A stretch of DNA of 64,000 nucleotides from Bdellovibrionia bacterium (GTDB lineage: Bacteria > Bdellovibrionota > UBA1018), in NCBI GenBank assembly GCA_049424145.1, contig JBMSSC010000001.1, forward strand, positions 16,017 to 80,016, in the 5' to 3' direction. A program made the position numbers and the translations under genes. This document shows positions 1-64,000 of the stretch, in pieces. Under the pieces are notes generated by a model, which ran no database searches, was not told where the DNA came from, and saw nothing but the letters and a program-made list of their open reading frames with translations. Numbering within the stretch: the first letter of the stretch is position 1; the number at the start of each line of letters is the position of its first letter.

Positions 1-174
1 GACCTCAGTCCCCCGCTAGCCGAGTGCCTTTGTGTCAGGTGCCTGTGGGATGTTATTTTCATAACCTCTCGGAAGTCAGGCAGTGCTACTAGGTTCCGAC
101 TTGAGCTTTGATCAGAGCGTGGGTTTTCTCTGAGCTGGGATGCAACGAAACGGATTTTGAGTTAAAACCAAAAA

Positions 175-666
175 ATGAGCCGTCCTTCGTCGTCATCCGT
201 TCAACTGAAATGGCCTGTTTGGTACCTGCCCGGGGCACCCCTGGGTTCCGCCGTACGCTACGTGGCCTCCCTCTCGGGCGCCTTTCACTGGGTGGGCATT
301 TATATCCTCCGCTCAGGCGCACTGGAGTTGGGTCCTTTTCTGGGCGCAGCCACGGAGCACACCCGAATTCCTGTGGGAAAGGGGGTCTGCGGAACGGCCG
401 TGGCTGAGAACCGAAACCTCAATATTCCCCGAGTCTCGGAGTTTGGAAACTATTTGGCCTGCAGCGTTGAGACCCGCTCTGAGCTCGTGGTGTTGATTCG
501 AGACCGAAGAGGAAAAATTCTAGGTCAAATTGACATTGATAGTCACTGCGAGGATGCTTTCGGTGAGCGTGAACAGGCGGCCGTGGAGCAGGTGGCCCAG
601 GAGTTAGGCGAGTGGGTGTCTCAGGCTGAGTTTTTAAGGGCGCTTGAGACGGGAAAAAAAAGATAA
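175..666 (+). CDS. GAF-domain protein, free methionine-(R)-sulfoxide reductase (MsrC/YebR)-like
   Basis: 163-aa ORF. The motif block LELGPFLGAATEHTRIPVGKGVCGTAVAE...ELVVLI...ILGQIDIDS closely resembles the E. coli YebR/MsrC GAF fold (IPVGRGVCGTAVA...VLDIDS). An in-frame TAA at 163-165 prevents any extension upstream. Confidence 0.6.
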   Translation: MSRPSSSSVQLKWPVWYLPGAPLGSAVRYVASLSGAFHWVGIYILRSGALELGPFLGAATEHTRIPVGKGVCGTAVAENRNLNIPRVSEFGNYLACSVETRSELVVLIRDRRGKILGQIDIDSHCEDAFGEREQAAVEQVAQELGEWVSQAEFLRALETGKKR

Positions 667-715
667 CCTTGGACTCCGGTAGGGATTTTGGGCAACCTGA
701 ATTGAAAAAAGAACG

Positions 716-1273
716 ATGAGACAGGAGATGGAAGTTAATTCTATGGAAACAGCGCAGCCCTTCAATCGATGGAAGAATAAGTACGTCATTTTAATTGGAG
801 TTTTGCTCCTGGTGATTGCCTCAGATCAATGGACCAAGCAGATGATCTTGGAAAAATTTAAGCTAGGCGAAAGTCTTCCTCTGTTTCAGGGATACTTCGA
901 CCTGACTTATGTGCAGAACAAAGGCGCAGCGTTTGGGTTACTGGCTCAAGCAGATCCTGCATTTCGGGTTCCATTTTTTATGACCGTTCCTGTGATTGCT
1001 CTGGGGGCGATTGCTTCTGTTTTTAGGAAGCTGAAAGCAAGCGATGCTCAGTCGGCCTTCGCCTTGGCGTTAATTATTTCAGGTGCGATTGGAAACTTGG
1101 TGGATCGAATCCGTCTTGGGTTTGTGGTGGATTTTCTCGATTTTCATTGGGGATGGCAGTACCACTTTCCTGCGTTTAACATTGCCGACTCAGCCATCTG
1201 CATCGGTGTGGGATGGGTGATCTTTGACTTATCCCAGAATCCTGCCCCTGAATCTCACCAAAAAGGAACCTAA
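716..1273 (+). CDS. lspA: lipoprotein signal peptidase II
   Basis: Polytopic ~185-aa protein with LspA signatures (NKGAAFGLL, GNLVDRIRLGFVVDF, FNIADSAI). It lies immediately upstream of lgt. Confidence 0.85.
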   Translation: MRQEMEVNSMETAQPFNRWKNKYVILIGVLLLVIASDQWTKQMILEKFKLGESLPLFQGYFDLTYVQNKGAAFGLLAQADPAFRVPFFMTVPVIALGAIASVFRKLKASDAQSAFALALIISGAIGNLVDRIRLGFVVDFLDFHWGWQYHFPAFNIADSAICIGVGWVIFDLSQNPAPESHQKGT

Positions 1274-1277
1274 GCTC

Positions 1278-2093
1278 ATGTACCCCCTTCTTCTTCAATT
1301 GGGCCCGATCTCGATTCACACCTATGGATTTATGATTGCCGTGGGCTTTTTGGCCTCCATTCATGTGGCCAAGCGCCTGTCCATTCGCTCCCACTTGAAT
1401 GTGGATCAGGTTCTGGATCTGGCTTTTTATAATCTCATCGTGGGCTTATTGGGAGCTCGATTATTATTTGTCATCACTCGATTCAGTTACTTTGCCAATG
1501 CTCCTTTGGATATTTTTAAGATCTGGGAAGGCGGCCTGGTTTTTCTTGGAGGACCGCTTGCTGTTTTTCCATTCATGATCTTTTATGCCAAAAAGCATCG
1601 CCTAAATATCTGGAAGGTGATGGATGCCATGGCCCCTGGCCTTGCGTTAGGTCATGCCTTTGGTCGCTTTGGATGCCTGGCTGCTGGGTGTTGTTACGGG
1701 AAACCCACGGGAACTTCCTTTGGGATTCGTTTGAACTCGGAGCTGGTGGATCGCAGTCTTCATGGAGTGTTACTGCACCCCACTCAGTTGTATGAAGCGT
1801 TTTCACTTTTTTTGTTATCCGCAGGATTAGCCTATATTTTTAAGATCAAAAAATTTGACGGTCAGGTGGCCTTCTCCTATTTGCTGACCTATCCTGTGAT
1901 TCGAAGCGTGATTGAAGTGTTCCGCGGGGATCTGATTCGGGGTTTCATCATTGACGATGTGCTCTCCACCAGTCAGTTCATCTCACTTCTTGTTTTTTTA
2001 GGAGCAGCTGCTCTTCTGGTCTTTCGTCTGGGGCAGGTGAAAAACTCCTCTCGGAGTTCAAAAAAAATCGTTCAGCCCTCTTCTCAGGCTTAA
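1278..2093 (+). CDS. lgt: prolipoprotein diacylglyceryl transferase
   Basis: Lgt-like N-terminus (MYPLLLQLGPISIHTYGFMIAVGF) and G-rich motifs (LGARLLFVI, GGLVFLGGP, GRFGCLAAGCCYGKPT). I chose the ATG at 1278, 5 nt after the lspA stop, rather than the track start at 1224, which overlaps lspA. Confidence 0.85.
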   Translation: MYPLLLQLGPISIHTYGFMIAVGFLASIHVAKRLSIRSHLNVDQVLDLAFYNLIVGLLGARLLFVITRFSYFANAPLDIFKIWEGGLVFLGGPLAVFPFMIFYAKKHRLNIWKVMDAMAPGLALGHAFGRFGCLAAGCCYGKPTGTSFGIRLNSELVDRSLHGVLLHPTQLYEAFSLFLLSAGLAYIFKIKKFDGQVAFSYLLTYPVIRSVIEVFRGDLIRGFIIDDVLSTSQFISLLVFLGAAALLVFRLGQVKNSSRSSKKIVQPSSQA

Positions 2094-2096
2094 TGG

Positions 2097-3032
2097 ATGA
2101 TGAAGCCAAAAGAGTTGGTTCAAGGCAGGGGCAGTTGGGCTCAGAGAGCCTTTTTTTGGGGAGTGTGGGCCTGGGCTGTGCTGGGCTCATCGGGCAACGC
2201 TTGGGCACGATCCATTCTTGATGTAACGGGGACTCGAGTCTCCGTTTCGGATCACCCCCAGCGAGTGGTCACGTTGATCCCCTCCTTAGGGGAGCTTGCT
2301 GCGGAGCTACTGGGATCCGACTCCTCGCGGATCGTGGGAGTCAGTGCGTTTAGTGATACACCCGCATCGATTCAGTCCACCGAGCAAGTGGGGAGTTATC
2401 AGCGTTTGAACCTGGAGAAGATCGTGGCACTGAAGCCTGATCTGATTTTAGGGAGTCTTGAGGGAAACTCCACGGATCAAATCCTTCATCTGAGGGAGTT
2501 TTCCCTGCCCGTAGTGATGGTGCGGACTTCGAATTTTCATGAAGTGGCCGAATCCATTCGTCTGGTGGCCTTGGCCCTGGGGGAGCTGAAGCGGGGCGAG
2601 ATTGCGGTTCAGAAGTTTCAAAAGGGGCTTCAGGCAGTCAAAGCCCGCACCACCTTGAGCCCACCTAAAAGAGTGCTTCTTCAAGTGGGGGATGACCCCT
2701 TGGTGGTGGTGGGTGGGAAGTCGTTTTTAAACGATGCCATTGAGGCCGTGGGTGCTCAGAATGTTTATGGTGATTTGAGCCTAGGCTATCCCCGTCCTTC
2801 GCTTGAGGATGTTCTGTTGCGCAATCCGGAGGTGATTCTGGTTGCGGCTCTGGCAAAAGATCGTGGGGCCTATGTGAGGATGGTGGAGAAGTGGAGGCGC
2901 TTGCCCACACTCCAGGCGGTGCAAAAAAAGCAGGTCCTGCTCTTTGAGTCCGACGCACTGCTGAGACCCACGCTCCGAATGATCGAGGGTTTAGAGCAAC
3001 TCCGTCGGGCGATTGAAGGGGGGCACTTTTGA
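2097..3032 (+). CDS. ABC transporter periplasmic substrate-binding protein (BtuF/FecB-like, class III)
   Basis: Signal-peptide-like N-terminus. Two-lobed PBP-2-like sequence (VVTLIPSLGELAAEL, LKPDLILGS). Followed by a FecCD permease and an ATPase. Confidence 0.75.
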   Translation: MMKPKELVQGRGSWAQRAFFWGVWAWAVLGSSGNAWARSILDVTGTRVSVSDHPQRVVTLIPSLGELAAELLGSDSSRIVGVSAFSDTPASIQSTEQVGSYQRLNLEKIVALKPDLILGSLEGNSTDQILHLREFSLPVVMVRTSNFHEVAESIRLVALALGELKRGEIAVQKFQKGLQAVKARTTLSPPKRVLLQVGDDPLVVVGGKSFLNDAIEAVGAQNVYGDLSLGYPRPSLEDVLLRNPEVILVAALAKDRGAYVRMVEKWRRLPTLQAVQKKQVLLFESDALLRPTLRMIEGLEQLRRAIEGGHF

Positions 3033-4021
3033 CTTCCCCGACCTCTCAGGCTTTCCAGACTCACCGATGGCTAATGCCCAGTCTGGCTCTGTGGTTGGCC
3101 AGTGCGGTTGTGGCTTTATGTTTAGGCTCCCTTCCGCTTGAACAGTGGGGTTTAATCGAGCAGGTTCGCCTCCCTCGTGTCATCTTGGCTTCTTCTGTTG
3201 GGATCGGACTTTCCGTGGCAGGAGCAGCACTGCAGTCCCTCTTTGCAAACCCCCTGTGTGATCCCTATACGTTGGGAATTTCCTCGGGTGCTGCGTTTGG
3301 CTGTGTACTGGGGGCAGTCTTAGGTCTTCCGCTCGGGTTCAGCGGTGTGGTGGGATCGGCTTTTGTCGGGGCCATGAGCTTTGCTTTGATTCTGGTTTTG
3401 ATTTCCCTTCGGACTGAGCTGAAAAGCTCAACGCTCCTTTTGTGTGGAGTGATGCTTGGATTTTTAGGCACAAGTCTGGTGACACTGGGAGTGGTGTACG
3501 CTGAAGCGGCTGGCTTTTCCGGGGGGAATGGATTTTCCTCCGGGTTCTCATCGCTGATGGGTTGGATCTTTGGGGATCTTTCACGAGCCAGACTCTGGGA
3601 GTCGATGGGGTGTTTCATCGGGGTTCTTCTTTTTTCTGTATTGATTGGAGTGAAGGGGCCGGATTTGGATCGGTTGCTTTTGGGGGAAGAGCAGGCTGCC
3701 ACCCTTGGAGTGAGTGTCGGACGCCTAAGAACTCAGATCATTCTTCTGAGCTCAGTCCTTGTTGCGCTCTGTGTGAGTTCGGCTGGCGTGATTGGCTTTA
3801 TCGGGCTTGTGATCCCACATTTGGCGCGCCGAAAGGTGGGGTCGTTGCACCAACGGCTTCTTCCTCTTTGTGGAGTTTGGGGTGCAATTGCCTTAACCGC
3901 ATCAGACACACTGGCTCGGATAGTGATCAAACCCTATGAGCTCCCTGTGGGCGTGGTAACTACGCTTTTGGGGGTTCCCTTCTTTTTTTGGATTCTCCTG
4001 CAGCGGGGGAGTAAAGCATGA
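3029..4021 (+). CDS. ABC transporter permease, FecCD/BtuC family
   Basis: 330-aa polytopic protein with FecCD hallmarks (LCDPYTLGISSGAAFG, LLLGEEQAATLGVSV, IGFIGLVIPHLAR). It overlaps its neighbours by 4 nt (ATGA). Confidence 0.85.
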   Translation: MTSPTSQAFQTHRWLMPSLALWLASAVVALCLGSLPLEQWGLIEQVRLPRVILASSVGIGLSVAGAALQSLFANPLCDPYTLGISSGAAFGCVLGAVLGLPLGFSGVVGSAFVGAMSFALILVLISLRTELKSSTLLLCGVMLGFLGTSLVTLGVVYAEAAGFSGGNGFSSGFSSLMGWIFGDLSRARLWESMGCFIGVLLFSVLIGVKGPDLDRLLLGEEQAATLGVSVGRLRTQIILLSSVLVALCVSSAGVIGFIGLVIPHLARRKVGSLHQRLLPLCGVWGAIALTASDTLARIVIKPYELPVGVVTTLLGVPFFFWILLQRGSKA

Positions 4022-4830
4022 AGGCTCAGTTCCAAGTGCGGCAGTTTCGCTACGCCTTTTTGTCTCAGGCTCAATCGAGCTCAGCGTTCTCAAGTGGTCT
4101 GTCATTTGAGTTGCCCTCCTGCGCCATTACGGTTTTAGTGGGCCCCAATGGATCGGGTAAATCCACGCTCATGAAAGCAGTGGCTGGCCTCTTGCCCTTG
4201 CCTCCGCCTCACTGCTCGGCTCAGGTGGAGTTTCAGGGTGAGCATTTTTTAAACTTCTCGCCAGAAAAGCGCGCGCAAGTGGTTGCCTATGTCCCCTCTG
4301 AGATTCACACGGAGTTTCCTCTGACTGCTTATGAAGTGGTCTCCATGGGTCGTCTGTGTTGGCCGGTTCAGCGATTTTGGACTCAAGGCTCCTCTGAGGC
4401 CAGTCTCATTGCCCAAGCCATGCAGCGAGCTTTTTGTTGGGAACTTCGGGATCGAGACTTTTCCAGTCTCAGCGGAGGTGAAAAGCAGCGCGTGGCCATT
4501 GCCCGTGCTCTGGCCCAGCAGTCACCGGTTCTCTTTCTCGATGAAGCGCTGTCTCAGATGGATTTAAACCACCAGATGCAAGTGGGGGGGCTTTTAAGAG
4601 AGCTGGCCCAAAATGGGGCCAGTATTCTTTGGGTTTGTCATGATTTAAACCTTGCTTTGAGTTGGGCTCAGTTTGGGATTTTCTTAAAGGAAGGACGCCT
4701 CATTGCGCAGGGTCCTTTAGAGAGCAGTCTTCAAGTGTCCGTTTTAGAAACCCTCTACCCAGGAGTGCATTTTCGCTTGGGCAGGCACCCTGAGTCAGGA
4801 GCCCTTCAGGTGTTCACTGCAGCCCGTTAA
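4018..4830 (+). CDS. ABC transporter ATP-binding protein (iron-siderophore/cobalamin importer type)
   Basis: Walker A GPNGSGKSTL, ABC signature LSGGEKQRVAIARAL, Walker B LFLDEA, and an H-loop (CHD). Confidence 0.85.
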   Translation: MKAQFQVRQFRYAFLSQAQSSSAFSSGLSFELPSCAITVLVGPNGSGKSTLMKAVAGLLPLPPPHCSAQVEFQGEHFLNFSPEKRAQVVAYVPSEIHTEFPLTAYEVVSMGRLCWPVQRFWTQGSSEASLIAQAMQRAFCWELRDRDFSSLSGGEKQRVAIARALAQQSPVLFLDEALSQMDLNHQMQVGGLLRELAQNGASILWVCHDLNLALSWAQFGIFLKEGRLIAQGPLESSLQVSVLETLYPGVHFRLGRHPESGALQVFTAAR

Positions 4831-4886
4831 TCTGCGTCTGAGGAGCGAAGAGCGTGTCTTCCATTTTCACTTTTTTTAGGATCGGG

Positions 4887-5750
4887 TTAAAAGTAGATGG
4901 TCGCTCCTAAGTTATGGGAAAACGAAGCAATAGGAGCCGTGATGCGAGAGAAGCTGTAATCCAGCGCTAGTTTAGGGGCGATCCAGCCCAGGCCCACACC
5001 AAAGCCATCGCCTTTTTGAGTTTGAAAGGGAATCGTGGAGTTTTTAAAGGTTCCACCGCGCAAGAAAAAGTCTGAGAGCATGGGGAACTCAATTCCGGCC
5101 TGATACCCAAAAGTTTGAGGGGCGAGCGCTGGAATCCAGTGGGGATCCAGATAGAGGTTGACGATATCCATGACATTGATTTTCGTGCCCAGGATGAATT
5201 CCCGATACAGGCCAAACTCCGTTGCGGTCTCAAATAAGTTATCAATAATCAGAGCGCTTTGAATCCAGGAGGTAAAAATTCCACTGAACGAGAGGGTTGA
5301 GTCGGCCAACCGTCTGCCCGAATCATCGTTCGGGAAAATGAATTTTCCACCCAGCCCCACACCGTACTTTTGAGCTAAAGCCTTGGAGGCCCCAATGTGC
5401 AGGAAGTGCGCCTCTTGTTTGCGAGTAAATCCAACGCCGGCTTGGAAAATCTGCTCGGTGGTGGCATCCAAAACGGAAACGTTGAGCTGATGCCCGTAGA
5501 GATCTGTTGGGCCTTGGGGTGTGGGGATCACTCCTCCTGCAAAAGATAAATAATTGATTGATAAACTATGGACCTGATTGAACGAGCCGTAAGAGGGGTT
5601 CATGTAAATGGCATCACTTAACTGGGGAGCCGCATGCCCTGCGCCTCCTAGGGCGTCTGTTCTTGGGGAGTGAAAGTCGGTTGCTAGAGCACAGGGAGCC
5701 ATCCAGCTCAACCATCCAACGAGGATCATTTTCCTTATCGAGTGTTTCAT
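4887..5750 (-). CDS. outer-membrane beta-barrel protein (unassigned family)
   Basis: 287 aa with an N-terminal signal peptide (MILVGWLSWMAPCALA), alternating amphipathic beta-strand pattern, and a C-terminal aromatic residue (…GATIYF) typical of BAM substrates. Confidence 0.5.
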   Translation of the reverse strand: MKHSIRKMILVGWLSWMAPCALATDFHSPRTDALGGAGHAAPQLSDAIYMNPSYGSFNQVHSLSINYLSFAGGVIPTPQGPTDLYGHQLNVSVLDATTEQIFQAGVGFTRKQEAHFLHIGASKALAQKYGVGLGGKFIFPNDDSGRRLADSTLSFSGIFTSWIQSALIIDNLFETATEFGLYREFILGTKINVMDIVNLYLDPHWIPALAPQTFGYQAGIEFPMLSDFFLRGGTFKNSTIPFQTQKGDGFGVGLGWIAPKLALDYSFSRITAPIASFSHNLGATIYF

Positions 5751-5817
5751 ACGGAGTCTTTTGCTTTCAAGCGCTCGGCGTTAAACTTCTTTACAAGTCT
5801 TTCAAATCTCGTTAAAG

Positions 5818-6204
5818 ATGTCCCCGATTATGGAATTACGCAAGGAAAAGGTAGAAAATGTGAGAAAACAGCTGCTCAGCCGAAGAGAAGCCATTGCAGC
5901 TGAACTTCGTTTAGTCACCTCGCAGCTGATTAATGATGAATCCGTCTACACGGATGCTGTGGACCAAGCGGCGGCAGAGACCGATAAAAACTTTACTTTG
6001 CAGCTCAGGAATCGGGAACGCAAAGTGCTTTGGCAGATCGATGAAGCCATTAAACGATTGGACTCCGGTACTTTCGGTCAGTGTGAGCGATGTGAAGAGT
6101 CGATTTCCGAAGGTCGGATTGAGGCGTTTCCGTTCACTACTCTTTGCATTGATTGCAAAGCCGAGCTAGAGTCCGAGGAGCATCGGTTTCCGGGAAGAGC
6201 TTAA
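5818..6204 (+). CDS. DksA/TraR-family C4 zinc-finger transcription factor
   Basis: Coiled-coil region with a DxxDxA tip (DAVDQAA). C4 finger: CERCEESISEGRIEAFPFTTLCIDC. Confidence 0.8.
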   Translation: MSPIMELRKEKVENVRKQLLSRREAIAAELRLVTSQLINDESVYTDAVDQAAAETDKNFTLQLRNRERKVLWQIDEAIKRLDSGTFGQCERCEESISEGRIEAFPFTTLCIDCKAELESEEHRFPGRA

Positions 6205-6208
6205 CAGA

Positions 6209-6243
6209 CCCTCTCCTGAGAACTGAGTTCTGAAAGGAGAGAG
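6209..6243 (+). promoter_or_regulatory. stem-loop between the DksA-like gene and galU; its 3' arm contains the galU Shine-Dalgarno (aaggagag)
   Basis: ctctcct (6211-6217) pairs with aggagag (6235-6241). A second inner stem agaac/gttct lies between them. The ATG of galU is at 6247. There is no T-run, so this is not a canonical terminator. Confidence 0.35.
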
Positions 6244-6246
6244 AGA

Positions 6247-7152
6247 ATGTCAGCGCAGATGATTCGAAAAGCAGTGATTCCGGCAGCCGGGTGGGGCACC
6301 CGTTTTCTTCCTGCCACCAAGTCGATTCCCAAAGAGATGATTCCCATCATCGATGTTCCCATGATTCAGTACATCGTGGAGGAAGCCGTCCGAGCGGGGA
6401 TTCGCGAAGTGGTTTTGGTGACTTATCGGAATAAAGAAGCCATTGAAAATCACTTTGATTACCATCATGAACTCCAAGACCATTTGGATGAAAAAGAAAA
6501 AAAAGATTTAGCTGAAGTCTCACGTTCTTTAGGGCGTTTGTGTAATCTCATTGCCATCCGTCAAAAGCAGTCCCTAGGTTTGGGCCATGCGGTTCTTTGC
6601 GCTGAACCTGTGGTGGGCAAAGAGCCTTTTGCAGTATTGTTAGGGGATGATTTAGTGGATTCCCCAGTGCCGTGTATTGGTCAACTGATCGAAGTGGCTG
6701 AGCAGCAAAGGGCCTCCGTCGTGGGGGTAATGGAAGTGGATCCTTCGGAAGTGTTCAAGTATGGCATCGTGGGCGGACGATTCTTAAATCCCAGGCTCAT
6801 GGAGGTTAATCAGCTCGTTGAAAAGCCTGCCGTGGGTCAGGCTCCCTCTTGTTTGGCGATTCCTGGGCGTTATGTGCTTTCTCCTCAAATCTTTGAGTCT
6901 TTAAGAAAAACGAAGCCTGGAAAGTTGGGGGAAATTCAGCTGACCGATGCGCTTCAGCATGGAGTGGATGCTCAAGCCACAACGGGTGAGCGTTTATTGG
7001 CCTATCAGTTTGATGGGGTGAGATATGATACAGGGGATCGTCTTGGATACCTGGATGCCACTTTAGCGTTTGCGTTAAAACGGCCCGAGCTTGCCCAGGG
7101 CGTCAAAGAGCTGATGCGAAAACACTTAGAGCAGCAAGAAAGAGGACTGTAG
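6247..7152 (+). CDS. galU: UTP--glucose-1-phosphate uridylyltransferase
   Basis: N-terminal AVIPAAGWGTRFLPATKSIPKEMIPIIDVPMIQYIVEEA is diagnostic for GalU. The gene ends with TAG. Confidence 0.9.
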   Translation: MSAQMIRKAVIPAAGWGTRFLPATKSIPKEMIPIIDVPMIQYIVEEAVRAGIREVVLVTYRNKEAIENHFDYHHELQDHLDEKEKKDLAEVSRSLGRLCNLIAIRQKQSLGLGHAVLCAEPVVGKEPFAVLLGDDLVDSPVPCIGQLIEVAEQQRASVVGVMEVDPSEVFKYGIVGGRFLNPRLMEVNQLVEKPAVGQAPSCLAIPGRYVLSPQIFESLRKTKPGKLGEIQLTDALQHGVDAQATTGERLLAYQFDGVRYDTGDRLGYLDATLAFALKRPELAQGVKELMRKHLEQQERGL

Positions 7153-7153
7153 G

Positions 7154-7987
7154 ATGCAAGCCCGCGTGAATCGTTGGACGGATTGCCTGGGAATCGGGCT
7201 CTCTTTTTTCCTTTGGGCGGGCCTCAGCTCTTCTGCTTGGGCCTATCTTCCTCCTTCTCAGTATTTGGTTAAAAACTGGGTCAAGCAACATGCGGGAGCC
7301 AAGACGATTCGTCTGAAGACAAAAATTACTGGGCTTCGTGAAGACGGTAGCCCGTCGGCGGTGCACTTTTCTGCATGGACCCTTTATAGCACTGAGTCAA
7401 AAAAGCTGAAAAGCTGGGCTGTCACCGATTCGGGCTCTGAGCTGTATGCGGTGGAGAAAGACGTCAGTCACCTGAGTTTGCCTACGGTTTTATTTTTTGA
7501 ATCCGATCTGAAGCTTGTGATGCAGGCTTTAGCCGATAAGCAGATTCCCGTTCGCTCCGAATCCACTTTGTTGGAGTTCAAAACGGAAGAGGAGCGTCAG
7601 GCAGCTGAGCAGGAGTTTTTAGCTCGTTGGAACGGAGGGTTTGCTTGGGTGATTGGAAATCAAGAGTCCCGGGAGGAGGAGTCTCCTCAGCTTTGGATTC
7701 AAAAGGATTCGTTCTTGCCCGTTCGTCTTCGCTTTGAGGATCAGGCGTTTGAGGATGTTCAAATTTCAGGGTATCAACTGGTTCGCGATTTCATCTATCC
7801 CCGCTCGTTAACGCTAAAAAGCAAGTATTCCGGAGCTTCACTCCTTGAGGAAGTTCAGGAAATCAAAGTCAACCTGGATGCAGCCGCTTTGAAAAAAAAC
7901 TTAAAGCCAGGCTTCTCGGATCTGGGTCAAGCTCAACCCGGTGAGCTGAAGAAATTGATTCAGACTTACTATCAAGTTTTGAGGTAG
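7154..7987 (+). CDS. hypothetical secreted protein
   Basis: 277-aa ORF with a signal peptide (LSFFLWAGLSSSAWA), tightly packed between galU and priA. No family recognised. It ends with TAG. Confidence 0.5.
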   Translation: MQARVNRWTDCLGIGLSFFLWAGLSSSAWAYLPPSQYLVKNWVKQHAGAKTIRLKTKITGLREDGSPSAVHFSAWTLYSTESKKLKSWAVTDSGSELYAVEKDVSHLSLPTVLFFESDLKLVMQALADKQIPVRSESTLLEFKTEEERQAAEQEFLARWNGGFAWVIGNQESREEESPQLWIQKDSFLPVRLRFEDQAFEDVQISGYQLVRDFIYPRSLTLKSKYSGASLLEEVQEIKVNLDAAALKKNLKPGFSDLGQAQPGELKKLIQTYYQVLR

Positions 7988-7988
7988 T

Positions 7989-10004
7989 GTGGAGGTCGAA
8001 GCAGACCAAGGCGTTCGGGTTGCGGTTCCGAGGCCGGTTTATCAATGCTATACGTATCAAACGCCCAGCGCTCTGATTTCCCGGGTCAAAAAAGGCGTTC
8101 GCGTCCAAGTTTCTTTTGGAAAATCAAAGACCCATGCTTTTGTGATGGACGAGCCCAAACCCTTGAGTCCAGAGCTCAAGGCGATTCCCCTGAAGGAGAT
8201 CTTGGAGGTCTTAGATGAGGATCCAGTTTTTCCTTCTGATGTTTTTGAGCTCTGTCAGTGGGCGTCGGAGTACTATGCGACGCCTTTAGGCGAAGTTTTG
8301 GAGCAAGCGTACGCTCAAGGTCATGTCTCAAAAGAGTTCAAACGACCAGCCAAAGCACCCCAGCTCAGTTATGCAAAAGTCCCCAGGCTGAGTTTAAACG
8401 ACGAGCAGAACGCCGCTGTGGAGGGGATCTGGAAACTGGGGCAGCAGCCTTCGTCTTTGAAAGTCGCGCTGCTGCATGGAGTCACTGGAAGCGGAAAAAC
8501 GGAAGTTTACCTGGAGCTGATTGAAAGGACGTTGAATCAAGGCCAGAGCGTTTTGGTGTTGGTGCCTGAGATTGCGTTGACCTCTCAGCTTCATAGGCGC
8601 TTTGAGGAGGGGCTGGGGGTTGCCGTTGGTCTTTGGCACTCGGCCGTTTCAGCCGGCAAGAGAAGAGATCAGCTACAGGCCATAAAAACAGGGGGGCTGA
8701 AAGTCATCGTGGGGGCTCGATCGGCGATTTTTACCCCACTTCCTCGCCTGGGCTTAATTGTGGTGGATGAGGAGCATGATCCGACCTACAAGCAAGAGGA
8801 TCGCTTGGGTTACCAAGCCAGAGATCTGGCCGTGGTTCGAGCCAAGCTCTGTGGGGCGATTGCAGTTTTAGGTTCAGCAACTCCGAGCTATGAAACCTTA
8901 GAGCGAGTGAGGCAAGGGCGATACTCGTCATTTCAGCTGACTCAGCGGGTGGCTCAAAGTAAGCTGCCTGAAATCCGATTGGTGGATTTAACTGAGGAGC
9001 CCCCGGTTGAAAATATTCAAGCGACTTTGGCCCAGAAGACTTTAAGTCAAATTCAGCAGACTTTGGCTCGCGGTGAGCAAGTGATTCTCTATCTGAATCG
9101 CAGGGGTTTTGCAGCGTTTCTTCTTTGTGCCGATTGTAAACACGTGGAGGAATGCACCTTCTGCTCGAGCGCCTTGACGTTTCATAAGAGGGATCGTCAA
9201 CTCAAGTGCCACACCTGTGGATTGCGTCGCCCGGTGCCTGAGAGTTGCCCCAAGTGCAGCGGCTTTGAGCTTAAGCCGATTGGAGCCGGCACAGAGAGTT
9301 TAGAAGAAGAGCTTCCCCGCTTGCTTCCGGAGGTGAAGCTACTTCGGCTGGATCGGGATCAGATTACGAGTACGGGGAGGCTTCAGGCCATTTTAGATGC
9401 CTTTCGAAAGCAAGAAGCCAATCTTCTCTTAGGAACGCAGATGATCGTCAAAGGACATGACTTCCCTCGGGTGACCTTGGTGGTGGTCTTGTTAGCGGAT
9501 GGATTATTTCGGTGGCCAGATTTTAGGGCTCATGAGCGAGCGATTCAGGTTTTAAAGCAAGTGGCGGGACGAGCGGGCAGGGGAGGCGCTTTAGGTCAAG
9601 TGTGGATTCAGACCTATGATGTGGATCATCCGGTTTTAAAGGTGATGGATGGTCGGGAGCCTGAGGCTGAGTTAATGGAGGCGGAACGGAGTCTGCGCCG
9701 GGAGTTGGGATATCCTCCGTTTGGACGTTTAGTGAGGCTCAGGGTGGAGCACGAGCAGGCCGGGGTGGCTCAAAAGCAGGCGCTTGAGGTGGCTCAGAGC
9801 TTAAGATCCTGGGCTTCACTTGGGGTTCAGATTCTGGGCCCTTGCGAGGCGTTTTTAGGCAAACTAGGTGGGATTTATCGATGGGACCTATTGATTAAGT
9901 CAAAGACAATTGAGGATCTCCAGAAACTCCTTCATGCCGGACGAGAGTTTGCCGCAGAGCGTAAGTTTCGTTTGATTGTGGATGTCGATCCGTATGGGAT
10001 CTAA
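7989..10004 (+). CDS. priA: primosomal protein N' (replication restart helicase PriA)
   Basis: Walker A GVTGSGKTEVY, DEEH box (VVDEEHD), Cys-rich zinc-binding insert (CADCKHVEECTFCSS…CHTCG…CPKCSG). GTG start. Confidence 0.9.
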   Translation: MEVEADQGVRVAVPRPVYQCYTYQTPSALISRVKKGVRVQVSFGKSKTHAFVMDEPKPLSPELKAIPLKEILEVLDEDPVFPSDVFELCQWASEYYATPLGEVLEQAYAQGHVSKEFKRPAKAPQLSYAKVPRLSLNDEQNAAVEGIWKLGQQPSSLKVALLHGVTGSGKTEVYLELIERTLNQGQSVLVLVPEIALTSQLHRRFEEGLGVAVGLWHSAVSAGKRRDQLQAIKTGGLKVIVGARSAIFTPLPRLGLIVVDEEHDPTYKQEDRLGYQARDLAVVRAKLCGAIAVLGSATPSYETLERVRQGRYSSFQLTQRVAQSKLPEIRLVDLTEEPPVENIQATLAQKTLSQIQQTLARGEQVILYLNRRGFAAFLLCADCKHVEECTFCSSALTFHKRDRQLKCHTCGLRRPVPESCPKCSGFELKPIGAGTESLEEELPRLLPEVKLLRLDRDQITSTGRLQAILDAFRKQEANLLLGTQMIVKGHDFPRVTLVVVLLADGLFRWPDFRAHERAIQVLKQVAGRAGRGGALGQVWIQTYDVDHPVLKVMDGREPEAELMEAERSLRRELGYPPFGRLVRLRVEHEQAGVAQKQALEVAQSLRSWASLGVQILGPCEAFLGKLGGIYRWDLLIKSKTIEDLQKLLHAGREFAAERKFRLIVDVDPYGI

Positions 10005-10028
10005 AGCGATCTTGGATATAATGGAAAG

Positions 10029-10808
10029 ATGGAGAGTCGAAACAAAGAATCCAAGATCCCCACTGAGCTTGAAAAAGCGCTGAATAAAAAAATCCTATCC
10101 CAGTCGGTTCGAAAACGAGTGGAAGAAGAGCAGATTCGCTTAGAGCAGGAGCGACAAAGCAAGCTTCTGGCCATGCGAATTGAGATCGCGCGCGCGGGAA
10201 TGGCTGCCTTTGAGAGGCGGGAGATGAACGATGCGGTGAAGAATTTTTTTCTTTACTTAAAGATCCTTGAGAAGACGAAAAAAATTCCAGAAGGAACTCT
10301 ATCTCCTGAGCATTTTGATAAGTCGACTGAGGCAGTGGAGATGCTCACCGTCAGTAGCATCTATTGGGACCTCGTGCGTTTGTTTGATAAGGGCACTTCG
10401 GCTGAGAAAAATAAAGAGTTTCTCAAGTTTATGGAAAAGTACCTGCTATTTTCCAAGGGGATGCCCTATGAGTCGATGTGTGCGGAAGCCGTTCGAAAGT
10501 ACTTAGAAAAAGACAAAGCCGTTCACAAAGATGCCTTTCGGAATGCCTATAAAGTCTTAGGCGGAAAGACGCGGTGCTTTGTGGTGACCTCGCTCGTGGA
10601 TGTCATTGAGTTTGAGACCTTATCCACGCTCCGGCAGTTTCGGGATCAGGTTTTACGGGAAAGCCCCCGGGGGAGGCGCTTCATCGTGTGGTACTACCAA
10701 CACGGCAAACACTTGGCCCAGCTCTTAGATCGATCCCCTCGTTTCATTCGGGTTCTGACCGCTCGTCTGCTCAATGCCCTGGCCGGGGTGATTCGCTGGT
10801 ATCAATGA
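10029..10808 (+). CDS. hypothetical protein (coiled-coil N-terminal region, conserved-looking C-terminal region)
   Basis: 259-aa ORF. Good coding periodicity. No family assigned. Confidence 0.5.
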   Translation: MESRNKESKIPTELEKALNKKILSQSVRKRVEEEQIRLEQERQSKLLAMRIEIARAGMAAFERREMNDAVKNFFLYLKILEKTKKIPEGTLSPEHFDKSTEAVEMLTVSSIYWDLVRLFDKGTSAEKNKEFLKFMEKYLLFSKGMPYESMCAEAVRKYLEKDKAVHKDAFRNAYKVLGGKTRCFVVTSLVDVIEFETLSTLRQFRDQVLRESPRGRRFIVWYYQHGKHLAQLLDRSPRFIRVLTARLLNALAGVIRWYQ

Positions 10809-11581
10809 AGGACTTTGCCAATTCGCTCGGGTCTAAAGGTGAACTCGTTCCAGCCAATGGAGTGGGAGGCCCAAATGAACAGGGCTTTTCCCTTCACGTT
10901 TTTCAGAGGTACAAAGCCCCAGAACCGGCTGTCATTGGATAAATCCCGATTGTCCCCCATCACAAAGAGGTTGTCCGGTGGAACCGTGATGGGACCAAAG
11001 GACTCACTGATGTAGTTGGTCTTATCGATAAAAATGGGGTGATCGACTCCGTCTAAGTGTTCCACGTAATAATCTAAGTTCGAGGAGTTGTAGTGGGGGT
11101 TCCCCAAGGATTGAAACAGTCGATCAATTTCAGCTCCGGTGACTTGATCCCGTGCAATGGGTTTTTGATTGATGTAGAGAACTTTGTTTTTAATCTCCAC
11201 CGTGTCTCCAGGCACGCCGATGACGCGCTTAATGAAGTAGAGGTCTTCGTCTTTGGGGAATTTAAAGACGACAATGTCCCCACGCTTGGGGGGGTCCCGC
11301 TGGATCACATAGATGGGGTGATCAGTGAGGTTATCGGAAAAAGGGATTTTCAGGCCGTAGGAGAATTTGTTGACAAAAATATGATCCCCAATAAAAAGAG
11401 TCGGAATCATGGATCCTGTGGGGATTTTAAATGCCTCGATGATGCTGGAGCGGATCATCAGAATAATAAAAAGAGAGAGTCCCAGGGAAATGACGTTCTC
11501 TAGAATCCACTTTTTTGGAGATTCTTTGGGGGAAGACGAAGCAGCAGAAGATGGCGTTGAAGAATCGAGTCCTGACATCAT
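10802..11581 (-). CDS. lepB: signal peptidase I
   Basis: S26 motifs: GSMIPTL (catalytic Ser region), RGDIVVFKFP, and GDNRDLSNDSRFWGFVP. Confidence 0.9.
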   Translation of the reverse strand: MMSGLDSSTPSSAASSSPKESPKKWILENVISLGLSLFIILMIRSSIIEAFKIPTGSMIPTLFIGDHIFVNKFSYGLKIPFSDNLTDHPIYVIQRDPPKRGDIVVFKFPKDEDLYFIKRVIGVPGDTVEIKNKVLYINQKPIARDQVTGAEIDRLFQSLGNPHYNSSNLDYYVEHLDGVDHPIFIDKTNYISESFGPITVPPDNLFVMGDNRDLSNDSRFWGFVPLKNVKGKALFIWASHSIGWNEFTFRPERIGKVLH

Positions 11582-11653
11582 ATGAAAGTGACATTAACTC
11601 GAGTTGATCCTAAGTTACACTGAAATTCACAGTTTTCTGCTCTACTTTAGGGG

Positions 11654-12754
11654 GTGAATCGCTTAATCTCAGGGTTCATGAAGACATTGGATCGGTATGT
11701 TCTTGGGATTTTCATTAAAAACCTCATGGTGGCCCTTTTGGGTCTGGGGGCCTTATTTTTTTTTCAATCCATCTTCACCGACCTTTATAATCAGAACCAT
11801 CAAGCCAAGCAGATTCTCTATTACCATGCTTTGAGTATCCCGCAGATCCTGGTTCAGATGAGCCCCCCGGCGGTTTTGATGGCCACGGTTTTAACTTTAT
11901 CTGGGCTTTCTCGAACGGGAGAGTTGGTGGCGTGTTACTCGATTGGATACGGGGTTCAAGCCTTGATGGTGAGGATTTTGGCTGCGGTTTTAGTGGTCTG
12001 CTGCTTTATTCTCGTGCTTGAGGACCGGATTTTACCTCCCTTTCACAGGAAGAAAACGAGTTACTTTTGGCGCGAAATGGAGCGACGCCCCGATTTCTTT
12101 CTCGACATCAAAAGCGACAAGGTTTGGTACCGATCGAAGAACATGATTTATAACTTACGCCTGTTTGATGCGGCCTCCAAGATGATTCACGGAATGACCC
12201 TGTACACGTTTGATGAACAATTTAACTTGCTGCAGGTGGTGGATGCTGAAAAAGCCGTTTTCGTGGGTAAAAGCTGGAAACTCCAGAACGGCATTGTCAC
12301 CTTGTTTTCAAAGGATCATTTATTCCCTCTATCTCAACGGTTTATTGAGAAAAACGTAGTGATTGCGGAGACTCCCAAAGATTTTCAGGAGATTGAAAAA
12401 GAAGTCGATGCCCTGAGATTCAAGGAGCTCAAGCAGTACATTCAGAGAATGAAGCAAGCAGGCGGTGATACGAAGTCCTTTGAAGTGAAGTACCACGCTC
12501 GCTACAGCGTTAGCTTTCTTGCTCTGGTGTTTTGTCTTTTGGCCATTCCCTTTTCTCTCTCGAGTCGAAGGCAGGAGGGGCTGGCTCGGGATTTGGTGAT
12601 TTGCCTCATTCTGACCTTTTTTTATTGGCTTTTCTTCTCAGTCAGTTTATCCCTAGGATCAAAAGGCGCGATGCCTCCCTGGTTAGCGGCATGGTTACCC
12701 AGCTTTATCTTCATGATTTTGGGGGCGACGCTCATTGCGCGCAGAGTTGAATAA
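11654..12754 (+). CDS. LptF/LptG-family (YjgP/YjgQ) LPS export permease
   Basis: 366 aa. N-terminal LDRYVLGIFIKNL, three TM segments, a periplasmic beta-jellyroll-sized insert, then three C-terminal TM segments. Confidence 0.8.
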   Translation: MNRLISGFMKTLDRYVLGIFIKNLMVALLGLGALFFFQSIFTDLYNQNHQAKQILYYHALSIPQILVQMSPPAVLMATVLTLSGLSRTGELVACYSIGYGVQALMVRILAAVLVVCCFILVLEDRILPPFHRKKTSYFWREMERRPDFFLDIKSDKVWYRSKNMIYNLRLFDAASKMIHGMTLYTFDEQFNLLQVVDAEKAVFVGKSWKLQNGIVTLFSKDHLFPLSQRFIEKNVVIAETPKDFQEIEKEVDALRFKELKQYIQRMKQAGGDTKSFEVKYHARYSVSFLALVFCLLAIPFSLSSRRQEGLARDLVICLILTFFYWLFFSVSLSLGSKGAMPPWLAAWLPSFIFMILGATLIARRVE

Positions 12755-12755
12755 A

Positions 12756-13385
12756 ATGGCAAAATTAAAGATTTACACTTTTCCAGATGATGTTTTAGCA
12801 AAAAAAGCTCAGCCGATTGCCCATGTGGATCGCTCTTATTACCGAATTGCTGATGACATGTTAGAGACGATGTACTTTGCTCCGGGAATCGGATTAGCGG
12901 CCAATCAGGTGGGGATTTTAAGCCGTATCCTGGTGATTGATGTCGATTATGATCTGGAGGAGATCGAGGAAGGGGCTCAGGCAGGTGCTGAGGTGGTGGG
13001 CAGCAGTGTAATTAAGAATAAGAAACCCCAGATCATCATCAACCCAGAGATCGTCCACCGGGAGGGAAATATCCTGTTTTCAGAGGGATGCTTGTCTGTT
13101 CCTGAGTACACCGCTGAAGTGAAGCGTGCGGAGAAGTTAAAGCTGTCTTATCAGGACGTGGATGGGGTGAGTCGGACGCTCAGTGCTGAAGGGCTTTTGG
13201 CCGTTGCCATTCAGCATGAGATGGATCATTTAGATGGAAAACTGTTTATTGATCGACTGAGTCCGTTGAAAAAAGAGATGGTAAAAAAGAAACTCAGGCA
13301 AGAGCGTTTGGAGAGAGAAAGCGACGAAGAACTGGGTTCACCCCTACTTCAGCCCCTGGCTACGAAAAAATCCAAAGGAATTTAG
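12756..13385 (+). CDS. def: peptide deformylase (with a Lys/Glu-rich C-terminal tail)
   Basis: Motifs GIGLAANQVG, EGCLSVP and QHEMDHLDG. I chose the ATG at 12756, just after the LptF/G stop. Confidence 0.9.
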   Translation: MAKLKIYTFPDDVLAKKAQPIAHVDRSYYRIADDMLETMYFAPGIGLAANQVGILSRILVIDVDYDLEEIEEGAQAGAEVVGSSVIKNKKPQIIINPEIVHREGNILFSEGCLSVPEYTAEVKRAEKLKLSYQDVDGVSRTLSAEGLLAVAIQHEMDHLDGKLFIDRLSPLKKEMVKKKLRQERLERESDEELGSPLLQPLATKKSKGI

Positions 13386-13388
13386 TTC

Positions 13389-14336
13389 ATGCTCCGAGTT
13401 GTATTGATGGGCACTCCCGAGTTTGCTGTTCCCTCCCTGGTTGAGGTGGCCAAGCGTCATCAGGTGGTTGCCGTGTACACGCAGCCCGATAAGCCCGTGG
13501 GTCGAGGTTTGGAGATGAAGTCTTCGGCCGTGAAGGTGAAGGCCTTGGAGTTGGGTATCCCGGTGTTTCAGCCTGAAAAGCTTTCTATGGAAGGAGAGTG
13601 GGAGAGGCTTGCTCAATTGAATCCGGATGTGATCGTGGTGGTGGCCTATGGGCAGATTCTGCGAAAAAACGTGCTCACGCTTCCCCGTTTGGGATGCATC
13701 AATGTGCACTCGTCGTTATTGCCTAGGTGGAGGGGGGCTGCTCCTATTCAATGGTCGATCCTAGCAGGGGATGTGCAGACGGGGGTGACCACCATGCGCT
13801 TAGTGGAAAAGTTGGATGCTGGCGATATTTTACTTCAGAAAAAAACGCCCATTACTTCTGAGGATACGGCTGAAACCCTGCATGATCGATTGGCGCTCAT
13901 GGGCGCAGAGCTGTTGATTCCTACTTTAGAAGGACTGGCCCAAGGAACGTTAAAGGGGATTGCCCAAGAGGAATCGCAAGTCACCTATGCGGCTAAGCTC
14001 ACGAAGTCCATGGAAGTCTTAGATCCCAATCAGTCGGCTGAAGAGCTGGCCCGGCGCGTGCGTGCCTTAAATCCTTGGCCGGGAACGATTTTAAACTTCC
14101 AGCCCCGAATTAAGATCAAGCAAGCTCAAGCGCATCCCGATCTCCACGGTCACGTGGGGCAGATCTATGAGAAAGCAGGAATGCTTCTTTTAGGGACTGA
14201 GCGCGGAGCCCTTCAGCTCCTGCGTTTGAGCTGGGAGGGGAAAAAAGAAGTGGATGCCAGTGGGTTTTTAAATGGACTAAAAGGACGCGGACAGAAGCTT
14301 CCCTTGAGCACTCACAAAGTGGGTCCGATCAGCTGA
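13389..14336 (+). CDS. fmt: methionyl-tRNA formyltransferase
   Basis: Sits immediately after def. Formyltransferase N-terminal domain (INVHSSLLPRWRGAAPIQ) and C-terminal domain. Confidence 0.9.
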   Translation: MLRVVLMGTPEFAVPSLVEVAKRHQVVAVYTQPDKPVGRGLEMKSSAVKVKALELGIPVFQPEKLSMEGEWERLAQLNPDVIVVVAYGQILRKNVLTLPRLGCINVHSSLLPRWRGAAPIQWSILAGDVQTGVTTMRLVEKLDAGDILLQKKTPITSEDTAETLHDRLALMGAELLIPTLEGLAQGTLKGIAQEESQVTYAAKLTKSMEVLDPNQSAEELARRVRALNPWPGTILNFQPRIKIKQAQAHPDLHGHVGQIYEKAGMLLLGTERGALQLLRLSWEGKKEVDASGFLNGLKGRGQKLPLSTHKVGPIS

Positions 14337-14364
14337 AGGTTTTTGTAAAAACCCAGCATGCCGA

Positions 14365-14721
14365 TCAGTGATTGAAGCTTTTGATGGCTCGATCCTCAGA
14401 TTCGTAGAACTGAAACTCCTTGGATTCGTCAAATGCTTGAATCACCTTTCGAAACTCACTTTTTACGTTGCAGTAGCGAGGAAGCTGAGGGGCTGAGGAG
14501 TTGAATTCTTTTAAGGTTTGGATGAATGAGGAGATTCCGCTGGATCCCACGAAATCTAGGTTTTCTAAGTTAAAAATAATCTTTTGAGGGGTCGAGTCCT
14601 GGTGCTCCTGCCCTGTGAGTCGATTCAAGTCTTCGCGTAAGGGGAGGTAAGTATCAAAGTCGAGTTTCCCTTCCATGGCCACAATAATGGTATCGCCCGA
14701 TTTTTTGATTTGAGTCTTCAT
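14365..14721 (-). CDS. STAS-domain protein (anti-sigma-factor antagonist, SpoIIAA-like)
   Basis: 118 aa. The pattern …GKLDFDTYLPLREDL…LENLDFVGSSGISSFI matches the STAS fold, including the phosphorylatable Ser region. Confidence 0.7.
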   Translation of the reverse strand: MKTQIKKSGDTIIVAMEGKLDFDTYLPLREDLNRLTGQEHQDSTPQKIIFNLENLDFVGSSGISSFIQTLKEFNSSAPQLPRYCNVKSEFRKVIQAFDESKEFQFYESEDRAIKSFNH

Positions 14722-14885
14722 GGATCTTTCTCCTTGGATTGTCTTTTATTTTAGATAAAAAACGAAGTCCTTGCCAAGAGGCAAAAACTGCCGCTTGAGG
14801 CCATGATGGCTAAGGTTTGTGAGAGACTTCGCATGAAGAAGAGAGAATCGCTTGACGTTTTTTTTAGTGATTCAATGCGTGGAAT

Positions 14886-16400
14886 TTAAAATTGAAGTAA
14901 TTCCCCCGATTGAATCAGCTCTTCAATGGGTCCATAGTCGGGGTAAAATGGCCGATCCTGAGTCAGCTGGGGCACTTTTTGTCTGATTCTCCTATGAACG
15001 CACTCCAGGCGTGAGGACGTTTTCAGGGGCCTTAACAGATCAATGCCTTGAGCTGCCCCAAGGAGCTCAAAGGTTAAGATTTTTCTGACATTCGCAATCA
15101 CGCGTGAGGCTTTTCGTGCAGCCCAGGCTCCCATGCTGACATGATCCTCTTTGTCTGCAGAGGTGGGGATGGAATCAACGCTGGCAGGGTGACAAAGGGT
15201 CTTATTCTCAGAGGCTAAGGCGGCTGAAGCAACGTGGACGATCATAAACCCACTGTTCGTTCCGCCTTCGAGCGTGAGAAAGGCAGGGAGATCAGAAAAG
15301 GTCGAGTTGACTAATTTGGCCAGCCGCTGCTCGGAGATGCTTCCCAGCTCAGAGACTGAAATGGCTAAAAGATCCATGGCAATGGCCAGGGTTTGGCCGT
15401 GAAAGTTTCCTCCACTTAAGATTTTCCCTTGTTCCGGAAAAATCAAAGGATTATCGGTCACCGAGTTGATTTCTCGCTCTAAGACTTGTTGAACGTAGGA
15501 GAGGGCATCGAGGCTGGCTCCATGAACTTGAGGCATGCAGCGCAGGCTGTAGGGATCTTGAACTTTTCCGCACCCCGAGTGGCTTTGAGAAATCTCACTC
15601 GGTCCCTCGTCACAAAGCAGCCAGGAGCGCAGTGTTTCAGCCACTTGGATTTGCCCGGGATGGGCTCGGACGGCGTGAATCTCAGGCTCAAAGGCCTGCG
15701 TGGTGCCTCGAAGGGCCTCTAAACTCATGGCGCCTGCAAGGTGGGAGACTTGAGCGAGTCTCTGGGCCTCGTGCCAATTGAGCACTCCGAGTGCTGTCAT
15801 GAATTGGGTGCCATTGATGAGAGCAATACCTTCTTTGGGTCCTAGGACGAGAGGTTTGAGTCCTGCTCTTTTTAGGGCCTCCGCTCCGCTGACCACTTGA
15901 TGTTTCACTCTGGCTTGGCCCTCTCCAATGAGAACTAGGGCCAAGTGAGCCAACGGAGCTAAGTCTCCACTGGCTCCCACGGAGCCTTGCTCCGGAATGC
16001 AGGGATGAACTCCCGCATTTAAAAGCGCTAGGATCTGCTCGACCAGGGGGACGCTGACGCCTGAGTGCCCCTGGGCCAAGTTGGCTGCACGGAGCAAGAG
16101 CATGGCTCGTACGGGGGCCTCCTCGAGCTCAGGGCCCACACCACAGGCATGAGAGCGCAGGAGGTTGAGCTGAAGTGCTCCGAGTTGTTCAGCGGGAATC
16201 TTGACCTGAGCCAGGGAGCCGAACCCCGTATTGATCCCATAGTAGGTTCCCCCTTTCTTCAGTTCATTTTGCAGAAATTGATGAGCGCTTTTTATCCTCG
16301 TTCTTGCCCCTTGGGAAAGCTCCACACGTCGGTTTTGATAGGCGACTTCCACTACATCCTGGAGCGTCAAGGGCTGATGCCCAAGTCTCAGTGAGTCCAT
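14886..16400 (-). CDS. hutH: histidine ammonia-lyase
   Basis: 504 aa. MIO-forming Ala-Ser-Gly triad inside GSVGASGDLAPLAHLA. The rest matches aromatic amino-acid lyases. Confidence 0.9.
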   Translation of the reverse strand: MDSLRLGHQPLTLQDVVEVAYQNRRVELSQGARTRIKSAHQFLQNELKKGGTYYGINTGFGSLAQVKIPAEQLGALQLNLLRSHACGVGPELEEAPVRAMLLLRAANLAQGHSGVSVPLVEQILALLNAGVHPCIPEQGSVGASGDLAPLAHLALVLIGEGQARVKHQVVSGAEALKRAGLKPLVLGPKEGIALINGTQFMTALGVLNWHEAQRLAQVSHLAGAMSLEALRGTTQAFEPEIHAVRAHPGQIQVAETLRSWLLCDEGPSEISQSHSGCGKVQDPYSLRCMPQVHGASLDALSYVQQVLEREINSVTDNPLIFPEQGKILSGGNFHGQTLAIAMDLLAISVSELGSISEQRLAKLVNSTFSDLPAFLTLEGGTNSGFMIVHVASAALASENKTLCHPASVDSIPTSADKEDHVSMGAWAARKASRVIANVRKILTFELLGAAQGIDLLRPLKTSSRLECVHRRIRQKVPQLTQDRPFYPDYGPIEELIQSGELLQF

Positions 16401-16440
16401 GTCGTACCCTCCCCCTTCCCTTTTTTATTTTAAAACAGGT

Positions 16441-17091
16441 TCAAAGCAAAGCTCTCAGTCGTGCCAGGGCCGCCGCCCGATCCGGAGCTCCAAAAATCGC
16501 TGAGCCTGCGACAAAAACGTCGGTTCCCGCTTGGCGGAGTGCGGCGATGTTTTCCAGTTGAATCCCCCCATCCACTTGAATGAAAAAGCGCCGGTGTTTT
16601 CGCATCTGCACTAAACGCTCAATTTTGGAGAGGGTGCTTGGAATGAGTTTTTGTCCCCCAAACCCTGGATTGACACTCATGAGCAGCACCAAATCCACAT
16701 CATCCAAGACCTCTTCAATGGCAGAAAGCGGTGTGGCCGGATTGAGGGACACTCCAGCCTTACAGCCTTCCTCTTTGATTTGGTAGATGAGCCGATGCAA
16801 GTGGGTTGCCGCCTCAGCATGAACCGTGATCCAGGAGGCTCCTGCTTGGGCAAACGGTCGAATCCAATCCTCGGGTCGACAAACCATGAGGTGACAATCT
16901 AAAGGGAGCTTCGTCCAAGGCTGAATCGTCTGAACGATGTCTGGACCAAAGGTCAAGTTGGGAACAAAATGACCATCCATGATATCGATGTGAAGCCAGT
17001 CAGCTCCGGCTGCGCTCACTTCTTGGACTTCCTGGGCGAGCTTGGAGAAATCAGCAGATAAAAGGGAAGGAGCAATCAGGGCACGTTTCAT
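16441..17091 (-). CDS. rpe: ribulose-phosphate 3-epimerase
   Basis: APSLLSADF, HIDIMDGHFVPN, HLMV, VDGG. Classic Rpe TIM-barrel signatures. Confidence 0.9.
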   Translation of the reverse strand: MKRALIAPSLLSADFSKLAQEVQEVSAAGADWLHIDIMDGHFVPNLTFGPDIVQTIQPWTKLPLDCHLMVCRPEDWIRPFAQAGASWITVHAEAATHLHRLIYQIKEEGCKAGVSLNPATPLSAIEEVLDDVDLVLLMSVNPGFGGQKLIPSTLSKIERLVQMRKHRRFFIQVDGGIQLENIAALRQAGTDVFVAGSAIFGAPDRAAALARLRALL

Positions 17092-17158
17092 GAGCTTCGA
17101 TCATAGCACTGTTGTTGAAAATCTTCCAAAAAACGCAAGCCCACGCTAAGATTTTCTC

Positions 17159-18388
17159 ATGATCAAAGTCCTTGTGCATGCCTCAGAAATCTTAACTGGC
17201 TCAGGAGTGCGCCTGAAAGACGGAAGAAAAGTCGGAGAAGAGGACTTAGGTCGGATCGAAGATGGTGCAGTGGTCTACAGCGTCAAACGGCGTGGAAAAA
17301 AAGAAATTCCCGACCGAATTGAGTGGGTGGGAAAAACCTCCGAGCTCCCCAAGTCGTGGGTGAAGCTTAAAAAAACCGACTTAAAAGGAGAAAGAGCAAT
17401 TGTTCCTGGCCTTGTGGATTGTCACAATCACCTGATTTTCAGTGGCAGTCGTGCCAATGAGTTTTCAGCGCGGTGCGCGGGGGCAACCTATGAGCAGATC
17501 GCACAACAAGGAGGAGGCATTCTCTCGACGGTGAGATCCACTCGCATGGCCACTGAACGCGAGTTGGAACAATTGGCCACCCAACGGCTAGCTCAACTGT
17601 TTGCCCAAGGCGTGAGAACGGTGGAAATAAAAAGTGGCTATGGGCTCTCCTCAGAGTCGGAGCTGAAGATTCTCAAGGTCATCCCGCGACTCCGCAAGAG
17701 GTTTCCTGAGATGACTCTGCGTGCAACGTTCTTAGGAGCACATGCGTTTCCCCCGGATCAAACGCGCGCCTCTTATGTCAGAGAGATCGTGGAGGTGATG
17801 CTCCCTCAAGTGAGTCAGCAAGGGCTTGCTGACTCCTGCGATGTGTTCATTGATTCAGGCTATTTTACGCTCTCAGAGGGAAGAAAGATTCTCACCAAAG
17901 CCCAAAAACTGGGCCTGAAAATCAAGGTCCATGCGGATGAACTGAGCCGCACGGATGCTTCTGTTCTCGCCGCACAGATGGGTGCGTTATCCGCAGACCA
18001 TCTGCTTCAGATCTCTCAACGAGGGATTGAAGCCTTAGCGGGCTCGCAAACCGTGGCTGTCTTATTACCTGGAACCGCGTTTTTTCTCCAGCGACCTCAG
18101 GCACCTGCCCGAAAATTGATTGACGCGGGTGCTTGTGTGGCAATTGCAACGGATTTTAACCCAGGCACCTGTTTCTGTCTTTCGTTGCCTGCGATTCTCA
18201 CGATTGCAGCCCTGCAGTTGGGGCTTTCCTCCGCTGAGCTTTTTGCTGCTGTTACCTACAATGCGGCCAAAGCTCTGGGGCTTGAGCAGTCCAAAGGAAC
18301 CATTGAGCCCGGGCGTGATGCTGATTTTTGGGTGATGCCGTTTACTTGCTTTGAAGAGGTTTACTATCGCTTGGCTTGGGCTTTTTGA
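17159..18388 (+). CDS. hutI: imidazolonepropionase
   Basis: Amidohydrolase metal ligands (GLVDCHNHL, …KVHADE…, ATDFNPG) and overall HutI-like length. Confidence 0.85.
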   Translation: MIKVLVHASEILTGSGVRLKDGRKVGEEDLGRIEDGAVVYSVKRRGKKEIPDRIEWVGKTSELPKSWVKLKKTDLKGERAIVPGLVDCHNHLIFSGSRANEFSARCAGATYEQIAQQGGGILSTVRSTRMATERELEQLATQRLAQLFAQGVRTVEIKSGYGLSSESELKILKVIPRLRKRFPEMTLRATFLGAHAFPPDQTRASYVREIVEVMLPQVSQQGLADSCDVFIDSGYFTLSEGRKILTKAQKLGLKIKVHADELSRTDASVLAAQMGALSADHLLQISQRGIEALAGSQTVAVLLPGTAFFLQRPQAPARKLIDAGACVAIATDFNPGTCFCLSLPAILTIAALQLGLSSAELFAAVTYNAAKALGLEQSKGTIEPGRDADFWVMPFTCFEEVYYRLAWAF

Positions 18389-19089
18389 CTCAGGCGCAAC
18401 CGATGTTGAGCATATTGCTCTTTGGGTAGGTAGACGAAGAATTTGTGGAAAATCCAATAAAACGCCCCTGCCAGAAGAAAGCCCGTGACCACATCAACGA
18501 GGTAGTGTTGCTTGGTTGTCAGGGTGGACAGAGCAATGAGGGTGCCCCAGAAAAAAAAGAACGGAAACTTTTTTCTTTGGTCATCTAAAAAGATAAAAGA
18601 AGAGAGGTAAACACTGCTCACATGCAGGCTCGGGCAACAATTGGCTGAAGTATCGGCTTGTCTTAAGGTATCGAAGGCAAAGTAAGTGAGCGGGTCGAGA
18701 TCCTGAGGAAGGGGGAAGAGTTCTCGCGGGTAGGTCGTGGGCCAGATCCAAAAAATCAGTACACTCACCACCTGCAGCGTCATGACTGAGTAGATGTACT
18801 TGTTGAGGTTCATGATCTCTTGACAGGTAAAATAAACGGCTCCAAAAAAAACATACTCACTTAAGTAGATCCAGACGGTATGAGGTAAAAATGGAACTCC
18901 CTGATCGAGCCAGGACATGGGCAGGAGTCTTGGGGGAGTGATGTGGTAATGATTACTTGTGACGTAGAGGAGAAGTCCCACTAACCCAAAGATGACGAAT
19001 TGAAGGTGCTTGTTTTCCTGTGTGACGACGACAGGTAAGGCAAACGCGTTGTCCATCGGTTGAATTCGAGACTCGTTTTTTTTTCTCAT
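18364..19089 (-). CDS. PAP2-superfamily membrane protein (PAP2_C-like)
   Basis: Polytopic protein. CCPSLHVS and TKQHYLVDVVTG resemble PAP2 motifs 2 and 3 (PSGH / SRxxxxxHxxxD). Confidence 0.5.
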   Translation of the reverse strand: MRKKNESRIQPMDNAFALPVVVTQENKHLQFVIFGLVGLLLYVTSNHYHITPPRLLPMSWLDQGVPFLPHTVWIYLSEYVFFGAVYFTCQEIMNLNKYIYSVMTLQVVSVLIFWIWPTTYPRELFPLPQDLDPLTYFAFDTLRQADTSANCCPSLHVSSVYLSSFIFLDDQRKKFPFFFFWGTLIALSTLTTKQHYLVDVVTGFLLAGAFYWIFHKFFVYLPKEQYAQHRLRLSQKAQAKR

Positions 19090-19797
19090 TTAGTCCTGAC
19101 CCTCTCTGAGCCACTGGGTGAGTTGTTGGTGAAAGGCGGGGCTATTCCAATTGTGTCCTCCATCGCGAGAGAGGAGGATTTTCCCGTTTCTCCTCATGAT
19201 CACAGTGAGGGGGATGGCATGAACGTTAAATCGCTCGGCGAGATCTCCATTGGGATCTTGAAAGACGGGAAAAGGCATGGAGAACTGAGAGATCACTTTT
19301 GGGGCAATGGACTCGGCCCCCTCGTCCACGTCGATGGCTAGGACTTCAAATCCTTGGTCATGAAATTGGTTTCTTAACGCCACAATGGAAGGCATCTCCT
19401 CCATACAAGCATCGCACCAGCTGGCCCAAAAATTAATGAGAAAAATTTTCCCAGGAATCCTGCTGAGCTGAACCTGGCTTCCGTCCAGTTGAGTGAGCTT
19501 GAGTTGGTCGAATGAGGGATCCTCAGCAGGGGCGGAAGGCGAGAGGCGGGCTGAGCTGGGGCCTTCGGGTGGGTAAATCAGTTGAATGATTTGGAGCCCA
19601 CCGATCACCATGAGGAGGAGGCCTAAAAGGGGGACTAAAATCGTCCAGGGAAGGGGTTTCTTCTCTTGCTCAGATTCAGAAGGGGGTCTTGCCATACGTT
19701 CCTTTAATAGCCTAGAATAAGGGGAATGCCGAAAACTTTCCACAAAAGTCTTCAGCCATCCGAGTCTGCATCCCGGAGGAGGGGGGAGCAGGGGCAA
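19090..19797 (-). CDS. TlpA/ResA-like thiol-disulfide oxidoreductase (thioredoxin fold)
   Basis: N-terminal membrane anchor. Thioredoxin active site WASWCDAC. Directly abuts the PAP2-like gene. Confidence 0.75.
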   Translation of the reverse strand: MPLLPPPPGCRLGWLKTFVESFRHSPYSRLLKERMARPPSESEQEKKPLPWTILVPLLGLLLMVIGGLQIIQLIYPPEGPSSARLSPSAPAEDPSFDQLKLTQLDGSQVQLSRIPGKIFLINFWASWCDACMEEMPSIVALRNQFHDQGFEVLAIDVDEGAESIAPKVISQFSMPFPVFQDPNGDLAERFNVHAIPLTVIMRRNGKILLSRDGGHNWNSPAFHQQLTQWLREGQD

Positions 19798-20073
19798 GCC
19801 CTAGTGGAGTACTTGCTCATGCTTTTGGTGGCTTTTTCTGTTGTGGGAAGCCTTTCGTTTGGCTTTAAGCGGATCCTTCTGCGAATTTGGGGCGTTTATC
19901 ATAAGGAAATTTCTTCGCCCTGTCCTTCCTGCCCTCCAAACAATCCTAGTTACCGATTTTAATGAACGACGCGAGGTCAATCCATCTCGTCAAAATGGCT
20001 TCCGCCTTTCGTGTTTTTTAAAAGGGGAATGGGGATTTCTCTCTTACTCCTGAAACAAGGAGTGAGCTAGTAT

Positions 20074-22164
20074 TTGCTCTCCCGGTGTGTCATCGTTTTC
20101 GATATGACAACTAGAATAGGAATTCGCCTCCAGAAGTGGTTTCCTCTTGGTTTGTGTCTGTTTGTTTTTTTACTCGGCTTTGGGCTGAGAGGGGCCCCGG
20201 CTCACCCGGATGTCCTTTTTTCTCGAGAGCAGGAACTGGGCGTTGCATTCATTTTTCTAGGGTTCTTCCTCGGTCTGCTCTATTGGGGCAAAGCCCTTTT
20301 AGAGATCCTTCAATTGAGTCAATTGGGGTGGATCTATGGTCTAGCTTTGGGAAGTGCTGGCTGGTCTTGTATCGGGCTTCTCTTGGGATCATTAGGCTGG
20401 ATTGGGTATTCTTCTTTTTCTGCGCTGCTTTGCGGACTGTTTTTAGGGCCTCTTCTTCACTCCTATTTTTGGAGCCGATCTTGCGAGAATCAAAATCCCC
20501 CTCCGCAGCCGTTATCCGGCGCTCGAGTTTTGACTCAAGGGTTTAAAGGCATTTCTCTTGTGGAGGGTGTGATCTTTGGGCTTTTAATCTTCGTATGGAT
20601 TGGGTTCTGTTTGAATGCTTCGGGGGCTCACGGCACGAGCGATCCCTTTCTCTATCATCTTTTGGGTCCTAGGCTTTGGGTGGATGCTGGGAAGATTTAT
20701 CTTCCAGGTCCGATTCCGATTACGTTTCAAGCGTCCAGTTGGGAGATGCTGCTGGTTCTCTCTCAGATTCTTCTGGGGGCACCTGAGGGTTTTGGGCTCA
20801 TTGAGGGGCATTTGTTTTCTCAGTACCTTCATGTTGTGGTGGGCTTAGGAGGGGTGCTTGCGGTACTCTTTAAGCTCAGTCCCAAGGAAAGTGGCGTTCC
20901 TCGGTTTTGGATGGGCGTCGCCCTCTTAGGCGCTCTTCTGACTCCTGATCTTCGCGAGCTTTCGTGGTTAGGAAAAAATGATTGGGGGGTGCTCTTTTGG
21001 ATTTGCGCAGGCACGGCCCTGCTGTTGCGGCCGCCCAGTTCATCGTGGCGGCAGAAGGCTCTTGCGGCATTTCTGCTGGGTCTGGGGTGTGCGGGCAAGC
21101 CCAATTCCCTTTTTTTTGTGATTCCAGTTTTGGGATGTTTTGCCTTGCGTCCGCTTGAAGCCGATTCTCTTCGGAAGAGATTTTTTGAGCTTCTGGGCGT
21201 TGCAGGGTGGATCCTTTTGGGTGCTGCACCCATCCTGATCCGAAACTGGGCTTACACGGGGGCTCCATTGTTTCCCTTTGTTCAGCTCGGCTTGAATCCT
21301 GAGCTCGGAGGCCCACTCTCTTCATTCGCTCAGCTCACTCCCAGTCGTCTCACCGGAACATTCACGTTTTTTCAAAGCCAACTTCGATGGGTTTTAGCGG
21401 AACACTGGGTCTACACCTGGATTGTACTTGGGCCTTTGCTGGGATCTTTTTTTCGCGATCCCTTACTTCGAAAACTATCATGGATTTTGCCCATTTCTTC
21501 ACTTTGGTTTTTAGTTCTTGAAATCAATCATCAGTTTGTTCGGTGGTTGGGAGCTCCCTTGGTGCTTTCGGGTTTTTTACCCGTTCTTTTGTTGTCCGAT
21601 TTGTTGAATCGTGGATCAGGGGCGTGGAGAAAGCTCGGGTTTCAATCTGGGCTAGCCTTGGTCATGGCCCTGATTTTAACATCGCAAGTGGAGGTTAAAG
21701 GATGGTGGGCTATGCTTCATCGAGGTTCCCCCACGCACGTGATTCGCAATCCTGTGGTTCACTTGGGGGGGGACTCTAAGGCTTGGTTGCGTTTGAACGC
21801 AACGTTTGAGACCCCAATTGTGACCACGGGAGATAATCAGCTTTACTACCTCAGCTACCTTCCCGTGACGCCTCTCTCCTATGGCTTGGAGTTAAAACGG
21901 AAGCTTGAGTCTTTAAGACACTCCATTCTGATCTTTTCTCAACTCTATCAATTTGGCTATCGATACGTCTTGGATGTCATGCACTGGGACGATCAGTACT
22001 GGACGGATTATGCGTTCACGCTGGATCGGGCTATCCTCAACCTTCCTGAGGCAATCGTTTTTATGGGGCCTAGGTCAAAAGTCATCGACCTAAAAGTGCT
22101 CGTTGAATCCATGAACCAAAGCTGCGTTGGGACAAAGGGAAGTTGGATGACTCCGCCTACTTGA
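20074..22164 (+). CDS. large polytopic membrane protein with a C-terminal soluble domain (GT-C-fold-like, unassigned)
   Basis: 696 aa. About 14 predicted TM helices in the first 500 aa, then a ~180-aa hydrophilic C-terminal domain. The start may be the downstream ATG at 20104. Confidence 0.5.
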   Translation: MLSRCVIVFDMTTRIGIRLQKWFPLGLCLFVFLLGFGLRGAPAHPDVLFSREQELGVAFIFLGFFLGLLYWGKALLEILQLSQLGWIYGLALGSAGWSCIGLLLGSLGWIGYSSFSALLCGLFLGPLLHSYFWSRSCENQNPPPQPLSGARVLTQGFKGISLVEGVIFGLLIFVWIGFCLNASGAHGTSDPFLYHLLGPRLWVDAGKIYLPGPIPITFQASSWEMLLVLSQILLGAPEGFGLIEGHLFSQYLHVVVGLGGVLAVLFKLSPKESGVPRFWMGVALLGALLTPDLRELSWLGKNDWGVLFWICAGTALLLRPPSSSWRQKALAAFLLGLGCAGKPNSLFFVIPVLGCFALRPLEADSLRKRFFELLGVAGWILLGAAPILIRNWAYTGAPLFPFVQLGLNPELGGPLSSFAQLTPSRLTGTFTFFQSQLRWVLAEHWVYTWIVLGPLLGSFFRDPLLRKLSWILPISSLWFLVLEINHQFVRWLGAPLVLSGFLPVLLLSDLLNRGSGAWRKLGFQSGLALVMALILTSQVEVKGWWAMLHRGSPTHVIRNPVVHLGGDSKAWLRLNATFETPIVTTGDNQLYYLSYLPVTPLSYGLELKRKLESLRHSILIFSQLYQFGYRYVLDVMHWDDQYWTDYAFTLDRAILNLPEAIVFMGPRSKVIDLKVLVESMNQSCVGTKGSWMTPPT

Positions 22165-22171
22165 TGGGGCT

Positions 22172-22840
22172 CTAGTTCTTCCGCCGCGTTGATGTCTTCG
22201 TCTTTGCGTAAGTCAGGAAGATCTCATCCCCCAAGACGGTGCATTGTCTGAGCTTGAGGTTCAAAACCTCGCTGGGTTTAAATCCTTGGCCATCGACCAA
22301 CGAGGGAGCTGTGGCGCCGCCTACGATCTTTGGGGTGAGCGTGACATGGTACTCATCGATCAAGTTTTGGCTAGCAAAGTCCCACATGACGCCCCCTCCT
22401 CCTTCGACTAAGATTCGGGTCAGGTTCTGGGCTTTTAAGTGAGTTAAAATTTGGCGAGCCACTGGGTGTTTGGGGCCCGGTTTTTTTAGGAGCACCACCT
22501 CCGAGCTTCGAGAGAAGCGCATGAGGGTGGATTTTTCAATCCCTTCGGTGACAAAGAGGATTCGGCGAATCTTGGAGCTTTTAAAAAACGGCCAGCGCGG
22601 ATCTAAGCCTGCTAATCGAGAACTGATCAGAATATTGATGGGTTGCTTGGTCTGTCCTGAGATGACGCAGGGTTTTTGATAGACTCTCATGGTGGAGGCT
22701 CCCATCACGATGGCATCACAACGCCTTCTTAAGACTTCCATCTGTTTGAGGTCCTCTGCCGTTCCTAAGGGAAAGAAGGAGCGTTCACAGGTTGCGATTT
22801 TTCCATCCAGACTCATGGCAAGGTTTGAGAAAACAAACAT
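22172..22840 (-). CDS. RibD C-terminal-domain / dihydrofolate-reductase-family protein
   Basis: MFVFSNLAMSLDGKIA…IVMGASTM…ILVEGGGGV resembles the pyrimidine reductase (RibD_C) fold. Confidence 0.75.
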   Translation of the reverse strand: MFVFSNLAMSLDGKIATCERSFFPLGTAEDLKQMEVLRRRCDAIVMGASTMRVYQKPCVISGQTKQPINILISSRLAGLDPRWPFFKSSKIRRILFVTEGIEKSTLMRFSRSSEVVLLKKPGPKHPVARQILTHLKAQNLTRILVEGGGGVMWDFASQNLIDEYHVTLTPKIVGGATAPSLVDGQGFKPSEVLNLKLRQCTVLGDEIFLTYAKTKTSTRRKN

Positions 22841-22843
22841 GGA

Positions 22844-23485
22844 TCAACTCTCCTTGGATTGGGATGATTGAGGAGTGGGGGGGGTCTTTTTGTTCCCTAA
22901 GTACTGAAGCGCAATGAAGAAGATCTCCTTGCTTTCCTTGCGGGTGCTTTTAGGTCTTAACACTTCAATTCGGGCAAACTGGGCTCTGAGTTGCTTTCTT
23001 AAGCCTTCAAATTCGTCGCTGTGAAACAGCTTGCAGATAAAGGTGCCCTTGGGTTTTAAAAACAGTTCAGCACAGCTAAACGCTTTTTGGCAAAGCTCCA
23101 GCGAGCGAGCTTGGTCGGTGACTCGAATCCCGGTGGTTTTAGGGGCCATGTCCGAGAGCACCACATCAAAGGGGGGGCTGATGGAAGTCTGCTCAAATAA
23201 CTTCTCCAAGGAGAGTTCTCTTAGGTCGCCTTGGAAAAAATAAGCATTGGGCAAAGTCAGTTCAATGGCTTGAAGATCGACGCCCAGGAGTCGTCCTTTG
23301 GGTCCAATTCTCTCAGACGCATACTGAGACCAGGAGCCGGGTGCCGCACCTAAGTCCAGCATCTTTTGAGCGGGTTTGAAAACCTTAAAGCGCTCGTCGA
23401 TCTCTTTGAGCTTAAAGATGGAGCGGGCGACATAGTTTTCCTTCTTTGCTTGGAGAAAATAATAGTCTCTTGGATCGTACGCCAC
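22844..23485 (-). CDS. rlmE: 23S rRNA (uridine2552-2'-O)-methyltransferase RlmE/FtsJ
   Basis: N-terminal YRSRSAFKL-like SIFKLKEIDERFK. SAM motif LDLGAAPGSWSQYA. DxxxxxGDL and KxxxG motifs. Confidence 0.9.
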   Translation of the reverse strand: MAYDPRDYYFLQAKKENYVARSIFKLKEIDERFKVFKPAQKMLDLGAAPGSWSQYASERIGPKGRLLGVDLQAIELTLPNAYFFQGDLRELSLEKLFEQTSISPPFDVVLSDMAPKTTGIRVTDQARSLELCQKAFSCAELFLKPKGTFICKLFHSDEFEGLRKQLRAQFARIEVLRPKSTRKESKEIFFIALQYLGNKKTPPTPQSSQSKES

Positions 23486-26469
23486 AGTTTAAAACCTCAT
23501 TCCTGTGTTATCGCTGACTTTGCCATGCTGGGGCTTTTGAAAAGTCGCGGCATGAGACGTCCGCCCTGAAGTGCGGAAGTTTCCAATTTTTTCCTCACTA
23601 TACAGGGCAAAACAAGAAACGACTATCTGAACTTGCAAGGATCACATCGTCAAGCAATTCAGCGAGGCATTTTCACTGCATTGGAAGGGCGTTGCTTTTT
23701 GGGGCTCAATTCGTGGGTCTTTAGGTCTGGGAGTCGTGCCATGAGGTGACTGGGGAAGGTTTTGAGCCCATTTGACCTCAATCAGAGGGATTGAAGGCGT
23801 CCAGGAACGGAGTGAATCATCTTTGAAAATCGCGTGTTCAGATCCAGAGATCCAGAGATCCTGTTCGTGTGCTCTGAGAGATTCCGGTTTAAGGTCTTGT
23901 TTTTAAAAGGATGGGGCATGACTAGTTGCTTCGATCCTTGATTGATTAGCTTATTTAATATATTATTAAAATGTAACTTAATGAGCAAAACTCGCTTGAG
24001 TTTGCGTGGGTTCGATTGGGCGGAATCGGCTTTGATTTCATGGGTTTTGGTTAGGGTAAGAATCCAAGGGTTGAAGGAGCGAATTTGAGAGAGTTTTTTG
24101 AAAAAAAGCGTCAAGACCAGCCCCAAAAGAGGGTTTTACCTTGGCTCGGGTTAGTCGTGATTGGGTTGATCTGTGGGTCAATTTCCTCTCAAGCATCTTT
24201 ATTTAATGTGATGTCGTTTCTCAAAACACAATGGGTGAATACTCCGTATAAGAGGATCACGGGAGGGGCTGGTGATTCTGGAGCTAATTCCCACACCTGT
24301 GGTCTCACGTTTCAGGGGCAACTCAAGTGTTGGGGTTGGAACTCCAGTGGGCAGCTTGGACTAGGAACGGTAGGAGTCGGAGTGAGTTCCCCGACGGCTA
24401 TTGGAACGCCTTCGTTCGTTTCAGTCGCAGGGGGGTATCGCCATACGTGTGGAATTACAGCTAATCGGACTCTTCGGTGCTGGGGGTCTGATTCTTACGG
24501 TCAGGTGGGAAATGGTTCGCTGACCACCGCGGATCAAGCGTCTCCCGTGGCGATTGATTCATTAACCCCTTATGGCACTGTTGCGGCGGGAGGGTATCAC
24601 ACCTGCGGAATTACTCAGGCTGGAGATCTTAAATGTTGGGGCTGGAACAGCTCGGGACAACTCGGAAATGGAAATCCTGCTTCCGATGAGGCTTCGCCTT
24701 TCGGAATTGATTCTGGGACTTCTTACATTGAGATTACTGCGGGTTATGCTCATACCTGTGGAATTACAGGGGCTGGAGTTTTAAAATGCTGGGGCCTGAA
24801 TTCCAGTGGGCAAGTGGGAAACGGGGTAGTCGGAGGATCTTCCACATCTCCTGTGGAGATTGACTCAGGGACACCCTATATCGCCGTTTCAGCGGGAGAT
24901 GCTCATACCTGTGGGATTACCGGCGCTGGAGTGTTAAAATGCTGGGGCTCGGATTCGAACGGCAAGTTAGGAAACGGAACCTTAACGTCGGCCGACCAGC
25001 CCTCACCTGTGGTGATTGATTCGGGGACAACCTATCTTGCAGTTTCTGCTGGTGTTGAGCATACGTGTGGAATTACGGGAAGTGGAGTGCTTAAATGCTG
25101 GGGAAGTGATGCGAACGGTCAGTTAGGCAATGGGTCCACCAGTGGGAATCAGTTCTCCCCAGTGGCGACTAATTCCGGGGCAAATTATGTCGGGATTTGG
25201 TCCGGACGAAATCATACGTGTGCGATCACCAGTCGGGGGGTGCTTGAGTGCTGGGGGAGTGATGCCTCAGGCCAATTAGGAAATGGTTCAACTTTGACTT
25301 CCGATGTCCTTTCCCCAGCATCCATTGATAAGGATAGGTTTCAAAAAGGCATCTATCAAAAAACGGCCACCTCGGGGGCCTTTACTTCGTGCGGGGTGAT
25401 GAATTCGGGTGTGCTCAGGTGCTGGGGGAGTGATGCATTTAGTCAGTTGGGCAACGGAGGGACAGGCAATCAGACGATTCCTCGAATCACAAACTCTGGA
25501 GAAATTTATCGACAAGTCTCTGTGGGAGGATATGAATCCAATAGCTCCCATGCTTGTGGCATAACAGGATCCAATCAACTCAAGTGTTGGGGGAGTAATA
25601 CATCTGGGCAGGTGGGGATTGGGAACACGGCGGGTCCAGTGACGACTCCTCAATTGGTCAACGATCCGGGCACCCGGTATCGAAAAGTGAGTTTGGGCTG
25701 TTCACACACTTGCGGAATCACGACTGCAGGTCAGCTCAAGTGCTGGGGATATAATGGCTTTAGGGAGTTGGGTGGTCGAACCGGAGATTTAACGTCCCCA
25801 GGGGTCGTGGATTCGGGGAGCACATATCGAGACGTAGGAATGGGGTGTGGTTTCGGCTGTGGCATTACCACTCGTGGAGAGTTGAAATGCTGGGGGCAAA
25901 ATACCTCGGGTCAAGTGGGTAATGGAACGAGTGGTAGCTCTCAGTCTACCCCTGTGGTCATTGATTCCGGGATGACCTACCGAGCGATTTCAGGGGGGTA
26001 TAATTTCGCCTGCGGGATTGCCGCGAGCGGAACTTTGAAATGTTGGGGAAGCGATAACGCTGGACAGGTTGGGAACGGGGCAACTACAGGAAACCAACTG
26101 ACGCCTCAGCCTGTTAATGACCCAGGTACTGTTTACTCGGTGATTGCTTCAGGGTTCTACTATGCTTGCGGAATTACGGGTGTGGGAGCCTTAAAATGCT
26201 GGGGAAGTGATTCTGCAGGCCAATTAGGAAACGGCGCTGCAGTGAGTCAAGACTCTCCCATGTTAAGTGATTCGGGGACCTTATACACCGAGGTTGGATC
26301 TGCCCTGGGTTCAGCTAATTGGGGTCACAGCTGTGGAATCACGGTTGGGGGAATTCTCAGGTGCTGGGGACGCAATAACTCTGGGCAACTGGGCATCGGT
26401 AACACCGCGAATCAAACTTCCCCCGTTGATGTGGTTCGTTAAGTGAGGCTGGGTGGCGTGAGCGCGCTT
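23239..26469. repeat. tandem duplication unit 1 (3,231 bp): 5' 247 bp of rlmE, the intergenic/promoter region and the RCC1-repeat gene
   Basis: Identical to 26470..29700. I checked both boundaries directly: …ccttggaaaaaa|taagcattgg at the upstream edge and gagcgcgctt|aataagcattgg at the internal junction. All ORFs recur at a constant +3231 offset with identical translations. Confidence 0.9.
24085..26442 (+). CDS. secreted or membrane-anchored RCC1-repeat protein (14 blades, probably two 7-bladed beta-propellers), copy 1
   Basis: TTG start 5 nt after aaggag. N-terminal KR-rich segment plus a hydrophobic helix (signal peptide or anchor). Fourteen ~50-aa repeats with consensus HTCGIT-G-LKCWG-N-SGQLGNG…SP--I-SG--Y. 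Confidence 0.85.
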   Translation: MREFFEKKRQDQPQKRVLPWLGLVVIGLICGSISSQASLFNVMSFLKTQWVNTPYKRITGGAGDSGANSHTCGLTFQGQLKCWGWNSSGQLGLGTVGVGVSSPTAIGTPSFVSVAGGYRHTCGITANRTLRCWGSDSYGQVGNGSLTTADQASPVAIDSLTPYGTVAAGGYHTCGITQAGDLKCWGWNSSGQLGNGNPASDEASPFGIDSGTSYIEITAGYAHTCGITGAGVLKCWGLNSSGQVGNGVVGGSSTSPVEIDSGTPYIAVSAGDAHTCGITGAGVLKCWGSDSNGKLGNGTLTSADQPSPVVIDSGTTYLAVSAGVEHTCGITGSGVLKCWGSDANGQLGNGSTSGNQFSPVATNSGANYVGIWSGRNHTCAITSRGVLECWGSDASGQLGNGSTLTSDVLSPASIDKDRFQKGIYQKTATSGAFTSCGVMNSGVLRCWGSDAFSQLGNGGTGNQTIPRITNSGEIYRQVSVGGYESNSSHACGITGSNQLKCWGSNTSGQVGIGNTAGPVTTPQLVNDPGTRYRKVSLGCSHTCGITTAGQLKCWGYNGFRELGGRTGDLTSPGVVDSGSTYRDVGMGCGFGCGITTRGELKCWGQNTSGQVGNGTSGSSQSTPVVIDSGMTYRAISGGYNFACGIAASGTLKCWGSDNAGQVGNGATTGNQLTPQPVNDPGTVYSVIASGFYYACGITGVGALKCWGSDSAGQLGNGAAVSQDSPMLSDSGTLYTEVGSALGSANWGHSCGITVGGILRCWGRNNSGQLGIGNTANQTSPVDVVR

Positions 26470-26716
26470 AATAAGCATTGGGCAAAGTCAGTTCAATGGC
26501 TTGAAGATCGACGCCCAGGAGTCGTCCTTTGGGTCCAATTCTCTCAGACGCATACTGAGACCAGGAGCCGGGTGCCGCACCTAAGTCCAGCATCTTTTGA
26601 GCGGGTTTGAAAACCTTAAAGCGCTCGTCGATCTCTTTGAGCTTAAAGATGGAGCGGGCGACATAGTTTTCCTTCTTTGCTTGGAGAAAATAATAGTCTC
26701 TTGGATCGTACGCCAC
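26468..26716 (-). pseudogene. truncated rlmE' fragment (first 82 codons) created by the tandem duplication
   Basis: Translation is identical to RlmE residues 1-82. A TAA is generated at the duplication junction. The promoter region is retained. Confidence 0.8.
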
Positions 26717-29700
26717 AGTTTAAAACCTCATTCCTGTGTTATCGCTGACTTTGCCATGCTGGGGCTTTTGAAAAGTCGCGGCATGAGACGTCCGCCCTGA
26801 AGTGCGGAAGTTTCCAATTTTTTCCTCACTATACAGGGCAAAACAAGAAACGACTATCTGAACTTGCAAGGATCACATCGTCAAGCAATTCAGCGAGGCA
26901 TTTTCACTGCATTGGAAGGGCGTTGCTTTTTGGGGCTCAATTCGTGGGTCTTTAGGTCTGGGAGTCGTGCCATGAGGTGACTGGGGAAGGTTTTGAGCCC
27001 ATTTGACCTCAATCAGAGGGATTGAAGGCGTCCAGGAACGGAGTGAATCATCTTTGAAAATCGCGTGTTCAGATCCAGAGATCCAGAGATCCTGTTCGTG
27101 TGCTCTGAGAGATTCCGGTTTAAGGTCTTGTTTTTAAAAGGATGGGGCATGACTAGTTGCTTCGATCCTTGATTGATTAGCTTATTTAATATATTATTAA
27201 AATGTAACTTAATGAGCAAAACTCGCTTGAGTTTGCGTGGGTTCGATTGGGCGGAATCGGCTTTGATTTCATGGGTTTTGGTTAGGGTAAGAATCCAAGG
27301 GTTGAAGGAGCGAATTTGAGAGAGTTTTTTGAAAAAAAGCGTCAAGACCAGCCCCAAAAGAGGGTTTTACCTTGGCTCGGGTTAGTCGTGATTGGGTTGA
27401 TCTGTGGGTCAATTTCCTCTCAAGCATCTTTATTTAATGTGATGTCGTTTCTCAAAACACAATGGGTGAATACTCCGTATAAGAGGATCACGGGAGGGGC
27501 TGGTGATTCTGGAGCTAATTCCCACACCTGTGGTCTCACGTTTCAGGGGCAACTCAAGTGTTGGGGTTGGAACTCCAGTGGGCAGCTTGGACTAGGAACG
27601 GTAGGAGTCGGAGTGAGTTCCCCGACGGCTATTGGAACGCCTTCGTTCGTTTCAGTCGCAGGGGGGTATCGCCATACGTGTGGAATTACAGCTAATCGGA
27701 CTCTTCGGTGCTGGGGGTCTGATTCTTACGGTCAGGTGGGAAATGGTTCGCTGACCACCGCGGATCAAGCGTCTCCCGTGGCGATTGATTCATTAACCCC
27801 TTATGGCACTGTTGCGGCGGGAGGGTATCACACCTGCGGAATTACTCAGGCTGGAGATCTTAAATGTTGGGGCTGGAACAGCTCGGGACAACTCGGAAAT
27901 GGAAATCCTGCTTCCGATGAGGCTTCGCCTTTCGGAATTGATTCTGGGACTTCTTACATTGAGATTACTGCGGGTTATGCTCATACCTGTGGAATTACAG
28001 GGGCTGGAGTTTTAAAATGCTGGGGCCTGAATTCCAGTGGGCAAGTGGGAAACGGGGTAGTCGGAGGATCTTCCACATCTCCTGTGGAGATTGACTCAGG
28101 GACACCCTATATCGCCGTTTCAGCGGGAGATGCTCATACCTGTGGGATTACCGGCGCTGGAGTGTTAAAATGCTGGGGCTCGGATTCGAACGGCAAGTTA
28201 GGAAACGGAACCTTAACGTCGGCCGACCAGCCCTCACCTGTGGTGATTGATTCGGGGACAACCTATCTTGCAGTTTCTGCTGGTGTTGAGCATACGTGTG
28301 GAATTACGGGAAGTGGAGTGCTTAAATGCTGGGGAAGTGATGCGAACGGTCAGTTAGGCAATGGGTCCACCAGTGGGAATCAGTTCTCCCCAGTGGCGAC
28401 TAATTCCGGGGCAAATTATGTCGGGATTTGGTCCGGACGAAATCATACGTGTGCGATCACCAGTCGGGGGGTGCTTGAGTGCTGGGGGAGTGATGCCTCA
28501 GGCCAATTAGGAAATGGTTCAACTTTGACTTCCGATGTCCTTTCCCCAGCATCCATTGATAAGGATAGGTTTCAAAAAGGCATCTATCAAAAAACGGCCA
28601 CCTCGGGGGCCTTTACTTCGTGCGGGGTGATGAATTCGGGTGTGCTCAGGTGCTGGGGGAGTGATGCATTTAGTCAGTTGGGCAACGGAGGGACAGGCAA
28701 TCAGACGATTCCTCGAATCACAAACTCTGGAGAAATTTATCGACAAGTCTCTGTGGGAGGATATGAATCCAATAGCTCCCATGCTTGTGGCATAACAGGA
28801 TCCAATCAACTCAAGTGTTGGGGGAGTAATACATCTGGGCAGGTGGGGATTGGGAACACGGCGGGTCCAGTGACGACTCCTCAATTGGTCAACGATCCGG
28901 GCACCCGGTATCGAAAAGTGAGTTTGGGCTGTTCACACACTTGCGGAATCACGACTGCAGGTCAGCTCAAGTGCTGGGGATATAATGGCTTTAGGGAGTT
29001 GGGTGGTCGAACCGGAGATTTAACGTCCCCAGGGGTCGTGGATTCGGGGAGCACATATCGAGACGTAGGAATGGGGTGTGGTTTCGGCTGTGGCATTACC
29101 ACTCGTGGAGAGTTGAAATGCTGGGGGCAAAATACCTCGGGTCAAGTGGGTAATGGAACGAGTGGTAGCTCTCAGTCTACCCCTGTGGTCATTGATTCCG
29201 GGATGACCTACCGAGCGATTTCAGGGGGGTATAATTTCGCCTGCGGGATTGCCGCGAGCGGAACTTTGAAATGTTGGGGAAGCGATAACGCTGGACAGGT
29301 TGGGAACGGGGCAACTACAGGAAACCAACTGACGCCTCAGCCTGTTAATGACCCAGGTACTGTTTACTCGGTGATTGCTTCAGGGTTCTACTATGCTTGC
29401 GGAATTACGGGTGTGGGAGCCTTAAAATGCTGGGGAAGTGATTCTGCAGGCCAATTAGGAAACGGCGCTGCAGTGAGTCAAGACTCTCCCATGTTAAGTG
29501 ATTCGGGGACCTTATACACCGAGGTTGGATCTGCCCTGGGTTCAGCTAATTGGGGTCACAGCTGTGGAATCACGGTTGGGGGAATTCTCAGGTGCTGGGG
29601 ACGCAATAACTCTGGGCAACTGGGCATCGGTAACACCGCGAATCAAACTTCCCCCGTTGATGTGGTTCGTTAAGTGAGGCTGGGTGGCGTGAGCGCGCTT
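26470..29700. repeat. tandem duplication unit 2 (3,231 bp), identical to unit 1
   Basis: It ends …gagcgcgctt, and the unique sequence resumes with taaaatcgtc at 29701. Confidence 0.9.
27316..29673 (+). CDS. RCC1-repeat protein, copy 2 (identical to copy 1)
   Basis: 785-aa translation identical to 24085..26442. Its own copy of the upstream region is included in the repeat. Confidence 0.85.
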   Translation: MREFFEKKRQDQPQKRVLPWLGLVVIGLICGSISSQASLFNVMSFLKTQWVNTPYKRITGGAGDSGANSHTCGLTFQGQLKCWGWNSSGQLGLGTVGVGVSSPTAIGTPSFVSVAGGYRHTCGITANRTLRCWGSDSYGQVGNGSLTTADQASPVAIDSLTPYGTVAAGGYHTCGITQAGDLKCWGWNSSGQLGNGNPASDEASPFGIDSGTSYIEITAGYAHTCGITGAGVLKCWGLNSSGQVGNGVVGGSSTSPVEIDSGTPYIAVSAGDAHTCGITGAGVLKCWGSDSNGKLGNGTLTSADQPSPVVIDSGTTYLAVSAGVEHTCGITGSGVLKCWGSDANGQLGNGSTSGNQFSPVATNSGANYVGIWSGRNHTCAITSRGVLECWGSDASGQLGNGSTLTSDVLSPASIDKDRFQKGIYQKTATSGAFTSCGVMNSGVLRCWGSDAFSQLGNGGTGNQTIPRITNSGEIYRQVSVGGYESNSSHACGITGSNQLKCWGSNTSGQVGIGNTAGPVTTPQLVNDPGTRYRKVSLGCSHTCGITTAGQLKCWGYNGFRELGGRTGDLTSPGVVDSGSTYRDVGMGCGFGCGITTRGELKCWGQNTSGQVGNGTSGSSQSTPVVIDSGMTYRAISGGYNFACGIAASGTLKCWGSDNAGQVGNGATTGNQLTPQPVNDPGTVYSVIASGFYYACGITGVGALKCWGSDSAGQLGNGAAVSQDSPMLSDSGTLYTEVGSALGSANWGHSCGITVGGILRCWGRNNSGQLGIGNTANQTSPVDVVR

Positions 29701-29800
29701 TAAAATCGTCTTATTTCAGGTGTGTTCCGAGAATGGGGTGATGCTGTGTCGTTGTCGTCTCTGGGTTGATTTGCCGCTTAGGCACCTGAGGCAAGGCTCC

Positions 29801-30547
29801 CTAAACAATTCGGGCAAAAAACTTTCGAGTCTCCTCAGCCACATAGGCTTCAATGAGTTTGGCGTGAGCTGGGTTGATCCCCCGAAAAACGATTCCGACT
29901 TTGATCTTCTCTTCGGTGTCTGAGGGGTGGGATTTGGGTAGTCGCCTTAAATGCAGCACTTCACCGCAAAGGGTCAGGGTCTCGGATCGGAGGGAAATAC
30001 TCATGCCCTCGATTCGTTGGCCCACGTAAAAGGGCATGCGCTCCTGGTCTTCTGTTAAAAAGGAAAGGCCTCCTGAGCTGATGTCGTAGATCTTCTTTCG
30101 GATGACGGTGGCGGAAGCTCGGGGGTCTACAAACTCAACTCGCAGGACGTAGCCTTGAAGGATGCGAAACCGCTGGTTTTTTCGTCGCTGAGCCCGAAAC
30201 AGGCGCTTGGGAAGGGAGAACTCCAAGTGGGTGAATGAAGTGGAGATGAGCTGGGCTGGAAAAAAAAGAGTGGCTCGCTCCAAGGAGACGTTAAACAAAC
30301 AGCGATCCCCTGCGGCTTGGAGCTTGGGATAGAACTCATCTCGATTGCAATCCAAAGGAGGGGTGGTGAAGATGAGTTTCTTCAATTGGCTCAGTCCCAT
30401 GAAAGAGCAGCGTTTGGGCTCGGGGTGCTCTTGAGTCCAAATGAGGGTGGCAGCGCTAATTTTTACCGCTTCATCAAAGTACTTGATGATTTCAAGCGGG
30501 TCGGTGACTTCGGTGAGTTCATTGGAGTGGCTTTGAGCCTCAGACAA
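29801..30547 (-). CDS. YcgR-like c-di-GMP-binding protein (PilZN-like N-domain + PilZ domain)
   Basis: RxxxR motif (QRRKNQRFR, residues ~121-126) and D-x-S-x-G-G motif (DISSGGLSF). The 248-aa size matches YcgR-type proteins. It overlaps the mreB stop by 8 nt. Confidence 0.7.
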
Positions 30548-31595
30548 TGGTCACCTTTCTGAGCAGGTCCATGTCTTGAAGGGCTTTTACTGAACCACGC
30601 ACCACACAGGTTAATGGATCTTCAGCTAAGGCAACCGGGAGTCCTGTTTTTTCCTTAATCAAGATGTCGAGGTTGGCTAGGAGTGCTCCTCCCCCGGCTA
30701 AGATAATCCCATTATCGACAATATCGGCCGCCAGTTCTGGAGGAGTTCTCTCTAAGGCCGTTTTAATCGTGTCCACCACGGCCGACACAGGCTCAGCAAG
30801 AGCATCTCGGATTTCCTCCGAGTTGACTTCAATGGTTTTAGGTGCCCCACTGATTAGGTCTCGTCCTTTGACTTCGTAGGTTTTCTCCTCTTCAAACGGA
30901 TAGGCGCAGCCAATGGAGAGCTTAATCTGCTCAGCCGTTCGCTCTCCGATCAGAAGTGAGTATTTTCTCTTAATGTAGTTCACGATGGCGTCATCAAACT
31001 TATCGCCTGCGACTCGAACGGATTTTGAGTAAACGATCCCGCCTAGGGAAATCACGGCCACTTCCGTGGTTCCGCCGCCGATATCCACAATCATGTTTCC
31101 GCTCGGTTCTCGAATGGGAAGTCCTGCTCCCAGCGCTGCAGCCATGGGTTCCTCAATGAGGTAGACTTCGCGGGCCCCTGCGGATTGAGCGGATTCTTTC
31201 ACCGCTCGTTTTTCCACCTGAGTGATTCCAAAGGGAATGCAGATGATGATCCTGGGACGAATAAAGGTTCTTCGTTCACTGGATTTATGGATGAAGTACT
31301 TGAGCATCGATTGGGTGACTTCAAAGTCGGCGATCACTCCATCTTTCAGAGGGCGAACGGCTTGGATGGACCCTGGGGTTCGCCCGAGCATGTCTTTGGC
31401 CTCTTTGCCAACGGCAAGTACGCGGGTTTGGCCCCGGGAGTTTCGGTGGATGGCAACCACGGAGGGCTCGTTGATGATGATGCCACGATCCCTTGCGTAA
31501 ACCAGCGTATTTGCGGTTCCTAAGTCAATTGCCAAGTCGTTTGCAAAAAAATCTAACATTTTCTTTAGCATGAATGATTCACCACTTATCACCAC
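30540..31595 (-). CDS. mreB: rod-shape-determining actin homologue MreB
   Basis: The N-terminal region [13 protein letters not shown] resembles MreB, and the protein has an actin/Hsp70-like ATPase fold. Confidence 0.9.
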
Positions 31596-32449
31596 TTATA
31601 ATGACGAATGTGCTCGCCTCGCTCACTGATCTCACTCATCGCCTTCATTCCGACTTCTAAGTGCAGATCGGTGAACTTTTGGAACACCGCTTTTGCCGAC
31701 TTCTGAGTTTTAATTCCGCCTCGTCTTAAGGGAAGGTCCGAAACGAGAAGTAAGGCTCCAATGGGAACTTTACTGGCGAACCCGGCAACAAAGAGCGTGG
31801 CTGATTCCATCTCAATGGCCAAAGCGCGTTCTTCATACAACTGAGCCTTAAATCGTTGATCGAATTCCCAAAAACGATAATCAGTAGTATGAATGACACC
31901 GGTGCGATAATCCAAGTCTTTTTCGACTAAAATCTGAGAAACGAATTTTTGAATTTTAAACGTGGGTAAGGCAGGAACCTGAGGTGGCATGAAGTGCCGG
32001 GAAGCCCCTTCATCGCGGATGGCTGCCGTGGGGATGATGAAGTCCCCGACTTTCAATGAGCGATGCAGGCCTCCACACATTCCTAAGAGCAGGACTGCTG
32101 TGGGGTCTAAGGTGGCCAAAAGCTCGATGATCAAGGCTGCTGTGGGAGAGCCCATGGAAAAGTTGACGATCGACACTCCTGCTTTCTTGCTATGCACCGC
32201 ACCCATGATGGACCCCTGGGTTCGGGACTCTCCTGAAAGTTGAGTGAATCGATTCAGATAGTAGTCAAAATTAGTGAGAATGATCTGCTTTTGAAAGCTT
32301 TCCGGTGGACTACCCGTATAACGCGCCAGCATATCCCGAGCAATTTTATGCTTGTGGGCATTGGTGTAGATTCGATTATTATTTTGAATAATGAATGGAT
32401 TAATAGAAAAATCTTCTGACTTCTTTATTTTACTTTTTTTCTGTTGCAC
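31589..32449 (-). CDS. PNP/UDP-phosphorylase-family (MTA/AMP-nucleosidase-like) protein
   Basis: PNP_UDP_1-like core (…LLGMCGGL…, [12 protein letters not shown]) with a ~70-aa N-terminal extension. It overlaps the mreB start by 7 nt. Confidence 0.6.
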
Positions 32450-32504
32450 AGCTTCAGCTTACATTTGGCGTTTCCGCTAGACAAGGGTATACTGGAGAGA
32501 AAAC

Positions 32505-33851
32505 ATGCGGAGAGTCGTGAAAACATCAGTAGTTGATAAAAAAGGTTTTTTTAGGAGCTTTTTGAGGCTCAGGAAGAGCCGGAGTGGGGCCTTGGCTCTT
32601 TTCTTCGTTTTTTTCTGCTTTTTCTCATCCGACATCCCTCCTTATGCCTTAGCTTCCATTGAGGCCCAGCGCTCTTGGAGCGCAACTTCAGGGGCAAAGT
32701 CCGCGCTTACGAAAGAAAAAGTGGCTCAGGTTTTAGAAAGCTCCGCTCTCATGGCGGAGTTTCCCCAAGAAATGGACCTGGAGGTTCAGCGCTTGGGGAA
32801 AGTCAAAGGGCGATTCCAGTATACGTTTGATCCTAAGCTTCAGCAGGCCATGGAGGGGCTCTTTGACGCCTATGGTCCCGATTATGGGGCCTTCGTCGCC
32901 ATGGATCCTAAAACAGGCCGGATCTTATCTTTGGTGAGTTATTCGCGGTCGGGAAAAATTCGAGAGAACCTAGCTCTAAGAGCAAGCTTTCCTTCGGCCT
33001 CCGTATTTAAAGTCGTCACCGCAGCCGCGGCCATTGAAAAACATCAGATTTCCTCAGAAACGGTGATTCCTACGCAGGGCCGAAATCACACGCTCTACCG
33101 AGGACAGATTTTAAAATCCCAAATCAATCGATGGACTCGCTTCATTACCTTAAAAGAAGCCTTTGCTCACTCCGTTAACTCCGTATTTGGAAAGATCGGG
33201 GCCTTCACTGTGGGCTCCACCGTGCTCAGACAGTACGCCGAACGCTTTGGTTTTAATCACAAAATCCCAGCGGATCTGCCCATTCAGGAAGGTCGAGCCT
33301 TCATTCCTGAAGACCTCTGGGGATTGGCCGAGAGTGCCTCAGGCTTCACACGGGAGAACACCATGAGCCCTCTTCAAGGAGCGCTCATTGCCTCGGCCGT
33401 GGCCAATGATGGGGTCATGATGGAGCCCTACGTGGTGGAGTCCATTGTGAAGCTTGCAGGCCATGAGAACGAGACTCAAGGACCGCCACTTTATCTGGCT
33501 GAGCCTAAGGTGTCCACCGTGGCGATGGATCCTGAGACGGCAAGCGAGATTCGGGATCTGATGAAAGAAACCGTTCTTCACGGAACATCACGCGGTTCGT
33601 TTCGAGGATTTTTCAAGAAAGACTTCTCCTTTTTGGATGTGGGAGGTAAAACCGGCTCTCTTACGGGCTTAAGTCCAAAGGGTAAGTACGATTGGTTTGT
33701 GGGCTATGCTCAATCCGGATCTCATCGGATTGCCGTCTCGGCGTTAACGATTTCAGAAAAACAATGGCGCGTGAAGTCCTCGTACTTAGCGCGTAGGGCT
33801 ATTGAGAATTATTTCCGGACCTCCGTTCATCATTCCTTGGCAGAAAGATAG
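32505..33851 (+). CDS. penicillin-binding protein, transpeptidase domain (class-B-like, short)
   Basis: N-terminal membrane anchor. SxxK (SASVFK), SxN (SVNSVF) and KTG (GGKTGS) active-site motifs. 448 aa. Confidence 0.7.
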   Translation: MRRVVKTSVVDKKGFFRSFLRLRKSRSGALALFFVFFCFFSSDIPPYALASIEAQRSWSATSGAKSALTKEKVAQVLESSALMAEFPQEMDLEVQRLGKVKGRFQYTFDPKLQQAMEGLFDAYGPDYGAFVAMDPKTGRILSLVSYSRSGKIRENLALRASFPSASVFKVVTAAAAIEKHQISSETVIPTQGRNHTLYRGQILKSQINRWTRFITLKEAFAHSVNSVFGKIGAFTVGSTVLRQYAERFGFNHKIPADLPIQEGRAFIPEDLWGLAESASGFTRENTMSPLQGALIASAVANDGVMMEPYVVESIVKLAGHENETQGPPLYLAEPKVSTVAMDPETASEIRDLMKETVLHGTSRGSFRGFFKKDFSFLDVGGKTGSLTGLSPKGKYDWFVGYAQSGSHRIAVSALTISEKQWRVKSSYLARRAIENYFRTSVHHSLAER

Positions 33852-33855
33852 TTTT

Positions 33856-34779
33856 TTGACCACGCTTCATCAACCGATTTTAGTGGAACCCATTGTTCAG
33901 GCCCTTTTGGAGCCCTTTCGGCGCTTACCTCCTGATGCTCCTCCTCATTTTATTTTGGATTGCACACTGGGAGGAGGAGGGCACAGTGCCGCTCTTTTGA
34001 ATGCGCTGGCTTGTGATCCCCAGTGCTCCCGCCATGGGCTGTTAGCCGTGGATCAGGATCAAGACGCCGTGGATCGAGCTCATCAGCGCTTTGCTGAGTG
34101 GATTGCCCAAGGAAAAATGGAGATTCGTCACGGTCGATTTGCCGATGCTTTTGATCTTTTTGCAGGCAAGCGAGTCCTAGGACTCTTGGCGGATCTGGGG
34201 TTTTCCAGCGATCAGCTGAATTTAGCAGATCGAGGGCTGAGCTTTCAGAGCAAGGGTCCGTTGGACATGAGGCTGGATCCGAGTCAGGGGGAGAGCGCCC
34301 AAGAGCTTCTCAGGCGAGTGAGCCAAAACGAACTGGAGAGGATCCTAGAGGAGTTTGGTGAAGAGCGGTTTGCCCGTCGGATTGCAGGGGCCATTGTGGA
34401 GAGAAGAAGGTTAGGAGAGCTCCCCACCACCACTCAAGCCCTCGTGGAGGTGATCGTTCGTGCCATTCCCCCGGGAGCCAGGCACGGGCGGATTCACGTT
34501 GCAACTCGAACCTTCCAAGCGCTTCGAATTGCGGTGAACCAGGAGTTAGAACAACTCGATCAGCTCTTAAGTCGAGGTCTTCCTCAGGTGGTGGTTGGAG
34601 GGCGTGCGGCCATCATCAGTTTTCACTCACTTGAGGATCGCCGGGTGAAGGTTTACTTCAAACAAGAATCTCAGTTTCAGAGCCTGACGAAAAAGCCGAT
34701 TCAGCCCGATGAGGCTGAGATTCGATCAAATTCCCGAGCTCGAAGTGCGAAGCTCAGGATCGCAGAACGAGTCGTGTGA
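33856..34779 (+). CDS. rsmH: 16S rRNA (cytosine1402-N4)-methyltransferase RsmH (MraW)
   Basis: HQPILVEPIVQAL…ILDCTLGGGGHS…FHSLEDRRVK. Probable TTG start at 33856. The track ORF from 33802 overlaps the PBP gene. Confidence 0.85.
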   Translation: MTTLHQPILVEPIVQALLEPFRRLPPDAPPHFILDCTLGGGGHSAALLNALACDPQCSRHGLLAVDQDQDAVDRAHQRFAEWIAQGKMEIRHGRFADAFDLFAGKRVLGLLADLGFSSDQLNLADRGLSFQSKGPLDMRLDPSQGESAQELLRRVSQNELERILEEFGEERFARRIAGAIVERRRLGELPTTTQALVEVIVRAIPPGARHGRIHVATRTFQALRIAVNQELEQLDQLLSRGLPQVVVGGRAAIISFHSLEDRRVKVYFKQESQFQSLTKKPIQPDEAEIRSNSRARSAKLRIAERVV

Positions 34780-34868
34780 CAAGTTTGGGCCATTGAGCGC
34801 GCCAAGAGGGGGTGTGGTTTTTTTCCCTTCGTTCCTCTTTTTTCTGCTTTAGGGACTAAGAAGGGTGG

Positions 34869-35237
34869 GTGGTTTGGGGTGGGCTCTTGCGCTTCCGTGA
34901 TGAGACGGAGATTGCGCCATTTTTGGGTTCAGATAGAATAAAACTCATGGTGAGCAGAATTCTTCCAATCTGGGTGGTCTTTGCTTTAGTGGTTTTTGCA
35001 ATTGGGAGCGTGTGGATTCGACTCCATATCATTCGAACCACCTATGCCATCAATGAGATGCATAGAAAAATGGAGCAAACCAAGCAAGATTCAGAACTGT
35101 TGCAAGTGAAGCTCTCGAGTCTGAAGTCTCCGAAGCATTTAGAAGCCTTGGCTCGGCGGAAGTTTGGTCTTCTGCAGCCGCGAATGGATCAGGTCATTCG
35201 CATGACCCAGTCGAAAGAAGCCCTTCATGGAACCTAA
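34869..35237 (+). CDS. ftsL: FtsL-like division protein (single TM + coiled coil)
   Basis: Small bitopic protein in the canonical slot between rsmH and ftsI. TM helix ILPIWVVFALVVFAIGSVWIRL followed by heptad-like sequence. The start may be the ATG at 34938. Confidence 0.5.
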   Translation: MVWGGLLRFRDETEIAPFLGSDRIKLMVSRILPIWVVFALVVFAIGSVWIRLHIIRTTYAINEMHRKMEQTKQDSELLQVKLSSLKSPKHLEALARRKFGLLQPRMDQVIRMTQSKEALHGT

Positions 35238-37353
35238 GGTGGAGGCTCAGATTTTCCCTGATGATTCGATCCGAAAACGCTTGGTGGTCACCTTAGCCAT
35301 TGGGGCGGTCTTCACCTGCTTGATCCTCGGGCGTGCTATTTTCATTCAGCTGATGAAACATCCCCGGTTAGAAGCCATGGCTTCTCGTCAGTACCATGCT
35401 CAATCCTTGGTTCAGCCCCGTCGAGGCGTCATTTTCGATCGAAACGGGGAGCGTCTTGCCGTGAGTGTGGATTCCTATAGTTTAGCAGCCAATCCTACTA
35501 AGATCCGAAAGCGCTGGATCTTAGCGCCCCTTTTAGCCAAGGCACTTCGCTCGAGCTCCTCACGATTGATGGAGAAGCTCAGTGAGCCTCGGGAGTTTGT
35601 TTGGATCAAACGGCAGTTGAGCGAGGCGGATCTCAGGGCGTTTAAAAAACTCTCACGCGTTGAATCGAATGATGATCTGCTCGAAGGCTTGTGGTTAGTC
35701 AAGGAAAGTAAGCGAGTTTACCCCCATGCCTCCCTTGCCGCGCATGTTTTAGGCGACGTAAATGTGGATTCAGATGGATTAGAAGGAGTTGAGCTTTGGC
35801 AAAATGAGCGATTGAAGGGAAAAATCCTCAGTGTTTCGGCCATTAAAGATGCCTTGGGTCGGCCAACTTTCATTGATGCAAAAGCCGCATCTCAACTCAC
35901 CGATGGCCAAAGTGTGAGTCTGACCTTGGACTCGGTTCTTCAGTATGAAATTGAGAGACTCCTCTCTGAGGCAGTTCGAAAAACGGGAGCCAAAGGGGGA
36001 TCCGTGATGGTGATGGATGCCCAATCCGGTGACCTGTTGGCTTTGGCCAATGAGCCCACGTTTGATCCCAATCAAAAGGGAATTCCCCTGGATCGTCGCC
36101 GAAACCGCGTGTTGACCGATGGCTACGAGCCGGGATCCACGATGAAACCCTTACTTCTTGCTGCGGCCCTCTCAAGTGGAATGAAGCTCAGTGATGAGTT
36201 GTGGGGAGAAAAAGGGAGTTTCATTTTACAAAAACGGAGGATTTCAGAAGCCGAGGCGCATGAAAAATTTGAGTGGATCAGCTTAAAAAAAATCATCCAA
36301 GTCTCCAGCAATGTGGGAGCTGCAAAGTTGGCCTTAAAAGTCGGAGCAGAGCGTTACTTGCAGGTTTTAAGAGCCTTTGGCTTGGGCGCAAAAACCGGAT
36401 CAGGGTTTCCGGGTGAGATTTCAGGCCGAATCCCGCCCAAAAAAGATTGGCAGCCTTTAACGCTAGCAAACATTGGCTTTGGTCAGGGCCTGCTGGTGAC
36501 CCCGATGCAGATGCTGAAGGCCTATGCCGTGTTTGCCAATGGGGGCTTTTTAGTGGAGCCCCATTTGATCCAAGCAGAGGCTCAGTCCAAGGATGAAAAA
36601 CCAGGGGCTCTTGCGCTGTCCCCTTTAAAAAAGCAGGTTCTCTCGCCTCAGGTCACTCAAGCTGTGGTGGAGGCCTTGGAGTCCGTCACTCAAAGCGGAG
36701 GCACGGCACAAAAAGCGGCAATGCCTGGCTACCGAATTGCGGGAAAGACAGGAACCGCTCAGGTGGTCGATCCTCACTCCGGGAAATACTCCCATGATCA
36801 ATACGTGTCCTCGTTCATTGGTTTTCCGGTGGGTTTGGACTCTTCGCTGGTGATCTTCACAGCCTTAAATGAGCCCAAAGGCGTCTACTATGCATCCGAA
36901 ACAGCAGTGCCCTTGTTTAAAGAGGTGCTCAGTGCGCTCATTCATCGCTACAGCTTGCCTGCGGAGCACGAGCCTGAGCTGTCGGTGAAGCCCGTGAAGT
37001 TGGCCAGTGCCTCTCTGTCTGCTCTGCGTTCATCCGGGGGGATGACCCAGGATGAACTTCATTGGACCCAAGCCTCGGTGCAGCAGGCGTCGTTGACCAA
37101 GGGGGACTCGCTGAGCTTAGGCGGATCTCTGCCTCGAGTCGTTCCCGTGCCCCAGACTGAGGACGTCAAACTGAGTCAATGGGTCATGCCCGATCTCCAA
37201 GGGCTTTCACCCAAAGAGGTGCTGGAAGTGCTTCAGGGCTATCCCTTTGCCCTGGAGATGAAGGGGATGGGGATGGTTGCTTCACAGACGCCGATGGCCG
37301 GTCAGCGGCTCTCCAAAAGAAGTCGAGTTCGACTGGTGTTTTCAGAACCTTGA
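35227..37353 (+). CDS. ftsI: peptidoglycan D,D-transpeptidase FtsI (PBP3) with a C-terminal PASTA domain
   Basis: PBP dimerisation and transpeptidase domains (SxxK STMKP, SSN, KTGTA). The last ~65 aa (VMPDLQGLSPKEVLEVLQG…) look like a PASTA domain. Confidence 0.85.
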   Translation: MEPKVEAQIFPDDSIRKRLVVTLAIGAVFTCLILGRAIFIQLMKHPRLEAMASRQYHAQSLVQPRRGVIFDRNGERLAVSVDSYSLAANPTKIRKRWILAPLLAKALRSSSSRLMEKLSEPREFVWIKRQLSEADLRAFKKLSRVESNDDLLEGLWLVKESKRVYPHASLAAHVLGDVNVDSDGLEGVELWQNERLKGKILSVSAIKDALGRPTFIDAKAASQLTDGQSVSLTLDSVLQYEIERLLSEAVRKTGAKGGSVMVMDAQSGDLLALANEPTFDPNQKGIPLDRRRNRVLTDGYEPGSTMKPLLLAAALSSGMKLSDELWGEKGSFILQKRRISEAEAHEKFEWISLKKIIQVSSNVGAAKLALKVGAERYLQVLRAFGLGAKTGSGFPGEISGRIPPKKDWQPLTLANIGFGQGLLVTPMQMLKAYAVFANGGFLVEPHLIQAEAQSKDEKPGALALSPLKKQVLSPQVTQAVVEALESVTQSGGTAQKAAMPGYRIAGKTGTAQVVDPHSGKYSHDQYVSSFIGFPVGLDSSLVIFTALNEPKGVYYASETAVPLFKEVLSALIHRYSLPAEHEPELSVKPVKLASASLSALRSSGGMTQDELHWTQASVQQASLTKGDSLSLGGSLPRVVPVPQTEDVKLSQWVMPDLQGLSPKEVLEVLQGYPFALEMKGMGMVASQTPMAGQRLSKRSRVRLVFSEP

Positions 37354-37403
37354 TGCTAGGCCTAAGAGGAGCGGTAGTCCTCTTGCCCGTCTCAAGGAGA
37401 TTT

Positions 37404-38915
37404 ATGCTGAAACCTCAATTGACTCAACTCACGTTAGTTCAACTCCTGGCGCTCTTACCGAAAGAAATCCTTTCTCCTCAAGATCCCAGCAGGCAAGCCC
37501 TTTTGCATGGCTCTGCTCAGGTCACAGGCGTGACCTCTGATTCAAGAGAAGTGAAGCCAGGCAGTGTGTTTGTGGCCATTTGTGGGGGCACTCAGGATGG
37601 ACATCAATTCATCGATTTAGCTTTAGAAAAAGGCGCCGTTTTTGTGGTCGGTGAGCAACCCATGCCCTCTTCGCAGCTCAAGGGAGTCTATCTCCAGGTT
37701 TCCGATAGTAGGGAGGCCTTAGCAGCCTTGGCCGCTCAATTTTTTCATCATCCCTCCGATGGGCTTTTGGTGCTCGGAGTCACCGGAACGAGTGGAAAAA
37801 CCACCACCACTTTTATTCTGGAGTCCATTTTAGCGGCAGCGGGGCATCGTGTGGGAATCATTGGAACCATTCACTTTCGTGTGGGCAACCAAGTCCTTCC
37901 TTCCACGCACACCACCCCGGGCGCAGCAGAGCTTCAAGGTCTTTTGGCGGAGATGAAAAACGCAGGCTGCACCGCCGTGGTGATGGAGGTGTCCTCTCAT
38001 GCTTTAAAGCAAAAACGAGTGGCATCCGTGGCTTTTGATGGCGTGGTGTTTACTAATCTCTCGCCTGAGCACTTGGATTTTCATCCTGACTTGGAGGATT
38101 ACTTTCAGTCCAAGGCCCTTTTGTTCACTGAGTGCATGAAGTTTTCTCAGTCTCGGGGGAAAAAGCCTGTCATGGCCATCAATTCAGAAGATGAACACGG
38201 CCATCGCCTCCTTCGCACTCTTGCCGCTCCCCACAGTGCGTTTTTACCTCAGCACGCTTTGCAGGTGAGCCCCAGTGGGATCTCAGGGCAGCTGGGTCCT
38301 GTGAAAGTGGAGTCGTCGTTTACGGGGCAATTTAATGGGTCCAACCTATCAGCTGCCGTGACGCTTGCTTTGGCCCTCCAAATCTCCATCCCCTGCATTG
38401 AGCGGGGAATCCGAGACCTCAAAGGGGTCCCTGGGCGTTTAGAGCGAGTCCCCAATGCTCGGGATATTCATGTTTGGGTGGATTATGCTCATAAGCCCGA
38501 TGCTTTAGAGAAGGTGCTCAAAACGTTATCTCTTTTGCGGGGGGGAAACCGCCTCATCACGGTTTTTGGGTGTGGCGGGGATCGAGACCGAAAAAAACGG
38601 CCGCTCATGGGGAGGATCGCAGCTGAAAATTCGGATTGGGTCTTTGTGACTTCGGATAACCCTCGAACCGAAGATCCTCAGGCCATTATGGATGAGATTT
38701 TGGCGGGAATGACGGGGCATTCGCATGTGAGTGTTGAGGTGGATCGAAAAACGGCCATTTTAAAAGCCGCTTGCTTGGCCCGACCCGGAGATCTAGTGGT
38801 GATTGCAGGAAAAGGCCATGAAACCTATCAAATCATGGGCACAACACGGGTGCACTTTGATGATCGAGAGGTGGCAGCCTGGGCCTTTGAGCAAAAAGAG
38901 CCAACCCAGGGCTGA
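37404..38915 (+). CDS. murE: UDP-N-acetylmuramoyl-L-alanyl-D-glutamate--2,6-diaminopimelate ligase
   Basis: Mur ligase P-loop GVTGTSGKTTT. DNPR motif (SDNPRTEDP) typical of MurE. I chose the ATG at 37404 rather than the track start at 37179, which overlaps ftsI. Confidence 0.9.
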   Translation: MLKPQLTQLTLVQLLALLPKEILSPQDPSRQALLHGSAQVTGVTSDSREVKPGSVFVAICGGTQDGHQFIDLALEKGAVFVVGEQPMPSSQLKGVYLQVSDSREALAALAAQFFHHPSDGLLVLGVTGTSGKTTTTFILESILAAAGHRVGIIGTIHFRVGNQVLPSTHTTPGAAELQGLLAEMKNAGCTAVVMEVSSHALKQKRVASVAFDGVVFTNLSPEHLDFHPDLEDYFQSKALLFTECMKFSQSRGKKPVMAINSEDEHGHRLLRTLAAPHSAFLPQHALQVSPSGISGQLGPVKVESSFTGQFNGSNLSAAVTLALALQISIPCIERGIRDLKGVPGRLERVPNARDIHVWVDYAHKPDALEKVLKTLSLLRGGNRLITVFGCGGDRDRKKRPLMGRIAAENSDWVFVTSDNPRTEDPQAIMDEILAGMTGHSHVSVEVDRKTAILKAACLARPGDLVVIAGKGHETYQIMGTTRVHFDDREVAAWAFEQKEPTQG

Positions 38916-38992
38916 GGCGTTGGGGACTTCAGCAGACCCGCACGTGTGGTAAACTCTTGACACCGGCTTTTAAAAATCTGTAGCATTCGGAG

Positions 38993-40069
38993 ATGCTCTT
39001 TCAATTTCTCTATCCGCTTCATGCGAAGTACTCAGTGCTTCATGTGTTTAAGTACATCACCTTTCGGAGTTTCGGTGCCAGCATCACGAGTCTTTTGATC
39101 TGCATGCTCATGGGCCCCTCCTTCATTCGCTTCCTTCAGAGAAAGCAAATGGGGCAGTCCATTCGGGATGACGGACCCAAAAGCCATCTCTCGAAAAAAG
39201 GTACACCCACGATGGGAGGGGGGTTAATTCTCTTTGGGATCGTTCTGCCGACTCTGCTTTGGTCGGATCTGGGAAATAAGAGCGTATGGATTGCTCTAGT
39301 GACCACGATTTTGTTTGGTCTCATTGGGTATGTTGACGATTACCGAAAAGTGATTCAAAAAAACTCCAAGGGCCTCTCCAGTCGTCAGAAGATTGTGAGT
39401 CAAACGCTGGTGGCCTTGGTGGCCGCTTACGTGATTTACGTCACTCGCGATACGCCCCCGGTTTTAAAGTTCCCGTTCTTTAAGGATTGGTCTTTTTATC
39501 TGGGTCTATTTTTTGTGCCCTTTGCTACGTTCGTGATCGTGGGTGCTTCCAATGCGGTCAACCTAACCGATGGTCTCGATGGCCTTGCTGTGGGTCCCAC
39601 CATCACCACTTCAGTCACGTTTCTCGTGCTCGCTTATTGCGCAGGGCATGTGAAGATTGCCGAGTACCTTCAAATTCCCTATGTGCCCGGGGCAGGGGAG
39701 TTAGCCGTATTCTGTGGCTCAGTTGCGGCTTCGTGCTAGGGCATTTTATGGATTAATACCTATCCTGCTCAAGTTTTTATGGGGGATGTGGGGTCGTTGG
39801 CTTTAGGTGCAGCCTTGGCTGTCGTTGCCGTGATCACAAAAAATGAAATCTTGCTTGCACTTTGTGGGGGAATTTTCGTAATTGAAGCCCTCTCGGTGAT
39901 GGCACAGGTGACGTCTTTTAAGATGACAGGGAAAAGGGTCTTAAGAATGGCGCCCATTCATCATCATTTTGAGCTAAAAGGGTGGGCTGAGCCTAAAATT
40001 ATTGTGAGATTTTGGATCATCTCGATTTTATTGGCCCTATTTACTCTCTCGACTTTGAAATTAAGGTAG
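38993..40069 (+). CDS. mraY: phospho-N-acetylmuramoyl-pentapeptide transferase MraY, interrupted by an in-frame TAG at 39737-39739 (possible pseudogene or base-call error)
   Basis: Track ORFs 38993..39739 and 39779..40069 are in the same frame. Codon-by-codon reading gives …[35 protein letters not shown]…, which is co-linear with the E. coli MraY motif …[26 protein letters not shown]…. The stop sits at the conserved Leu. Confidence 0.7.
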
Positions 40070-40084
40070 AGGAAACGTGAATTC

Positions 40085-41470
40085 ATGATGAGCAAGTATC
40101 AAGGTAAAAAAGTTTTAATTGTTGGCTTCGGCATCTCAGGGGTCGCCGTTGCCAAGTACATGTGTAAAAACGGCGCCCGAGTGCTGGTCGCCGATTCGAA
40201 GCAAAAAAATGAGCTGGCCGATTCCTTGGACGCCTGTGCCGGGCTTCCCATCGAGTATGAGCTCGGGTATCCCGCGAATAAACCGTTTCCAGTTGCCGAT
40301 CTCATTGTCCTGAGTCCAGGAGTGCCTCTGAGCATCAAAGGTTTAGAGGAAGCTCGTCAGAGGCAGACCCCGATCACCAATGAGATTGAGCTTGCGGCTT
40401 TAGAGATTCAGCAGCCAATTTTGGCTATCACGGGAACCAATGGGAAAACCACCACCACGACGCTCATCGGTGAGATGTTCAAGGCCGATGGAAAATCAGT
40501 ATTTGTGGGAGGAAACATTGGACAGCCCCTCTTGGATTACGTGACTCAGGGTCAAAAAGCCGATGTGGTGGTCGCTGAGCTGTCGAGCTTTCAACTCGAG
40601 CTCACCGAGAATTTAAAAGTCGCAGGGGCCGTTTTTACCAATCTCGAAGAGGATCACCTAGATCGCTACGGCGACCTGCACTCGTATGGAAACGCCAAGA
40701 AGCGTTTGCTTCGAGCCTGCAATTCACAGAGCTTTGTGGTGCTCAACTGGGACAACCCCAATGTGGCTCAGTTTGAAGCAGAATCGCCCGGTCAAGTGCT
40801 CTGGTTTATGAAGGGTGATCCCATGAAAGTGGGTGGCACTTTTGCGGAGAACTTTCGGGGAGCCTATTTCAACTCTCTGACGAAGAAGGTCATTTTTAGA
40901 AGCAAGGGCCAAGAATCGGTCTTTGATCTCTCCTCCTTTCGATTGTTTGGAGAGCATAATAAAGAGAATCTCATGGCCGCTATTTGCTTGGCTAAGGCTA
41001 TGGACGTGAGCGATGGAGCCATTCAATCGGTCATTCAGCAGTTCAAAGGAGTGAATCATCGCCTGGAGTTTGTGCGAAAAAAAGATGGGGTCTTTTTCTT
41101 CAATGACTCCAAAGGCACGAACGTCATGAGTGTTCAAAAGAGCTTGGCGTCGTTTTCCTCAAACCCGATCATTTTAATTGCAGGGGGGAAGGATAAGAAC
41201 GCAGATTTCACTCCTCTGGTGGACCTGGTGAAGAGGAAGTGTAAGATTTTAGTCCTCTTAGGTGAGGCGAAAGAAAAAATCAATCGAGCCATTGGTGATT
41301 ACGCTGAAACCTACCTGGTGGGTACTTTCGAGGAGGCAATTCTGCTCAGCTATCAAAAGTCCAGAAGCGGAGACATCATTCTTCTGTCCCCGGGTTGCGC
41401 AAGCTATGATATGTTTAAAAACTACGAAGAGCGGGGCAATTATTTCAAGAAACTCGTCTCCCAGCTTTAA
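40085..41470 (+). CDS. murD: UDP-N-acetylmuramoylalanine--D-glutamate ligase
   Basis: N-terminal Rossmann region (KVLIVGFGISG), P-loop GTNGKTTTT, MurD-type C-terminal domain. Confidence 0.9.
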   Translation: MMSKYQGKKVLIVGFGISGVAVAKYMCKNGARVLVADSKQKNELADSLDACAGLPIEYELGYPANKPFPVADLIVLSPGVPLSIKGLEEARQRQTPITNEIELAALEIQQPILAITGTNGKTTTTTLIGEMFKADGKSVFVGGNIGQPLLDYVTQGQKADVVVAELSSFQLELTENLKVAGAVFTNLEEDHLDRYGDLHSYGNAKKRLLRACNSQSFVVLNWDNPNVAQFEAESPGQVLWFMKGDPMKVGGTFAENFRGAYFNSLTKKVIFRSKGQESVFDLSSFRLFGEHNKENLMAAICLAKAMDVSDGAIQSVIQQFKGVNHRLEFVRKKDGVFFFNDSKGTNVMSVQKSLASFSSNPIILIAGGKDKNADFTPLVDLVKRKCKILVLLGEAKEKINRAIGDYAETYLVGTFEEAILLSYQKSRSGDIILLSPGCASYDMFKNYEERGNYFKKLVSQL

Positions 41471-41587
41471 GAGGAGAAGCGCTCAAGGGTTTGCAGGAGG
41501 AGGGACTCTCTGACCCACTTCAAACAGAGCTTTTGGCCGAATCGGAGTTGGAAAATCGACTGGAAGCTTTTTTTTCTAGTTCTAGCC

Positions 41588-42646
41588 ATGGTCGTTTTTG
41601 GACTCATCATGGTTTACAGCTCCTCGTTCATCTTAGCGCAGGAAAGAAGTGGGAACGGCTTTGCTTTGATTCGCAAGCAGCTTCTTTTTGCCATTTTAGG
41701 TTTTTTAGCCATGGCCGGTGCAATTCAGATGGACTATGGCCTCTGGAGGAAGCACGCTCCCTCCGTCTTAGCCGGTGCGGTTTTTCTTCTCTTCCTGGTG
41801 CTCTTGCCCGGCGTGGGGCATAAGGTGGGAGGAGCGCAGCGGTGGTTGAAGTTGGGTCCCGTTCGTTTTCAGCCAGCGGAGCTGGCGAAGTTTGCGATGA
41901 TCTTCTTTGGGGCCCGTTTTTTAGAGAGCCCACTGAGCTGGTCTCGCTTTTCCGATCCGAAGCGAATCGGAGAGGCCTTATTGTTTCTGCCTGCTTTTTT
42001 TCTGCTCCTCATTCAGCCTGATTTCGGAACAACGGTGATTATCGCCTTAGTTTTGTTTTTTATGGTCTTTGTTTCCGGGGTGCGTCCTCGAGCCCTGTTT
42101 GCTGTTTTTTTTCCCATCGCAGTGGGTGCGCTTCTGGTGGCCTTTGGAAGTGAGTACCGAAGGGCTCGTATCCGAACGTTTTGGGACCCTTGGCAAGATC
42201 CCGCAGGCAAGGGGTTTCAAATCCTTCAGTCCTTTGTGGGCCTCCATAATGGAGGGTTGTTTGGGGTGGGTTTAGGCAACAGTCGGGAGAAGCTCTTTTA
42301 TCTGCCTGAGGCTCACAATGATTTTATCTTCTCGGTGATTGGGGAGGAGTTGGGTTTTCTGGGGGTTTTTACCGTTGTTTTTGCTTATCTCTACTTGATG
42401 TTTAAGGGACTCAATATTGCCTGGAACTGCCAACGGAAAAAGCAAGATCGTTTTGGGATGCTTCTGGCCACAGGAATTACCCTGGCGCTGAGTTTTCAGG
42501 GGTTTGTCAATGCGGCTGTCGTGTTTGGGCTCTTACCCACCAAGGGCCTTGCCTTGCCGTTTTTAAGCTACGGGGGCTCCGCTCTGGTGGTGGATTTATT
42601 TGCGGTGGGCGTTTTACTCAGTATTGCTCGGAGTACGGAAGGATAG
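41588..42646 (+). CDS. ftsW: peptidoglycan glycosyltransferase FtsW (SEDS family)
   Basis: SEDS motifs (…IQPDFGT…, NDFIFSVIGEELGFLG, PTKGLALPFLSYGGSA). The reading frame is open back to 41471, so the true start may be a non-ATG codon upstream. Confidence 0.85.
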   Translation: MVVFGLIMVYSSSFILAQERSGNGFALIRKQLLFAILGFLAMAGAIQMDYGLWRKHAPSVLAGAVFLLFLVLLPGVGHKVGGAQRWLKLGPVRFQPAELAKFAMIFFGARFLESPLSWSRFSDPKRIGEALLFLPAFFLLLIQPDFGTTVIIALVLFFMVFVSGVRPRALFAVFFPIAVGALLVAFGSEYRRARIRTFWDPWQDPAGKGFQILQSFVGLHNGGLFGVGLGNSREKLFYLPEAHNDFIFSVIGEELGFLGVFTVVFAYLYLMFKGLNIAWNCQRKKQDRFGMLLATGITLALSFQGFVNAAVVFGLLPTKGLALPFLSYGGSALVVDLFAVGVLLSIARSTEG

Positions 42647-42655
42647 AGGGCCCAG

Positions 42656-43753
42656 ATGCAAACGCTTCAGCAAAAAAAGTTATTGGGGGCAGGCGGGGGA
42701 ACCGGAGGCCATGTTCTAGCCGGGGGGGCCATTGCAGAGGGGTGGGCTCAAAAGGCCCAAAGCTCCTCCAGTGTGCTCTTTGTGGGAGCGCGGGGGGGGA
42801 TTGAGGAAAGACTCGTGCCAAAAACCCCGTTTGCGCTCCGATTGCTTCGCGTGGGTTCTTTGAATCGCGTGAAGGTGACGCGTCAGCTGAAGACGCTGTT
42901 TGAGATCCCCTGGGCAATGGTGGTGTCGCTTCAGATTCTATTTCAGTTTCGACCCCACGCTGTGCTGGGCGTGGGAGGGTATAGCTCTGGACCGTTGGTG
43001 CTGATGGCGGCGCTTCTCAAAAAGCTGGGTCTGTTAAATTGCCAGGTGGCGATCTTGGAGCAAAACTCGGTGGTGGGCTTGACCAATCGTCTTTTAGGGC
43101 GCGTGGTGGATTCGGTTTTCACGGCTTTTCCGGGGATGGAGCCACAGTTTTTGGGTAAAAAAGTTATTTTTACGGGCAATCCCATTCGATCATCGATGAA
43201 ACAGCTGCCTTCTGCGCCGAGAGATCCCTTTACGATCTTTGTTTTTGGGGGCAGTCAGGGGGCCAGAGGAGTGAATCGTTTAGTGTTAGAGGCTCTGCCC
43301 GAACTGAAGCAAGTGAAACGTTCCATTCGTTTCATTCATCAAAGTGGGCAGGCGGATTTTGAGGAGGTTTTAAAAGCGCATCAAGCCGCAGGCATGGACT
43401 CTTGCGTGGAGAAGTTCATTGAAGACATGCCCAGTGCCTATGCTCAGGCGTCCCTTCTGGTCTGTCGTTCAGGAGCCTCCACATTGGCCGAGATTGCAGC
43501 CGTAGGACGAGCTGCGATTTTAGTTCCATTGCCGACAGCAGCCGATGATCATCAGAGTAAAAATGCCTGTGCCTATGTTCAAGCCGGTGCTGCTCAACTG
43601 ATGGATCAGAGAGTGGGCTCCGGAGCGAGTCTGGCTCAGTTGATTCAGGATCTCATGACTCGTCCGGATCAGATTGCAGCCATGGAGCGACGTGTGCTTG
43701 AATTTTATCGTCCACATGCGGCTCGGGATATTGTAGAGCATCTGTATGTTTAG
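42656..43753 (+). CDS. murG: UDP-N-acetylglucosamine--N-acetylmuramyl-(pentapeptide) pyrophosphoryl-undecaprenol GlcNAc transferase
   Basis: GT28 N-terminal G-loop (GGTGGHVLAGGAIAE) and a C-terminal domain with the sequence SGASTLAEIAAVG. Confidence 0.9.
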   Translation: MQTLQQKKLLGAGGGTGGHVLAGGAIAEGWAQKAQSSSSVLFVGARGGIEERLVPKTPFALRLLRVGSLNRVKVTRQLKTLFEIPWAMVVSLQILFQFRPHAVLGVGGYSSGPLVLMAALLKKLGLLNCQVAILEQNSVVGLTNRLLGRVVDSVFTAFPGMEPQFLGKKVIFTGNPIRSSMKQLPSAPRDPFTIFVFGGSQGARGVNRLVLEALPELKQVKRSIRFIHQSGQADFEEVLKAHQAAGMDSCVEKFIEDMPSAYAQASLLVCRSGASTLAEIAAVGRAAILVPLPTAADDHQSKNACAYVQAGAAQLMDQRVGSGASLAQLIQDLMTRPDQIAAMERRVLEFYRPHAARDIVEHLYV

Positions 43754-45152
43754 AAAAGAAGAAACCTGGCTTCATTTTGTAGGAATCGGTGGCATTGGCA
43801 TGAGTGGGATTGCCGAGGTGTTCTTAAACCAGGGATATCAAGTCAGCGGATCTGATTGGAGTGAGTCAGAAACCACCAAGCGCCTAGCCCAGTTAGGTGC
43901 GCGGGTCTTTCAAGGCCACAGTAAGGACCACGTGGGTTCAGCCAACGTGGTGGTCATTTCTTCAGCCGTGAAGCCGGATAATCCAGAGGTGGTGGAGGCC
44001 AAGGCCAGGCGGATTCCTATTATTCCTCGAGCAGAAATGTTGGGTGAGTTGATGAGAGGTAAGGTGGGTATTGCCGTGGCGGGAAGTCATGGAAAAACCA
44101 CCACCACCTCTCTTTTATCCACCGTCTTAACCTCAGCTGGGCTTGATCCGACGCTTGTGATTGGCGGCAAAGTGGACTCCTTGGGGGGCAATGCCAAGCT
44201 GGGTCGAGGGGAAATTGTGGTGGCTGAAGCCGATGAGAGCGATGGTTCGTTCCTGCATCTGCCTGCGACCATCGGAATTATTACTAATATTGACAACGAT
44301 CATTTGGATCACTTTGGGAGCCTCAGTGCTGTAGAAGACGCGTTTGTCGAGCTGGTCAGTCAGCTGCCTTTTTATGGTCTGGCTGTGATTTGTGGAGATG
44401 ATCCAGGAGTCAAGCGCTGCATGAGTCGGTGGAGTAAGCCGTATCAAACCTATGGACTCTCTGAGGAGTGTGATCTGTTTGCGCGCAAGATTGAGTACCA
44501 GGGGTTAGGCTCCACGTTTGAAGTGGTGAGGAAAGAACCGAGCGGGGCCCACCAATGCCTCGGTCAGTTCCAGCTCAAGGTGCCCGGGCAGCACAATGTT
44601 CTTAACGCTCTGGCTTGCATTTTAGTGGCCCTAAAGCTTGAGGTGGAGATCCCTAAAATTGCTCAGGGTTTAGCTGAGTTTCAAGGAGTGAAGCGCCGAT
44701 TCGACATTCGTTACTCCGATGAGCTGCGGCATCGGGCGATTGTGGATGATTACGCTCACCATCCCACTGAGCTGATGGCTACTTTAGAGGCGGCTCGGCG
44801 ATTTTGGAAAGGACGAATCATCAGTGTGTTTCAGCCGCATCGTTACAGTCGAACACTTCACTGTCATGATGGGTTTTTGTCCTCCTTCGTTCGATCGGAT
44901 GTGGTGATTTTAACGGATATCTACCCCGCAGGGGAGGAGCCCATTCCTGGAGTGAGTGCTCAGGGCTTGGCCGAGGAGATTCAACGCTTGGCTCGGGCGG
45001 ATCAAGTTGTGCTCTATGGGGGGGATTTAAAGAACACAGAAACCCTATTAAGTGGGCTTTTTAAGGATGGGGATTTAATCCTGTGTTTAGGGGCTGGATC
45101 CATAACGAAGCTTCCCGATCAGCTGACAGCCTTGCGGATGAAATCCGGATGA
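43746..45152 (+). CDS. murC: UDP-N-acetylmuramate--L-alanine ligase
   Basis: HFVGIGGIGMSGIAE N-terminus, P-loop GSHGKTTTT, Mur ligase middle and C-terminal domains. Confidence 0.9.
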   Translation: MFRKEETWLHFVGIGGIGMSGIAEVFLNQGYQVSGSDWSESETTKRLAQLGARVFQGHSKDHVGSANVVVISSAVKPDNPEVVEAKARRIPIIPRAEMLGELMRGKVGIAVAGSHGKTTTTSLLSTVLTSAGLDPTLVIGGKVDSLGGNAKLGRGEIVVAEADESDGSFLHLPATIGIITNIDNDHLDHFGSLSAVEDAFVELVSQLPFYGLAVICGDDPGVKRCMSRWSKPYQTYGLSEECDLFARKIEYQGLGSTFEVVRKEPSGAHQCLGQFQLKVPGQHNVLNALACILVALKLEVEIPKIAQGLAEFQGVKRRFDIRYSDELRHRAIVDDYAHHPTELMATLEAARRFWKGRIISVFQPHRYSRTLHCHDGFLSSFVRSDVVILTDIYPAGEEPIPGVSAQGLAEEIQRLARADQVVLYGGDLKNTETLLSGLFKDGDLILCLGAGSITKLPDQLTALRMKSG

Positions 45153-46099
45153 CTTCGTGGGATGAGAGTCGCTTTTGGAAAAATCCGGAGGGTTTTCGGG
45201 GAGAGCTCAGGTGGAATGAGCCGCTGTCCAAGCACACGTATTATCGGATTGGTGGACCGGCTCGGCTACTTGCTATACCGACTTCAGTTTCTGATCTGCA
45301 GTGGCTTGCTCAAGGGATTGAAAACTCAGGGGTTCGCTTTTTAGTCTTGGGTTTGGGCTCCAACGTTTTAGCCAGTGACGAGGGGTTTGCAGGGCTCGTT
45401 ATTCGGTTGCATCGACTGAATTTAAAAATTGAACCTCAATTCCAAAAAGACGACCCAGGCCTCGGTGCAACCGAGATTCTAACAGGAGCAAGTGTGGCCA
45501 ATTCCACGCTTTTAAGGCGAGCCGCTCAAGAGGGCTGGGGTGGGCTTGAGTTTCTCTCGGGGGTACCGGGTTCCGTAGGTGGTGCTGTGGTGATGAATGC
45601 AGGCACGCATCTGGGTGAGGCTCAAAGTCGGATTCGCAAGGTAGTGGCCTACCGTTTAGGGGAGTTTCAATCGGAGCCTGAGGTTTATGTGGGCGATCAG
45701 CTTCGCTTTGAGTATCGCTCGCATCGGTTTCTTCCGGTAGACTCCGTGGTGTACTCCGTGGTTTGGGAAGTGCAGAGGGATGAGCCAGCGCTCGTGCAGC
45801 AGCGGATCGATGAGATGCTTCGCAGACGAAAAAGCACTCAGCCCGTGGACTACCCCTCCTGCGGAAGTGTCTTTAAAAACCCAAAAGAATCTGGACTCTC
45901 GGCTTGGCAAGTGGTGGATCGTTTGGGTTTAAGAGGCCATCAAATTGGACAGGCTCAGTTTTCTCCCAAGCACAGCAATTTTATTATTAATCTCGGAGGT
46001 GCTCAAGCCAAAGATGTCCGAGCTCTCATTGAATTGGCCAAGATGCGGGCTCAGACGGAGCTTGGCATTACGCTTCAACAAGAAGTGATCTATATCTAG
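45149..46099 (+). CDS. murB: UDP-N-acetylenolpyruvoylglucosamine reductase
   Basis: FAD-binding PCMH domain (YRIGGPARLL, LGLGSNVL) and C-terminal MurB domain. The start overlaps the murC stop (ATGA at 45149-45152). Confidence 0.9.
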   Translation: MTSWDESRFWKNPEGFRGELRWNEPLSKHTYYRIGGPARLLAIPTSVSDLQWLAQGIENSGVRFLVLGLGSNVLASDEGFAGLVIRLHRLNLKIEPQFQKDDPGLGATEILTGASVANSTLLRRAAQEGWGGLEFLSGVPGSVGGAVVMNAGTHLGEAQSRIRKVVAYRLGEFQSEPEVYVGDQLRFEYRSHRFLPVDSVVYSVVWEVQRDEPALVQQRIDEMLRRRKSTQPVDYPSCGSVFKNPKESGLSAWQVVDRLGLRGHQIGQAQFSPKHSNFIINLGGAQAKDVRALIELAKMRAQTELGITLQQEVIYI

Positions 46100-46103
46100 C
46101 TTT

Positions 46104-47495
46104 TTATTCTTTTGAGAATAAAACCTCTTTCACCTCTTTGGGTTGTACGCCTGAGGCTTGAATCAAAGCGGCTCTGAGTTTTTTTGAGGTAGCAAGCACT
46201 GAGATGGCAAGTTGATCGGGTTTTAAGAAGTGGTTCAGCGCCTGATTGACCTGAGGGAGAGTGAGCTTCCTGAGTTCAGAGGCAAACGACTGCATGAAGC
46301 CTGTTGGAAGCTTGAGAGTTTTCTCCAAGATCTTATTTTCAACCCGCTTTTTAGGCGTGTTGTAGGTGAATCCCGAGCTCTGGATGAGGCTTTGCTGGGC
46401 AAACTCAAACTGCTGGGGCGTGAGTCCATGCTCTTTCAGCTGGGAAATGAGCTGAAGGGAGTGTTTGAGGGCTGCTGCTGCATCCGCTTGGGCAGGGTAC
46501 AGGTGCACGATCCATGAGCGGGGTTCTGTTCCGTGTCGAAATTGGCTGGAAACCCCATAGCTCCAGCCGCGCTTCACTCGAATCTCCTCCATTAAAGTGG
46601 AGGAAAAGGAGGGTCCGCCAAAGGCATGATTGCCCAAGTAAAGGCTGAAGAAATCAGGATCCGTCATCTTCACTCCAATTTGTCCGATGTGGATCTGGGT
46701 TTGAGTGCGATCCGGTTTATCGATGATTAAAAGTCGTCTTGTTTGTGCGTTCTCAGGGCGCCCCAGGGGAGTGGTGAGTCCTAAAGATGCTGTTGTGTTT
46801 GGGGTTTGAGGGGTAGGCGTACTGAGGAGTTTTTGCAGACTCTCGCCTAGGGTTTTTGCCCAAGCTTGGATGGGTTCCACAGGAGAGTCGCCTGAGCCGA
46901 GAATGAAAAGAGAGTCCTCTTTTAAAAGGGCCCGGTGATGAGCGAGCACTTGCTCTCTTGTCATGGATTCAATGTCTGGGGTTCTTCCCAAAACGGAGCG
47001 GCCGTAGGGGTGGTCTTGAAAGAGGAATTGAGTGAAGCTTCGTGTGGCCAAGCTGGAGTCGTGGCCTTTTTCCTCTTGGATTCCCGCGATGATTTCAGCC
47101 TTGAGTTTATCGATCTCCAGTTGTGGGAAAGAGGGCTCCGTCAGGAGTTCGCGTAGAAGGCTTAAGAAAGGGTTCAGTTGACTCGAGAGGACAGCTCCCC
47201 TGAAAATCAATGCCTCAGCTCGGGTCTCCACCTCAAGCTTGGCTCCCCATTGATCTAAAGCTTGATCGATTTGTGCTTTATTCTTCGAGCGTGTGCCCCG
47301 AAGGAGCATCTCCCCCATGAAGTTGGTGAGACCCATTTGCCCCTGGGGGTCTTTCACCGATCCATGGTTGAGCACCACATTGAGGTAGACTAGAGGTAAA
47401 TTTGAATTCTTCTCAAAGTCGACTTCAAGAGCGTGGCCTAAAGTGGCGCTCAGGAAACAGAGATATCCCAGTAGTGTCAGCACCCAGGGTTTCAT
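46104..47495 (-). CDS. M16-family peptidase, non-catalytic-type subunit (no HxxEH)
   Basis: Signal peptide (LLGYLCFLSATLGHA). Pitrilysin-like fold, but the zinc-binding inverted motif is absent (…MGLTNFMGEMLLRGT…). It overlaps the upstream M16 gene by 4 nt. Confidence 0.8.
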   Translation of the reverse strand: MKPWVLTLLGYLCFLSATLGHALEVDFEKNSNLPLVYLNVVLNHGSVKDPQGQMGLTNFMGEMLLRGTRSKNKAQIDQALDQWGAKLEVETRAEALIFRGAVLSSQLNPFLSLLRELLTEPSFPQLEIDKLKAEIIAGIQEEKGHDSSLATRSFTQFLFQDHPYGRSVLGRTPDIESMTREQVLAHHRALLKEDSLFILGSGDSPVEPIQAWAKTLGESLQKLLSTPTPQTPNTTASLGLTTPLGRPENAQTRRLLIIDKPDRTQTQIHIGQIGVKMTDPDFFSLYLGNHAFGGPSFSSTLMEEIRVKRGWSYGVSSQFRHGTEPRSWIVHLYPAQADAAAALKHSLQLISQLKEHGLTPQQFEFAQQSLIQSSGFTYNTPKKRVENKILEKTLKLPTGFMQSFASELRKLTLPQVNQALNHFLKPDQLAISVLATSKKLRAALIQASGVQPKEVKEVLFSKE

Positions 47496-48922
47496 GTTCG
47501 AGATCCTTTCTTTTTGAGACGATTCTCAAGCTTTGGGGTCCCAACGATCACGGTGCGTTCGCGGGGCTGAAAGTAGCGTTGAGCAACGCGCTGAATATCA
47601 CGAGGTTTGAGTGCGTCGACGGCTTTTTGCAGCTGAAGCCCCGCCTGAAAATCTCCGTGAAGCGTTTCATGGTGTCCTAAGAACATGGCTTTTGAGAAGT
47701 TCGAGCTCAATCCCTCGTAGAAGCTAAAGTTGAACTTGTTCTTAGCCTTTTGCAGTTCCTGGGTTGAGATGAGCGAGGTTTGAAGAACCGACAACTCATT
47801 TAAAATCACCTTCTCCGCCTGCTCAGCTCGTTTTCCTTGTTGCAGGGTGGCAGAAATCACGAATAACGATGGGTCTTTATTTCCATAGTTTCCACAATCC
47901 ACAGCGCTTGCGATGCCTGTCTCCACAAGGGCTTGATTCAGGCGGCTGCTCTTACTGCCTGCTAAGAGGTTTTGTAAGACCTCCAGAGCGGCAGTGTCCG
48001 GGCTTTGGGCTTGAGGCGAGTGGTAGCCCATTAAGATTTTCTCAAGCTCGATGTTGAGCTTGAGTTCCTTTTTTCTAAAAGCCATCTGAGGAGGTTCTTT
48101 AGGAACAAAGTGCGGAAGATCCACCTCCGCATCCACAGATCCGTAATACTTCTGAGCAAGTTTGAGCACGTCCTGGGTGTTCACGTCTCCTACGACCACT
48201 ACGGTGGCATGGGCTGGACTATAGAACCTCCGGTAAAACGCCATCGCATCGGCTGGACGCATTGCGTTTAAGTCCTTCTCATAGCCGATCACAGGCCAGT
48301 GATAGGGGTGTCGTTTAAAAGCTAGATCAAAAAGACTTTCCTCAAGTGTTCCATCCTGACTATTTTCAGTTCTCAGTCGACGCTCGTTTTGAACGACCTC
48401 TCGCTCGGTTTTAAATCCCTTTTCGTCAATCACAAGCTGGGTCATTCGATCGGACTCAAGCTTCATGACGAGCTCAAGTTGATCTTTGGGGAGTTCCTGC
48501 ACGTAGGCCGTGTAGTCATGAGAAGTAAACGCATTTTCTCCTAAAACCCCTGCCTTTTCTAAAAGACGATCAAATTCGCCTGCCTTGTAATTCTTAGTTC
48601 CTTTGAACATCATGTGTTCAAAGAAATGGGCGAGGCCCGTCTTCCCCACTTGTTCGTCTTTTGAGCCCACCTTGAACCAGGTTTGATAAGCAAAAGTGGG
48701 AGATGCGTGATCTTCCAGAACTAGGATCTTCAGTCCATTGGCCAGATGGAACGTGGTCACTTTAAAATCCCCAACCAAAGGTTTCACTCCGGCCTCAGTT
48801 GAAACTGATTTTTCCTCTACAGCCTTTAAAGGAAGCTCAGCCGCTTCAGAAAGGGAGAAGAAAAATGTGCAGCAAAGCAGTTGCAGGAAGCCTAGCCAGG
48901 TTGCGCGATCGTTTTTATTCAT
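47492..48922 (-). CDS. M16-family zinc peptidase, catalytic-type subunit (HxxEH present)
   Basis: HFFEHMMFKGT inverted zincin motif plus downstream Glu. Signal peptide if translation starts at MNKND (48922). The track start at 48997 adds 25 residues. Confidence 0.8.
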   Translation of the reverse strand: MNKNDRATWLGFLQLLCCTFFFSLSEAAELPLKAVEEKSVSTEAGVKPLVGDFKVTTFHLANGLKILVLEDHASPTFAYQTWFKVGSKDEQVGKTGLAHFFEHMMFKGTKNYKAGEFDRLLEKAGVLGENAFTSHDYTAYVQELPKDQLELVMKLESDRMTQLVIDEKGFKTEREVVQNERRLRTENSQDGTLEESLFDLAFKRHPYHWPVIGYEKDLNAMRPADAMAFYRRFYSPAHATVVVVGDVNTQDVLKLAQKYYGSVDAEVDLPHFVPKEPPQMAFRKKELKLNIELEKILMGYHSPQAQSPDTAALEVLQNLLAGSKSSRLNQALVETGIASAVDCGNYGNKDPSLFVISATLQQGKRAEQAEKVILNELSVLQTSLISTQELQKAKNKFNFSFYEGLSSNFSKAMFLGHHETLHGDFQAGLQLQKAVDALKPRDIQRVAQRYFQPRERTVIVGTPKLENRLKKKGSRT

Positions 48923-49015
48923 GATGGCCTTTTTGCACCTCTTTTGGGTCCGTTCTCTGATCTCCCTAAGATATGCTCTCGCACATCTTTTGTCCAACAG
49001 GTAGAATCAAGACCT

Positions 49016-49843
49016 ATGGTTCACTTCCATTGTAAAAAACTCATGCGTGCAGGTCTAGTGGGAAGTCTGATTCTCATGGGGCTGAGTCTGAGAGCAATTT
49101 TTCATCTCTCGATTTTTACGATTCATGCGATTGAGGTCAGAGGGATTCCTCAGGGTGCAGAGGTTTCAACTGCCTTTGTGTCTGAATCTGACCTCATTGA
49201 GCTTTCAGCCGTTCCTCTTCACGAAGTTTCTCTGTTTCAAATTGGAGTAGTCGAGTTGGAGCGTCGTCTTCAGTCGCATCCATGGGTCTCTCAAGTGAAA
49301 GTCATTCGAGGTTTTCCTCATCGCCTCATCTTGGATGTCCGTCTGAGAAAGCCCGTTGCTGTCTTCTCAGACGGTGGGCATGATTTAAGGTACATGGATG
49401 AGAGTGGAGCAACTTTTGGTCCCATACCGCTCGCTCAGCTCAAACCGTATCCTGTTTTGATGGGGTGCCTCAAAGATCCTGAAGTGGTTGCAAAAGCGCT
49501 GTTATTGATGAAGCAATGGGAGATGGCTTCGATTGGGAAACGGGCTGAGCTCACTTCCATAGATTATGATCGAGATCGAGGCTTCCGAGCAACCATGAGT
49601 TATGGCGCCTTGAAAAGTAAAATGCTGAATACAAAAAAACAAATGAGTCCCTTGCTTCCTGTAAGTGGAAGCCGTTATCGAACTCTAGTTGATTTTGGTC
49701 AAGAAATTGACGGAAAATTACTCTCACGTCTAGAGCAGCTTTCATCGGTTGTTCAATATTTATCCGACTATTCTTTACCCGTTCGTCAAATATGGGTGGA
49801 TGGAGATAAAAAGATTGTTGTCAAATCAGTTCCTCGTTCTTAG
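49016..49843 (+). CDS. ftsQ: cell division protein FtsQ (TM + POTRA + beta domain)
   Basis: TM helix GLVGSLILMGLSL followed by a POTRA-like region (IHAIEVRGIPQ…VKVIRGFPHRLILDVRLRKPVAV). ATG at 49016 chosen. Confidence 0.8.
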   Translation: MVHFHCKKLMRAGLVGSLILMGLSLRAIFHLSIFTIHAIEVRGIPQGAEVSTAFVSESDLIELSAVPLHEVSLFQIGVVELERRLQSHPWVSQVKVIRGFPHRLILDVRLRKPVAVFSDGGHDLRYMDESGATFGPIPLAQLKPYPVLMGCLKDPEVVAKALLLMKQWEMASIGKRAELTSIDYDRDRGFRATMSYGALKSKMLNTKKQMSPLLPVSGSRYRTLVDFGQEIDGKLLSRLEQLSSVVQYLSDYSLPVRQIWVDGDKKIVVKSVPRS

Positions 49844-49947
49844 AATTTAAGAGAGAGGAAATTTTTGCCTATCAATCCTGTGTAAACGAAGAAATCCTGC
49901 CGGGGAAGTGGTTTTGAAAATTCTAATACAGAAGGGTAATTTAAAAT

Positions 49948-51336
49948 ATGTTTGATATCAATCAGTTGGTTGCTCAAGGCGCAAAAATAAAAGTAGTTGG
50001 GGTCGGGGGGAGTGGTTGCAACGCAGTGAATACCATGATTCGCACGGGGCTTGAGGGCGTTGAATTTATAACGGCGAACACCGATCGGCAGGCGTTGGAT
50101 GCTTCTTTGGCTCCTGTGAAACTTGCGATCGGCCAAGAGTTGACCAAAGGGCTTGGAGCCGGAGCGAATCCCGAAGTGGGACGAAATGCTGCTTTAGAAG
50201 ATTACGCAAAAATCTCAGACCTCCTCTCGGGCTCAGACATGGTTTTCATCACTGCCGGTATGGGCGGTGGCACGGGAACAGGAGCCGCACCTGTATTTGC
50301 AAAAATTGCAAAAGAAGTGGGTGCTTTAACGGTGGGTGTGGTGACTAAACCGTTTCTTTTTGAAGGTCGTAAGAGAATGAAGCACGCTGAGCAGGGGATG
50401 AACTGCTTAAGAGAGAGTGTGGACTCGCTCATTACAATTCCAAACCAGAGACTTCTTGCGATTTCAGGCGCTACGTTGTCGATGGTGGATGCATTTAAAA
50501 AAGCTGATGAAGTTTTACTCAATGCAGTGCAGGGGATTTCTGATTTGATCAATCACACCGGTCTGATCAACAGTGACTTTGCCGACGTTAAGACGATTAT
50601 GCAGAATAAGGGCCTTGCCCTTATGGGGATCGGTTACGGGGATGGAGAGCACCGCGCGGTGGAGGCTGCGACCAACGCTATTTCCAGCCCTCTGCTTGAG
50701 GATGTCTCCATTGATGGCGCAACAGGGATCATCATTAATATTACGGGTGGAGAGACTCTGAAGATTCATGAAGTCAATGAGGCGACTACGCTGATTATGG
50801 AAGCGGCTCATGAGGATGCAGAAATCATCTTTGGTACGGTGATTGATGAAGCGTTTAAAGACCGTGTGAAAGTCACGGTGATTGCAACAGGGTTGGGCAA
50901 TAGCATTCGAGCCGCGCAGCAGCCTGAAAGAGTGAAGGAAAAAACGAGCTCCTCTGTTTTTGTTCCGCCTCAATATGCCGTGAATTCAGAGGCCTCTGCG
51001 AATTCCTCAGCTCAAGTGATGCCGCCTGCGCCTCCTGCGGCATTGAACTCCTCTCCCACAGGAGCTTCAGTTGTCGCGGAGTCTCAGCCAGGGGTATCTT
51101 TCAGTGCAGCCTCAGCGGATCCTTTGCTTCAAGCGGGCTCCGCTCATGCTCATGAGCCTCAGGGTCTTTCAGCCATCCCGCCGGTTCCTCCGACCTTGAA
51201 TCCAGGCGTGGGCGCTGAGACAGGAGAATTGGCTCGGGCTCGTTTGATTGCGCAAAAACTGGGAATCACCAACCTAACGGATGATCAGTATGTTCCGCCT
51301 GCGTATCTCAGAAGAGCTCAGGAGCCAGAAATTTAG
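49948..51336 (+). CDS. ftsZ: cell division GTPase FtsZ
   Basis: Tubulin signature GGGTGTG, T7 loop NLDFADV-like (NSDFADVKT), a long disordered linker, and a C-terminal conserved peptide [14 protein letters not shown]. Confidence 0.95.
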
Positions 51337-51397
51337 CTCACAAACCAAGCCCTGAGCGGGAAGGTTCAGGTGCTTAGCAGTCAAATGAATGGGTGAA

Positions 51398-51432
51398 ATA
51401 GCCTCTTTTGAAAAAAAGGGGCTATTTTTTTT
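51398..51432 (+). terminator. rho-independent terminator after ftsZ
   Basis: atagcctctttt / aaaaggggctat, a ~12-bp stem with GAAA loop, followed by a T8 run. Confidence 0.75.
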
Positions 51433-51618
51433 CCTTCCCTCCGGTTCTCCTGTTTTTCCTAGAAAATACCCGAGGTTTCGATCGATCGTGTGAGTGAGTG
51501 TTGTCGCTGACATTCTCGCGTCAGGGGGGCTTTTCACCTACAAGGCCTAGGATCCAAAAAGTCACCCGCGAATCGTCCGATGCTTTTCTCGATCCCATTT
51601 TTAGGGTAACGTACGGAA

Positions 51619-53061
51619 ATGTTGACGACTCACTCATCCCATAAAACAACTTGGGGCCTGATTTGGCTCAGTATCCTGCTGTTTTGGGGAGTCTCTTGGG
51701 AAGCTGAATTTGGAATGGACGCCATGACTTATGCGGGGTTGGCTCGACGGATCCTCATTCATCAAGACTGGAAAACTCTCCATTATTCTTCGCAGGGGTA
51801 TGAGAATTTCTATCAACATCCGCCTCTGGTGATGTGGCTTCTTGCGGGGGTGTTTAAAATCACGGGTGTCGCCAACGAGTGGACCGCGAAGATTCTTCCG
51901 TATCTTTTTTCCCTGGGGACTCTTCTGATGACCATTTTTTGGGGCTCTCAGGCGGCTCAGAGTTCATGGGGAGGTTTTCTTTCGGGCTTGATTCTTTTAA
52001 CTTCGACCCGTTTTATCAAGTATGCGCCGAGCCCGCTTTTAGATGGTTTTTTGGCCTTCTGGCTGATTCTGGGGGGATGGCTCTTGCTTCAATCCTTCAA
52101 TCCCAAAAGTAAGCCTTGGATTTGGGGTCCTCTGCAGGGAGTTTGTCTGGCTGGAGGGTTCTTAACCAAAGGGATGCCGACGCTGCTGCTGTTTTTTGGA
52201 CTGATGGCAAGCTGGATCACTCAGGGAGTGGTGAAGCGATCGAGGAAGGTCAATTTAGGTTTTTTTTTAGCGCTCACTGTCTTGGGTTGGATTCTATCCC
52301 TTTGGCTTTATGTGGGAGACGGACTGAATTATTTGGAGCATTATTGGATTGAGTCGGTCCAAGGGCGCCTGGGAGGGCACTCAGGATGGTTGGATTGGCT
52401 TGCTCCTATGCGTAATTTGTTTAAGGGGTACTGGCCCTGGAACTTGGTTTATTTTTATTCGATCTATGTGATTTGTGTGAAACAGACCAGGGCTAGAAAC
52501 GTCCTGTTTGAGCAAAAAATCACATCTTGGATTCCCCTTCTCGCATCTCTTGGGGTTTTAGGGGGCTTTTCGCTTTCGGGTCATTTCTTAGAACACTACT
52601 TAGTTCCCTTTTATCCCTTTGCCGCGATCGCCAGTGCCGTCTCCATTGCTCAGGTGACTGAACAGTGGAGGGAGGGAGTTACAAGGGTTTTTTTTATTCT
52701 TCTGATTTTTGTTACCCTCCTTCTGGCCACCTTTCCTATTCATACACAAGGGGTGGATTATCAAGATCCTCAGCGTAGGTTGCTGAAACGAGCGGCGAGC
52801 TCCTGTCATGGAGGGATTCGTCGGATTTATCTCTCTGCCGATGAGACGTCGTTTTGGTGGGGCTTGGCGATGGGAACTTGGTATACGCCATGGGATACGC
52901 GGGTTTTGAATCCGTCTGAGATCCCAGTAGATGAAAGGTCCGCACTTTTATTGAGCCGAAGACGAAATGACCTAGCAGGCAGCTGGGTGATGACCTCGTT
53001 GATTGAGGGGGATTTCAGGGTGTACCAGCGTCCAAATTCCCAAGCCTGTCCTGAGCTTTAA
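51619..53061 (+). CDS. GT-C-fold glycosyltransferase (ArnT/PMT family, GT83/GT39-like)
   Basis: First periplasmic loop with acidic motif (SWEAEFGMDAMTYAGLAR), KPPL-like YQHPPLVMWL, ~11 TM helices. 480 aa. Confidence 0.7.
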   Translation: MLTTHSSHKTTWGLIWLSILLFWGVSWEAEFGMDAMTYAGLARRILIHQDWKTLHYSSQGYENFYQHPPLVMWLLAGVFKITGVANEWTAKILPYLFSLGTLLMTIFWGSQAAQSSWGGFLSGLILLTSTRFIKYAPSPLLDGFLAFWLILGGWLLLQSFNPKSKPWIWGPLQGVCLAGGFLTKGMPTLLLFFGLMASWITQGVVKRSRKVNLGFFLALTVLGWILSLWLYVGDGLNYLEHYWIESVQGRLGGHSGWLDWLAPMRNLFKGYWPWNLVYFYSIYVICVKQTRARNVLFEQKITSWIPLLASLGVLGGFSLSGHFLEHYLVPFYPFAAIASAVSIAQVTEQWREGVTRVFFILLIFVTLLLATFPIHTQGVDYQDPQRRLLKRAASSCHGGIRRIYLSADETSFWWGLAMGTWYTPWDTRVLNPSEIPVDERSALLLSRRRNDLAGSWVMTSLIEGDFRVYQRPNSQACPEL

Positions 53062-53146
53062 AAAAACAAGTTCAGGCGTGCTTTTAAACAGGTGCGGTAC
53101 CCGATTCCGCCTGACTGAGAGCGAACTTTGATGTTACTTTTTAAAG

Positions 53147-53626
53147 ATGACATCTCCATCGCTTGAGTTTAAGCCTGTGAACTGGGAGAAAGACTTGGAT
53201 CATGCAGTGCGCTTTCGAGAAGATTCATTCATTTGCAGCTTCGGTGATGCAAAGCGATTTAATCCAAGTGATTATGTGGATGCCTTGATGAGAATGATTA
53301 AAGAGGATCCGGAATCTGCGGTACACATTTGGCTTTCCGAGCAGCTCGTCGGTCAAATGGAGCTAGGGCAGTTTAAGCTGGATCCGAGTGCCGGCTACAT
53401 TGACCTTTGCTACCTGATCCCTGAAATGCGAGGAAAGGGCTATTCTAATTCATTGGACGCGTACGCTATGTCTTTTTTGGGGCGGAGGGGTTTTAAAAAA
53501 GCCTATCTATCGGTGAGTCCGAGCAACAAAAGAGCGATGAGCTATTACGGTCGCATGGGCTGGACTTCCTGCGGAGTGAGACCGGACAGCCCTGAAGTCA
53601 TCCTCATGATAAAGTCAATACCATGA
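53147..53626 (+). CDS. GNAT-family N-acetyltransferase
   Basis: 159 aa. Acetyl-CoA binding motif A region (…RGKGYSNSLDAYAMSFLGRRGFKKAYLSV). Confidence 0.7.
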   Translation: MTSPSLEFKPVNWEKDLDHAVRFREDSFICSFGDAKRFNPSDYVDALMRMIKEDPESAVHIWLSEQLVGQMELGQFKLDPSAGYIDLCYLIPEMRGKGYSNSLDAYAMSFLGRRGFKKAYLSVSPSNKRAMSYYGRMGWTSCGVRPDSPEVILMIKSIP

Positions 53627-54020
53627 GGGTTTGTGAGATTTTGGATTTCGCCCCTTTCTTTTAGGTTTTGATGAAGCGAGTCCTGGATCGTGGATCGTGA
53701 GCAACGTGTCTTGGGTTAAATGAAATTAGAAAAATAAATACAAGAACTTAGCTTGTGCTGGTTCTGAATCGGCTTAGGCTTCACTTGAAGTGAGGGGTCG
53801 AAAAATCCTGTTTCTCTGAAAAGAGAGGGTGTTGAAGGGAGCTCGCAGTTTAGACTCTTTTATCCCGAAATCAAGAGGGGCGCAAAAAAATAAATTCCTG
53901 CGTCAAATTTGCAAATTATCAGTAAATAAATAAAACTAGGGGGTGGGCTGAATTGAGCGCGAACTGAGTTTTGCCTGAGTTAAGAAAGATGGAAGGCTAA
54001 ATCAAAAGGGGAAGTGAATC

Positions 54021-55439
54021 ATGCAGATACCAAGGATGGCTTTGCTTTTGAGTTTGACTCTCGGGGTCAGTCTCAGTTTTGGGCTGGGTCGTGTGAGCGC
54101 CGCTGATTTTAAACCAGGAGAGCTCATCGTGAAGTACAAAAGCGGAGCGATCCGAACGCGCGCTCAAGTGAATGCACTTTACCAAACTGTGGGAGTCAAA
54201 AGTGCCAATCACTTCTCGGGCGTGATGACTGGGTTTGATCACTGGATCTTGGATGAGGGGGTTAAGCTTCAGGACGCGATTCATGAGGTCAGTCAAAGTG
54301 AGCTCGTCGAATATGCTCAGCCCAACTACGTTCTGCATGTGCTTCCGATCGAAGACGAATCAGAGGATCCTGACTTCACCCCTGCACTTGCCGCTTTGGG
54401 GAAGTGCTGGTTTCCTGGGGTGAGTTTTCCCCCGGGTTGCGAGAAAAAAAGTGCAACTCAGCCTAAGCCAGGGGAGCTGGCTGATAGTCGGCCTGCACTT
54501 CAGGAACCACCGCTTGAGGTGATCCCTTCGTTAAAAGATCCTGATTTGAGTCGTGACTATGGCATGGCCAAGATTCGTGCCAATGAGGCCTGGGCTGTAA
54601 CTCGCGGATCCAAAGAGATCGTGGTGGCTGATATTGATACGGGAATTGACTATAATCATGAGGATTTGGCGTTCAATGTGTGGAGGAATCCTAATCCGGG
54701 AGAGAAGAACGACATCGTGGGATTTGATTTCGTCCATAATGATGGATTGCCATATGACGACAATGGACATGGCACTCACACAGCAGGAACGATTGGAGCT
54801 GTCGGAGGAAACGGGATAGGGACCTCGGGAGTGATTCAGAGGGTCTCCATCATGAGTCTTAAGTTCTTAGATGGGGACGGAAGTGGAACCACTGCCGATG
54901 CGATTCGAGCGATTGATTATGCCATTGAGCATGGCGCCAGGGTCTTGAGTAATAGTTGGGGTGGCCGTGGTGATCCAGATAATCCGGCTCTGAAAGAAGC
55001 GATTGATCGGGTTAAAGCAAAAGATGTGCTTTTTGTCGCAGCAGCCGGCAATGATGGAGTCGATAATGATGGTCCGAACGCGAGTTATCCTGCTGCATTC
55101 ACAACCGAAAACCTGATTTCAGTTGCGGCAACAGATGAGCGAGATGGTTTGGCCTCTTTCTCCAATTATGGAAAAAAGACGACCCACCTTGCAGCACCTG
55201 GAGTGAAGATCTACAGTACGGCTCCAGGGAGTCGCTATAAGAGTCTCTCGGGGACCTCCATGGCGTGTCCCCATGTGGCAGGCGCTGCAGCCTTGCTCTG
55301 GTCTATTCATCCAAACTGGGGCTATCAGAAAATTAAAGAGGTTCTTCTCGGTACCGTAGATCCGGTGTCCTCGCTTGCTCGAAAGACGATCACAGGTGGG
55401 AGGCTTAACGTGGGACGGGCCCTGAATTATTCTGAGTAG
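54021..55439 (+). CDS. secreted subtilisin-like serine protease (S8) with N-terminal propeptide
   Basis: Signal peptide. Catalytic triad motifs DTGIDYNHEDL, HGTHTAG and GTSMACPHVAGAAALL. Confidence 0.85.
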   Translation: MQIPRMALLLSLTLGVSLSFGLGRVSAADFKPGELIVKYKSGAIRTRAQVNALYQTVGVKSANHFSGVMTGFDHWILDEGVKLQDAIHEVSQSELVEYAQPNYVLHVLPIEDESEDPDFTPALAALGKCWFPGVSFPPGCEKKSATQPKPGELADSRPALQEPPLEVIPSLKDPDLSRDYGMAKIRANEAWAVTRGSKEIVVADIDTGIDYNHEDLAFNVWRNPNPGEKNDIVGFDFVHNDGLPYDDNGHGTHTAGTIGAVGGNGIGTSGVIQRVSIMSLKFLDGDGSGTTADAIRAIDYAIEHGARVLSNSWGGRGDPDNPALKEAIDRVKAKDVLFVAAAGNDGVDNDGPNASYPAAFTTENLISVAATDERDGLASFSNYGKKTTHLAAPGVKIYSTAPGSRYKSLSGTSMACPHVAGAAALLWSIHPNWGYQKIKEVLLGTVDPVSSLARKTITGGRLNVGRALNYSE

Positions 55440-55471
55440 ATTGAAAGTGATTTAGATCAAGTCTTGTTTTC

Positions 55472-55504
55472 GGGTAGATCCTTTTGGGTCTGCCCTTTCT
55501 TTTG
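55472..55504 (+). terminator. rho-independent terminator after the first S8 protease
   Basis: gggtagatcc-tttt-gggtctgccc forms a 10-bp stem (2 G·U pairs), followed by tttcttttg. Confidence 0.6.
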
Positions 55505-55577
55505 ATTGCACTCTCATTTTCTTGCAATTCTTTTGAATTCCTTTTAGTTCTTAAATGAAGACTGAAAAGGGGCGCAC

Positions 55578-57020
55578 GTGGGGACAATTCAAAAGATATT
55601 AAGATTCGGCCTAGGGTTTCTCGGGATTGGATTGCTCCATCCTGCTTGGGCCCAGCTACCCTTTGTTCAAGGCGAGGTTTTAGTGAAGTACAAGCAGGGG
55701 GTTCTGCGTGAGCGTGTGAGTATGAATGCGCTTTACGATTCCGTGGGAGCCTCTCGTGTTCATCGGTTTCACGGGGCTGTGGGGAGTTTTGAGAAACTGG
55801 TCTTAGACGATCGCCAGGGAGTGGCCGAGGTCGTTAGTCGCTTACAAAATGAAGATTCTGTGGAATGGGCGCAGCCGAACTACCTTCTTCATCTTCTGCC
55901 GGTATTTCCGGCTGCGGAACGACAAGTGCGTGAGCCGCAAATTGAGACTCTGCCGTTTGCTCCATGGGCATCGGAGTTGGCGGGGTTGAGTCCATGGGAT
56001 GATTCCGGTTCTGAGGCTGAGATCAGCCGTAGGAAGCCAAAAAAAGACCCCTCTTTCGATCGTCCCCGGATTCATCCGCTGCCTCTGCATGAACCTGAGG
56101 TCGTGGTTGATCCCGATTTAGCTCAAGCCTATGGTTTGAGTAAGATTGGGGCGCCTCAGGTCTGGCCGTTTGCTCGCGGGAGTCGCTCCATTATCGTGGC
56201 GGATATCGATACGGGAGTGGATTATAATCATCCAGACTTAGTTTTTAATATTTGGAGAAATCCCCATCCGGTGAAGAACGATTTAGTGGGATTTGATTTT
56301 GTCCACCAAGATGGATTGCCCTACGATGACAATGAACATGGGACCCATGTGGCAGGGATCATTGGGGCGGTCGGGTCCAATGGTCTGGGAGTTTCCGGGG
56401 TGAGTCAGCGGGTCTCAATCATGGTGCTGAAATTCCTCAGTGGATCGGGCTCAGGAACAACCTCCGATGCGATTGAAGCCATTGATTATGCCGTATCGCA
56501 CGGAGCAAAGGTTTTAAATAACAGTTGGGGCAGCTCTGGCGGGTCAGGCAAGGACAATCAGTTGCTGATTGAGGCGTTTCATCGGGCCCGAGATCGGGGA
56601 GTGTTATTCATTGCTGCAGCCGGCAATGAAGGAAATGATAACGACGGCGAAGAAGCGGACTATCCGGCGGCCTTTCATTTGGAAAATGAGATTGCCGTGG
56701 CGGCAAGTGATGAAAAAGATGAGCTTGCTGAGTTCTCCAACTACGGGAAAAAAACCACTCACCTTGCTGCCCCTGGGGTTAACATCTACAGCACGGTTCC
56801 AGGAGGGGGCTATCGGGCGCTTTCAGGATCTTCTATGGCTGCTCCGATGGTGTCCGGAGCAGCGGCTCTGCTTTGGTCTGCACATCCGGATTGGACGGAT
56901 CAACAAATTAAGCAGGCTCTTTTGGATTCAGTCGATGCGATCCCCTCGCTGAAGGCTAAGGTCAGTACGGGGGGAAGACTCAATGTGGCCAATGCATTTT
57001 TTAGGCGCATCGGCCATTAA
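55578..57020 (+). CDS. secreted subtilisin-like serine protease (S8), paralogue of 54021..55439
   Basis: GTG start. Signal peptide. DTGVDYNHPDL, HGTHVAG, GSSMAAPMVSGAAALL. Co-linear with the upstream paralogue. Confidence 0.85.
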   Translation: MGTIQKILRFGLGFLGIGLLHPAWAQLPFVQGEVLVKYKQGVLRERVSMNALYDSVGASRVHRFHGAVGSFEKLVLDDRQGVAEVVSRLQNEDSVEWAQPNYLLHLLPVFPAAERQVREPQIETLPFAPWASELAGLSPWDDSGSEAEISRRKPKKDPSFDRPRIHPLPLHEPEVVVDPDLAQAYGLSKIGAPQVWPFARGSRSIIVADIDTGVDYNHPDLVFNIWRNPHPVKNDLVGFDFVHQDGLPYDDNEHGTHVAGIIGAVGSNGLGVSGVSQRVSIMVLKFLSGSGSGTTSDAIEAIDYAVSHGAKVLNNSWGSSGGSGKDNQLLIEAFHRARDRGVLFIAAAGNEGNDNDGEEADYPAAFHLENEIAVAASDEKDELAEFSNYGKKTTHLAAPGVNIYSTVPGGGYRALSGSSMAAPMVSGAAALLWSAHPDWTDQQIKQALLDSVDAIPSLKAKVSTGGRLNVANAFFRRIGH

Positions 57021-57165
57021 TTGAAAAAAAACCCAAAAAAAGAAAAGATGGTCTTAAGGCGCTGAGCGCAGTTTAAGGCATCTACACTGCATTGGTCGAA
57101 AAAAACCGCTGAGCTCAGGCTTAAGTGCTCCTTGGGATCCCATCAAACGCAGCGCTTGGTTTGGG

Positions 57166-57576
57166 TTAAGCAAATTTTCTTGAAAACGTTGCTCCTAAGC
57201 TCTTATGCTCGCGACCCATGGCCGTTAAGACTTCTTTTCGTTCCTGCTCTTCTTTGCAGGAGACGCAAAGAGTCGCCGTCGGACGGGCTTCGAGTCGTCG
57301 GATCTCAATGTCCTCTTGGCACTCTTGACACTCACCAAACGTTCCGTCTTCAATTCGTTTGAGAGCTTCGTCAATTTTTTTAATGTAGAGCGTTTCGCGA
57401 TTTCTGAGTCGCATTCTCATGGCTTGTTCGATGTCAGTGGTGGCTTGATCAATTTCATCGTAGCGATCATCGGCGCAAACACTGAAGTCTTCTCGAACCA
57501 CTCGATCGTTGAATAAAATTTTCTCTCTCTGGGATTCAAAAATTCTTTTGAATTTCCTGATGATTTCCTTTTTCAT
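57166..57576 (-). CDS. DksA/TraR-family C4 zinc-finger protein
   Basis: DxxDxA tip (DEIDQAT). C4 finger CQECQEDIEIRRLEARPTATLCVSC. It overlaps the mglA stop by 4 nt. Confidence 0.8.
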   Translation of the reverse strand: MKKEIIRKFKRIFESQREKILFNDRVVREDFSVCADDRYDEIDQATTDIEQAMRMRLRNRETLYIKKIDEALKRIEDGTFGECQECQEDIEIRRLEARPTATLCVSCKEEQERKEVLTAMGREHKSLGATFSRKFA

Positions 57577-58166
57577 GGTGTTTCTGCCCCCTTAAGTTCA
57601 CGGATGATCGATTGACTGATGGATTGTAGGGTTTCCATAACGCCTTGTCCACTATTTGCAACAGCTTCGAAATAGGGGCGACGCATGGGGTTAAAGGTTG
57701 CTTCCATTTCTGAAATACTCACAACTCCAGGCATATCTCTTTTGTTGTACTGAAAAACAAGAGGTAGTTTGCTGAGATCGTATCCTTGTTTTTCAAGGCT
57801 CTTTTCAAGAGCTTCAAATGCTTCAATATTGGACTCCATTCGTTCGGATTGGCTATCGGCAACAAAGACGATTCCGTCAACGCCTTTGAGAATAAATTGC
57901 CTGGAGACTTCGTAAAACGTTTGCCCAGGAATGGTATAAAGGTGAAAGCGCGTTTTGTAGCCCTTGACCTCGCCGATGGCCAGAGGCAGAAAATCAAAAA
58001 AGAGGGTTCGTTCGTTTTCAGTGCTCAGAGTCACCAGCTTTCCTCGGTGGGCTTGCTGCGTGTGCTCATAAATGTATTGAACGTTGGTTGTTTTTCCGCT
58101 TAATCCAGGACCAAAGTAGATGACTTTGCAGTTAATCTCTTTGGTCGCATAATTGATGAAGCTCAC
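57573..58166 (-). CDS. mglA: Ras-like small GTPase MglA
   Basis: 197 aa. The first half is near-identical to Myxococcus MglA (MSFINY…REINCK…Y.GPGL.GKTTN.QYIY…TLFFDFLP…RFHLYT.PGQ.FY…ILKGVDG.VFVADSQ). Confidence 0.9.
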   Translation of the reverse strand: MSFINYATKEINCKVIYFGPGLSGKTTNVQYIYEHTQQAHRGKLVTLSTENERTLFFDFLPLAIGEVKGYKTRFHLYTIPGQTFYEVSRQFILKGVDGIVFVADSQSERMESNIEAFEALEKSLEKQGYDLSKLPLVFQYNKRDMPGVVSISEMEATFNPMRRPYFEAVANSGQGVMETLQSISQSIIRELKGAETP

Positions 58167-58787
58167 TTAATTGATCTCCATTCGGTTTTCTAATGCTTTA
58201 CTCAGGGTTTGTCGGTCAGTGTATTCCAATAAGCCGCCGACAGGAAGACCATGAGCTAATTTTGTTAATCGCATTCCCAATGGTTTTAGCAGTTGAATGA
58301 GGTACAGGCTAGTGGCTTCTCCCTCGACACTTGAGTTTGTAGCTAAAATTATTTCCCGAATGTTATTCTCTGTGGATTGAAGTCGAGTCAAAAGCTCGCG
58401 GATCTTGAGTTCCTCAGGACCAATTCCATCTAAAGGCGAGAGCGTGCCATGAAGGACATGGTAAACGCCATTGAAAGTATGCGATTGCTCCAGTGAGTAG
58501 ACATCGCTGGGCCTCTCAACAATGCAAAGGAGGCTTGTGTCTCGCTCGGTGTCCAGGCAAATGGAACAGGTTTGAGCATGAGTGAACGTCAGACAGAGGT
58601 GGCAGAGGTGAGTTTTTTTCTTTGCATTTAAAACGGCATCCGAGAGTGCCTGTGCATAGGTCTCCTCCTGCTTTAAGATGAAATAAGAAAGCCGTGCAGC
58701 CGTTTTTTGTCCGATTCCGGGGAGCTTCGAGAGCTCAAAGATCAGTTTGGCTACAGGATCTCTGTGGTCAACTGGAGGTCTTTGCAT
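58167..58787 (-). CDS. recR: recombination protein RecR
   Basis: HhH (LPGIGQKTAARL), C4 zinc finger (CHLCLTFTHAQTCSIC), Toprim domain. I chose the start at M8 (58787). The track start at 58808 overlaps dnaX further. Confidence 0.85.
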   Translation of the reverse strand: MQRPPVDHRDPVAKLIFELSKLPGIGQKTAARLSYFILKQEETYAQALSDAVLNAKKKTHLCHLCLTFTHAQTCSICLDTERDTSLLCIVERPSDVYSLEQSHTFNGVYHVLHGTLSPLDGIGPEELKIRELLTRLQSTENNIREIILATNSSVEGEATSLYLIQLLKPLGMRLTKLAHGLPVGGLLEYTDRQTLSKALENRMEIN

Positions 58788-60492
58788 GCGGGTTCTCGAT
58801 GATCTCAATTTGGCCTAGTTCTCCTCCAAAAAGAGATTTGGCCTCAAGTAAGATCGGATGATTGAGGATTTTTTCTTTAAGTAAATTGGTCTGCTCTTGT
58901 TTGGCTCGTTCTTTTTTATGGATCAAGCTTTCCCCTGAACTCTTCATTTCAATCTGAAGTCGAACCGGAGCACCGAAGTACTCCCGGCTGAGCTGAAGAA
59001 GTTGTTCCTGATAGGTACGGGTTTGCAATTGCTCGCGGAAGTAGAGATTTTCGGAGTTAAAATAAATGACCAGTTCTGCTTGGGCCTGAGGGGAGGAAGG
59101 GATACTCGAGTCACAGGCATGCTCTAAGATCGAAGCCAAAAGGGGCCTCGTTTTTCTGATGTGATCAATGAGGCCCTCCCAGCAGACTTTTCCTGGCTTT
59201 TGAGCAGAGCTCGTTTTTGAGGCTAGCGGTACCTCAGGGCGAGCTAAGTTCTGCGGCTGAGACTGCGGCTGTGGCTGAGACTGAGGAGTGGGAACGCTAG
59301 GAGGATTTCTTTCAGCGTGAGATTCAACCGGGGTGAGGCTCCGAGGCTTTTGGGCTGGCTCTTGGCTCAGGGAGTTGAGCTCAATGAATGCGTCGGCTGT
59401 GGCACACTTAATGATCAAAACGTCTAAGACGATCTTGGGCTGAAGCGACTTGGCCACCCATTCGAGTCCCGTGTGAAAGATTTGAAAGATGAACTCAAGT
59501 TCTTCCAGGGGTCTGAGTTGTGCGAGGCTCTGAAGCTCTTGGTATTCTTCTTCAGAAAAGGAGCTGAAGCTCGTCAAAGGGGCTCCAACCTGAGCTAAAA
59601 GACAGCCATGTAAGAATTCAATGAGGGTTCGAGTGAAAACGCGGAGGTCATGGCCTTCCTCATAAGCTCTTTCGATCAGAGGAAGACACTCCTTGGGGTT
59701 TCTTTTAAAGATCCCCGAGAGAATGCCTAAGATCACTTGTCCATCCATGAGTCCAATGCTCTGTCGAACAGAAGTTAAGGTGACCCGGGAGCCTGAAAAC
59801 GCAATGACTTGATCTAATAATGAAAGCGCATCGCGCATGCTGCCTTCGGCCGAGCGCGCAATGAGGGCTAAAGAAGCAGGCTCCGCTTCAATGCCCTCAG
59901 CTTGAACGATGAATTTTAAGCGCGCTTCAATTTGTGCGAGATTCACTCGTCTATAATCAAAGCGTTGGCAGCGGGATAAAATTGTGGCAGGGATTTTATG
60001 AGGCTCTGTGGTAGCAAAAATAAAGATCACATGCGCAGGGGGCTCTTCTAGGGTCTTTAATAAAGCATTGAAGGCGGCTGTTGTGAGCATGTGGACTTCA
60101 TCGATGATGTAGATTTTTCGGTCGCCCGTTAAAGGCATGTATTTGGCGTTTTCCCGAATTTCTCGAACCGCATCGACTCCATTATTGGAGGCTCCGTCGA
60201 TTTCAATCACATCCACACTGTTGCCTTGAGTGATCTCTCGACAGCTGGCGCATTGATCACAGGACTGAAGAAAGTCTCCTTCGATTTGGATCTGTTGGCA
60301 ACGAACGGCTTTTGCAAAAATACGCGCAATCGAGGTCTTCCCAACGCCTCGAGCACCCGTAAAAAGGTAGGCTTGATGAATCCTCTTGAGTTGAATGGCA
60401 TTGCTGAGAGTGCGAACAATATGGCTTTGGCCCACGATGTGTGAGAATTGCGCTGGACGCCATTTCCTGGCCAAGACTACATACGGTGCCAC
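58768..60492 (-). CDS. dnaX: DNA polymerase III subunit tau/gamma
   Basis: AAA+ clamp-loader motifs (GARGVGKTS, DEVHML, SRC). Zinc module CDQCASC. Low-complexity PQSQPQPQSQPQ linker. Confidence 0.9.
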   Translation of the reverse strand: MAPYVVLARKWRPAQFSHIVGQSHIVRTLSNAIQLKRIHQAYLFTGARGVGKTSIARIFAKAVRCQQIQIEGDFLQSCDQCASCREITQGNSVDVIEIDGASNNGVDAVREIRENAKYMPLTGDRKIYIIDEVHMLTTAAFNALLKTLEEPPAHVIFIFATTEPHKIPATILSRCQRFDYRRVNLAQIEARLKFIVQAEGIEAEPASLALIARSAEGSMRDALSLLDQVIAFSGSRVTLTSVRQSIGLMDGQVILGILSGIFKRNPKECLPLIERAYEEGHDLRVFTRTLIEFLHGCLLAQVGAPLTSFSSFSEEEYQELQSLAQLRPLEELEFIFQIFHTGLEWVAKSLQPKIVLDVLIIKCATADAFIELNSLSQEPAQKPRSLTPVESHAERNPPSVPTPQSQPQPQSQPQNLARPEVPLASKTSSAQKPGKVCWEGLIDHIRKTRPLLASILEHACDSSIPSSPQAQAELVIYFNSENLYFREQLQTRTYQEQLLQLSREYFGAPVRLQIEMKSSGESLIHKKERAKQEQTNLLKEKILNHPILLEAKSLFGGELGQIEIIENPHAKTSS

Positions 60493-60658
60493 TGCTTGAC
60501 TCTCCTCGATCTAAACGGCTTCATATCCTTTGAAGTAATGGGGGGACACTATCTTGTCTAAATCGGAGAAACAAGTCCAAATCCCATTGTCCAATCAAAA
60601 GGCATGCCGTTTCTTGAAACCTGCAGTAGGAGCCCGTGAGCGGCTTTGTTGGGGTGAG

Positions 60659-61720
60659 CTAGCGATGGAAAGGGGGGGCTAAAAGCGGGATCTGGTTTTG
60701 ATTGAAGTAAGCCAGGAGTTGCGCGTTGAGGTCCGAAGTAGCCGCTGGCAAGTGAGTGAAGTCGCTCACGCCATAGGAAATGCCAATGAGGGGGTGACCG
60801 TCTGAGAGGCTTAAAAGATTCACGGAGATGGGGTGGTTCTGGTCAATTTTTTCAATGCCTTGAGCAATTTTTAAAAACTCCGCTCGCACTTGGGAGAATT
60901 CGATGGAGCTTGGAAGTCGAACTTGGACTTGAGAGATCATCTGGCGGCTGGATAAAGAGAGGTTCACAATTCTCGTATTGACGAGTTCTGAGTTAGGGAC
61001 AATCAGAGTGTTTCCGTCAGTTGTTCGGATTTGAGTGCTCCTTAAGCCAATGACTTTGACATCGCCTGAGGCTGGACCGAGCGAGATTCGATCCCCGGGC
61101 TTGAGGTTTCGGTCCATGATCAGGATGAAGCCTGAAATCATGTTGGAGAGAGTGTCTTTCGCTGCAAGCCCGACGGCTAAGGAGCTGACTCCGAGAGCGG
61201 TAATAAAAGACATCACATCATAATTGAAGTGTTTTAGGATGACGATGCCCCCAGTGAGGGTCACAAACACGCTTAAGATATTTTGAAGGAGCGGGACAAA
61301 GCCTGAGTCAAACGTCTCATAATGGTCCGCTTTTTGGGAGGACCAGTCGATTCCGAGCAGGGCCATTCGTTTTAAGAGCAGCAGGCCAAACACCACGGTG
61401 AAAACAAAGCACACGTGATTGAGTCGGTGATAAATGCGGTCCTCTAAAGGTGCGAGTTCTAAAAAAAAGTTAAAACCCACGAGGCCAATGATTCCGGATA
61501 AAGCAGTCCACAGGGAGTCGATCACTCGCGGGTCTTTCCCTCCGCGACTCACCGATTGGAGCCAGTTTTTCTTGGCTTCAAAAGCCGATTTGGCTTGGAG
61601 GTGGATAAATAACGTCACTGGAATCATGCTCAGAGCTAAGACCCAGTCTTTGACGGCAGTTAAATGAGACGAGTAGTGAGAAAAAAAATTTTCCATGGAA
61701 CAGGATTGAGAATACCACAA
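60659..61720 (-). CDS. small-conductance mechanosensitive channel (MscS family)
   Basis: Three N-terminal TM helices. Conserved TM3/beta-domain region (…NMISGFILIMDRNLKPGDRISLGPASGDVKVIGLRSTQIRTTDGNTLIVPNS). Confidence 0.8.
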   Translation of the reverse strand: MWYSQSCSMENFFSHYSSHLTAVKDWVLALSMIPVTLFIHLQAKSAFEAKKNWLQSVSRGGKDPRVIDSLWTALSGIIGLVGFNFFLELAPLEDRIYHRLNHVCFVFTVVFGLLLLKRMALLGIDWSSQKADHYETFDSGFVPLLQNILSVFVTLTGGIVILKHFNYDVMSFITALGVSSLAVGLAAKDTLSNMISGFILIMDRNLKPGDRISLGPASGDVKVIGLRSTQIRTTDGNTLIVPNSELVNTRIVNLSLSSRQMISQVQVRLPSSIEFSQVRAEFLKIAQGIEKIDQNHPISVNLLSLSDGHPLIGISYGVSDFTHLPAATSDLNAQLLAYFNQNQIPLLAPPFHR

Positions 61721-61787
61721 ACCGATTGAAATTCCATTGAGTGAGTGACAGACTTGTTCGAAGTTTTGAAAGACGAATAAAGGGTAA

Positions 61788-62357
61788 TTGAACTTGAAAC
61801 ATTTTTATTTTCCAGTCAGTTTCGGTACGATTCTGATGAGTTGGACCTCTGAAGATTTGCTTTATCGAATCGAGTGGTCCGCCAATCGCTTGATTGCTTA
61901 TCAGAAAGTCAGCGTTCCTTCGCAGTTTGGAGAATTAATTGATTCCATTCGAGCCTACTTCTACCAAGGAGAGCCATTGATGCCGATTCCTTGGGAGTGG
62001 TTGGATCAAAGTGAGTGGAGTGAGTTTCAAAAGGACGTTTATCGGACGATCGCTCAGATTCCTCATGGACAGAGAAGGACTTATGGCTGGGTGGCAGCCA
62101 AGCTCGGCAAGGTTTCCGCTCATCGGGCTGTTGGTCAGGCATTGAAGAAAAATCCTCTGCCCATTTTAATTCCCTGTCATCGCATTCAATGCCGTCAGTC
62201 CCTGGGGGGATTTATGGGCTCTTTGGATCCTCGATGTGCCGAGATGCACCTCAAGCGCAAGCTCTTGGCTTTAGAGGAAGAGTATGAAAGCCCGTTGTTC
62301 TCCTTTTTAACTCCTGAGGCGGGGCGGAGTTTTTTTGAGTCCATGCGGACGAACTAA
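61788..62357 (+). CDS. ogt: methylated-DNA--protein-cysteine methyltransferase (Ogt/Ada C-domain type)
   Basis: Active-site IPCHRI (PCHR motif) with flanking GQRRTYGWVAAKLG…AVGQA. The start may be the downstream ATG at 61836. Confidence 0.8.
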   Translation: MNLKHFYFPVSFGTILMSWTSEDLLYRIEWSANRLIAYQKVSVPSQFGELIDSIRAYFYQGEPLMPIPWEWLDQSEWSEFQKDVYRTIAQIPHGQRRTYGWVAAKLGKVSAHRAVGQALKKNPLPILIPCHRIQCRQSLGGFMGSLDPRCAEMHLKRKLLALEEEYESPLFSFLTPEAGRSFFESMRTN

Positions 62358-62375
62358 GATGCGGAGTGACTGGGC

Positions 62376-63770
62376 GTGAAAATCAAGGGCTCTAGGCTCT
62401 GGGCAAGCAGTGGATTTTTGGTTTGCTCAGGGATTTTAGCTCTGGGGATTGCTCAGGCTTACTGGCGGGGGGCTCCGGATTTTTCGGTTTTTTACCAAGC
62501 AGGAAGGCTGGTCCTCGAAGGTCGGGGTCTTGAGATCTATCGAGTCAGCCCGGATCGTTTCTTATATGGGCCGGGATTTGCTTGGCTTTTTAGTCCAATC
62601 GCGGTTTTTCCTCGGCCGTGGGCTTTGGCTTTATGGTGTGCGGCTAAAGTGATGGTCTGTGTAGGCATGGCTTGGGGCTTAGGTCAGGCCTATCAAAGAA
62701 AAAGTCCGCTTCGGGATGGAGGAGTTTTTTGGGGTCTTTTGTTTTGGTCATGTGTTTTTATTGCTCGCCCTTTGTTGATCGATTTTTACTACGGTCAGGT
62801 CAATCTGATGGTGTTGGGGGCTTGTGTTTGGGCTTTGCTCAGGCATCATGAGGACCATGAGGGGCATCTGGGTCATCCGGGTCATCCGGGTCATGAAGAG
62901 TGGGTGATTGGGTCCGCGCGGAGTTCTTCACTAGGAGCGTTGAGTGGGGCCTCCTCCCAAATCTCGGCTCACCCAAGTTGGTCCGGGGAGTCTAAAGCGC
63001 CGTTGCAAGAATCGATCAAAGACGGCTTGAGTTTCACGCTCTTGACTTGGGCTGCGCTTTCAAAGTTATTTCCCTTGCCTTTGCTTTTGCTTCCCTGGTT
63101 GCCGTTTCAGCGGGTTTCTTCCCGCAAAAGGCGCTCGGAGCAACTCGGTATTGTCCTGGGTGTTTTCTCCCTGCTTGGGGTTTTGCAATTTTCTGTGGGT
63201 TGGGAGGGGCTCTTCAGTCTATTGATGCAGTGGAAAGAGGCACTTCTTTTGAAGGGCTTGCCTTTAGAGTCTCATAATCAGAGTTTTACCGCTCTTTTGT
63301 ATCATTATTTTAGTGGCCAACCCACGCCTGTGATTGCAGAAGGAGGGCGGCTTTTTACCTTGGGCTGGCAGAGTTTATCTCAGGCTCAGATTCAGGCGAT
63401 CAGTGGGGTTTGGACTCTGACGTGGATGGCACTCATTTTAGGTTGGCTCTGTGCTCATTCTCGAGTGGAGCACCTCAGGTGGATGGCGATCCTCATTGGG
63501 CTTCTCATTCTCCCTTCTTACTTGATTTGGAAGCCTTATTTTGTCATGACTTTACCATTAGCGATTTTTATCCTTCATTGGAGTGTTCTGAAGCGAAGCC
63601 TTGGGCTGGGGCTTGCTTGGGTAGTGTTGTTCTTTGTATTCAACTTGAGCGGGTTTGATTTTGTTGGGCATCAGGCTGCAACGTACTTGGAGTCGGCCTC
63701 GGTTTTGCTCTTAGTCCACGTAGCGTTGATGCTGATCACAGTGGCCTTGCCTCAATTGAAAACGCGCTAG
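62376..63770 (+). CDS. polytopic membrane protein, GT-C-like (DUF2029/GT87-like?) with a His-rich loop
   Basis: 464 aa, ~12 TM helices. Loop HHEDHEGHLGHPGHPGHEEW. The family assignment is tentative. Confidence 0.55.
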   Translation: MKIKGSRLWASSGFLVCSGILALGIAQAYWRGAPDFSVFYQAGRLVLEGRGLEIYRVSPDRFLYGPGFAWLFSPIAVFPRPWALALWCAAKVMVCVGMAWGLGQAYQRKSPLRDGGVFWGLLFWSCVFIARPLLIDFYYGQVNLMVLGACVWALLRHHEDHEGHLGHPGHPGHEEWVIGSARSSSLGALSGASSQISAHPSWSGESKAPLQESIKDGLSFTLLTWAALSKLFPLPLLLLPWLPFQRVSSRKRRSEQLGIVLGVFSLLGVLQFSVGWEGLFSLLMQWKEALLLKGLPLESHNQSFTALLYHYFSGQPTPVIAEGGRLFTLGWQSLSQAQIQAISGVWTLTWMALILGWLCAHSRVEHLRWMAILIGLLILPSYLIWKPYFVMTLPLAIFILHWSVLKRSLGLGLAWVVLFFVFNLSGFDFVGHQAATYLESASVLLLVHVALMLITVALPQLKTR

Positions 63771-64000
63771 TTTGCCCGGGGACTGAGAGCTCTGGGCGGG
63801 TAAAGTGGAGTTTGGAAGCTTGGATTTGAGTTGAGCCCACTGAAGAAAGACGGATGGGTTTTGACCGGTGAGGGCAGTAGCAGGGGTGAATGCCGTCAGA
63901 TTCTTGGCCCTGTTGAGGTTGTCCTGAGTTCGCTTAGGATCGGTTTGAATGGGGTGATGAGAATTAGTTTTTGTTTTTAATTTAAATAAAAAATAAATAT

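Follow-up and report, generated by a model that had tools for sequence, protein, structure and literature searches.

A premature amber codon in mraY of a Bdellovibrionia MAG is probably a local four-base consensus error

Introduction

MraY is an essential cell-wall protein of the family PF00953 (Glycos_transf_4), and a stop codon in the middle of its gene raises the question of whether it reflects the biology of the organism or the way in which its sequence was obtained. Such a codon, an in-frame TAG, is present in the mraY gene of a Bdellovibrionia bacterium (contig JBMSSC010000001.1), within the 64,000-nt stretch of DNA analysed here and referred to throughout as the window. The initial annotation of this DNA offered several explanations, the first being a base-call or assembly error, followed by a population polymorphism, a second intact mraY elsewhere, and amber suppression or readthrough. 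Here we compare the gene with its homologues and with an independent assembly of the same locus, and weigh these explanations against each other.

An amber codon within a cluster of deviant bases

The gene, its internal stop and the bases that accompany it are positioned as follows.

38993-40069, plus strand: mraY (phospho-N-acetylmuramoyl-pentapeptide transferase), 358 codons including the internal TAG, recognized by TIGR00445, homologues and synteny
39737-39739, plus strand: internal TAG, codon 249 of mraY; TTG (Leu) in contig L089 of the independent assembly (see below) and in the closest relatives
39738-39752, plus strand: four deviant bases, recognized by mismatches with L089, by the codons of relatives and by residues never seen in homologues

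The reading frame starts with an ATG at 38993 and ends with a terminal TAG at 40067-40069, and the region around the internal stop (39734-39757) reads TGC TAG GGC ATT TTA TGG ATT AAT. With the stop masked, the translated product matches TIGR00445 with 430.7 bits (cut-off 192.05) across profile positions 2-321 of 321. We aligned it with its 120 best database matches, which derive from Bdellovibrionota/Oligoflexia MAGs, are at most 87% identical to it, and are nearly all 358 aa long. All 120 have leucine in the column occupied by the stop, and the 109 mraY codons that follow are fully conserved with the frame preserved. The initial annotation was therefore correct in reporting a TAG at codon 249 of 358 and in placing it at a conserved leucine.

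It had also treated the TAG as a lone anomaly, and overlooked that two neighbouring residues are deviant as well. Residue 251 is isoleucine (ATT, 39743-39745) at a position where 120 of 120 homologues have phenylalanine, and residue 254 is also isoleucine (ATT, 39752-39754) where 118 have phenylalanine and two have tyrosine. The stop, Ile251 and Ile254 are the only residues of this MraY that are absent from all 120 homologues, and the probability that three randomly placed residues fall within six codons is about 5e-4. Of 180 columns with at least 97% conservation, 176 are kept; three of the four exceptions form the cluster, and the fourth is Ile336 (39998-40000), a valine in 117 of the 120 homologues. 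With only these four deviations at 180 conserved columns, we found neither relaxed constraint nor multiple independent lesions along mraY. MurD, given the same treatment as a control, has 15 never-seen residues that are scattered along the protein, and two deviations at 163 conserved columns. On this comparison the three altered residues of MraY are the product of one event and not of ordinary divergence.

The DNA of the closest relatives reads TGT TTG GGC TTT TTA TGG TTT/TTC AAT, from which it follows that one T>A substitution each, at 39738, 39743 and 39752, accounts for the residue anomalies. A single T-to-A change, as put forward initially, thus accounts for codon 249 itself; it does not describe the event, which comprises four substitutions within 15 nt and, being so tightly grouped, points to one artefactual event. 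The fourth deviant base, at 39742, emerges from the comparison with the independent assembly.

An independent assembly of the same locus lacks the stop

Logan provides an independent k-mer assembly of the Illumina NextSeq run SRR30952021, and its contigs are built at k=31 with k-mers seen once discarded (PMC12424806). A search with the MurD sequence of the window recovered 100% identical matches in MFZ9594496.1 (an NCBI MAG protein of a Bdellovibrionia bacterium, encoded on a 96,266-nt contig that is probably the source of the window) and in a Logan contig of SRR30952021, and a look-up of the 503-aa MurE product retrieved a second contig from the same run. The two contigs, and the genes used to find them, are positioned in the window as follows.

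36933-39751, plus strand: Logan contig L089 (SRR30952021_158359), 2,819 nt, with the 3' end of ftsI, murE and mraY codons 1-253
37404-38915, plus strand: murE, 503 aa, with an ATG behind AAGGAG; its product is on record in Logan
39752-39761, plus strand: gap of 10 nt between L089 and L088; the 40 31-mers that touch it are in neither contig
39762-41870, plus strand: Logan contig L088 (SRR30952021_31562), with mraY codons 257-358, murD and the 5' end of ftsW
40085-41470, plus strand: murD, 461 aa; its product is identical to MFZ9594496.1

The 2,109 nt of L088 agree with the window throughout (100% identity). L089 differs from it at exactly three positions, having T at 39738, G at 39742 and T at 39743 where the window has A, C and A, so that the two contigs together show three mismatches within 6 nt and none in the remaining 4,925 nt. 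L089 reads TGC TTG GGG TTT TTA TGG (Cys-Leu-Gly-Phe-Leu-Trp), and its frame is open through codon 253. Since the 2,805 nt that precede the cluster, with the end of ftsI, murE and the intergenic spacer among them, are identical in L089 and the window, the contig represents the same locus in the same strain and not a paralogue. L088 carries the same Ile336 as the window, showing that the contig comparison separates real lineage-specific changes from artefacts; Ile336 is, by this test, a real and conservative lineage-specific change. The T at 39738 (TTG) that the initial annotation said reads would show if the stop were a sequencing error is effectively what is found, by assembly in L089 rather than by a read pile-up.

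Because Logan keeps only 31-mers seen at least twice, the intact codons must be present in two reads or more. The Logan contigs reveal the intact allele, and are not of a kind that can show the A/C/A/A allele to be absent from the reads. The bases at 39738, 39742 and 39743 are compared directly, while 39752 lies outside both contigs, and a T there is taken only from the TTT/TTC of relatives. At 39742, the GGC of the window (codon 250) is also the codon of the closest relatives and L089 has GGG, so that either the C of the window or the G of L089 may be the derived version. The conclusion that the stop is almost certainly not the real sequence of this strain rests on the comparison with L089.

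Other searches gave less information. Neither MurD (461 aa), nor the N-terminal product of mraY (248 aa), nor its C-terminal ORF (96 aa) had an exact match on record, and the gene position index does not contain the genes of the source MAG. The best among the matches listed in a genome-contig search with MraY is 77% identical, and a pattern scan of metagenome contigs with N at the three deviant sites gave no matches. A protein search with MraY residues 130-248 recovered only fragments of up to 89% identity, with no piece from the same strain among them.

The third T>A site is the nucleotide directly after the end of L089 at 39751, and L088 resumes at 39762. The 40 missing 31-mers were either seen at most once or lie in a short branched piece, and in either case no sequence that spans 39752-39761 has unambiguous support from at least two reads of SRR30952021. 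With contigs ending every ~2.5 kb, the chance of an end falling so near the cluster is about 1-2%.

A probable route to the error

We consider it very probable that the TAG is a sequencing or assembly artefact, a local four-base consensus error at a weakly supported spot in the MAG, and the comparison with L089 favours this first of the options originally listed. The mraY gene of the organism is, in all likelihood, intact and reads TGC TTG GGG TTT TTA TGG TTT AAT (Cys-Leu-Gly-Phe-Leu-Trp-Phe-Asn), in which case the wrong bases in the MAG contig would be 39738 (T>A), 39742 (G>C), 39743 (T>A) and 39752 (T>A), all within 15 nt. Two marks of an artefact are both present: an independent assembly lacks the TAG, and the differences are confined to a tight cluster. 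The type of error also fits the platform, which is NextSeq for SRR30952021; the MAG appears to derive from this run or its sister samples.

The sample behind SRR30952021, one of 28 runs of PRJNA1171802 (SRP537959), is freshwater from the Atchafalaya River Delta, collected on 30 May 2018 (PMC12334582). Sequencing was done on an Illumina NextSeq (PE150) and assembly with metaSPAdes 3.15.4, and the MAGs of that study were also generated from random 1-50% subsets of the reads and by a subtractive scheme (PMC12334582). From the sequence identities described above we infer that the MAG containing the window was built from this data set. In the two-colour code, A is read as red plus green, C as red, T as green, and G is dark (PMC5374548). 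Each of the four changes puts the complementary base in place of the original one and amounts to a gain of red signal, with the change at 39752 deduced from relatives; on reverse reads they correspond to a loss of red signal. If each of the three alternatives at a site has the same likelihood, four complement-type changes have a probability of about 1%, which rises to about 6% when errors are restricted to a single channel. The red-channel account of the four changes is a post hoc reading of this pattern. The site at which they occur is itself unusual in composition.

39737-39754, plus strand: G/T stretch, in its repaired form TTGGGGTTTTTATGGTTT, with G or T at 17 of 18 positions and almost no red-channel signal

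Counted together with its A/C counterpart, such a stretch occurs at 20 places in the 64 kb, of which this is one, and makes up 0.13% of 18-nt windows.

A plausible sequence of events is that the strain was present at low coverage in a two-colour Illumina NextSeq metagenome, and that one or a few reads acquired spurious red-channel calls in the G/T stretch, such that green plus red turned T into A and dark plus red turned G into C. The correct reads would then have lacked solid k-mers bridging the cluster, and metaSPAdes may have kept the erroneous path as the only link while clipping the correct one as a short dead end. The red-channel and tip-clipping steps of this route are presumptive.

Consensus errors in MAGs create internal stops that PGAP flags as pseudogenes. 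The mraY case resembles the consensus errors of low-coverage short-read MAGs in three ways: one disabling lesion interrupts an essential gene whose remainder is perfectly conserved, the lesion is absent from an independent assembly of the same reads, and it lies at a break in the k-mer graph. It differs in that four substitutions occur together and share the signature of one channel, whereas the usual error is a single miscall or a homopolymer indel. With the channel errors of two-colour (NextSeq/NovaSeq-type) instruments it shares T>A and G>C as the products of spurious red signal in a red-dark, G/T-only stretch; the best-known artefact of that chemistry, however, is poly-G from loss of signal, and a burst of red gain that reaches the consensus is our reading of the present case.

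Three other mechanisms were considered and rejected. Template switching or quasi-palindrome correction is not supported, as no inverted or direct repeat of at least 8 nt within 300 nt covers the derived bases; the fold of the derived cluster sequence is slightly less stable than that of the repaired one. Mutagenesis of the type caused by diversity-generating retroelements (DGR) would call for a template repeat and a nearby reverse transcriptase, and the window contains no second copy of 39651-39850; moreover, one of the four changes is at an adenine on neither strand. A systematic error of long-read sequencing, suggested by the 3.2-kb tandem duplication described below, does not apply to a run of NextSeq PE150 reads assembled with metaSPAdes.

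Alternative explanations

A real null allele of mraY could have arisen by one multi-nucleotide mutation, such as error-prone lesion bypass, and be carried by part of the population and picked by the assembler. Some reads must carry A/C/A/A, since this version was assembled, and the unresolved Logan graph at 39752-39761 also fits two haplotypes. We nonetheless regard such an allele as improbable. A null mutation in an essential single-copy gene should not reach a frequency visible at the level of an assembly, and since murE, murD, ftsW, murG, murC and murB are all intact, the organism evidently uses its peptidoglycan pathway. Over 4.9 kb the flanks are identical, all four changes fit one instrument channel, and there is no repeat of at least 8 nt, inverted or direct, within 300 nt that could template the derived bases. 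A related reading, in which the TAG haplotype is both real and common and its cells survive by low-level amber readthrough or suppression of this essential lipid I synthase, or as a defective subpopulation dependent on wild-type neighbours or, the lineage being Bdellovibrionota, on prey-derived precursors, seems to us highly improbable. The initial annotation had further suggested that this mraY might be a tolerated pseudogene, with L089 on that reading coming from a second intact copy elsewhere. We find this very hard to credit: the 2,805 nt of L089 upstream of the cluster are 100% identical to the window and place the contig at this locus and not at a paralogue, the gene has no other sign of decay (176 of 180 conserved columns being kept), and relatives carry one mraY, at this position.

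Functional recoding would have the TAG read by an amber suppressor tRNA, by pyrrolysine machinery or through programmed readthrough, yielding full-length MraY. The preserved frame and the 109 fully conserved codons beyond the stop agree with this, as does the in-frame TAG itself, and in these respects the gene resembles known cases of amber suppression, pyrrolysine insertion or reassignment. It differs from them in that TAG is here a normal terminator, that the internal TAG is unique to this assembly, and that the strain has TTG. Among the other ORFs surveyed in the window (54 in all), 15 terminate in TAG, and three of these are the neighbouring dcw genes ftsW, murG and murB, in which it falls exactly at the ends of the NCBIfam profiles. 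This confirms the earlier view that codon reassignment is unlikely, and the TAG stops noted then at 7150-7152 and 7985-7987 are correct. None of the other genes examined in the window is interrupted by an in-frame TAG, and the 64 kb contain no tRNA and, in a search for structured RNAs and recoding signals, no Rfam match at gathering score. Recoding also leaves the altered invariant phenylalanines (251 and 254) beside the stop unexplained. With TTG at codon 249 in the same strain and leucine in 120 of 120 homologues, the suppression or readthrough once proposed is unsupported, and we consider recoding scarcely conceivable. The mraY TAG is thus almost certainly not a case of recoding or suppression, a pseudogene, or a real biological feature.

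If the TAG is a local consensus error, as we favour, a spurious mraY pseudogene has probably entered the public MAG record, which matters mainly for quality control; surveys of essential-gene loss or stop-codon recoding in uncultured Bdellovibrionota would miscount this mraY. A practical check is to find the exact product of a neighbouring gene in independent per-run assemblies and to compare the DNA. Clustered complement-type changes (T>A, G>C) in a G/T-only stretch are a warning sign in two-colour Illumina data.

Gene order around mraY and other features of the window

The dcw genes of the window are arranged in the order PBP, rsmH, ftsL, ftsI, murE, mraY, murD, ftsW, murG, murC and murB, and the segment from murE to murB (murE-mraY-murD-ftsW-murG-murC-murB) is common to the window and its relatives. 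In the ORF list, ftsI (35227-37353) and murE (37179-38915) overlap by 175 nt; with the ATG at 37404 taken as the start of murE, the two genes no longer overlap. Only a 78-nt spacer, with no murF, separates murE from mraY (37404-40069), and the same is true of all close relatives examined (L081-L087). The absence of murF from this position is therefore a trait of the lineage, and the gene must be elsewhere. Two M16-family peptidase genes (46104-48997, minus strand) lie inside the cluster between murB and ftsQ, and the pair is conserved there in three relatives (L081, L086 and L087). The window has ftsZ immediately after ftsQ and lacks an intervening ftsA.

The segments 23239-26469 and 26470-29700 form a head-to-tail tandem duplication of 3,231 bp with 100% identity. 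Each copy contains the first 247 nt of an FtsJ/RlmE-type methyltransferase gene (22844-23485, minus strand) and a large ORF.

24085-26442: 785-aa RCC1-repeat ORF of one duplication copy
27316-29673: 785-aa RCC1-repeat ORF of the other duplication copy

A short-read assembler cannot count the copies of a 3,231-bp repeat, which puts the number of copies, and possibly the existence of the duplication, in doubt. A look-up of the 785-aa RCC1-repeat product in Logan returned no record, and in one relative (L087) ftsJ directly adjoins mreB with no RCC1 gene.

Two further ORFs, of 696 aa (20074-22164) and 277 aa (7154-7987), have no Pfam match at E<=0.001. The stretch from 20 to 22 kb has a strongly negative AT skew (-0.35). 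A pair of tandem paralogous subtilases (Peptidase_S8, with a fervidolysin-like prodomain) is encoded at 54021-55439 and 55578-57020, and the two genes are about 73% identical over ~340 nt.

Follow-up and report, generated by a model that had tools for sequence, protein, structure and literature searches.

A small lineage of uncultured Bdellovibrionia appears to have dispensed with ftsA, the division gene that its relatives keep between ftsQ and ftsZ. In its genomes ftsQ is followed directly by ftsZ, and the short spacer between the two genes resembles the scar of a deletion. We consider it probable that the deletion was clean and is shared by the whole clade, that the promoter once serving ftsA now drives ftsZ and that FtsA is absent from the genome. 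FtsZ and FtsQ are intact, and these bacteria probably attach the division ring to the membrane in some other way.

The junction lies in a 64-kb stretch of DNA (the window), which forms part of a 96,266-bp MAG contig. By Pfam searches it belongs to the 3′ end of a plus-strand division and cell-wall (dcw) cluster, in which a penicillin-binding protein gene (at 32505) is followed by mraW (33802), ftsL (34869), ftsI (35227), murE (37179), mraY (38993), murD (40085), ftsW (41588), murG (42656), murC (43746) and murB (45083), all in the same orientation. Between murB and ftsQ lie two minus-strand genes for M16-family peptidases (46104–48997; Pfam Peptidase_M16 and Peptidase_M16_C), and the same pair is found at this position in L161, L162, L003, L005, L007, L009 and L084. 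The window also holds a 3231-bp tandem repeat with exact copies, and mraY contains an in-frame stop; because of these two features its assembly is not flawless. Downstream of ftsZ there is a strong terminator-like hairpin on the plus strand (51395–51438; a 15-pair stem with a T-rich tail), and the next gene in the NCBI annotation is MFZ9594505.1. For an ArnT/PMT-like gene at 51619–53061, tblastn (E ≤ 1e-8) found no counterpart among the fetched loci, and a downstream neighbour common to the clade was rejected.

The ftsQ gene (49016–49843, plus strand) encodes 275 amino acids from the NCBI start and ends with a TAG codon at 49841–49843; the longest ORF would begin at a TTG at 48944. Its identity is supported by a Pfam POTRA_1 match (31.2 bits against a cut-off of 23), a hydrophobic stretch near the N-terminus (LVGSLILMGLSL, read in translation) and its position at the 3′ end of the dcw cluster, although Pfam does not detect the FtsQ_DivIB_C domain (PF03799) that is recorded in some relatives. 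The ftsZ gene (49948–51336, plus strand) begins with ATG at 49948, encodes 462 amino acids and is apparently intact; it matches the Tubulin (PF00091, 165.6 bits) and FtsZ_C (PF12327, 112.4 bits) families, and the GGGTGTG motif is seen in its translation. Both proteins are identical over 100% of compared residues to NCBI entries, MFZ9594503.1 (FtsQ/DivIB) and MFZ9594504.1 (FtsZ). These accessions are consecutive and therefore the NCBI pipeline called no gene between ftsQ and ftsZ. The spacer runs from 49844 to 49947, so that the ends of the two genes and the 104-bp gap given in the original prediction are exact. The prediction had also described the gap as free of ORFs, and we find none that is plausible: the only ORFs of at least 20 amino acids that touch the spacer are one of 33 amino acids within the 3′ end of ftsQ and one of 98 amino acids running antisense over the 5′ end of ftsZ.

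To place this gene order in context, 160 loci around FtsZ relatives were fetched from genome and metagenome collections, and an FtsA HMM was built from the genes that separate ftsQ from ftsZ in the fetched loci; these are bona fide FtsA proteins of approximately 417 amino acids that carry the Pfam FtsA and SHS2_FTSA domains. Adjacency was counted in 110 loci with at least 1.3 kb of sequence 5′ of ftsZ, drawn from the first 131 loci fetched, nearly all of which are Bdellovibrionota-like. In 108 of these 110 loci ftsA lies directly 5′ of ftsZ. The two exceptions are L081, which shares the junction described here, and L078, a myxobacterial locus whose ftsZ lies outside any dcw cluster. Where related loci have both ftsQ and ftsZ, the distance between them is 1061–1725 bp, as against 104 bp in the window, where the canonical ftsA between the two genes is missing. 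The order had been singled out as unusual, a judgement that is borne out by the relatives and that extends to a whole clade. Several other candidates for ftsA loss were rejected. L001 had seemed to be a relative lacking an upstream ftsA, but the HMM finds the C-terminus of FtsA within its first 191 bp. The high-GC loci L078 (titled Nannocystaceae), L139, L143 and L150 (the last three being metagenome contigs for which no organism is given) are uninformative about ftsA loss because their ftsZ genes sit outside any dcw cluster.

The same ftsQ–ftsZ junction is present in at least five further independent assemblies, with a gap of approximately 87–120 bp. These loci come from JGI, ENA, NCBI and Logan, and those other than L081 were found by searching with the FtsZ protein and then looking up the genomic context. 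L081 is a 3.3-kb JGI contig on which ftsQ and ftsZ are separated by 87 bp, and its FtsZ core is the nearest of all to that of the window. L161 (ENA, 19 kb) carries mraY, murD, ftsW, murG, murC and murB, the two minus-strand M16 genes, ftsQ, a gap of 87 bp and ftsZ. The junction recurs in L162 (NCBI assembly GCA_040384045.1) and in two JGI samples (L163 and L164), and L165 (Logan) has the same FtsZ preceded by a cut-off ORF that ends 87 bp before it. On the P0156 contig an M16 gene on the minus strand is followed by a 282-amino-acid gene, a 120-bp gap and ftsZ. The FtsZ cores of the clade loci are 93–97% identical to that of the window, nearer than any others; across relatives in general the figure is 91–97%, varying with the stretch chosen for comparison. 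In the trees, the window falls together with L081/L161 in 60 of 60 bootstraps for FtsQ and FtsZ together and in 98 of 100 for six concatenated proteins; these trees are neighbour-joining trees on few genes, and support for the deeper clade is 48–72%.

The junction is thus a real feature of the clade and not an artefact of assembly. A chimeric join or a collapse during assembly or binning, concealing a true ftsQ–ftsA–ftsZ order, would be conceivable for a contig that derives from a MAG and that shows the two assembly flaws noted above. It is nonetheless extremely improbable, given that the same junction with a homologous spacer occurs in at least five other assemblies produced by different projects and assemblers, and that the spacer is collinear with two intergenic regions of the relatives.

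This collinearity emerges when the ftsA ORF is deleted in silico from L003, L007 and L009, as the resulting junctions align in collinear fashion with the spacer of the window. The first ~75 nt correspond to the ftsQ–ftsA intergenic region of the relatives and the last ~30 nt to their ftsA–ftsZ intergenic region, including the ribosome-binding site AGAAGGGT. In the window the ftsZ ribosome-binding site reads AGAAGGG (49930–49936, plus strand), and GAAGGGT is kept just before ftsZ in L003, L007, L009, L002, L081, L161, L162 and L163. A comparison of the window with L081 gives ~85% identity over a stretch made up of the final ~60 nt of ftsQ and the ~50 nt that follow the gene, whereas the FtsQ proteins are only 34% identical. 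No remnant of ftsA is found in the spacer, where a permissive tblastn search with the FtsA proteins of 75 relatives gave only noise (E > 0.3). A structured RNA or a known RNA family was considered for the spacer and rejected, since there is no Rfam match and the predicted fold is no better than that of shuffled sequences (z = +1.35). By alignment, then, the spacer is best described as the scar of an ftsA deletion, in which the former ftsA leader has been fused to the former ftsA–ftsZ intergenic region.

The retained leader includes a promoter-like element, TTGTCA and TAGAAT separated by 17 nt (49818–49846, plus strand), which fits 10 of 12 consensus positions and whose second hexamer includes the ftsQ stop codon. 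Of 99 related loci, 83 have the pattern TTGnnn-17-TAnnnT at the identical register, and the spacing is 17 nt in every case. In the relatives this element faces ftsA; in the window clade it faces ftsZ, approximately 100 nt before the start codon. From the consensus match and the conservation, we infer that it functions as a promoter and that ftsZ has captured what was formerly the promoter of ftsA.

Is FtsA gone, or has it moved? The original prediction had framed the choice in these terms, and rightly. Among all ORFs of at least 120 amino acids in the 64-kb window, Pfam detects neither FtsA (PF14450 with the SHS2 insert PF02491) nor the alternative tethers SepF (PF04472) and ZipA, and the small ORFs in gaps, read by eye only, contain nothing suggestive. 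The FtsA HMM and tblastn searches with 75 FtsA proteins across the 64 kb match only MreB (30540–31595); the tblastn match at 30624–31196 was rejected as FtsA because it falls within this gene, which scores 510 bits on MreB_Mbl. There is likewise no ftsA on the 19-kb L161 contig.

The C-terminal peptide of FtsZ offers an indirect view of the same question. It is a 14-mer formed by residues 445–458 (51280–51321, plus strand), for which the consensus in 199 distinct relatives is DDEYD[IV]PTY[MIL]RRQQ. All 199 have D or E at position 5, P at 7 and R at 11, and 197 of them have I or V at position 6. The original prediction held that FtsZ retains a classical peptide, and to an extent it does: the peptide is present, with P7, Y9, L10, R11 and R12 in place. 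The description is overstated in that the acidic residue and the I/V that normally precede the proline have become V5 and P6, and neither of these two residues, nor A13, is found in any of the 199 relatives. Other members of the clade carry changes of their own, namely V10 and Q11 in L081/P0131 and P13 in P0132, all three of which are likewise seen in none of the 199. In P0156 the FtsZ protein ends in DHEFDSDFFAEKS, with 11 of 14 positions mismatching the consensus, and the motif appears to have been lost, although a frameshift or assembly error is possible for this end, which is known from the protein sequence alone. Taken as indirect evidence, these substitutions suggest that the constraint on the peptide has changed in the ftsA-less clade. 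A D[IV]PxY(V)RR peptide is still recognizable in most members (four of five clade peptides), and some partner that binds the peptide is therefore still under selection; a relocated FtsA might be that partner. Because many FtsZ partners dock on the C-terminal peptide, its retention alone gives no pointer to a membrane tether.

FtsQ has changed as well. The FtsQ of the window is only 35–38% identical to that of the closest clade members, at an FtsZ-core identity of 91–93%; in pairs of lineages that keep FtsA and have FtsZ cores 92–94% identical, the median FtsQ identity is 58% (range 39.5–63%). By this comparison of sequences FtsQ is unusually divergent, and apparently fast-evolving, in the window lineage.

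Just upstream of the peptide, FtsZ contains an 18-residue segment, ELARARAIAQRLGITNLT, that is conserved across the phylum as strongly as the peptide itself (conserved helix at residues 426–444; 51223–51279, plus strand). A6, A10, L13 and G14 of this segment are invariant among the 199 relatives, and it is intact in every member of the ftsA-less clade, even next to a degenerate peptide. AlphaFold2 models residues 425–437 as helical, with a pLDDT of ~59–76 for the block. Its helical prediction and its persistence alongside a decayed peptide could be taken to mean that FtsZ needs no separate protein as a tether, the helix binding the membrane directly and making FtsA dispensable. We regard this as very unlikely: the hydrophobic moment over the 18 residues is 0.10–0.17, compared with 0.51 for the membrane helix of the relatives' FtsA, and a membrane-targeting amphipathic helix was rejected because this value is too low. 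Furthermore, more than 100 lineages with FtsA conserve the helix just as strictly, and it therefore does not compensate for the loss of ftsA.

A reductive trend in FtsA itself is evident among the relatives. Six of them (L003, L007, L009, L059, L005 and L084) encode an FtsA of 340–360 amino acids without the SHS2/1C insert, retaining the actin-like core and, at its C-terminus, the membrane helix NIYDKVRGSMRTWIKDLF. Three distinct deletion boundaries can be recognized, one shared by L003, L007, L009 and L059, one in L005 and one in L084, and judged by these boundaries the loss of subdomain 1C arose at least three times. In multigene trees, L005 and L007/L009 join the window clade together with L002 and L008, both of which have full-length FtsA, in a clade supported by 68–72 of 100 bootstraps. 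An FtsA lacking subdomain 1C exists in Escherichia coli as a laboratory construct; its counterparts here likewise lack the insert but are natural variants with at least three origins, and they occur in lineages akin to one that has lost the whole gene, the window itself being without any FtsA. We found no literature on a natural FtsA without 1C. Such proteins are noteworthy in their own right because subdomain 1C is the part of FtsA that binds the tail of FtsN and that provides the lateral interface in double filaments (PMC7613929).

How might these observations fit together? In the ancestor of the clade, which comprises this MAG and at least five environmental assemblies, the ftsA ORF would have been cleanly excised from ftsQ–ftsA–ftsZ, leaving ftsZ to be transcribed directly from the promoter-like element over the ftsQ stop codon. 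FtsA would most likely be gone from the genome rather than moved, and the Z ring would be held at the membrane by another partner that uses the C-terminal region of FtsZ, docking on the invariant helix before the peptide, on the partly remodelled peptide or on both. The loss of ftsA resembles the last step of a reductive trend, as close lineages have independently deleted subdomain 1C.

The principal alternative is that ftsA has been relocated with a promoter of its own and that FtsA still tethers FtsZ, which would make the finding a gene-order variant. In its favour, the search for ftsA covered 64 kb of the 96-kb contig of an incomplete MAG. FtsA is 86–93% conserved among relatives, which suggests strong selection; four of the five clade peptides remain recognizable; and displacement has a precedent in L140, where an FtsA-like ORF lies 1.8 kb downstream of ftsZ. 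Relocation is harder to reconcile with an adjacency of ftsA and ftsZ that is kept in 108 of 110 relatives, with the failure to find ftsA in either the window or the L161 contig, and with an excision that is clean and bears no sign of rearrangement. Moreover, each member of the clade carries, at an otherwise near-invariant peptide position, a residue that none of the 199 relatives has, and in one member the motif appears to be gone. We therefore rate relocation as unlikely, albeit with a real chance of being correct. True loss is the reading that we favour, with some confidence but well short of certainty, because the excision is clean with a recognizable scar, because the members of the clade each carry their own changes at near-invariant positions of the FtsZ peptide, and because sister lineages have repeatedly lost subdomain 1C. 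The peptide changes, the intact helix and the divergent FtsQ speak more for a change of FtsZ partner than for the mere relocation of ftsA, though they fall short of proof.

A more specific version of true loss can be put forward only tentatively, and we think it rather improbable in its full form: FtsA has been lost with neither SepF nor ZipA to replace it, and an undescribed FtsZ partner or tether of the Bdellovibrionota binds the helix ELARARAIAQRLGITNL that is invariant across the phylum. A second anchor on this helix would explain why subdomain 1C could be lost from FtsA at least three times, why the whole of ftsA was lost a single time in the group, and why the classical peptide has decayed but the helix has not.

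To our knowledge, FtsA is regarded as the universal membrane anchor of FtsZ and activator of the divisome in Gracilicutes. Pende et al. (PMC8178401) report that the Gracilicutes, except for Fusobacteria, have FtsA only and no SepF, and that SepF is essential where FtsA is absent. FtsZ-based division without ftsA is familiar from the Actinobacteria and Cyanobacteria, whose ftsQ and ftsZ genes are adjacent and whose FtsZ is anchored by SepF (PMC8178401, PMC8871954), the cyanobacterial genes forming an ftsQ–ftsZ doublet without ftsA (PMC8871954). These loci resemble that of the window in that ftsQ leads directly into ftsZ with no ftsA, and in that FtsZ is intact with a C-terminal peptide. They differ in belonging to the Terrabacteria, for which SepF is ancestral, whereas the window clade belongs to the Gracilicutes, and in being anchored by SepF, which was not found by Pfam in window ORFs of at least 120 amino acids. 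The loss of ftsA in the window clade is also recent enough for its scar to be recognizable still. What is new here is not division without ftsA, which was already known, but its occurrence inside the Gracilicutes, and we found no report of ftsA loss in the Bdellovibrionota. Relative to the canonical 3′ end of the dcw cluster in Bdellovibrionota and proteobacteria, the window clade retains the same flanking genes, the promoter-like element, the ribosome-binding site of ftsZ and the FtsZ helix that precedes the peptide, but it lacks the ~1.2-kb ftsA ORF; it differs from canonical Bdellovibrionota in the unique substitutions of its FtsZ peptide and, in the window, in a fast-evolving FtsQ.

The lineage is diderm and looks free-living, and it keeps FtsZ, FtsQ, FtsL, FtsW and FtsI together with a full peptidoglycan pathway. 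Should ftsA lie elsewhere in the genome, the finding would amount to a rare change of gene order in which ftsZ has taken the former promoter of ftsA. If ftsA has truly been removed, the lineage is a natural experiment on what FtsA is needed for. Together with its relatives it forms a graded series, from full FtsA through FtsA without subdomain 1C to no FtsA, that may be used to seek the compensating factor and that could test whether the helix before the FtsZ peptide is a second docking site.

In FtsZ, an 18-residue helix, ELARARAIAQRLGITNLT (residues 426–444, window 51223–51279), lies directly upstream of the classical C-terminal peptide (at residues 445–458 in the window), and its conservation across 199 relatives equals that of the peptide. 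The helix is found in all Bdellovibrionota FtsZ proteins among the fetched loci L001–L076 and does not occur in the non-Bdellovibrionota FtsZ proteins of L077–L079. In one member of the ftsA-less clade to which the window belongs (P0156, a contig of JGI 3300059473), FtsZ ends in ...GITNLTDHEFDSDFFAEKS, replacing the classical peptide and leaving the upstream helix intact. This replacement may reflect real decay of the peptide or a frameshift.

Upstream of ftsZ, the FtsQ protein encoded at 49016–49843 shares just 35–38% identity with those of its closest clade members, against 91–93% for the FtsZ cores, and this FtsQ identity falls below the range of FtsA-bearing pairs at comparable FtsZ distance. 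The 3′ end of ftsQ also contains a promoter-like element, TTGTCA-17-TAGAAT (49818–49846), in which the ftsQ stop codon is used in the second hexamer; the element is kept in register in 83 of 99 related loci.

The division and cell-wall (dcw) cluster of the window is split by a pair of M16 (insulinase-like) peptidase genes on the minus strand (46104–48997), located between murB and ftsQ. This arrangement is common to the window, the ftsA-less clade members L161 and L162, and the relatives L003, L005, L007, L009 and L084. Further upstream, murE is followed directly by mraY (37179–40085); neither murF nor ddl was found in the cluster or anywhere within the 64-kb window, and mraZ is not found upstream of mraW. 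An in-frame TAG at 39737–39739 interrupts a conserved region of mraY, past which the reading frame runs on to 40072. The codon is one base change away from TTG (Leu). It may stem from an error in sequencing or in the consensus, from variation within the population, or from an essential gene having become a pseudogene. Elsewhere in the window, an exact (100%) tandem duplication of 3231 bp (23239–26469 and 26470–29700) includes one gene for a 785-aa RCC1-repeat protein per copy (24085–26442 and 27316–29673), together with the 5′ part of an FtsJ/RlmE-like gene; either the segment was duplicated very recently or the repeat arose in assembly.

Downstream, ftsZ is separated from two tandem S8 subtilase genes (54021–57020) by inserted genes for a membrane glycosyltransferase of the ArnT/PMT family and a GNAT acetyltransferase (51619–53626); the glycosyltransferase occurs in no other fetched locus. 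Beyond these, a minus-strand DksA-like gene (57166–57576) adjoins a gene for a small Ras/Arf-like GTPase on the same strand (57573–58166), followed by recR and dnaX, and the same block is present in L084. The window contains a second DksA-like gene at 5818–6204.

Displacement of ftsA occurs in other groups, as a distant, non-Bdellovibrionota locus (L140) has an FtsA-like ORF (9172–10539) approximately 1.8 kb downstream of ftsZ and not upstream of it. Among the relatives of the window, six encode a short FtsA of 340–360 aa without the SHS2/1C subdomain (L003:2366–3448, L007:8899–9978, L009:8899–9978, L059:6781–7860, L005:8905–9939 and L084:4905–5927), and these proteins still have their actin-like core and a membrane helix at the C-terminus. 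Three different 1C deletion boundaries are seen among these proteins; such sequence differences imply that FtsA subdomain 1C has been lost independently at least three times among relatives.

Follow-up and report, generated by a model that had tools for sequence, protein, structure and literature searches.

MglA is the master switch of front-rear polarity in myxobacteria. In the 2014 survey of Wuichet and Sogaard-Andersen, 390 of 449 MglA proteins are coupled to their cognate GAP, the Roadblock protein MglB, whose gene is at most a few genes away (PMC4316618), and the Myxococcus mglB gene precedes mglA, according to the legend of Fig. S1B in Milner et al. 2014 (PMC3983030). For Bdellovibrio, the same authors described the synteny dnaX/recR/mglA/DUF149 together with the loss of mglB (PMC3983030), and the linkage of recR with mglA, being published there, is thus not new. 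Bdellovibrio MglA functions without MglB, and both prey invasion and the formation of pili require it (PMC3983030), in line with the original prediction. In B. bacteriovorus HD100 (Bd3734), mglA directly follows recR in the dnaX cluster and mglB is missing from the locus, while Bacteriovorax marinus encodes a divergent 168-aa MglB homologue (BMS_0053) between recR and mglA (BMS_0054) (Milner et al. 2014; PMC3983030).

The locus examined here lies in a 64-kb stretch of DNA (the window) from an uncultured member of the phylum Bdellovibrionota, to which HD100 also belongs, and shares with HD100 an mglA directly after recR in a dnaX cluster without mglB. It differs from HD100, which keeps DUF149/ybaB and for which a DksA-like gene after mglA has not been reported, in carrying an overlapping DksA-like gene behind mglA.

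Gene order and junctions of the dnaX-recR-mglA-dksA-like block

As originally predicted, dnaX, recR, mglA and the DksA-like gene follow one another on the minus strand with overlapping or abutting boundaries, and all four ORFs and their junctions were verified (Table 1). The dnaX product matches TIGR02397 (440 bits) and the Pfam families DNA_pol3_delta2 and gamma3, while RecR matches TIGR00615 with 236.7 bits (cut-off 162.55). The start of recR is more likely the ATG at 58787 than the TTG at 58808; the N-terminus was aligned with those of relatives, and a contig of exactly the same sequence (L001) carries a 206-aa gene call. The overlap with dnaX amounts to 41 nt from the TTG or 20 nt from the ATG. 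By direct reading, the recR TAA (58169-58167) is followed without a gap by the mglA GTG, while the mglA TGA (57575-57573) overlaps the ATG of the DksA-like gene (57576-57574).

Table 1. Features of the dnaX-recR-mglA-dksA-like block (positions in the window)
Feature	Position	Strand	Description	Basis
dnaX	58768..60492	-	DNA polymerase III gamma/tau subunit (574 aa); opens the block	ORF
recR	58167..58808	-	213 aa from TTG 58808; ~206 aa from ATG 58787	
mglA	57573..58166	-	Ras-like polarity GTPase of 197 aa; its GTG start abuts the recR stop	
DksA-like gene	57166..57576	-	136 aa, 4-nt ATGA overlap with mglA	
GGAG Shine-Dalgarno-like motif	58176..58179	-	Inside the recR 3' end, 9 nt upstream of the mglA GTG	
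AAGGGGG Shine-Dalgarno-like run	57587..57593	-	Inside the mglA 3' end, 10 nt upstream of the DksA-like ATG	
Candidate operon terminator	57036..57083	-	Hairpin of ~-11 kcal/mol, then T-rich run	RNAfold scan

Both internal junctions are conserved, as the motif GGAG(A/G)T is kept between recR and mglA in related loci, and a Shine-Dalgarno-like G-rich run with an ATGA or GTGA overlap occurs between mglA and the DksA-like gene in 12 of 13 related species genomes. The candidate terminator sits in the 145-nt spacer between the stop of the DksA-like gene and a convergent S8 protease gene; it was not called in a consensus terminator scan, while five related loci (L003, L009, L010, L011 and L013) contain stronger hairpin and T-run terminators after the DksA-like gene. 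This tight arrangement is almost certainly co-transcribed, as judged from the gene layout read in the sequence, while the wider spacer found between mglA and the DksA-like gene in sister lineages (see below) could hold a separate promoter.

The canonical cluster has ybaB (YbaB/EbfC, DUF149) between dnaX and recR. Here these two genes overlap directly, in line with the predicted absence of ybaB at this position, and tblastn found no ybaB in the 64-kb window. The gene is missing from the locus in all 13 genomes of the clade, while it is kept in the sister loci L014, L028, L086, L134, L135 and L137.

MglA and the position of mglB

Residues 1-193 of MglA align with M. xanthus MglA (PDB 6h17/5ymx; E = 2e-80), and the protein also matches T. 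thermophilus MglA (3t12; E = 3e-66). It is 59.9% identical to M. xanthus MglA, with 69% in its N-terminal and 50% in its C-terminal half; the high N-terminal similarity noticed earlier is thus real, but the likeness extends over the full length. The motifs YFGPGLSGKTT, ENERTLFFDF, LYTIPGQ and QYNKRD are in register with those of M. xanthus, and the two proteins share the P-loop (GPGLSGKT, with G21), the intrinsic arginine finger R53, T78, Q82 and NKxD (here NKRD), which together with the full-length homology place the protein in the MglA family. Thr78 replaces the Ras-type Asp, a hallmark of this family (PMC3000849). The catalytic Arg and Gln, for which GAP-independent substitutions had been thought worth checking, are both present and canonical. 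On the basis of G21, R53 and Q82, MglA is predicted to be a catalytically intact, canonical and GAP-competent switch.

The cognate GAP gene is absent from the locus, as the original prediction supposed. No Robl_LC7 match was found among the small ORFs of the window, a local MglB HMM found no match in the 64 kb or within ±5 kb of the locus in 13 related genomes, and tblastn with the Bdellovibrionota-type MglB (MglB') as query found none in the window. No Roadblock GAP is thus encoded within a few genes of mglA, and judged on the 64-kb window this MglA is an "orphan" in the sense of PMC4316618. In M. xanthus, by comparison, the upstream mglB is co-transcribed with mglA, whereas the window has recR upstream, a DksA paralogue downstream and no Roadblock protein in 64 kb.

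Four sister lineages (L086, L134, L135 and L137) have the order dnaX-ybaB-recR-mglB'-mglA-dksA-like, with MglB' proteins of 165-170 aa, of which that of L086 matches M. xanthus MglB with E = 1.5e-7, and with a spacer of 80-140 nt between mglA and the DksA-like gene. Their recR-mglB'-mglA layout is that of B. marinus, while the window lacks mglB'. The description of the DksA-like gene as following mglA "rather than mglB" therefore does not hold, as the usual slot of mglB is the gap between recR and mglA, upstream of mglA, and the four lineages carry both genes. This coexistence rules out the DksA-like gene as a replacement of, or stand-in for, mglB.

Residue 21 of MglA is serine or alanine in the mglB-bearing sister lineages and glycine in the clade without mglB at the locus, while HD100 MglA has S21 and is predicted to be GTP-locked (PMC3983030). 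The published rule, G21 with mglB and S21 with mglB loss, is thus complicated by the inverse pattern found here.

The DksA-like protein

The DksA-like protein contains the Pfam domains DksA_N (33.1 bits, cut-off 27) and zf-dskA_traR (42.1 bits, cut-off 24.9), corresponding to an N-terminal coiled coil and a C-terminal C4 zinc finger, and matches E. coli DksA (1tjl) with E = 1e-18 and 41% identity over 109 residues. It is a member of the DksA/TraR family not certified as a DksA orthologue, as its TIGR02420 score of 91.8 bits lies below the NCBIfam DksA equivalog cut-off of 115.5, which the other DksA of the window (5818-6204; 96.3 bits) also does not reach. The protein is a lineage-specific DksA paralogue and one of several in the genome, which has at least this one other DksA. 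Its AF2 model (pLDDT 78.6) has DksA in complex with RNA polymerase (7khi_M; TM 0.69) as the best Foldseek match, and DksA structures match with TM 0.66-0.69.

The acidic tip DxxDxA is represented by D40-E-I-D43-Q-A45, equivalent to E. coli D71, D74 and A76, and the cysteines C83, C86, C104 and C107 (CxxC...CxxC) form the zinc finger. The predicted retention of tip and finger is borne out, as D40, D43, A45, R60, K67, R98, K108 and the four cysteines are invariant in 53 homologue clusters. The tip is present in all 45 mglA-adjacent copies versus only 4 of 27 nearby paralogues. Four of the five residues contacting ppGpp at site 2 of E. coli DksA (R91, L95, K98, R129 and K139; PMC7676912) are matched (R60, K67, R98 and K108 for R91, K98, R129 and K139), while L95, a contact of the ppGpp base, is replaced by Tyr64. 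The protein thus shares with E. coli DksA (1tjl, 5vsw, 7khi) the coiled-coil and C4 zinc-finger fold (TM 0.69), the tip and these four basic residues, but lacks its 33-residue N-terminal extension and has a C-terminal tail of its own.

Neither E. coli DksA nor the other DksA of the window has this tail (GRxHKSLG...A, with G121, R122, K125, S126, G128 and A136), which is without parallel among characterised DksA proteins and is modelled with low confidence (pLDDT ~50). Residues G121, R122, K125, S126, G128, F131, S132 and A136 are invariant in the 53 clusters, and the tail is common to nearby paralogues which do not adjoin mglA. As such an invariant tail is unique among characterised DksA proteins, the protein may have a function beyond, or other than, that of canonical DksA. 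A new, well-conserved DksA subfamily can be recognised from this locus, marked by a C-terminal motif not shared with E. coli DksA. DksA2 of P. aeruginosa (4ijj), also a second DksA-type protein, is similar in structure (TM 0.69-0.73) and in sequence (E = 5e-16). That protein lacks the zinc-binding cysteines, whereas all four are kept here, and P. aeruginosa shows nothing like the genomic coupling to mglA.

Recurrence and possible meaning of the mglA-dksA-like pair

All 13 closely related species-level Bdellovibrionota genomes share the order dnaX-recR-mglA-dksA-like, as do all 23 metagenome loci whose DksA-like relative is at least 68% identical; one 743-kb contig and a divergent sub-clade of five loci conserve it as well (45 mglA-adjacent DksA-like ORFs in all). 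This recurrence of a constant four-gene block, with flanking and downstream genes that differ among genomes, exceeds chance. The adjacency outlasts divergence of MglA to ~62% and of the DksA-like protein to ~50%; in the sampled loci the DksA-like gene is never beside an mglA that lies apart from recR. In the Bdellovibrionales loci L014 and L015, mglA is followed by nadA or other genes. In L052 the synteny reaches the upstream MS-channel, MGMT and GT87 genes, and FtsZ is encoded near the locus in L137, as it is in the window. No description of a conserved mglA-DksA-like pairing was found in the searchable literature, and this operon, recurrent in an uncultured Bdellovibrionota clade, is a new variant of modest interest. 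In this clade a putatively GAP-competent MglA has no mglB nearby, and its DksA-type partner is constant and probably coupled to it in translation.

On balance, the locus is probably a compact, translationally coupled operon of this clade, the DksA-like protein acting as a DksA that is co-produced with MglA. The ancestral order would have been dnaX-ybaB-recR-mglB-mglA-dksA-like with the 80-140 nt spacer still seen in the sister lineages, from which the clade of the window would have lost ybaB and mglB while the spacer closed to the 4-nt overlap. The protein most likely does what DksA does, to judge from its retained residues: the coiled-coil tip would enter the RNA-polymerase secondary channel and the protein would respond to ppGpp. 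The equivalog score below the cut-off, the Tyr in place of L95 and the tail of its own speak against this reading. The overlap would lead to joint production of the polarity GTPase and the RNA-polymerase factor, plausibly in the same phase of the life cycle; in Bdellovibrio, one dksA gene is expressed in attack phase (PMC2797640). The sequence comparisons establish the gene identities, the constancy of order, junction and functional residues, and the presence of mglB beside the DksA-like gene's cluster partners in sister lineages; co-transcription, binding to RNA polymerase, a response to ppGpp and whatever physiological role the two proteins may share are what we infer from the locus.

An adjacency without functional meaning, a frozen accident in a little-rearranged locus, is unlikely. 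The neighbourhoods of Group 1 MglA vary widely (Wuichet and Sogaard-Andersen, PMC4316618), and mglA has long resided beside the functionally unrelated dnaX and recR (PMC3983030), so operon membership need not mean shared function; the upstream synteny in L052 and the FtsZ genes near the L137 and window loci point the same way. However, the block stays constant while downstream genes differ, mglA and the DksA-like gene have stayed together through deep divergence even as mglB and ybaB were lost, and the tightening of the junction from a spacer to a conserved overlap with a Shine-Dalgarno-like run looks selected. It is quite unlikely that the partners of the DksA-like protein are instead the dnaX-encoded clamp loader and RecR, with the protein clearing or destabilising RNA polymerase against replication-transcription conflicts and aiding gap or break repair, and mglA a passenger in an old cluster. 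E. coli DksA does prevent such conflicts and support repair, its loss being synthetically sick with that of the clamp-loader subunit HolC (PMC8092217), and the constant company of recR and DksA-like distances following RecR as well as MglA fit this reading. Yet the gene always comes after mglA and never adjoins dnaX or recR, the sister lineages have it behind the spacer as the last gene of the cluster, dnaX-ybaB-recR clusters elsewhere and in L014, L015 and L028-L030 have no DksA gene, and RecR or DnaX is nearby in none of 35 DksA homologues not linked to mglA.

Direct signalling by contact of GTP- or GDP-bound MglA with the DksA-like protein, perhaps through the C-terminal tail, is very unlikely. 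The state of polarity or motility would then gate a secondary-channel factor of RNA polymerase, or else the nucleotide cycle of MglA would be adjusted by the DksA-like protein in a lineage deprived of the adjacent MglB. The embedded Shine-Dalgarno-like run and overlap conserved in 12 of 13 species favour matched co-production, and the persistent adjacency, the subfamily-specific invariant tail and the GAP-competent residues of MglA, kept although mglB is not nearby, are consistent with it. Against it, the tail also occurs in paralogues away from mglA, the coexistence with mglB in sister lineages indicates that the gene did not arise as a GAP replacement, and the retained RNA-polymerase and ppGpp determinants suffice to explain strong conservation. 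Mirror-tree partial correlations of the DksA-like protein are equal for MglA (0.373) and RecR (0.372), and there is thus no MglA-specific signal of co-evolution. That MglA would talk to RNA polymerase, by nucleotide-dependent binding of the tail controlling access to the secondary channel or by the paralogue setting the nucleotide state of MglA, is highly doubtful; if true, the state of the cell pole or of motility would be wired to stringent-type transcription control in these predators.

The functional link between MglA and RNA polymerase suggested in the original prediction is guilt by association drawn from gene adjacency, which would fit shared function and inherited gene order alike. A functional pairing would be the first link of a bacterial small GTPase to an RNA-polymerase secondary-channel factor, while a non-functional one would still record the remodelling of an ancestral dnaX-ybaB-recR-mglB-mglA cluster in Bdellovibrionota.

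Gene block and its junctions

The block consists of dnaX, recR, mglA, which encodes a Ras-like polarity GTPase, and a dksA-like gene, whose positions are exactly those of the original prediction and whose identities are each backed by family searches (see the table). As read from the sequence, the GTG start of mglA directly follows the TAA of recR and is preceded by GGAG 9 nt upstream, while the ATG of the dksA-like gene is shared with the mglA TGA in an ATGA overlap, with an AAGGGGG run 10 nt 5' of the start. The overlap of dnaX and recR measures 20 nt if recR begins at the ATG, or 41 nt if it begins at the TTG. Judged from the sequence, the block is likely co-transcribed.

Positions of the genes and other features discussed
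Feature	Sequence	Position	Strand	Evidence or remark
dnaX	window	58768-60492	-	TIGR02397, 440 bits
recR	window	58167-58808	-	TIGR00615, 237 bits, over cut-off
mglA	window	57573-58166	-	aligned to M. xanthus MglA structures, E = 2e-80; Gly21
dksA-like	window	57166-57576	-	Pfam DksA_N and zf-dskA_traR
Second DksA-family gene	window	5818-6204	+	128 aa, tip DAVDQAA, C4 finger, no C-terminal tail
priA	window	7989-10004
Division/cell-wall cluster	window	34869-53061		includes DivIC-like and FtsI/PBP
FtsZ gene	window	49948-51336
S8 protease gene	window	54021-55439	+	secreted, subtilisin-type
S8 protease gene	window	55578-57020	+	secreted, subtilisin-type
Tandem duplication (3231 bp)	window	23239-26469; 26470-29700		100% identical
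RCC1-repeat genes	window	24085-26442; 27316-29673		785 aa, one in each duplicate
Tandem dksA-like paralogue	L004	6071-6475
Tandem dksA-like paralogue	L006	7195-7599
Tandem dksA-like paralogue	L011	6186-6593
Tandem dksA-like paralogue	L012	6315-6707
Tandem dksA-like paralogue	L013	9102-9590
Tandem dksA-like paralogue	L047	8191-8598
Tandem dksA-like paralogue	L052	11719-12123
mglA of sister lineage	L086	1499-2086		Ser21 or Ala21
mglA of sister lineage	L134	1927-2520		Ser21 or Ala21
mglA of sister lineage	L135	3965-4552		Ser21 or Ala21
mglA of sister lineage	L137	5039-5632		Ser21 or Ala21
FtsZ and FtsA genes	L137	8325-11042
MglA-like, Oligoflexales	L044	2068-3115		beside dnaX
MglA-like, Oligoflexales	L048	4667-5758		beside dnaX
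MglA-like, Oligoflexales	L049	2327-3368		beside dnaX
MglA-like, Oligoflexales	L050	5001-6091		beside dnaX

A consensus promoter scan returned 7 sites where 4.2 ± 1.9 are expected, a result at noise level, and those within recR and mglA fall in conserved coding sequence. No RNA structure was found in the first 81 nt past the dksA-like stop codon (z = -0.21), a hairpin with a T-run lies further downstream, and tRNA and Rfam matches are absent across the whole window. The predicted lack of ybaB and mglB at the locus is borne out, as no ybaB occurs between dnaX and recR or elsewhere in the window (tblastn with two YbaB proteins), and no mglB was found in the window by a local MglB HMM run over all stop-to-stop frames (best E = 1.9) or by tblastn with the divergent Bdellovibrionota-type MglB (MglB').

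The two S8 protease genes of the window are a paralogous pair and run convergently to the operon. Past the dksA-like gene, the related loci L003, L007, L008 and L023 have a convergent ORF of comparable length (467-474 aa); that of L086, a sister-lineage contig, encodes 520 aa with subtilisin catalytic motifs, and the counterpart in the Logan contig L001 is an S8 protease by Pfam.

Conservation of the block and the place of mglB

The MglA query against one genome per GTDB species returned 49 loci, 13 of which encode an MglA of 68-90% identity and belong to MAGs labelled Bdellovibrionia, Oligoflexia or Bacteriovoracaceae. The order dnaX-recR-mglA-dksA-like is present in all 13, and 12 of them possess the G-rich run and an ATGA or GTGA overlap at the mglA/dksA-like junction; the gene next downstream of the block varies. 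Neither a Roadblock gene nor a ybaB-sized ORF lies within 5 kb of the block in any of the 13, and their flanks contain no mglB. An apparent 404-aa recR-mglA fusion in the related locus L006 is an artefact, the masked bases showing as XXXX in the translation.

In the reverse test, where metagenomes were scanned with the DksA-like alignment, mglA is found immediately 5' of the dksA-like gene in 23 of 23 loci at ≥68% DksA-like identity, and the adjacency is kept in a divergent five-locus sub-clade (MglA 66-68%, DksA-like about 50-57%). The remaining matches, about 45 at 43-53% identity, are other DksA proteins, near which no MglA, RecR or DnaX was detected. Across all loci, 45 DksA-like ORFs directly follow mglA. 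The 743-kb contig L052, ERZ25039454 contig_18632, carries the same block, and gene order is shared there as far as the MS-channel, MGMT and GT87 genes upstream. The conservation of the block is real and the lineage is well sampled: a protein-database search gave 873 relatives for the DksA-like protein, and nearly all of the best 120 are exactly 136 aa long. The DksA-like partner of mglA proposed in the original prediction is thereby conserved across related genomes and metagenome loci.

In the window, FtsZ is encoded in a division/cell-wall cluster about 6 kb from the operon, and in L137, a sister contig with mglB, the genes for FtsZ and FtsA are found no more than 3 kb from the dksA-like gene, so the synteny reaches well past four genes. 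The exact window MglA sequence was found only in two short Logan contigs (L001, 4.6 kb, and L002, 0.9 kb), and the MglA of the nearest species-representative genome is only 90% identical; the reference collection therefore seems to lack a close representative of the window organism.

It has been reported that B. bacteriovorus has lost mglB, while in Bacteriovorax marinus a highly divergent mglB of 168 aa is retained between recR and mglA, a slot upstream of mglA as in Myxococcus (Milner 2014, PMC3983030). The recR-mglA linkage is likewise already published (PMC3983030), so neither this linkage nor the missing mglB is a new theme. The block adds a new variant to a known operon module, and is of moderate interest for researchers of polarity GTPases and predatory bacteria.

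Four contigs from sister lineages (L086, L134, L135 and L137) carry the order dnaX-ybaB-recR-mglB'-mglA-spacer-dksA-like, where the spacer is 80-140 nt and the DksA-like proteins have the same tip and tail as those of the window clade. The L086 MglB' aligns with M. xanthus MglB along its entire length (E = 1.5e-7). A positional replacement of mglB by the dksA-like gene is ruled out, as the mglB slot is upstream of mglA and both genes coexist on these four contigs; the dksA-like gene was therefore already 3' of mglA while mglB was present. The conserved partner and its likely co-transcription stand from the original interpretation, while its claim that the partner takes the place of mglB is wrong. 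The window clade later lost ybaB and mglB from the locus, with the spacer closing to the 4-nt overlap. Protein database searches with L086-type MglB' returned 5 proteins for a single sequence and 11 for a profile, a tiny family of 11 clusters versus 873 for the DksA-like protein, and all contexts inspected are recR-mglB'-mglA loci of the sister lineages. No match occurs on the long contigs bearing the operon of the clade, which argues against an MglB of the L086 type, and of that type only, in the window clade.

Sequence features of MglA and the DksA-like protein

MglA has no dedicated profile in the family libraries searched, but its residues 1-193 align to the M. xanthus MglA structures. Its identity with M. 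xanthus MglA is 59.9% for the whole protein, with 69% in the N-terminal against 50% in the C-terminal half, so that the predicted similarity holds over the full length and is not confined to the N-terminal half. The hallmarks are retained in M. xanthus register (P-loop GPGLSGKT with Gly21, Arg53, Thr78, Gln82 and NKRD). B. bacteriovorus MglA, in contrast, contains Ser21, which was proposed to give a GTP-locked form explaining the loss of mglB (Milner 2014, PMC3983030). Among the sampled loci, Ser or Ala at this position occurs only in L014, a Bdellovibrionales locus, and in the sister lineages with mglB'. The window clade thus keeps Gly21 with no mglB at the locus and the sisters have Ser21 or Ala21 with mglB', the reverse of the published correlation of Gly21 with mglB and Ser21 without it (Milner 2014, PMC3983030). 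Oligoflexales MAGs encode a degenerate MglA-like protein beside dnaX, without recR; Arg53 and Gln82 are missing from this protein and its P-loop is altered. The ORF that follows, of 141-162 aa, has no Pfam, NCBIfam or MglB-profile match, and the pair may represent a pseudo-GTPase and a partner diverged beyond recognition.

Against the NCBIfam DksA equivalog, the DksA-like protein reaches 91.8 bits, under the cut-off of 115.5 bits; its alignment with E. coli DksA shows 41% identity across 109 residues. The reference sequences of E. coli DksA and M. xanthus MglA agree with the aligned PDB sequences. The tip DxxDxA is retained, as predicted, with D40, D43 and A45 (E. coli D71, D74 and A76) invariant in 53 homologue clusters, as are all four zinc-finger cysteines and R60, K67, R98 and K108. 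The latter are equivalent to E. coli R91, K98, R129 and K139, which contact ppGpp at site 2, where L95 contacts the base (PMC7676912), but L95 is replaced by Tyr in the DksA-like protein. The best structural match of its AlphaFold model (pLDDT 78.6) is E. coli DksA bound to RNA polymerase (TM 0.69). It departs from the textbook DksA in belonging to a set of several paralogues and in bearing its own C-terminal tail (G121 R122 x H K125 S126 L G128 .. F131 S132 ... A136), which is as invariant as the zinc finger, is a low-confidence region of the model, and is absent from E. coli DksA and the other DksA of the window.

The gene for this second DksA precedes priA by about 1.8 kb; the protein shares 37% identity with the mglA-linked copy, also falls under the cut-off (TIGR02420, 96.3 bits) and may be the housekeeping DksA. 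Many related genomes, but not the window, encode a tandem paralogue 0.1-3 kb downstream of the mglA-linked gene; the GRxHKSLG tail is common to both, while the tip alanine is lost in the paralogue (DxxDxT/S), DxxDxA occurring in 4 of 27 versus 45 of 45 mglA-adjacent copies. In a distance tree, the mglA-adjacent copies and local paralogues cluster apart from other DksA proteins. The mglA-linked protein represents a new DksA subfamily.

Possible roles of the gene pair

Somewhat favoured is a co-transcribed, translationally coupled operon in which MglA would be a normal nucleotide switch and the DksA paralogue would target the secondary channel of RNA polymerase, probably depending on ppGpp. Such coupling would lead to the two proteins being made together, plausibly in the same life-cycle phase; RNA-polymerase binding by the DksA-like protein, and any physiology shared with MglA, are putative. 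In Bdellovibrio, one dksA gene is attack-phase specific (PMC2797640) and prey entry needs MglA (PMC3983030).

The gene order may instead be inherited neutrally, which is unlikely. A role of the DksA-like protein in replication and repair, tied to dnaX and recR, is considered because replication in E. coli is protected by DksA, which also shows a genetic interaction with the clamp loader (PMC8092217), but is judged improbable, and a direct MglA-DksA-like signalling module is slightly more doubtful still. The literature searched yielded no link of the GTPase MglA or MglB to DksA, only name collisions (the SspA-like MglA of Francisella and the galactose transporter mglB of E. coli). In a mirror-tree analysis of 39 loci, DksA-like divergence tracks that of MglA (r = 0.764, partial 0.373) and RecR (r = 0.763, partial 0.372) equally, and thus does not separate the coupled-operon reading from these alternatives.

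The window also contains a perfect tandem duplication, which is either a very recent event or an assembly artefact, with an RCC1-repeat beta-propeller gene in each duplicate. In eukaryotes RCC1 is the Ran GEF fold, which makes it curious to find in a genome that also encodes a Ras-like GTPase, but RCC1 repeats are common in bacteria.
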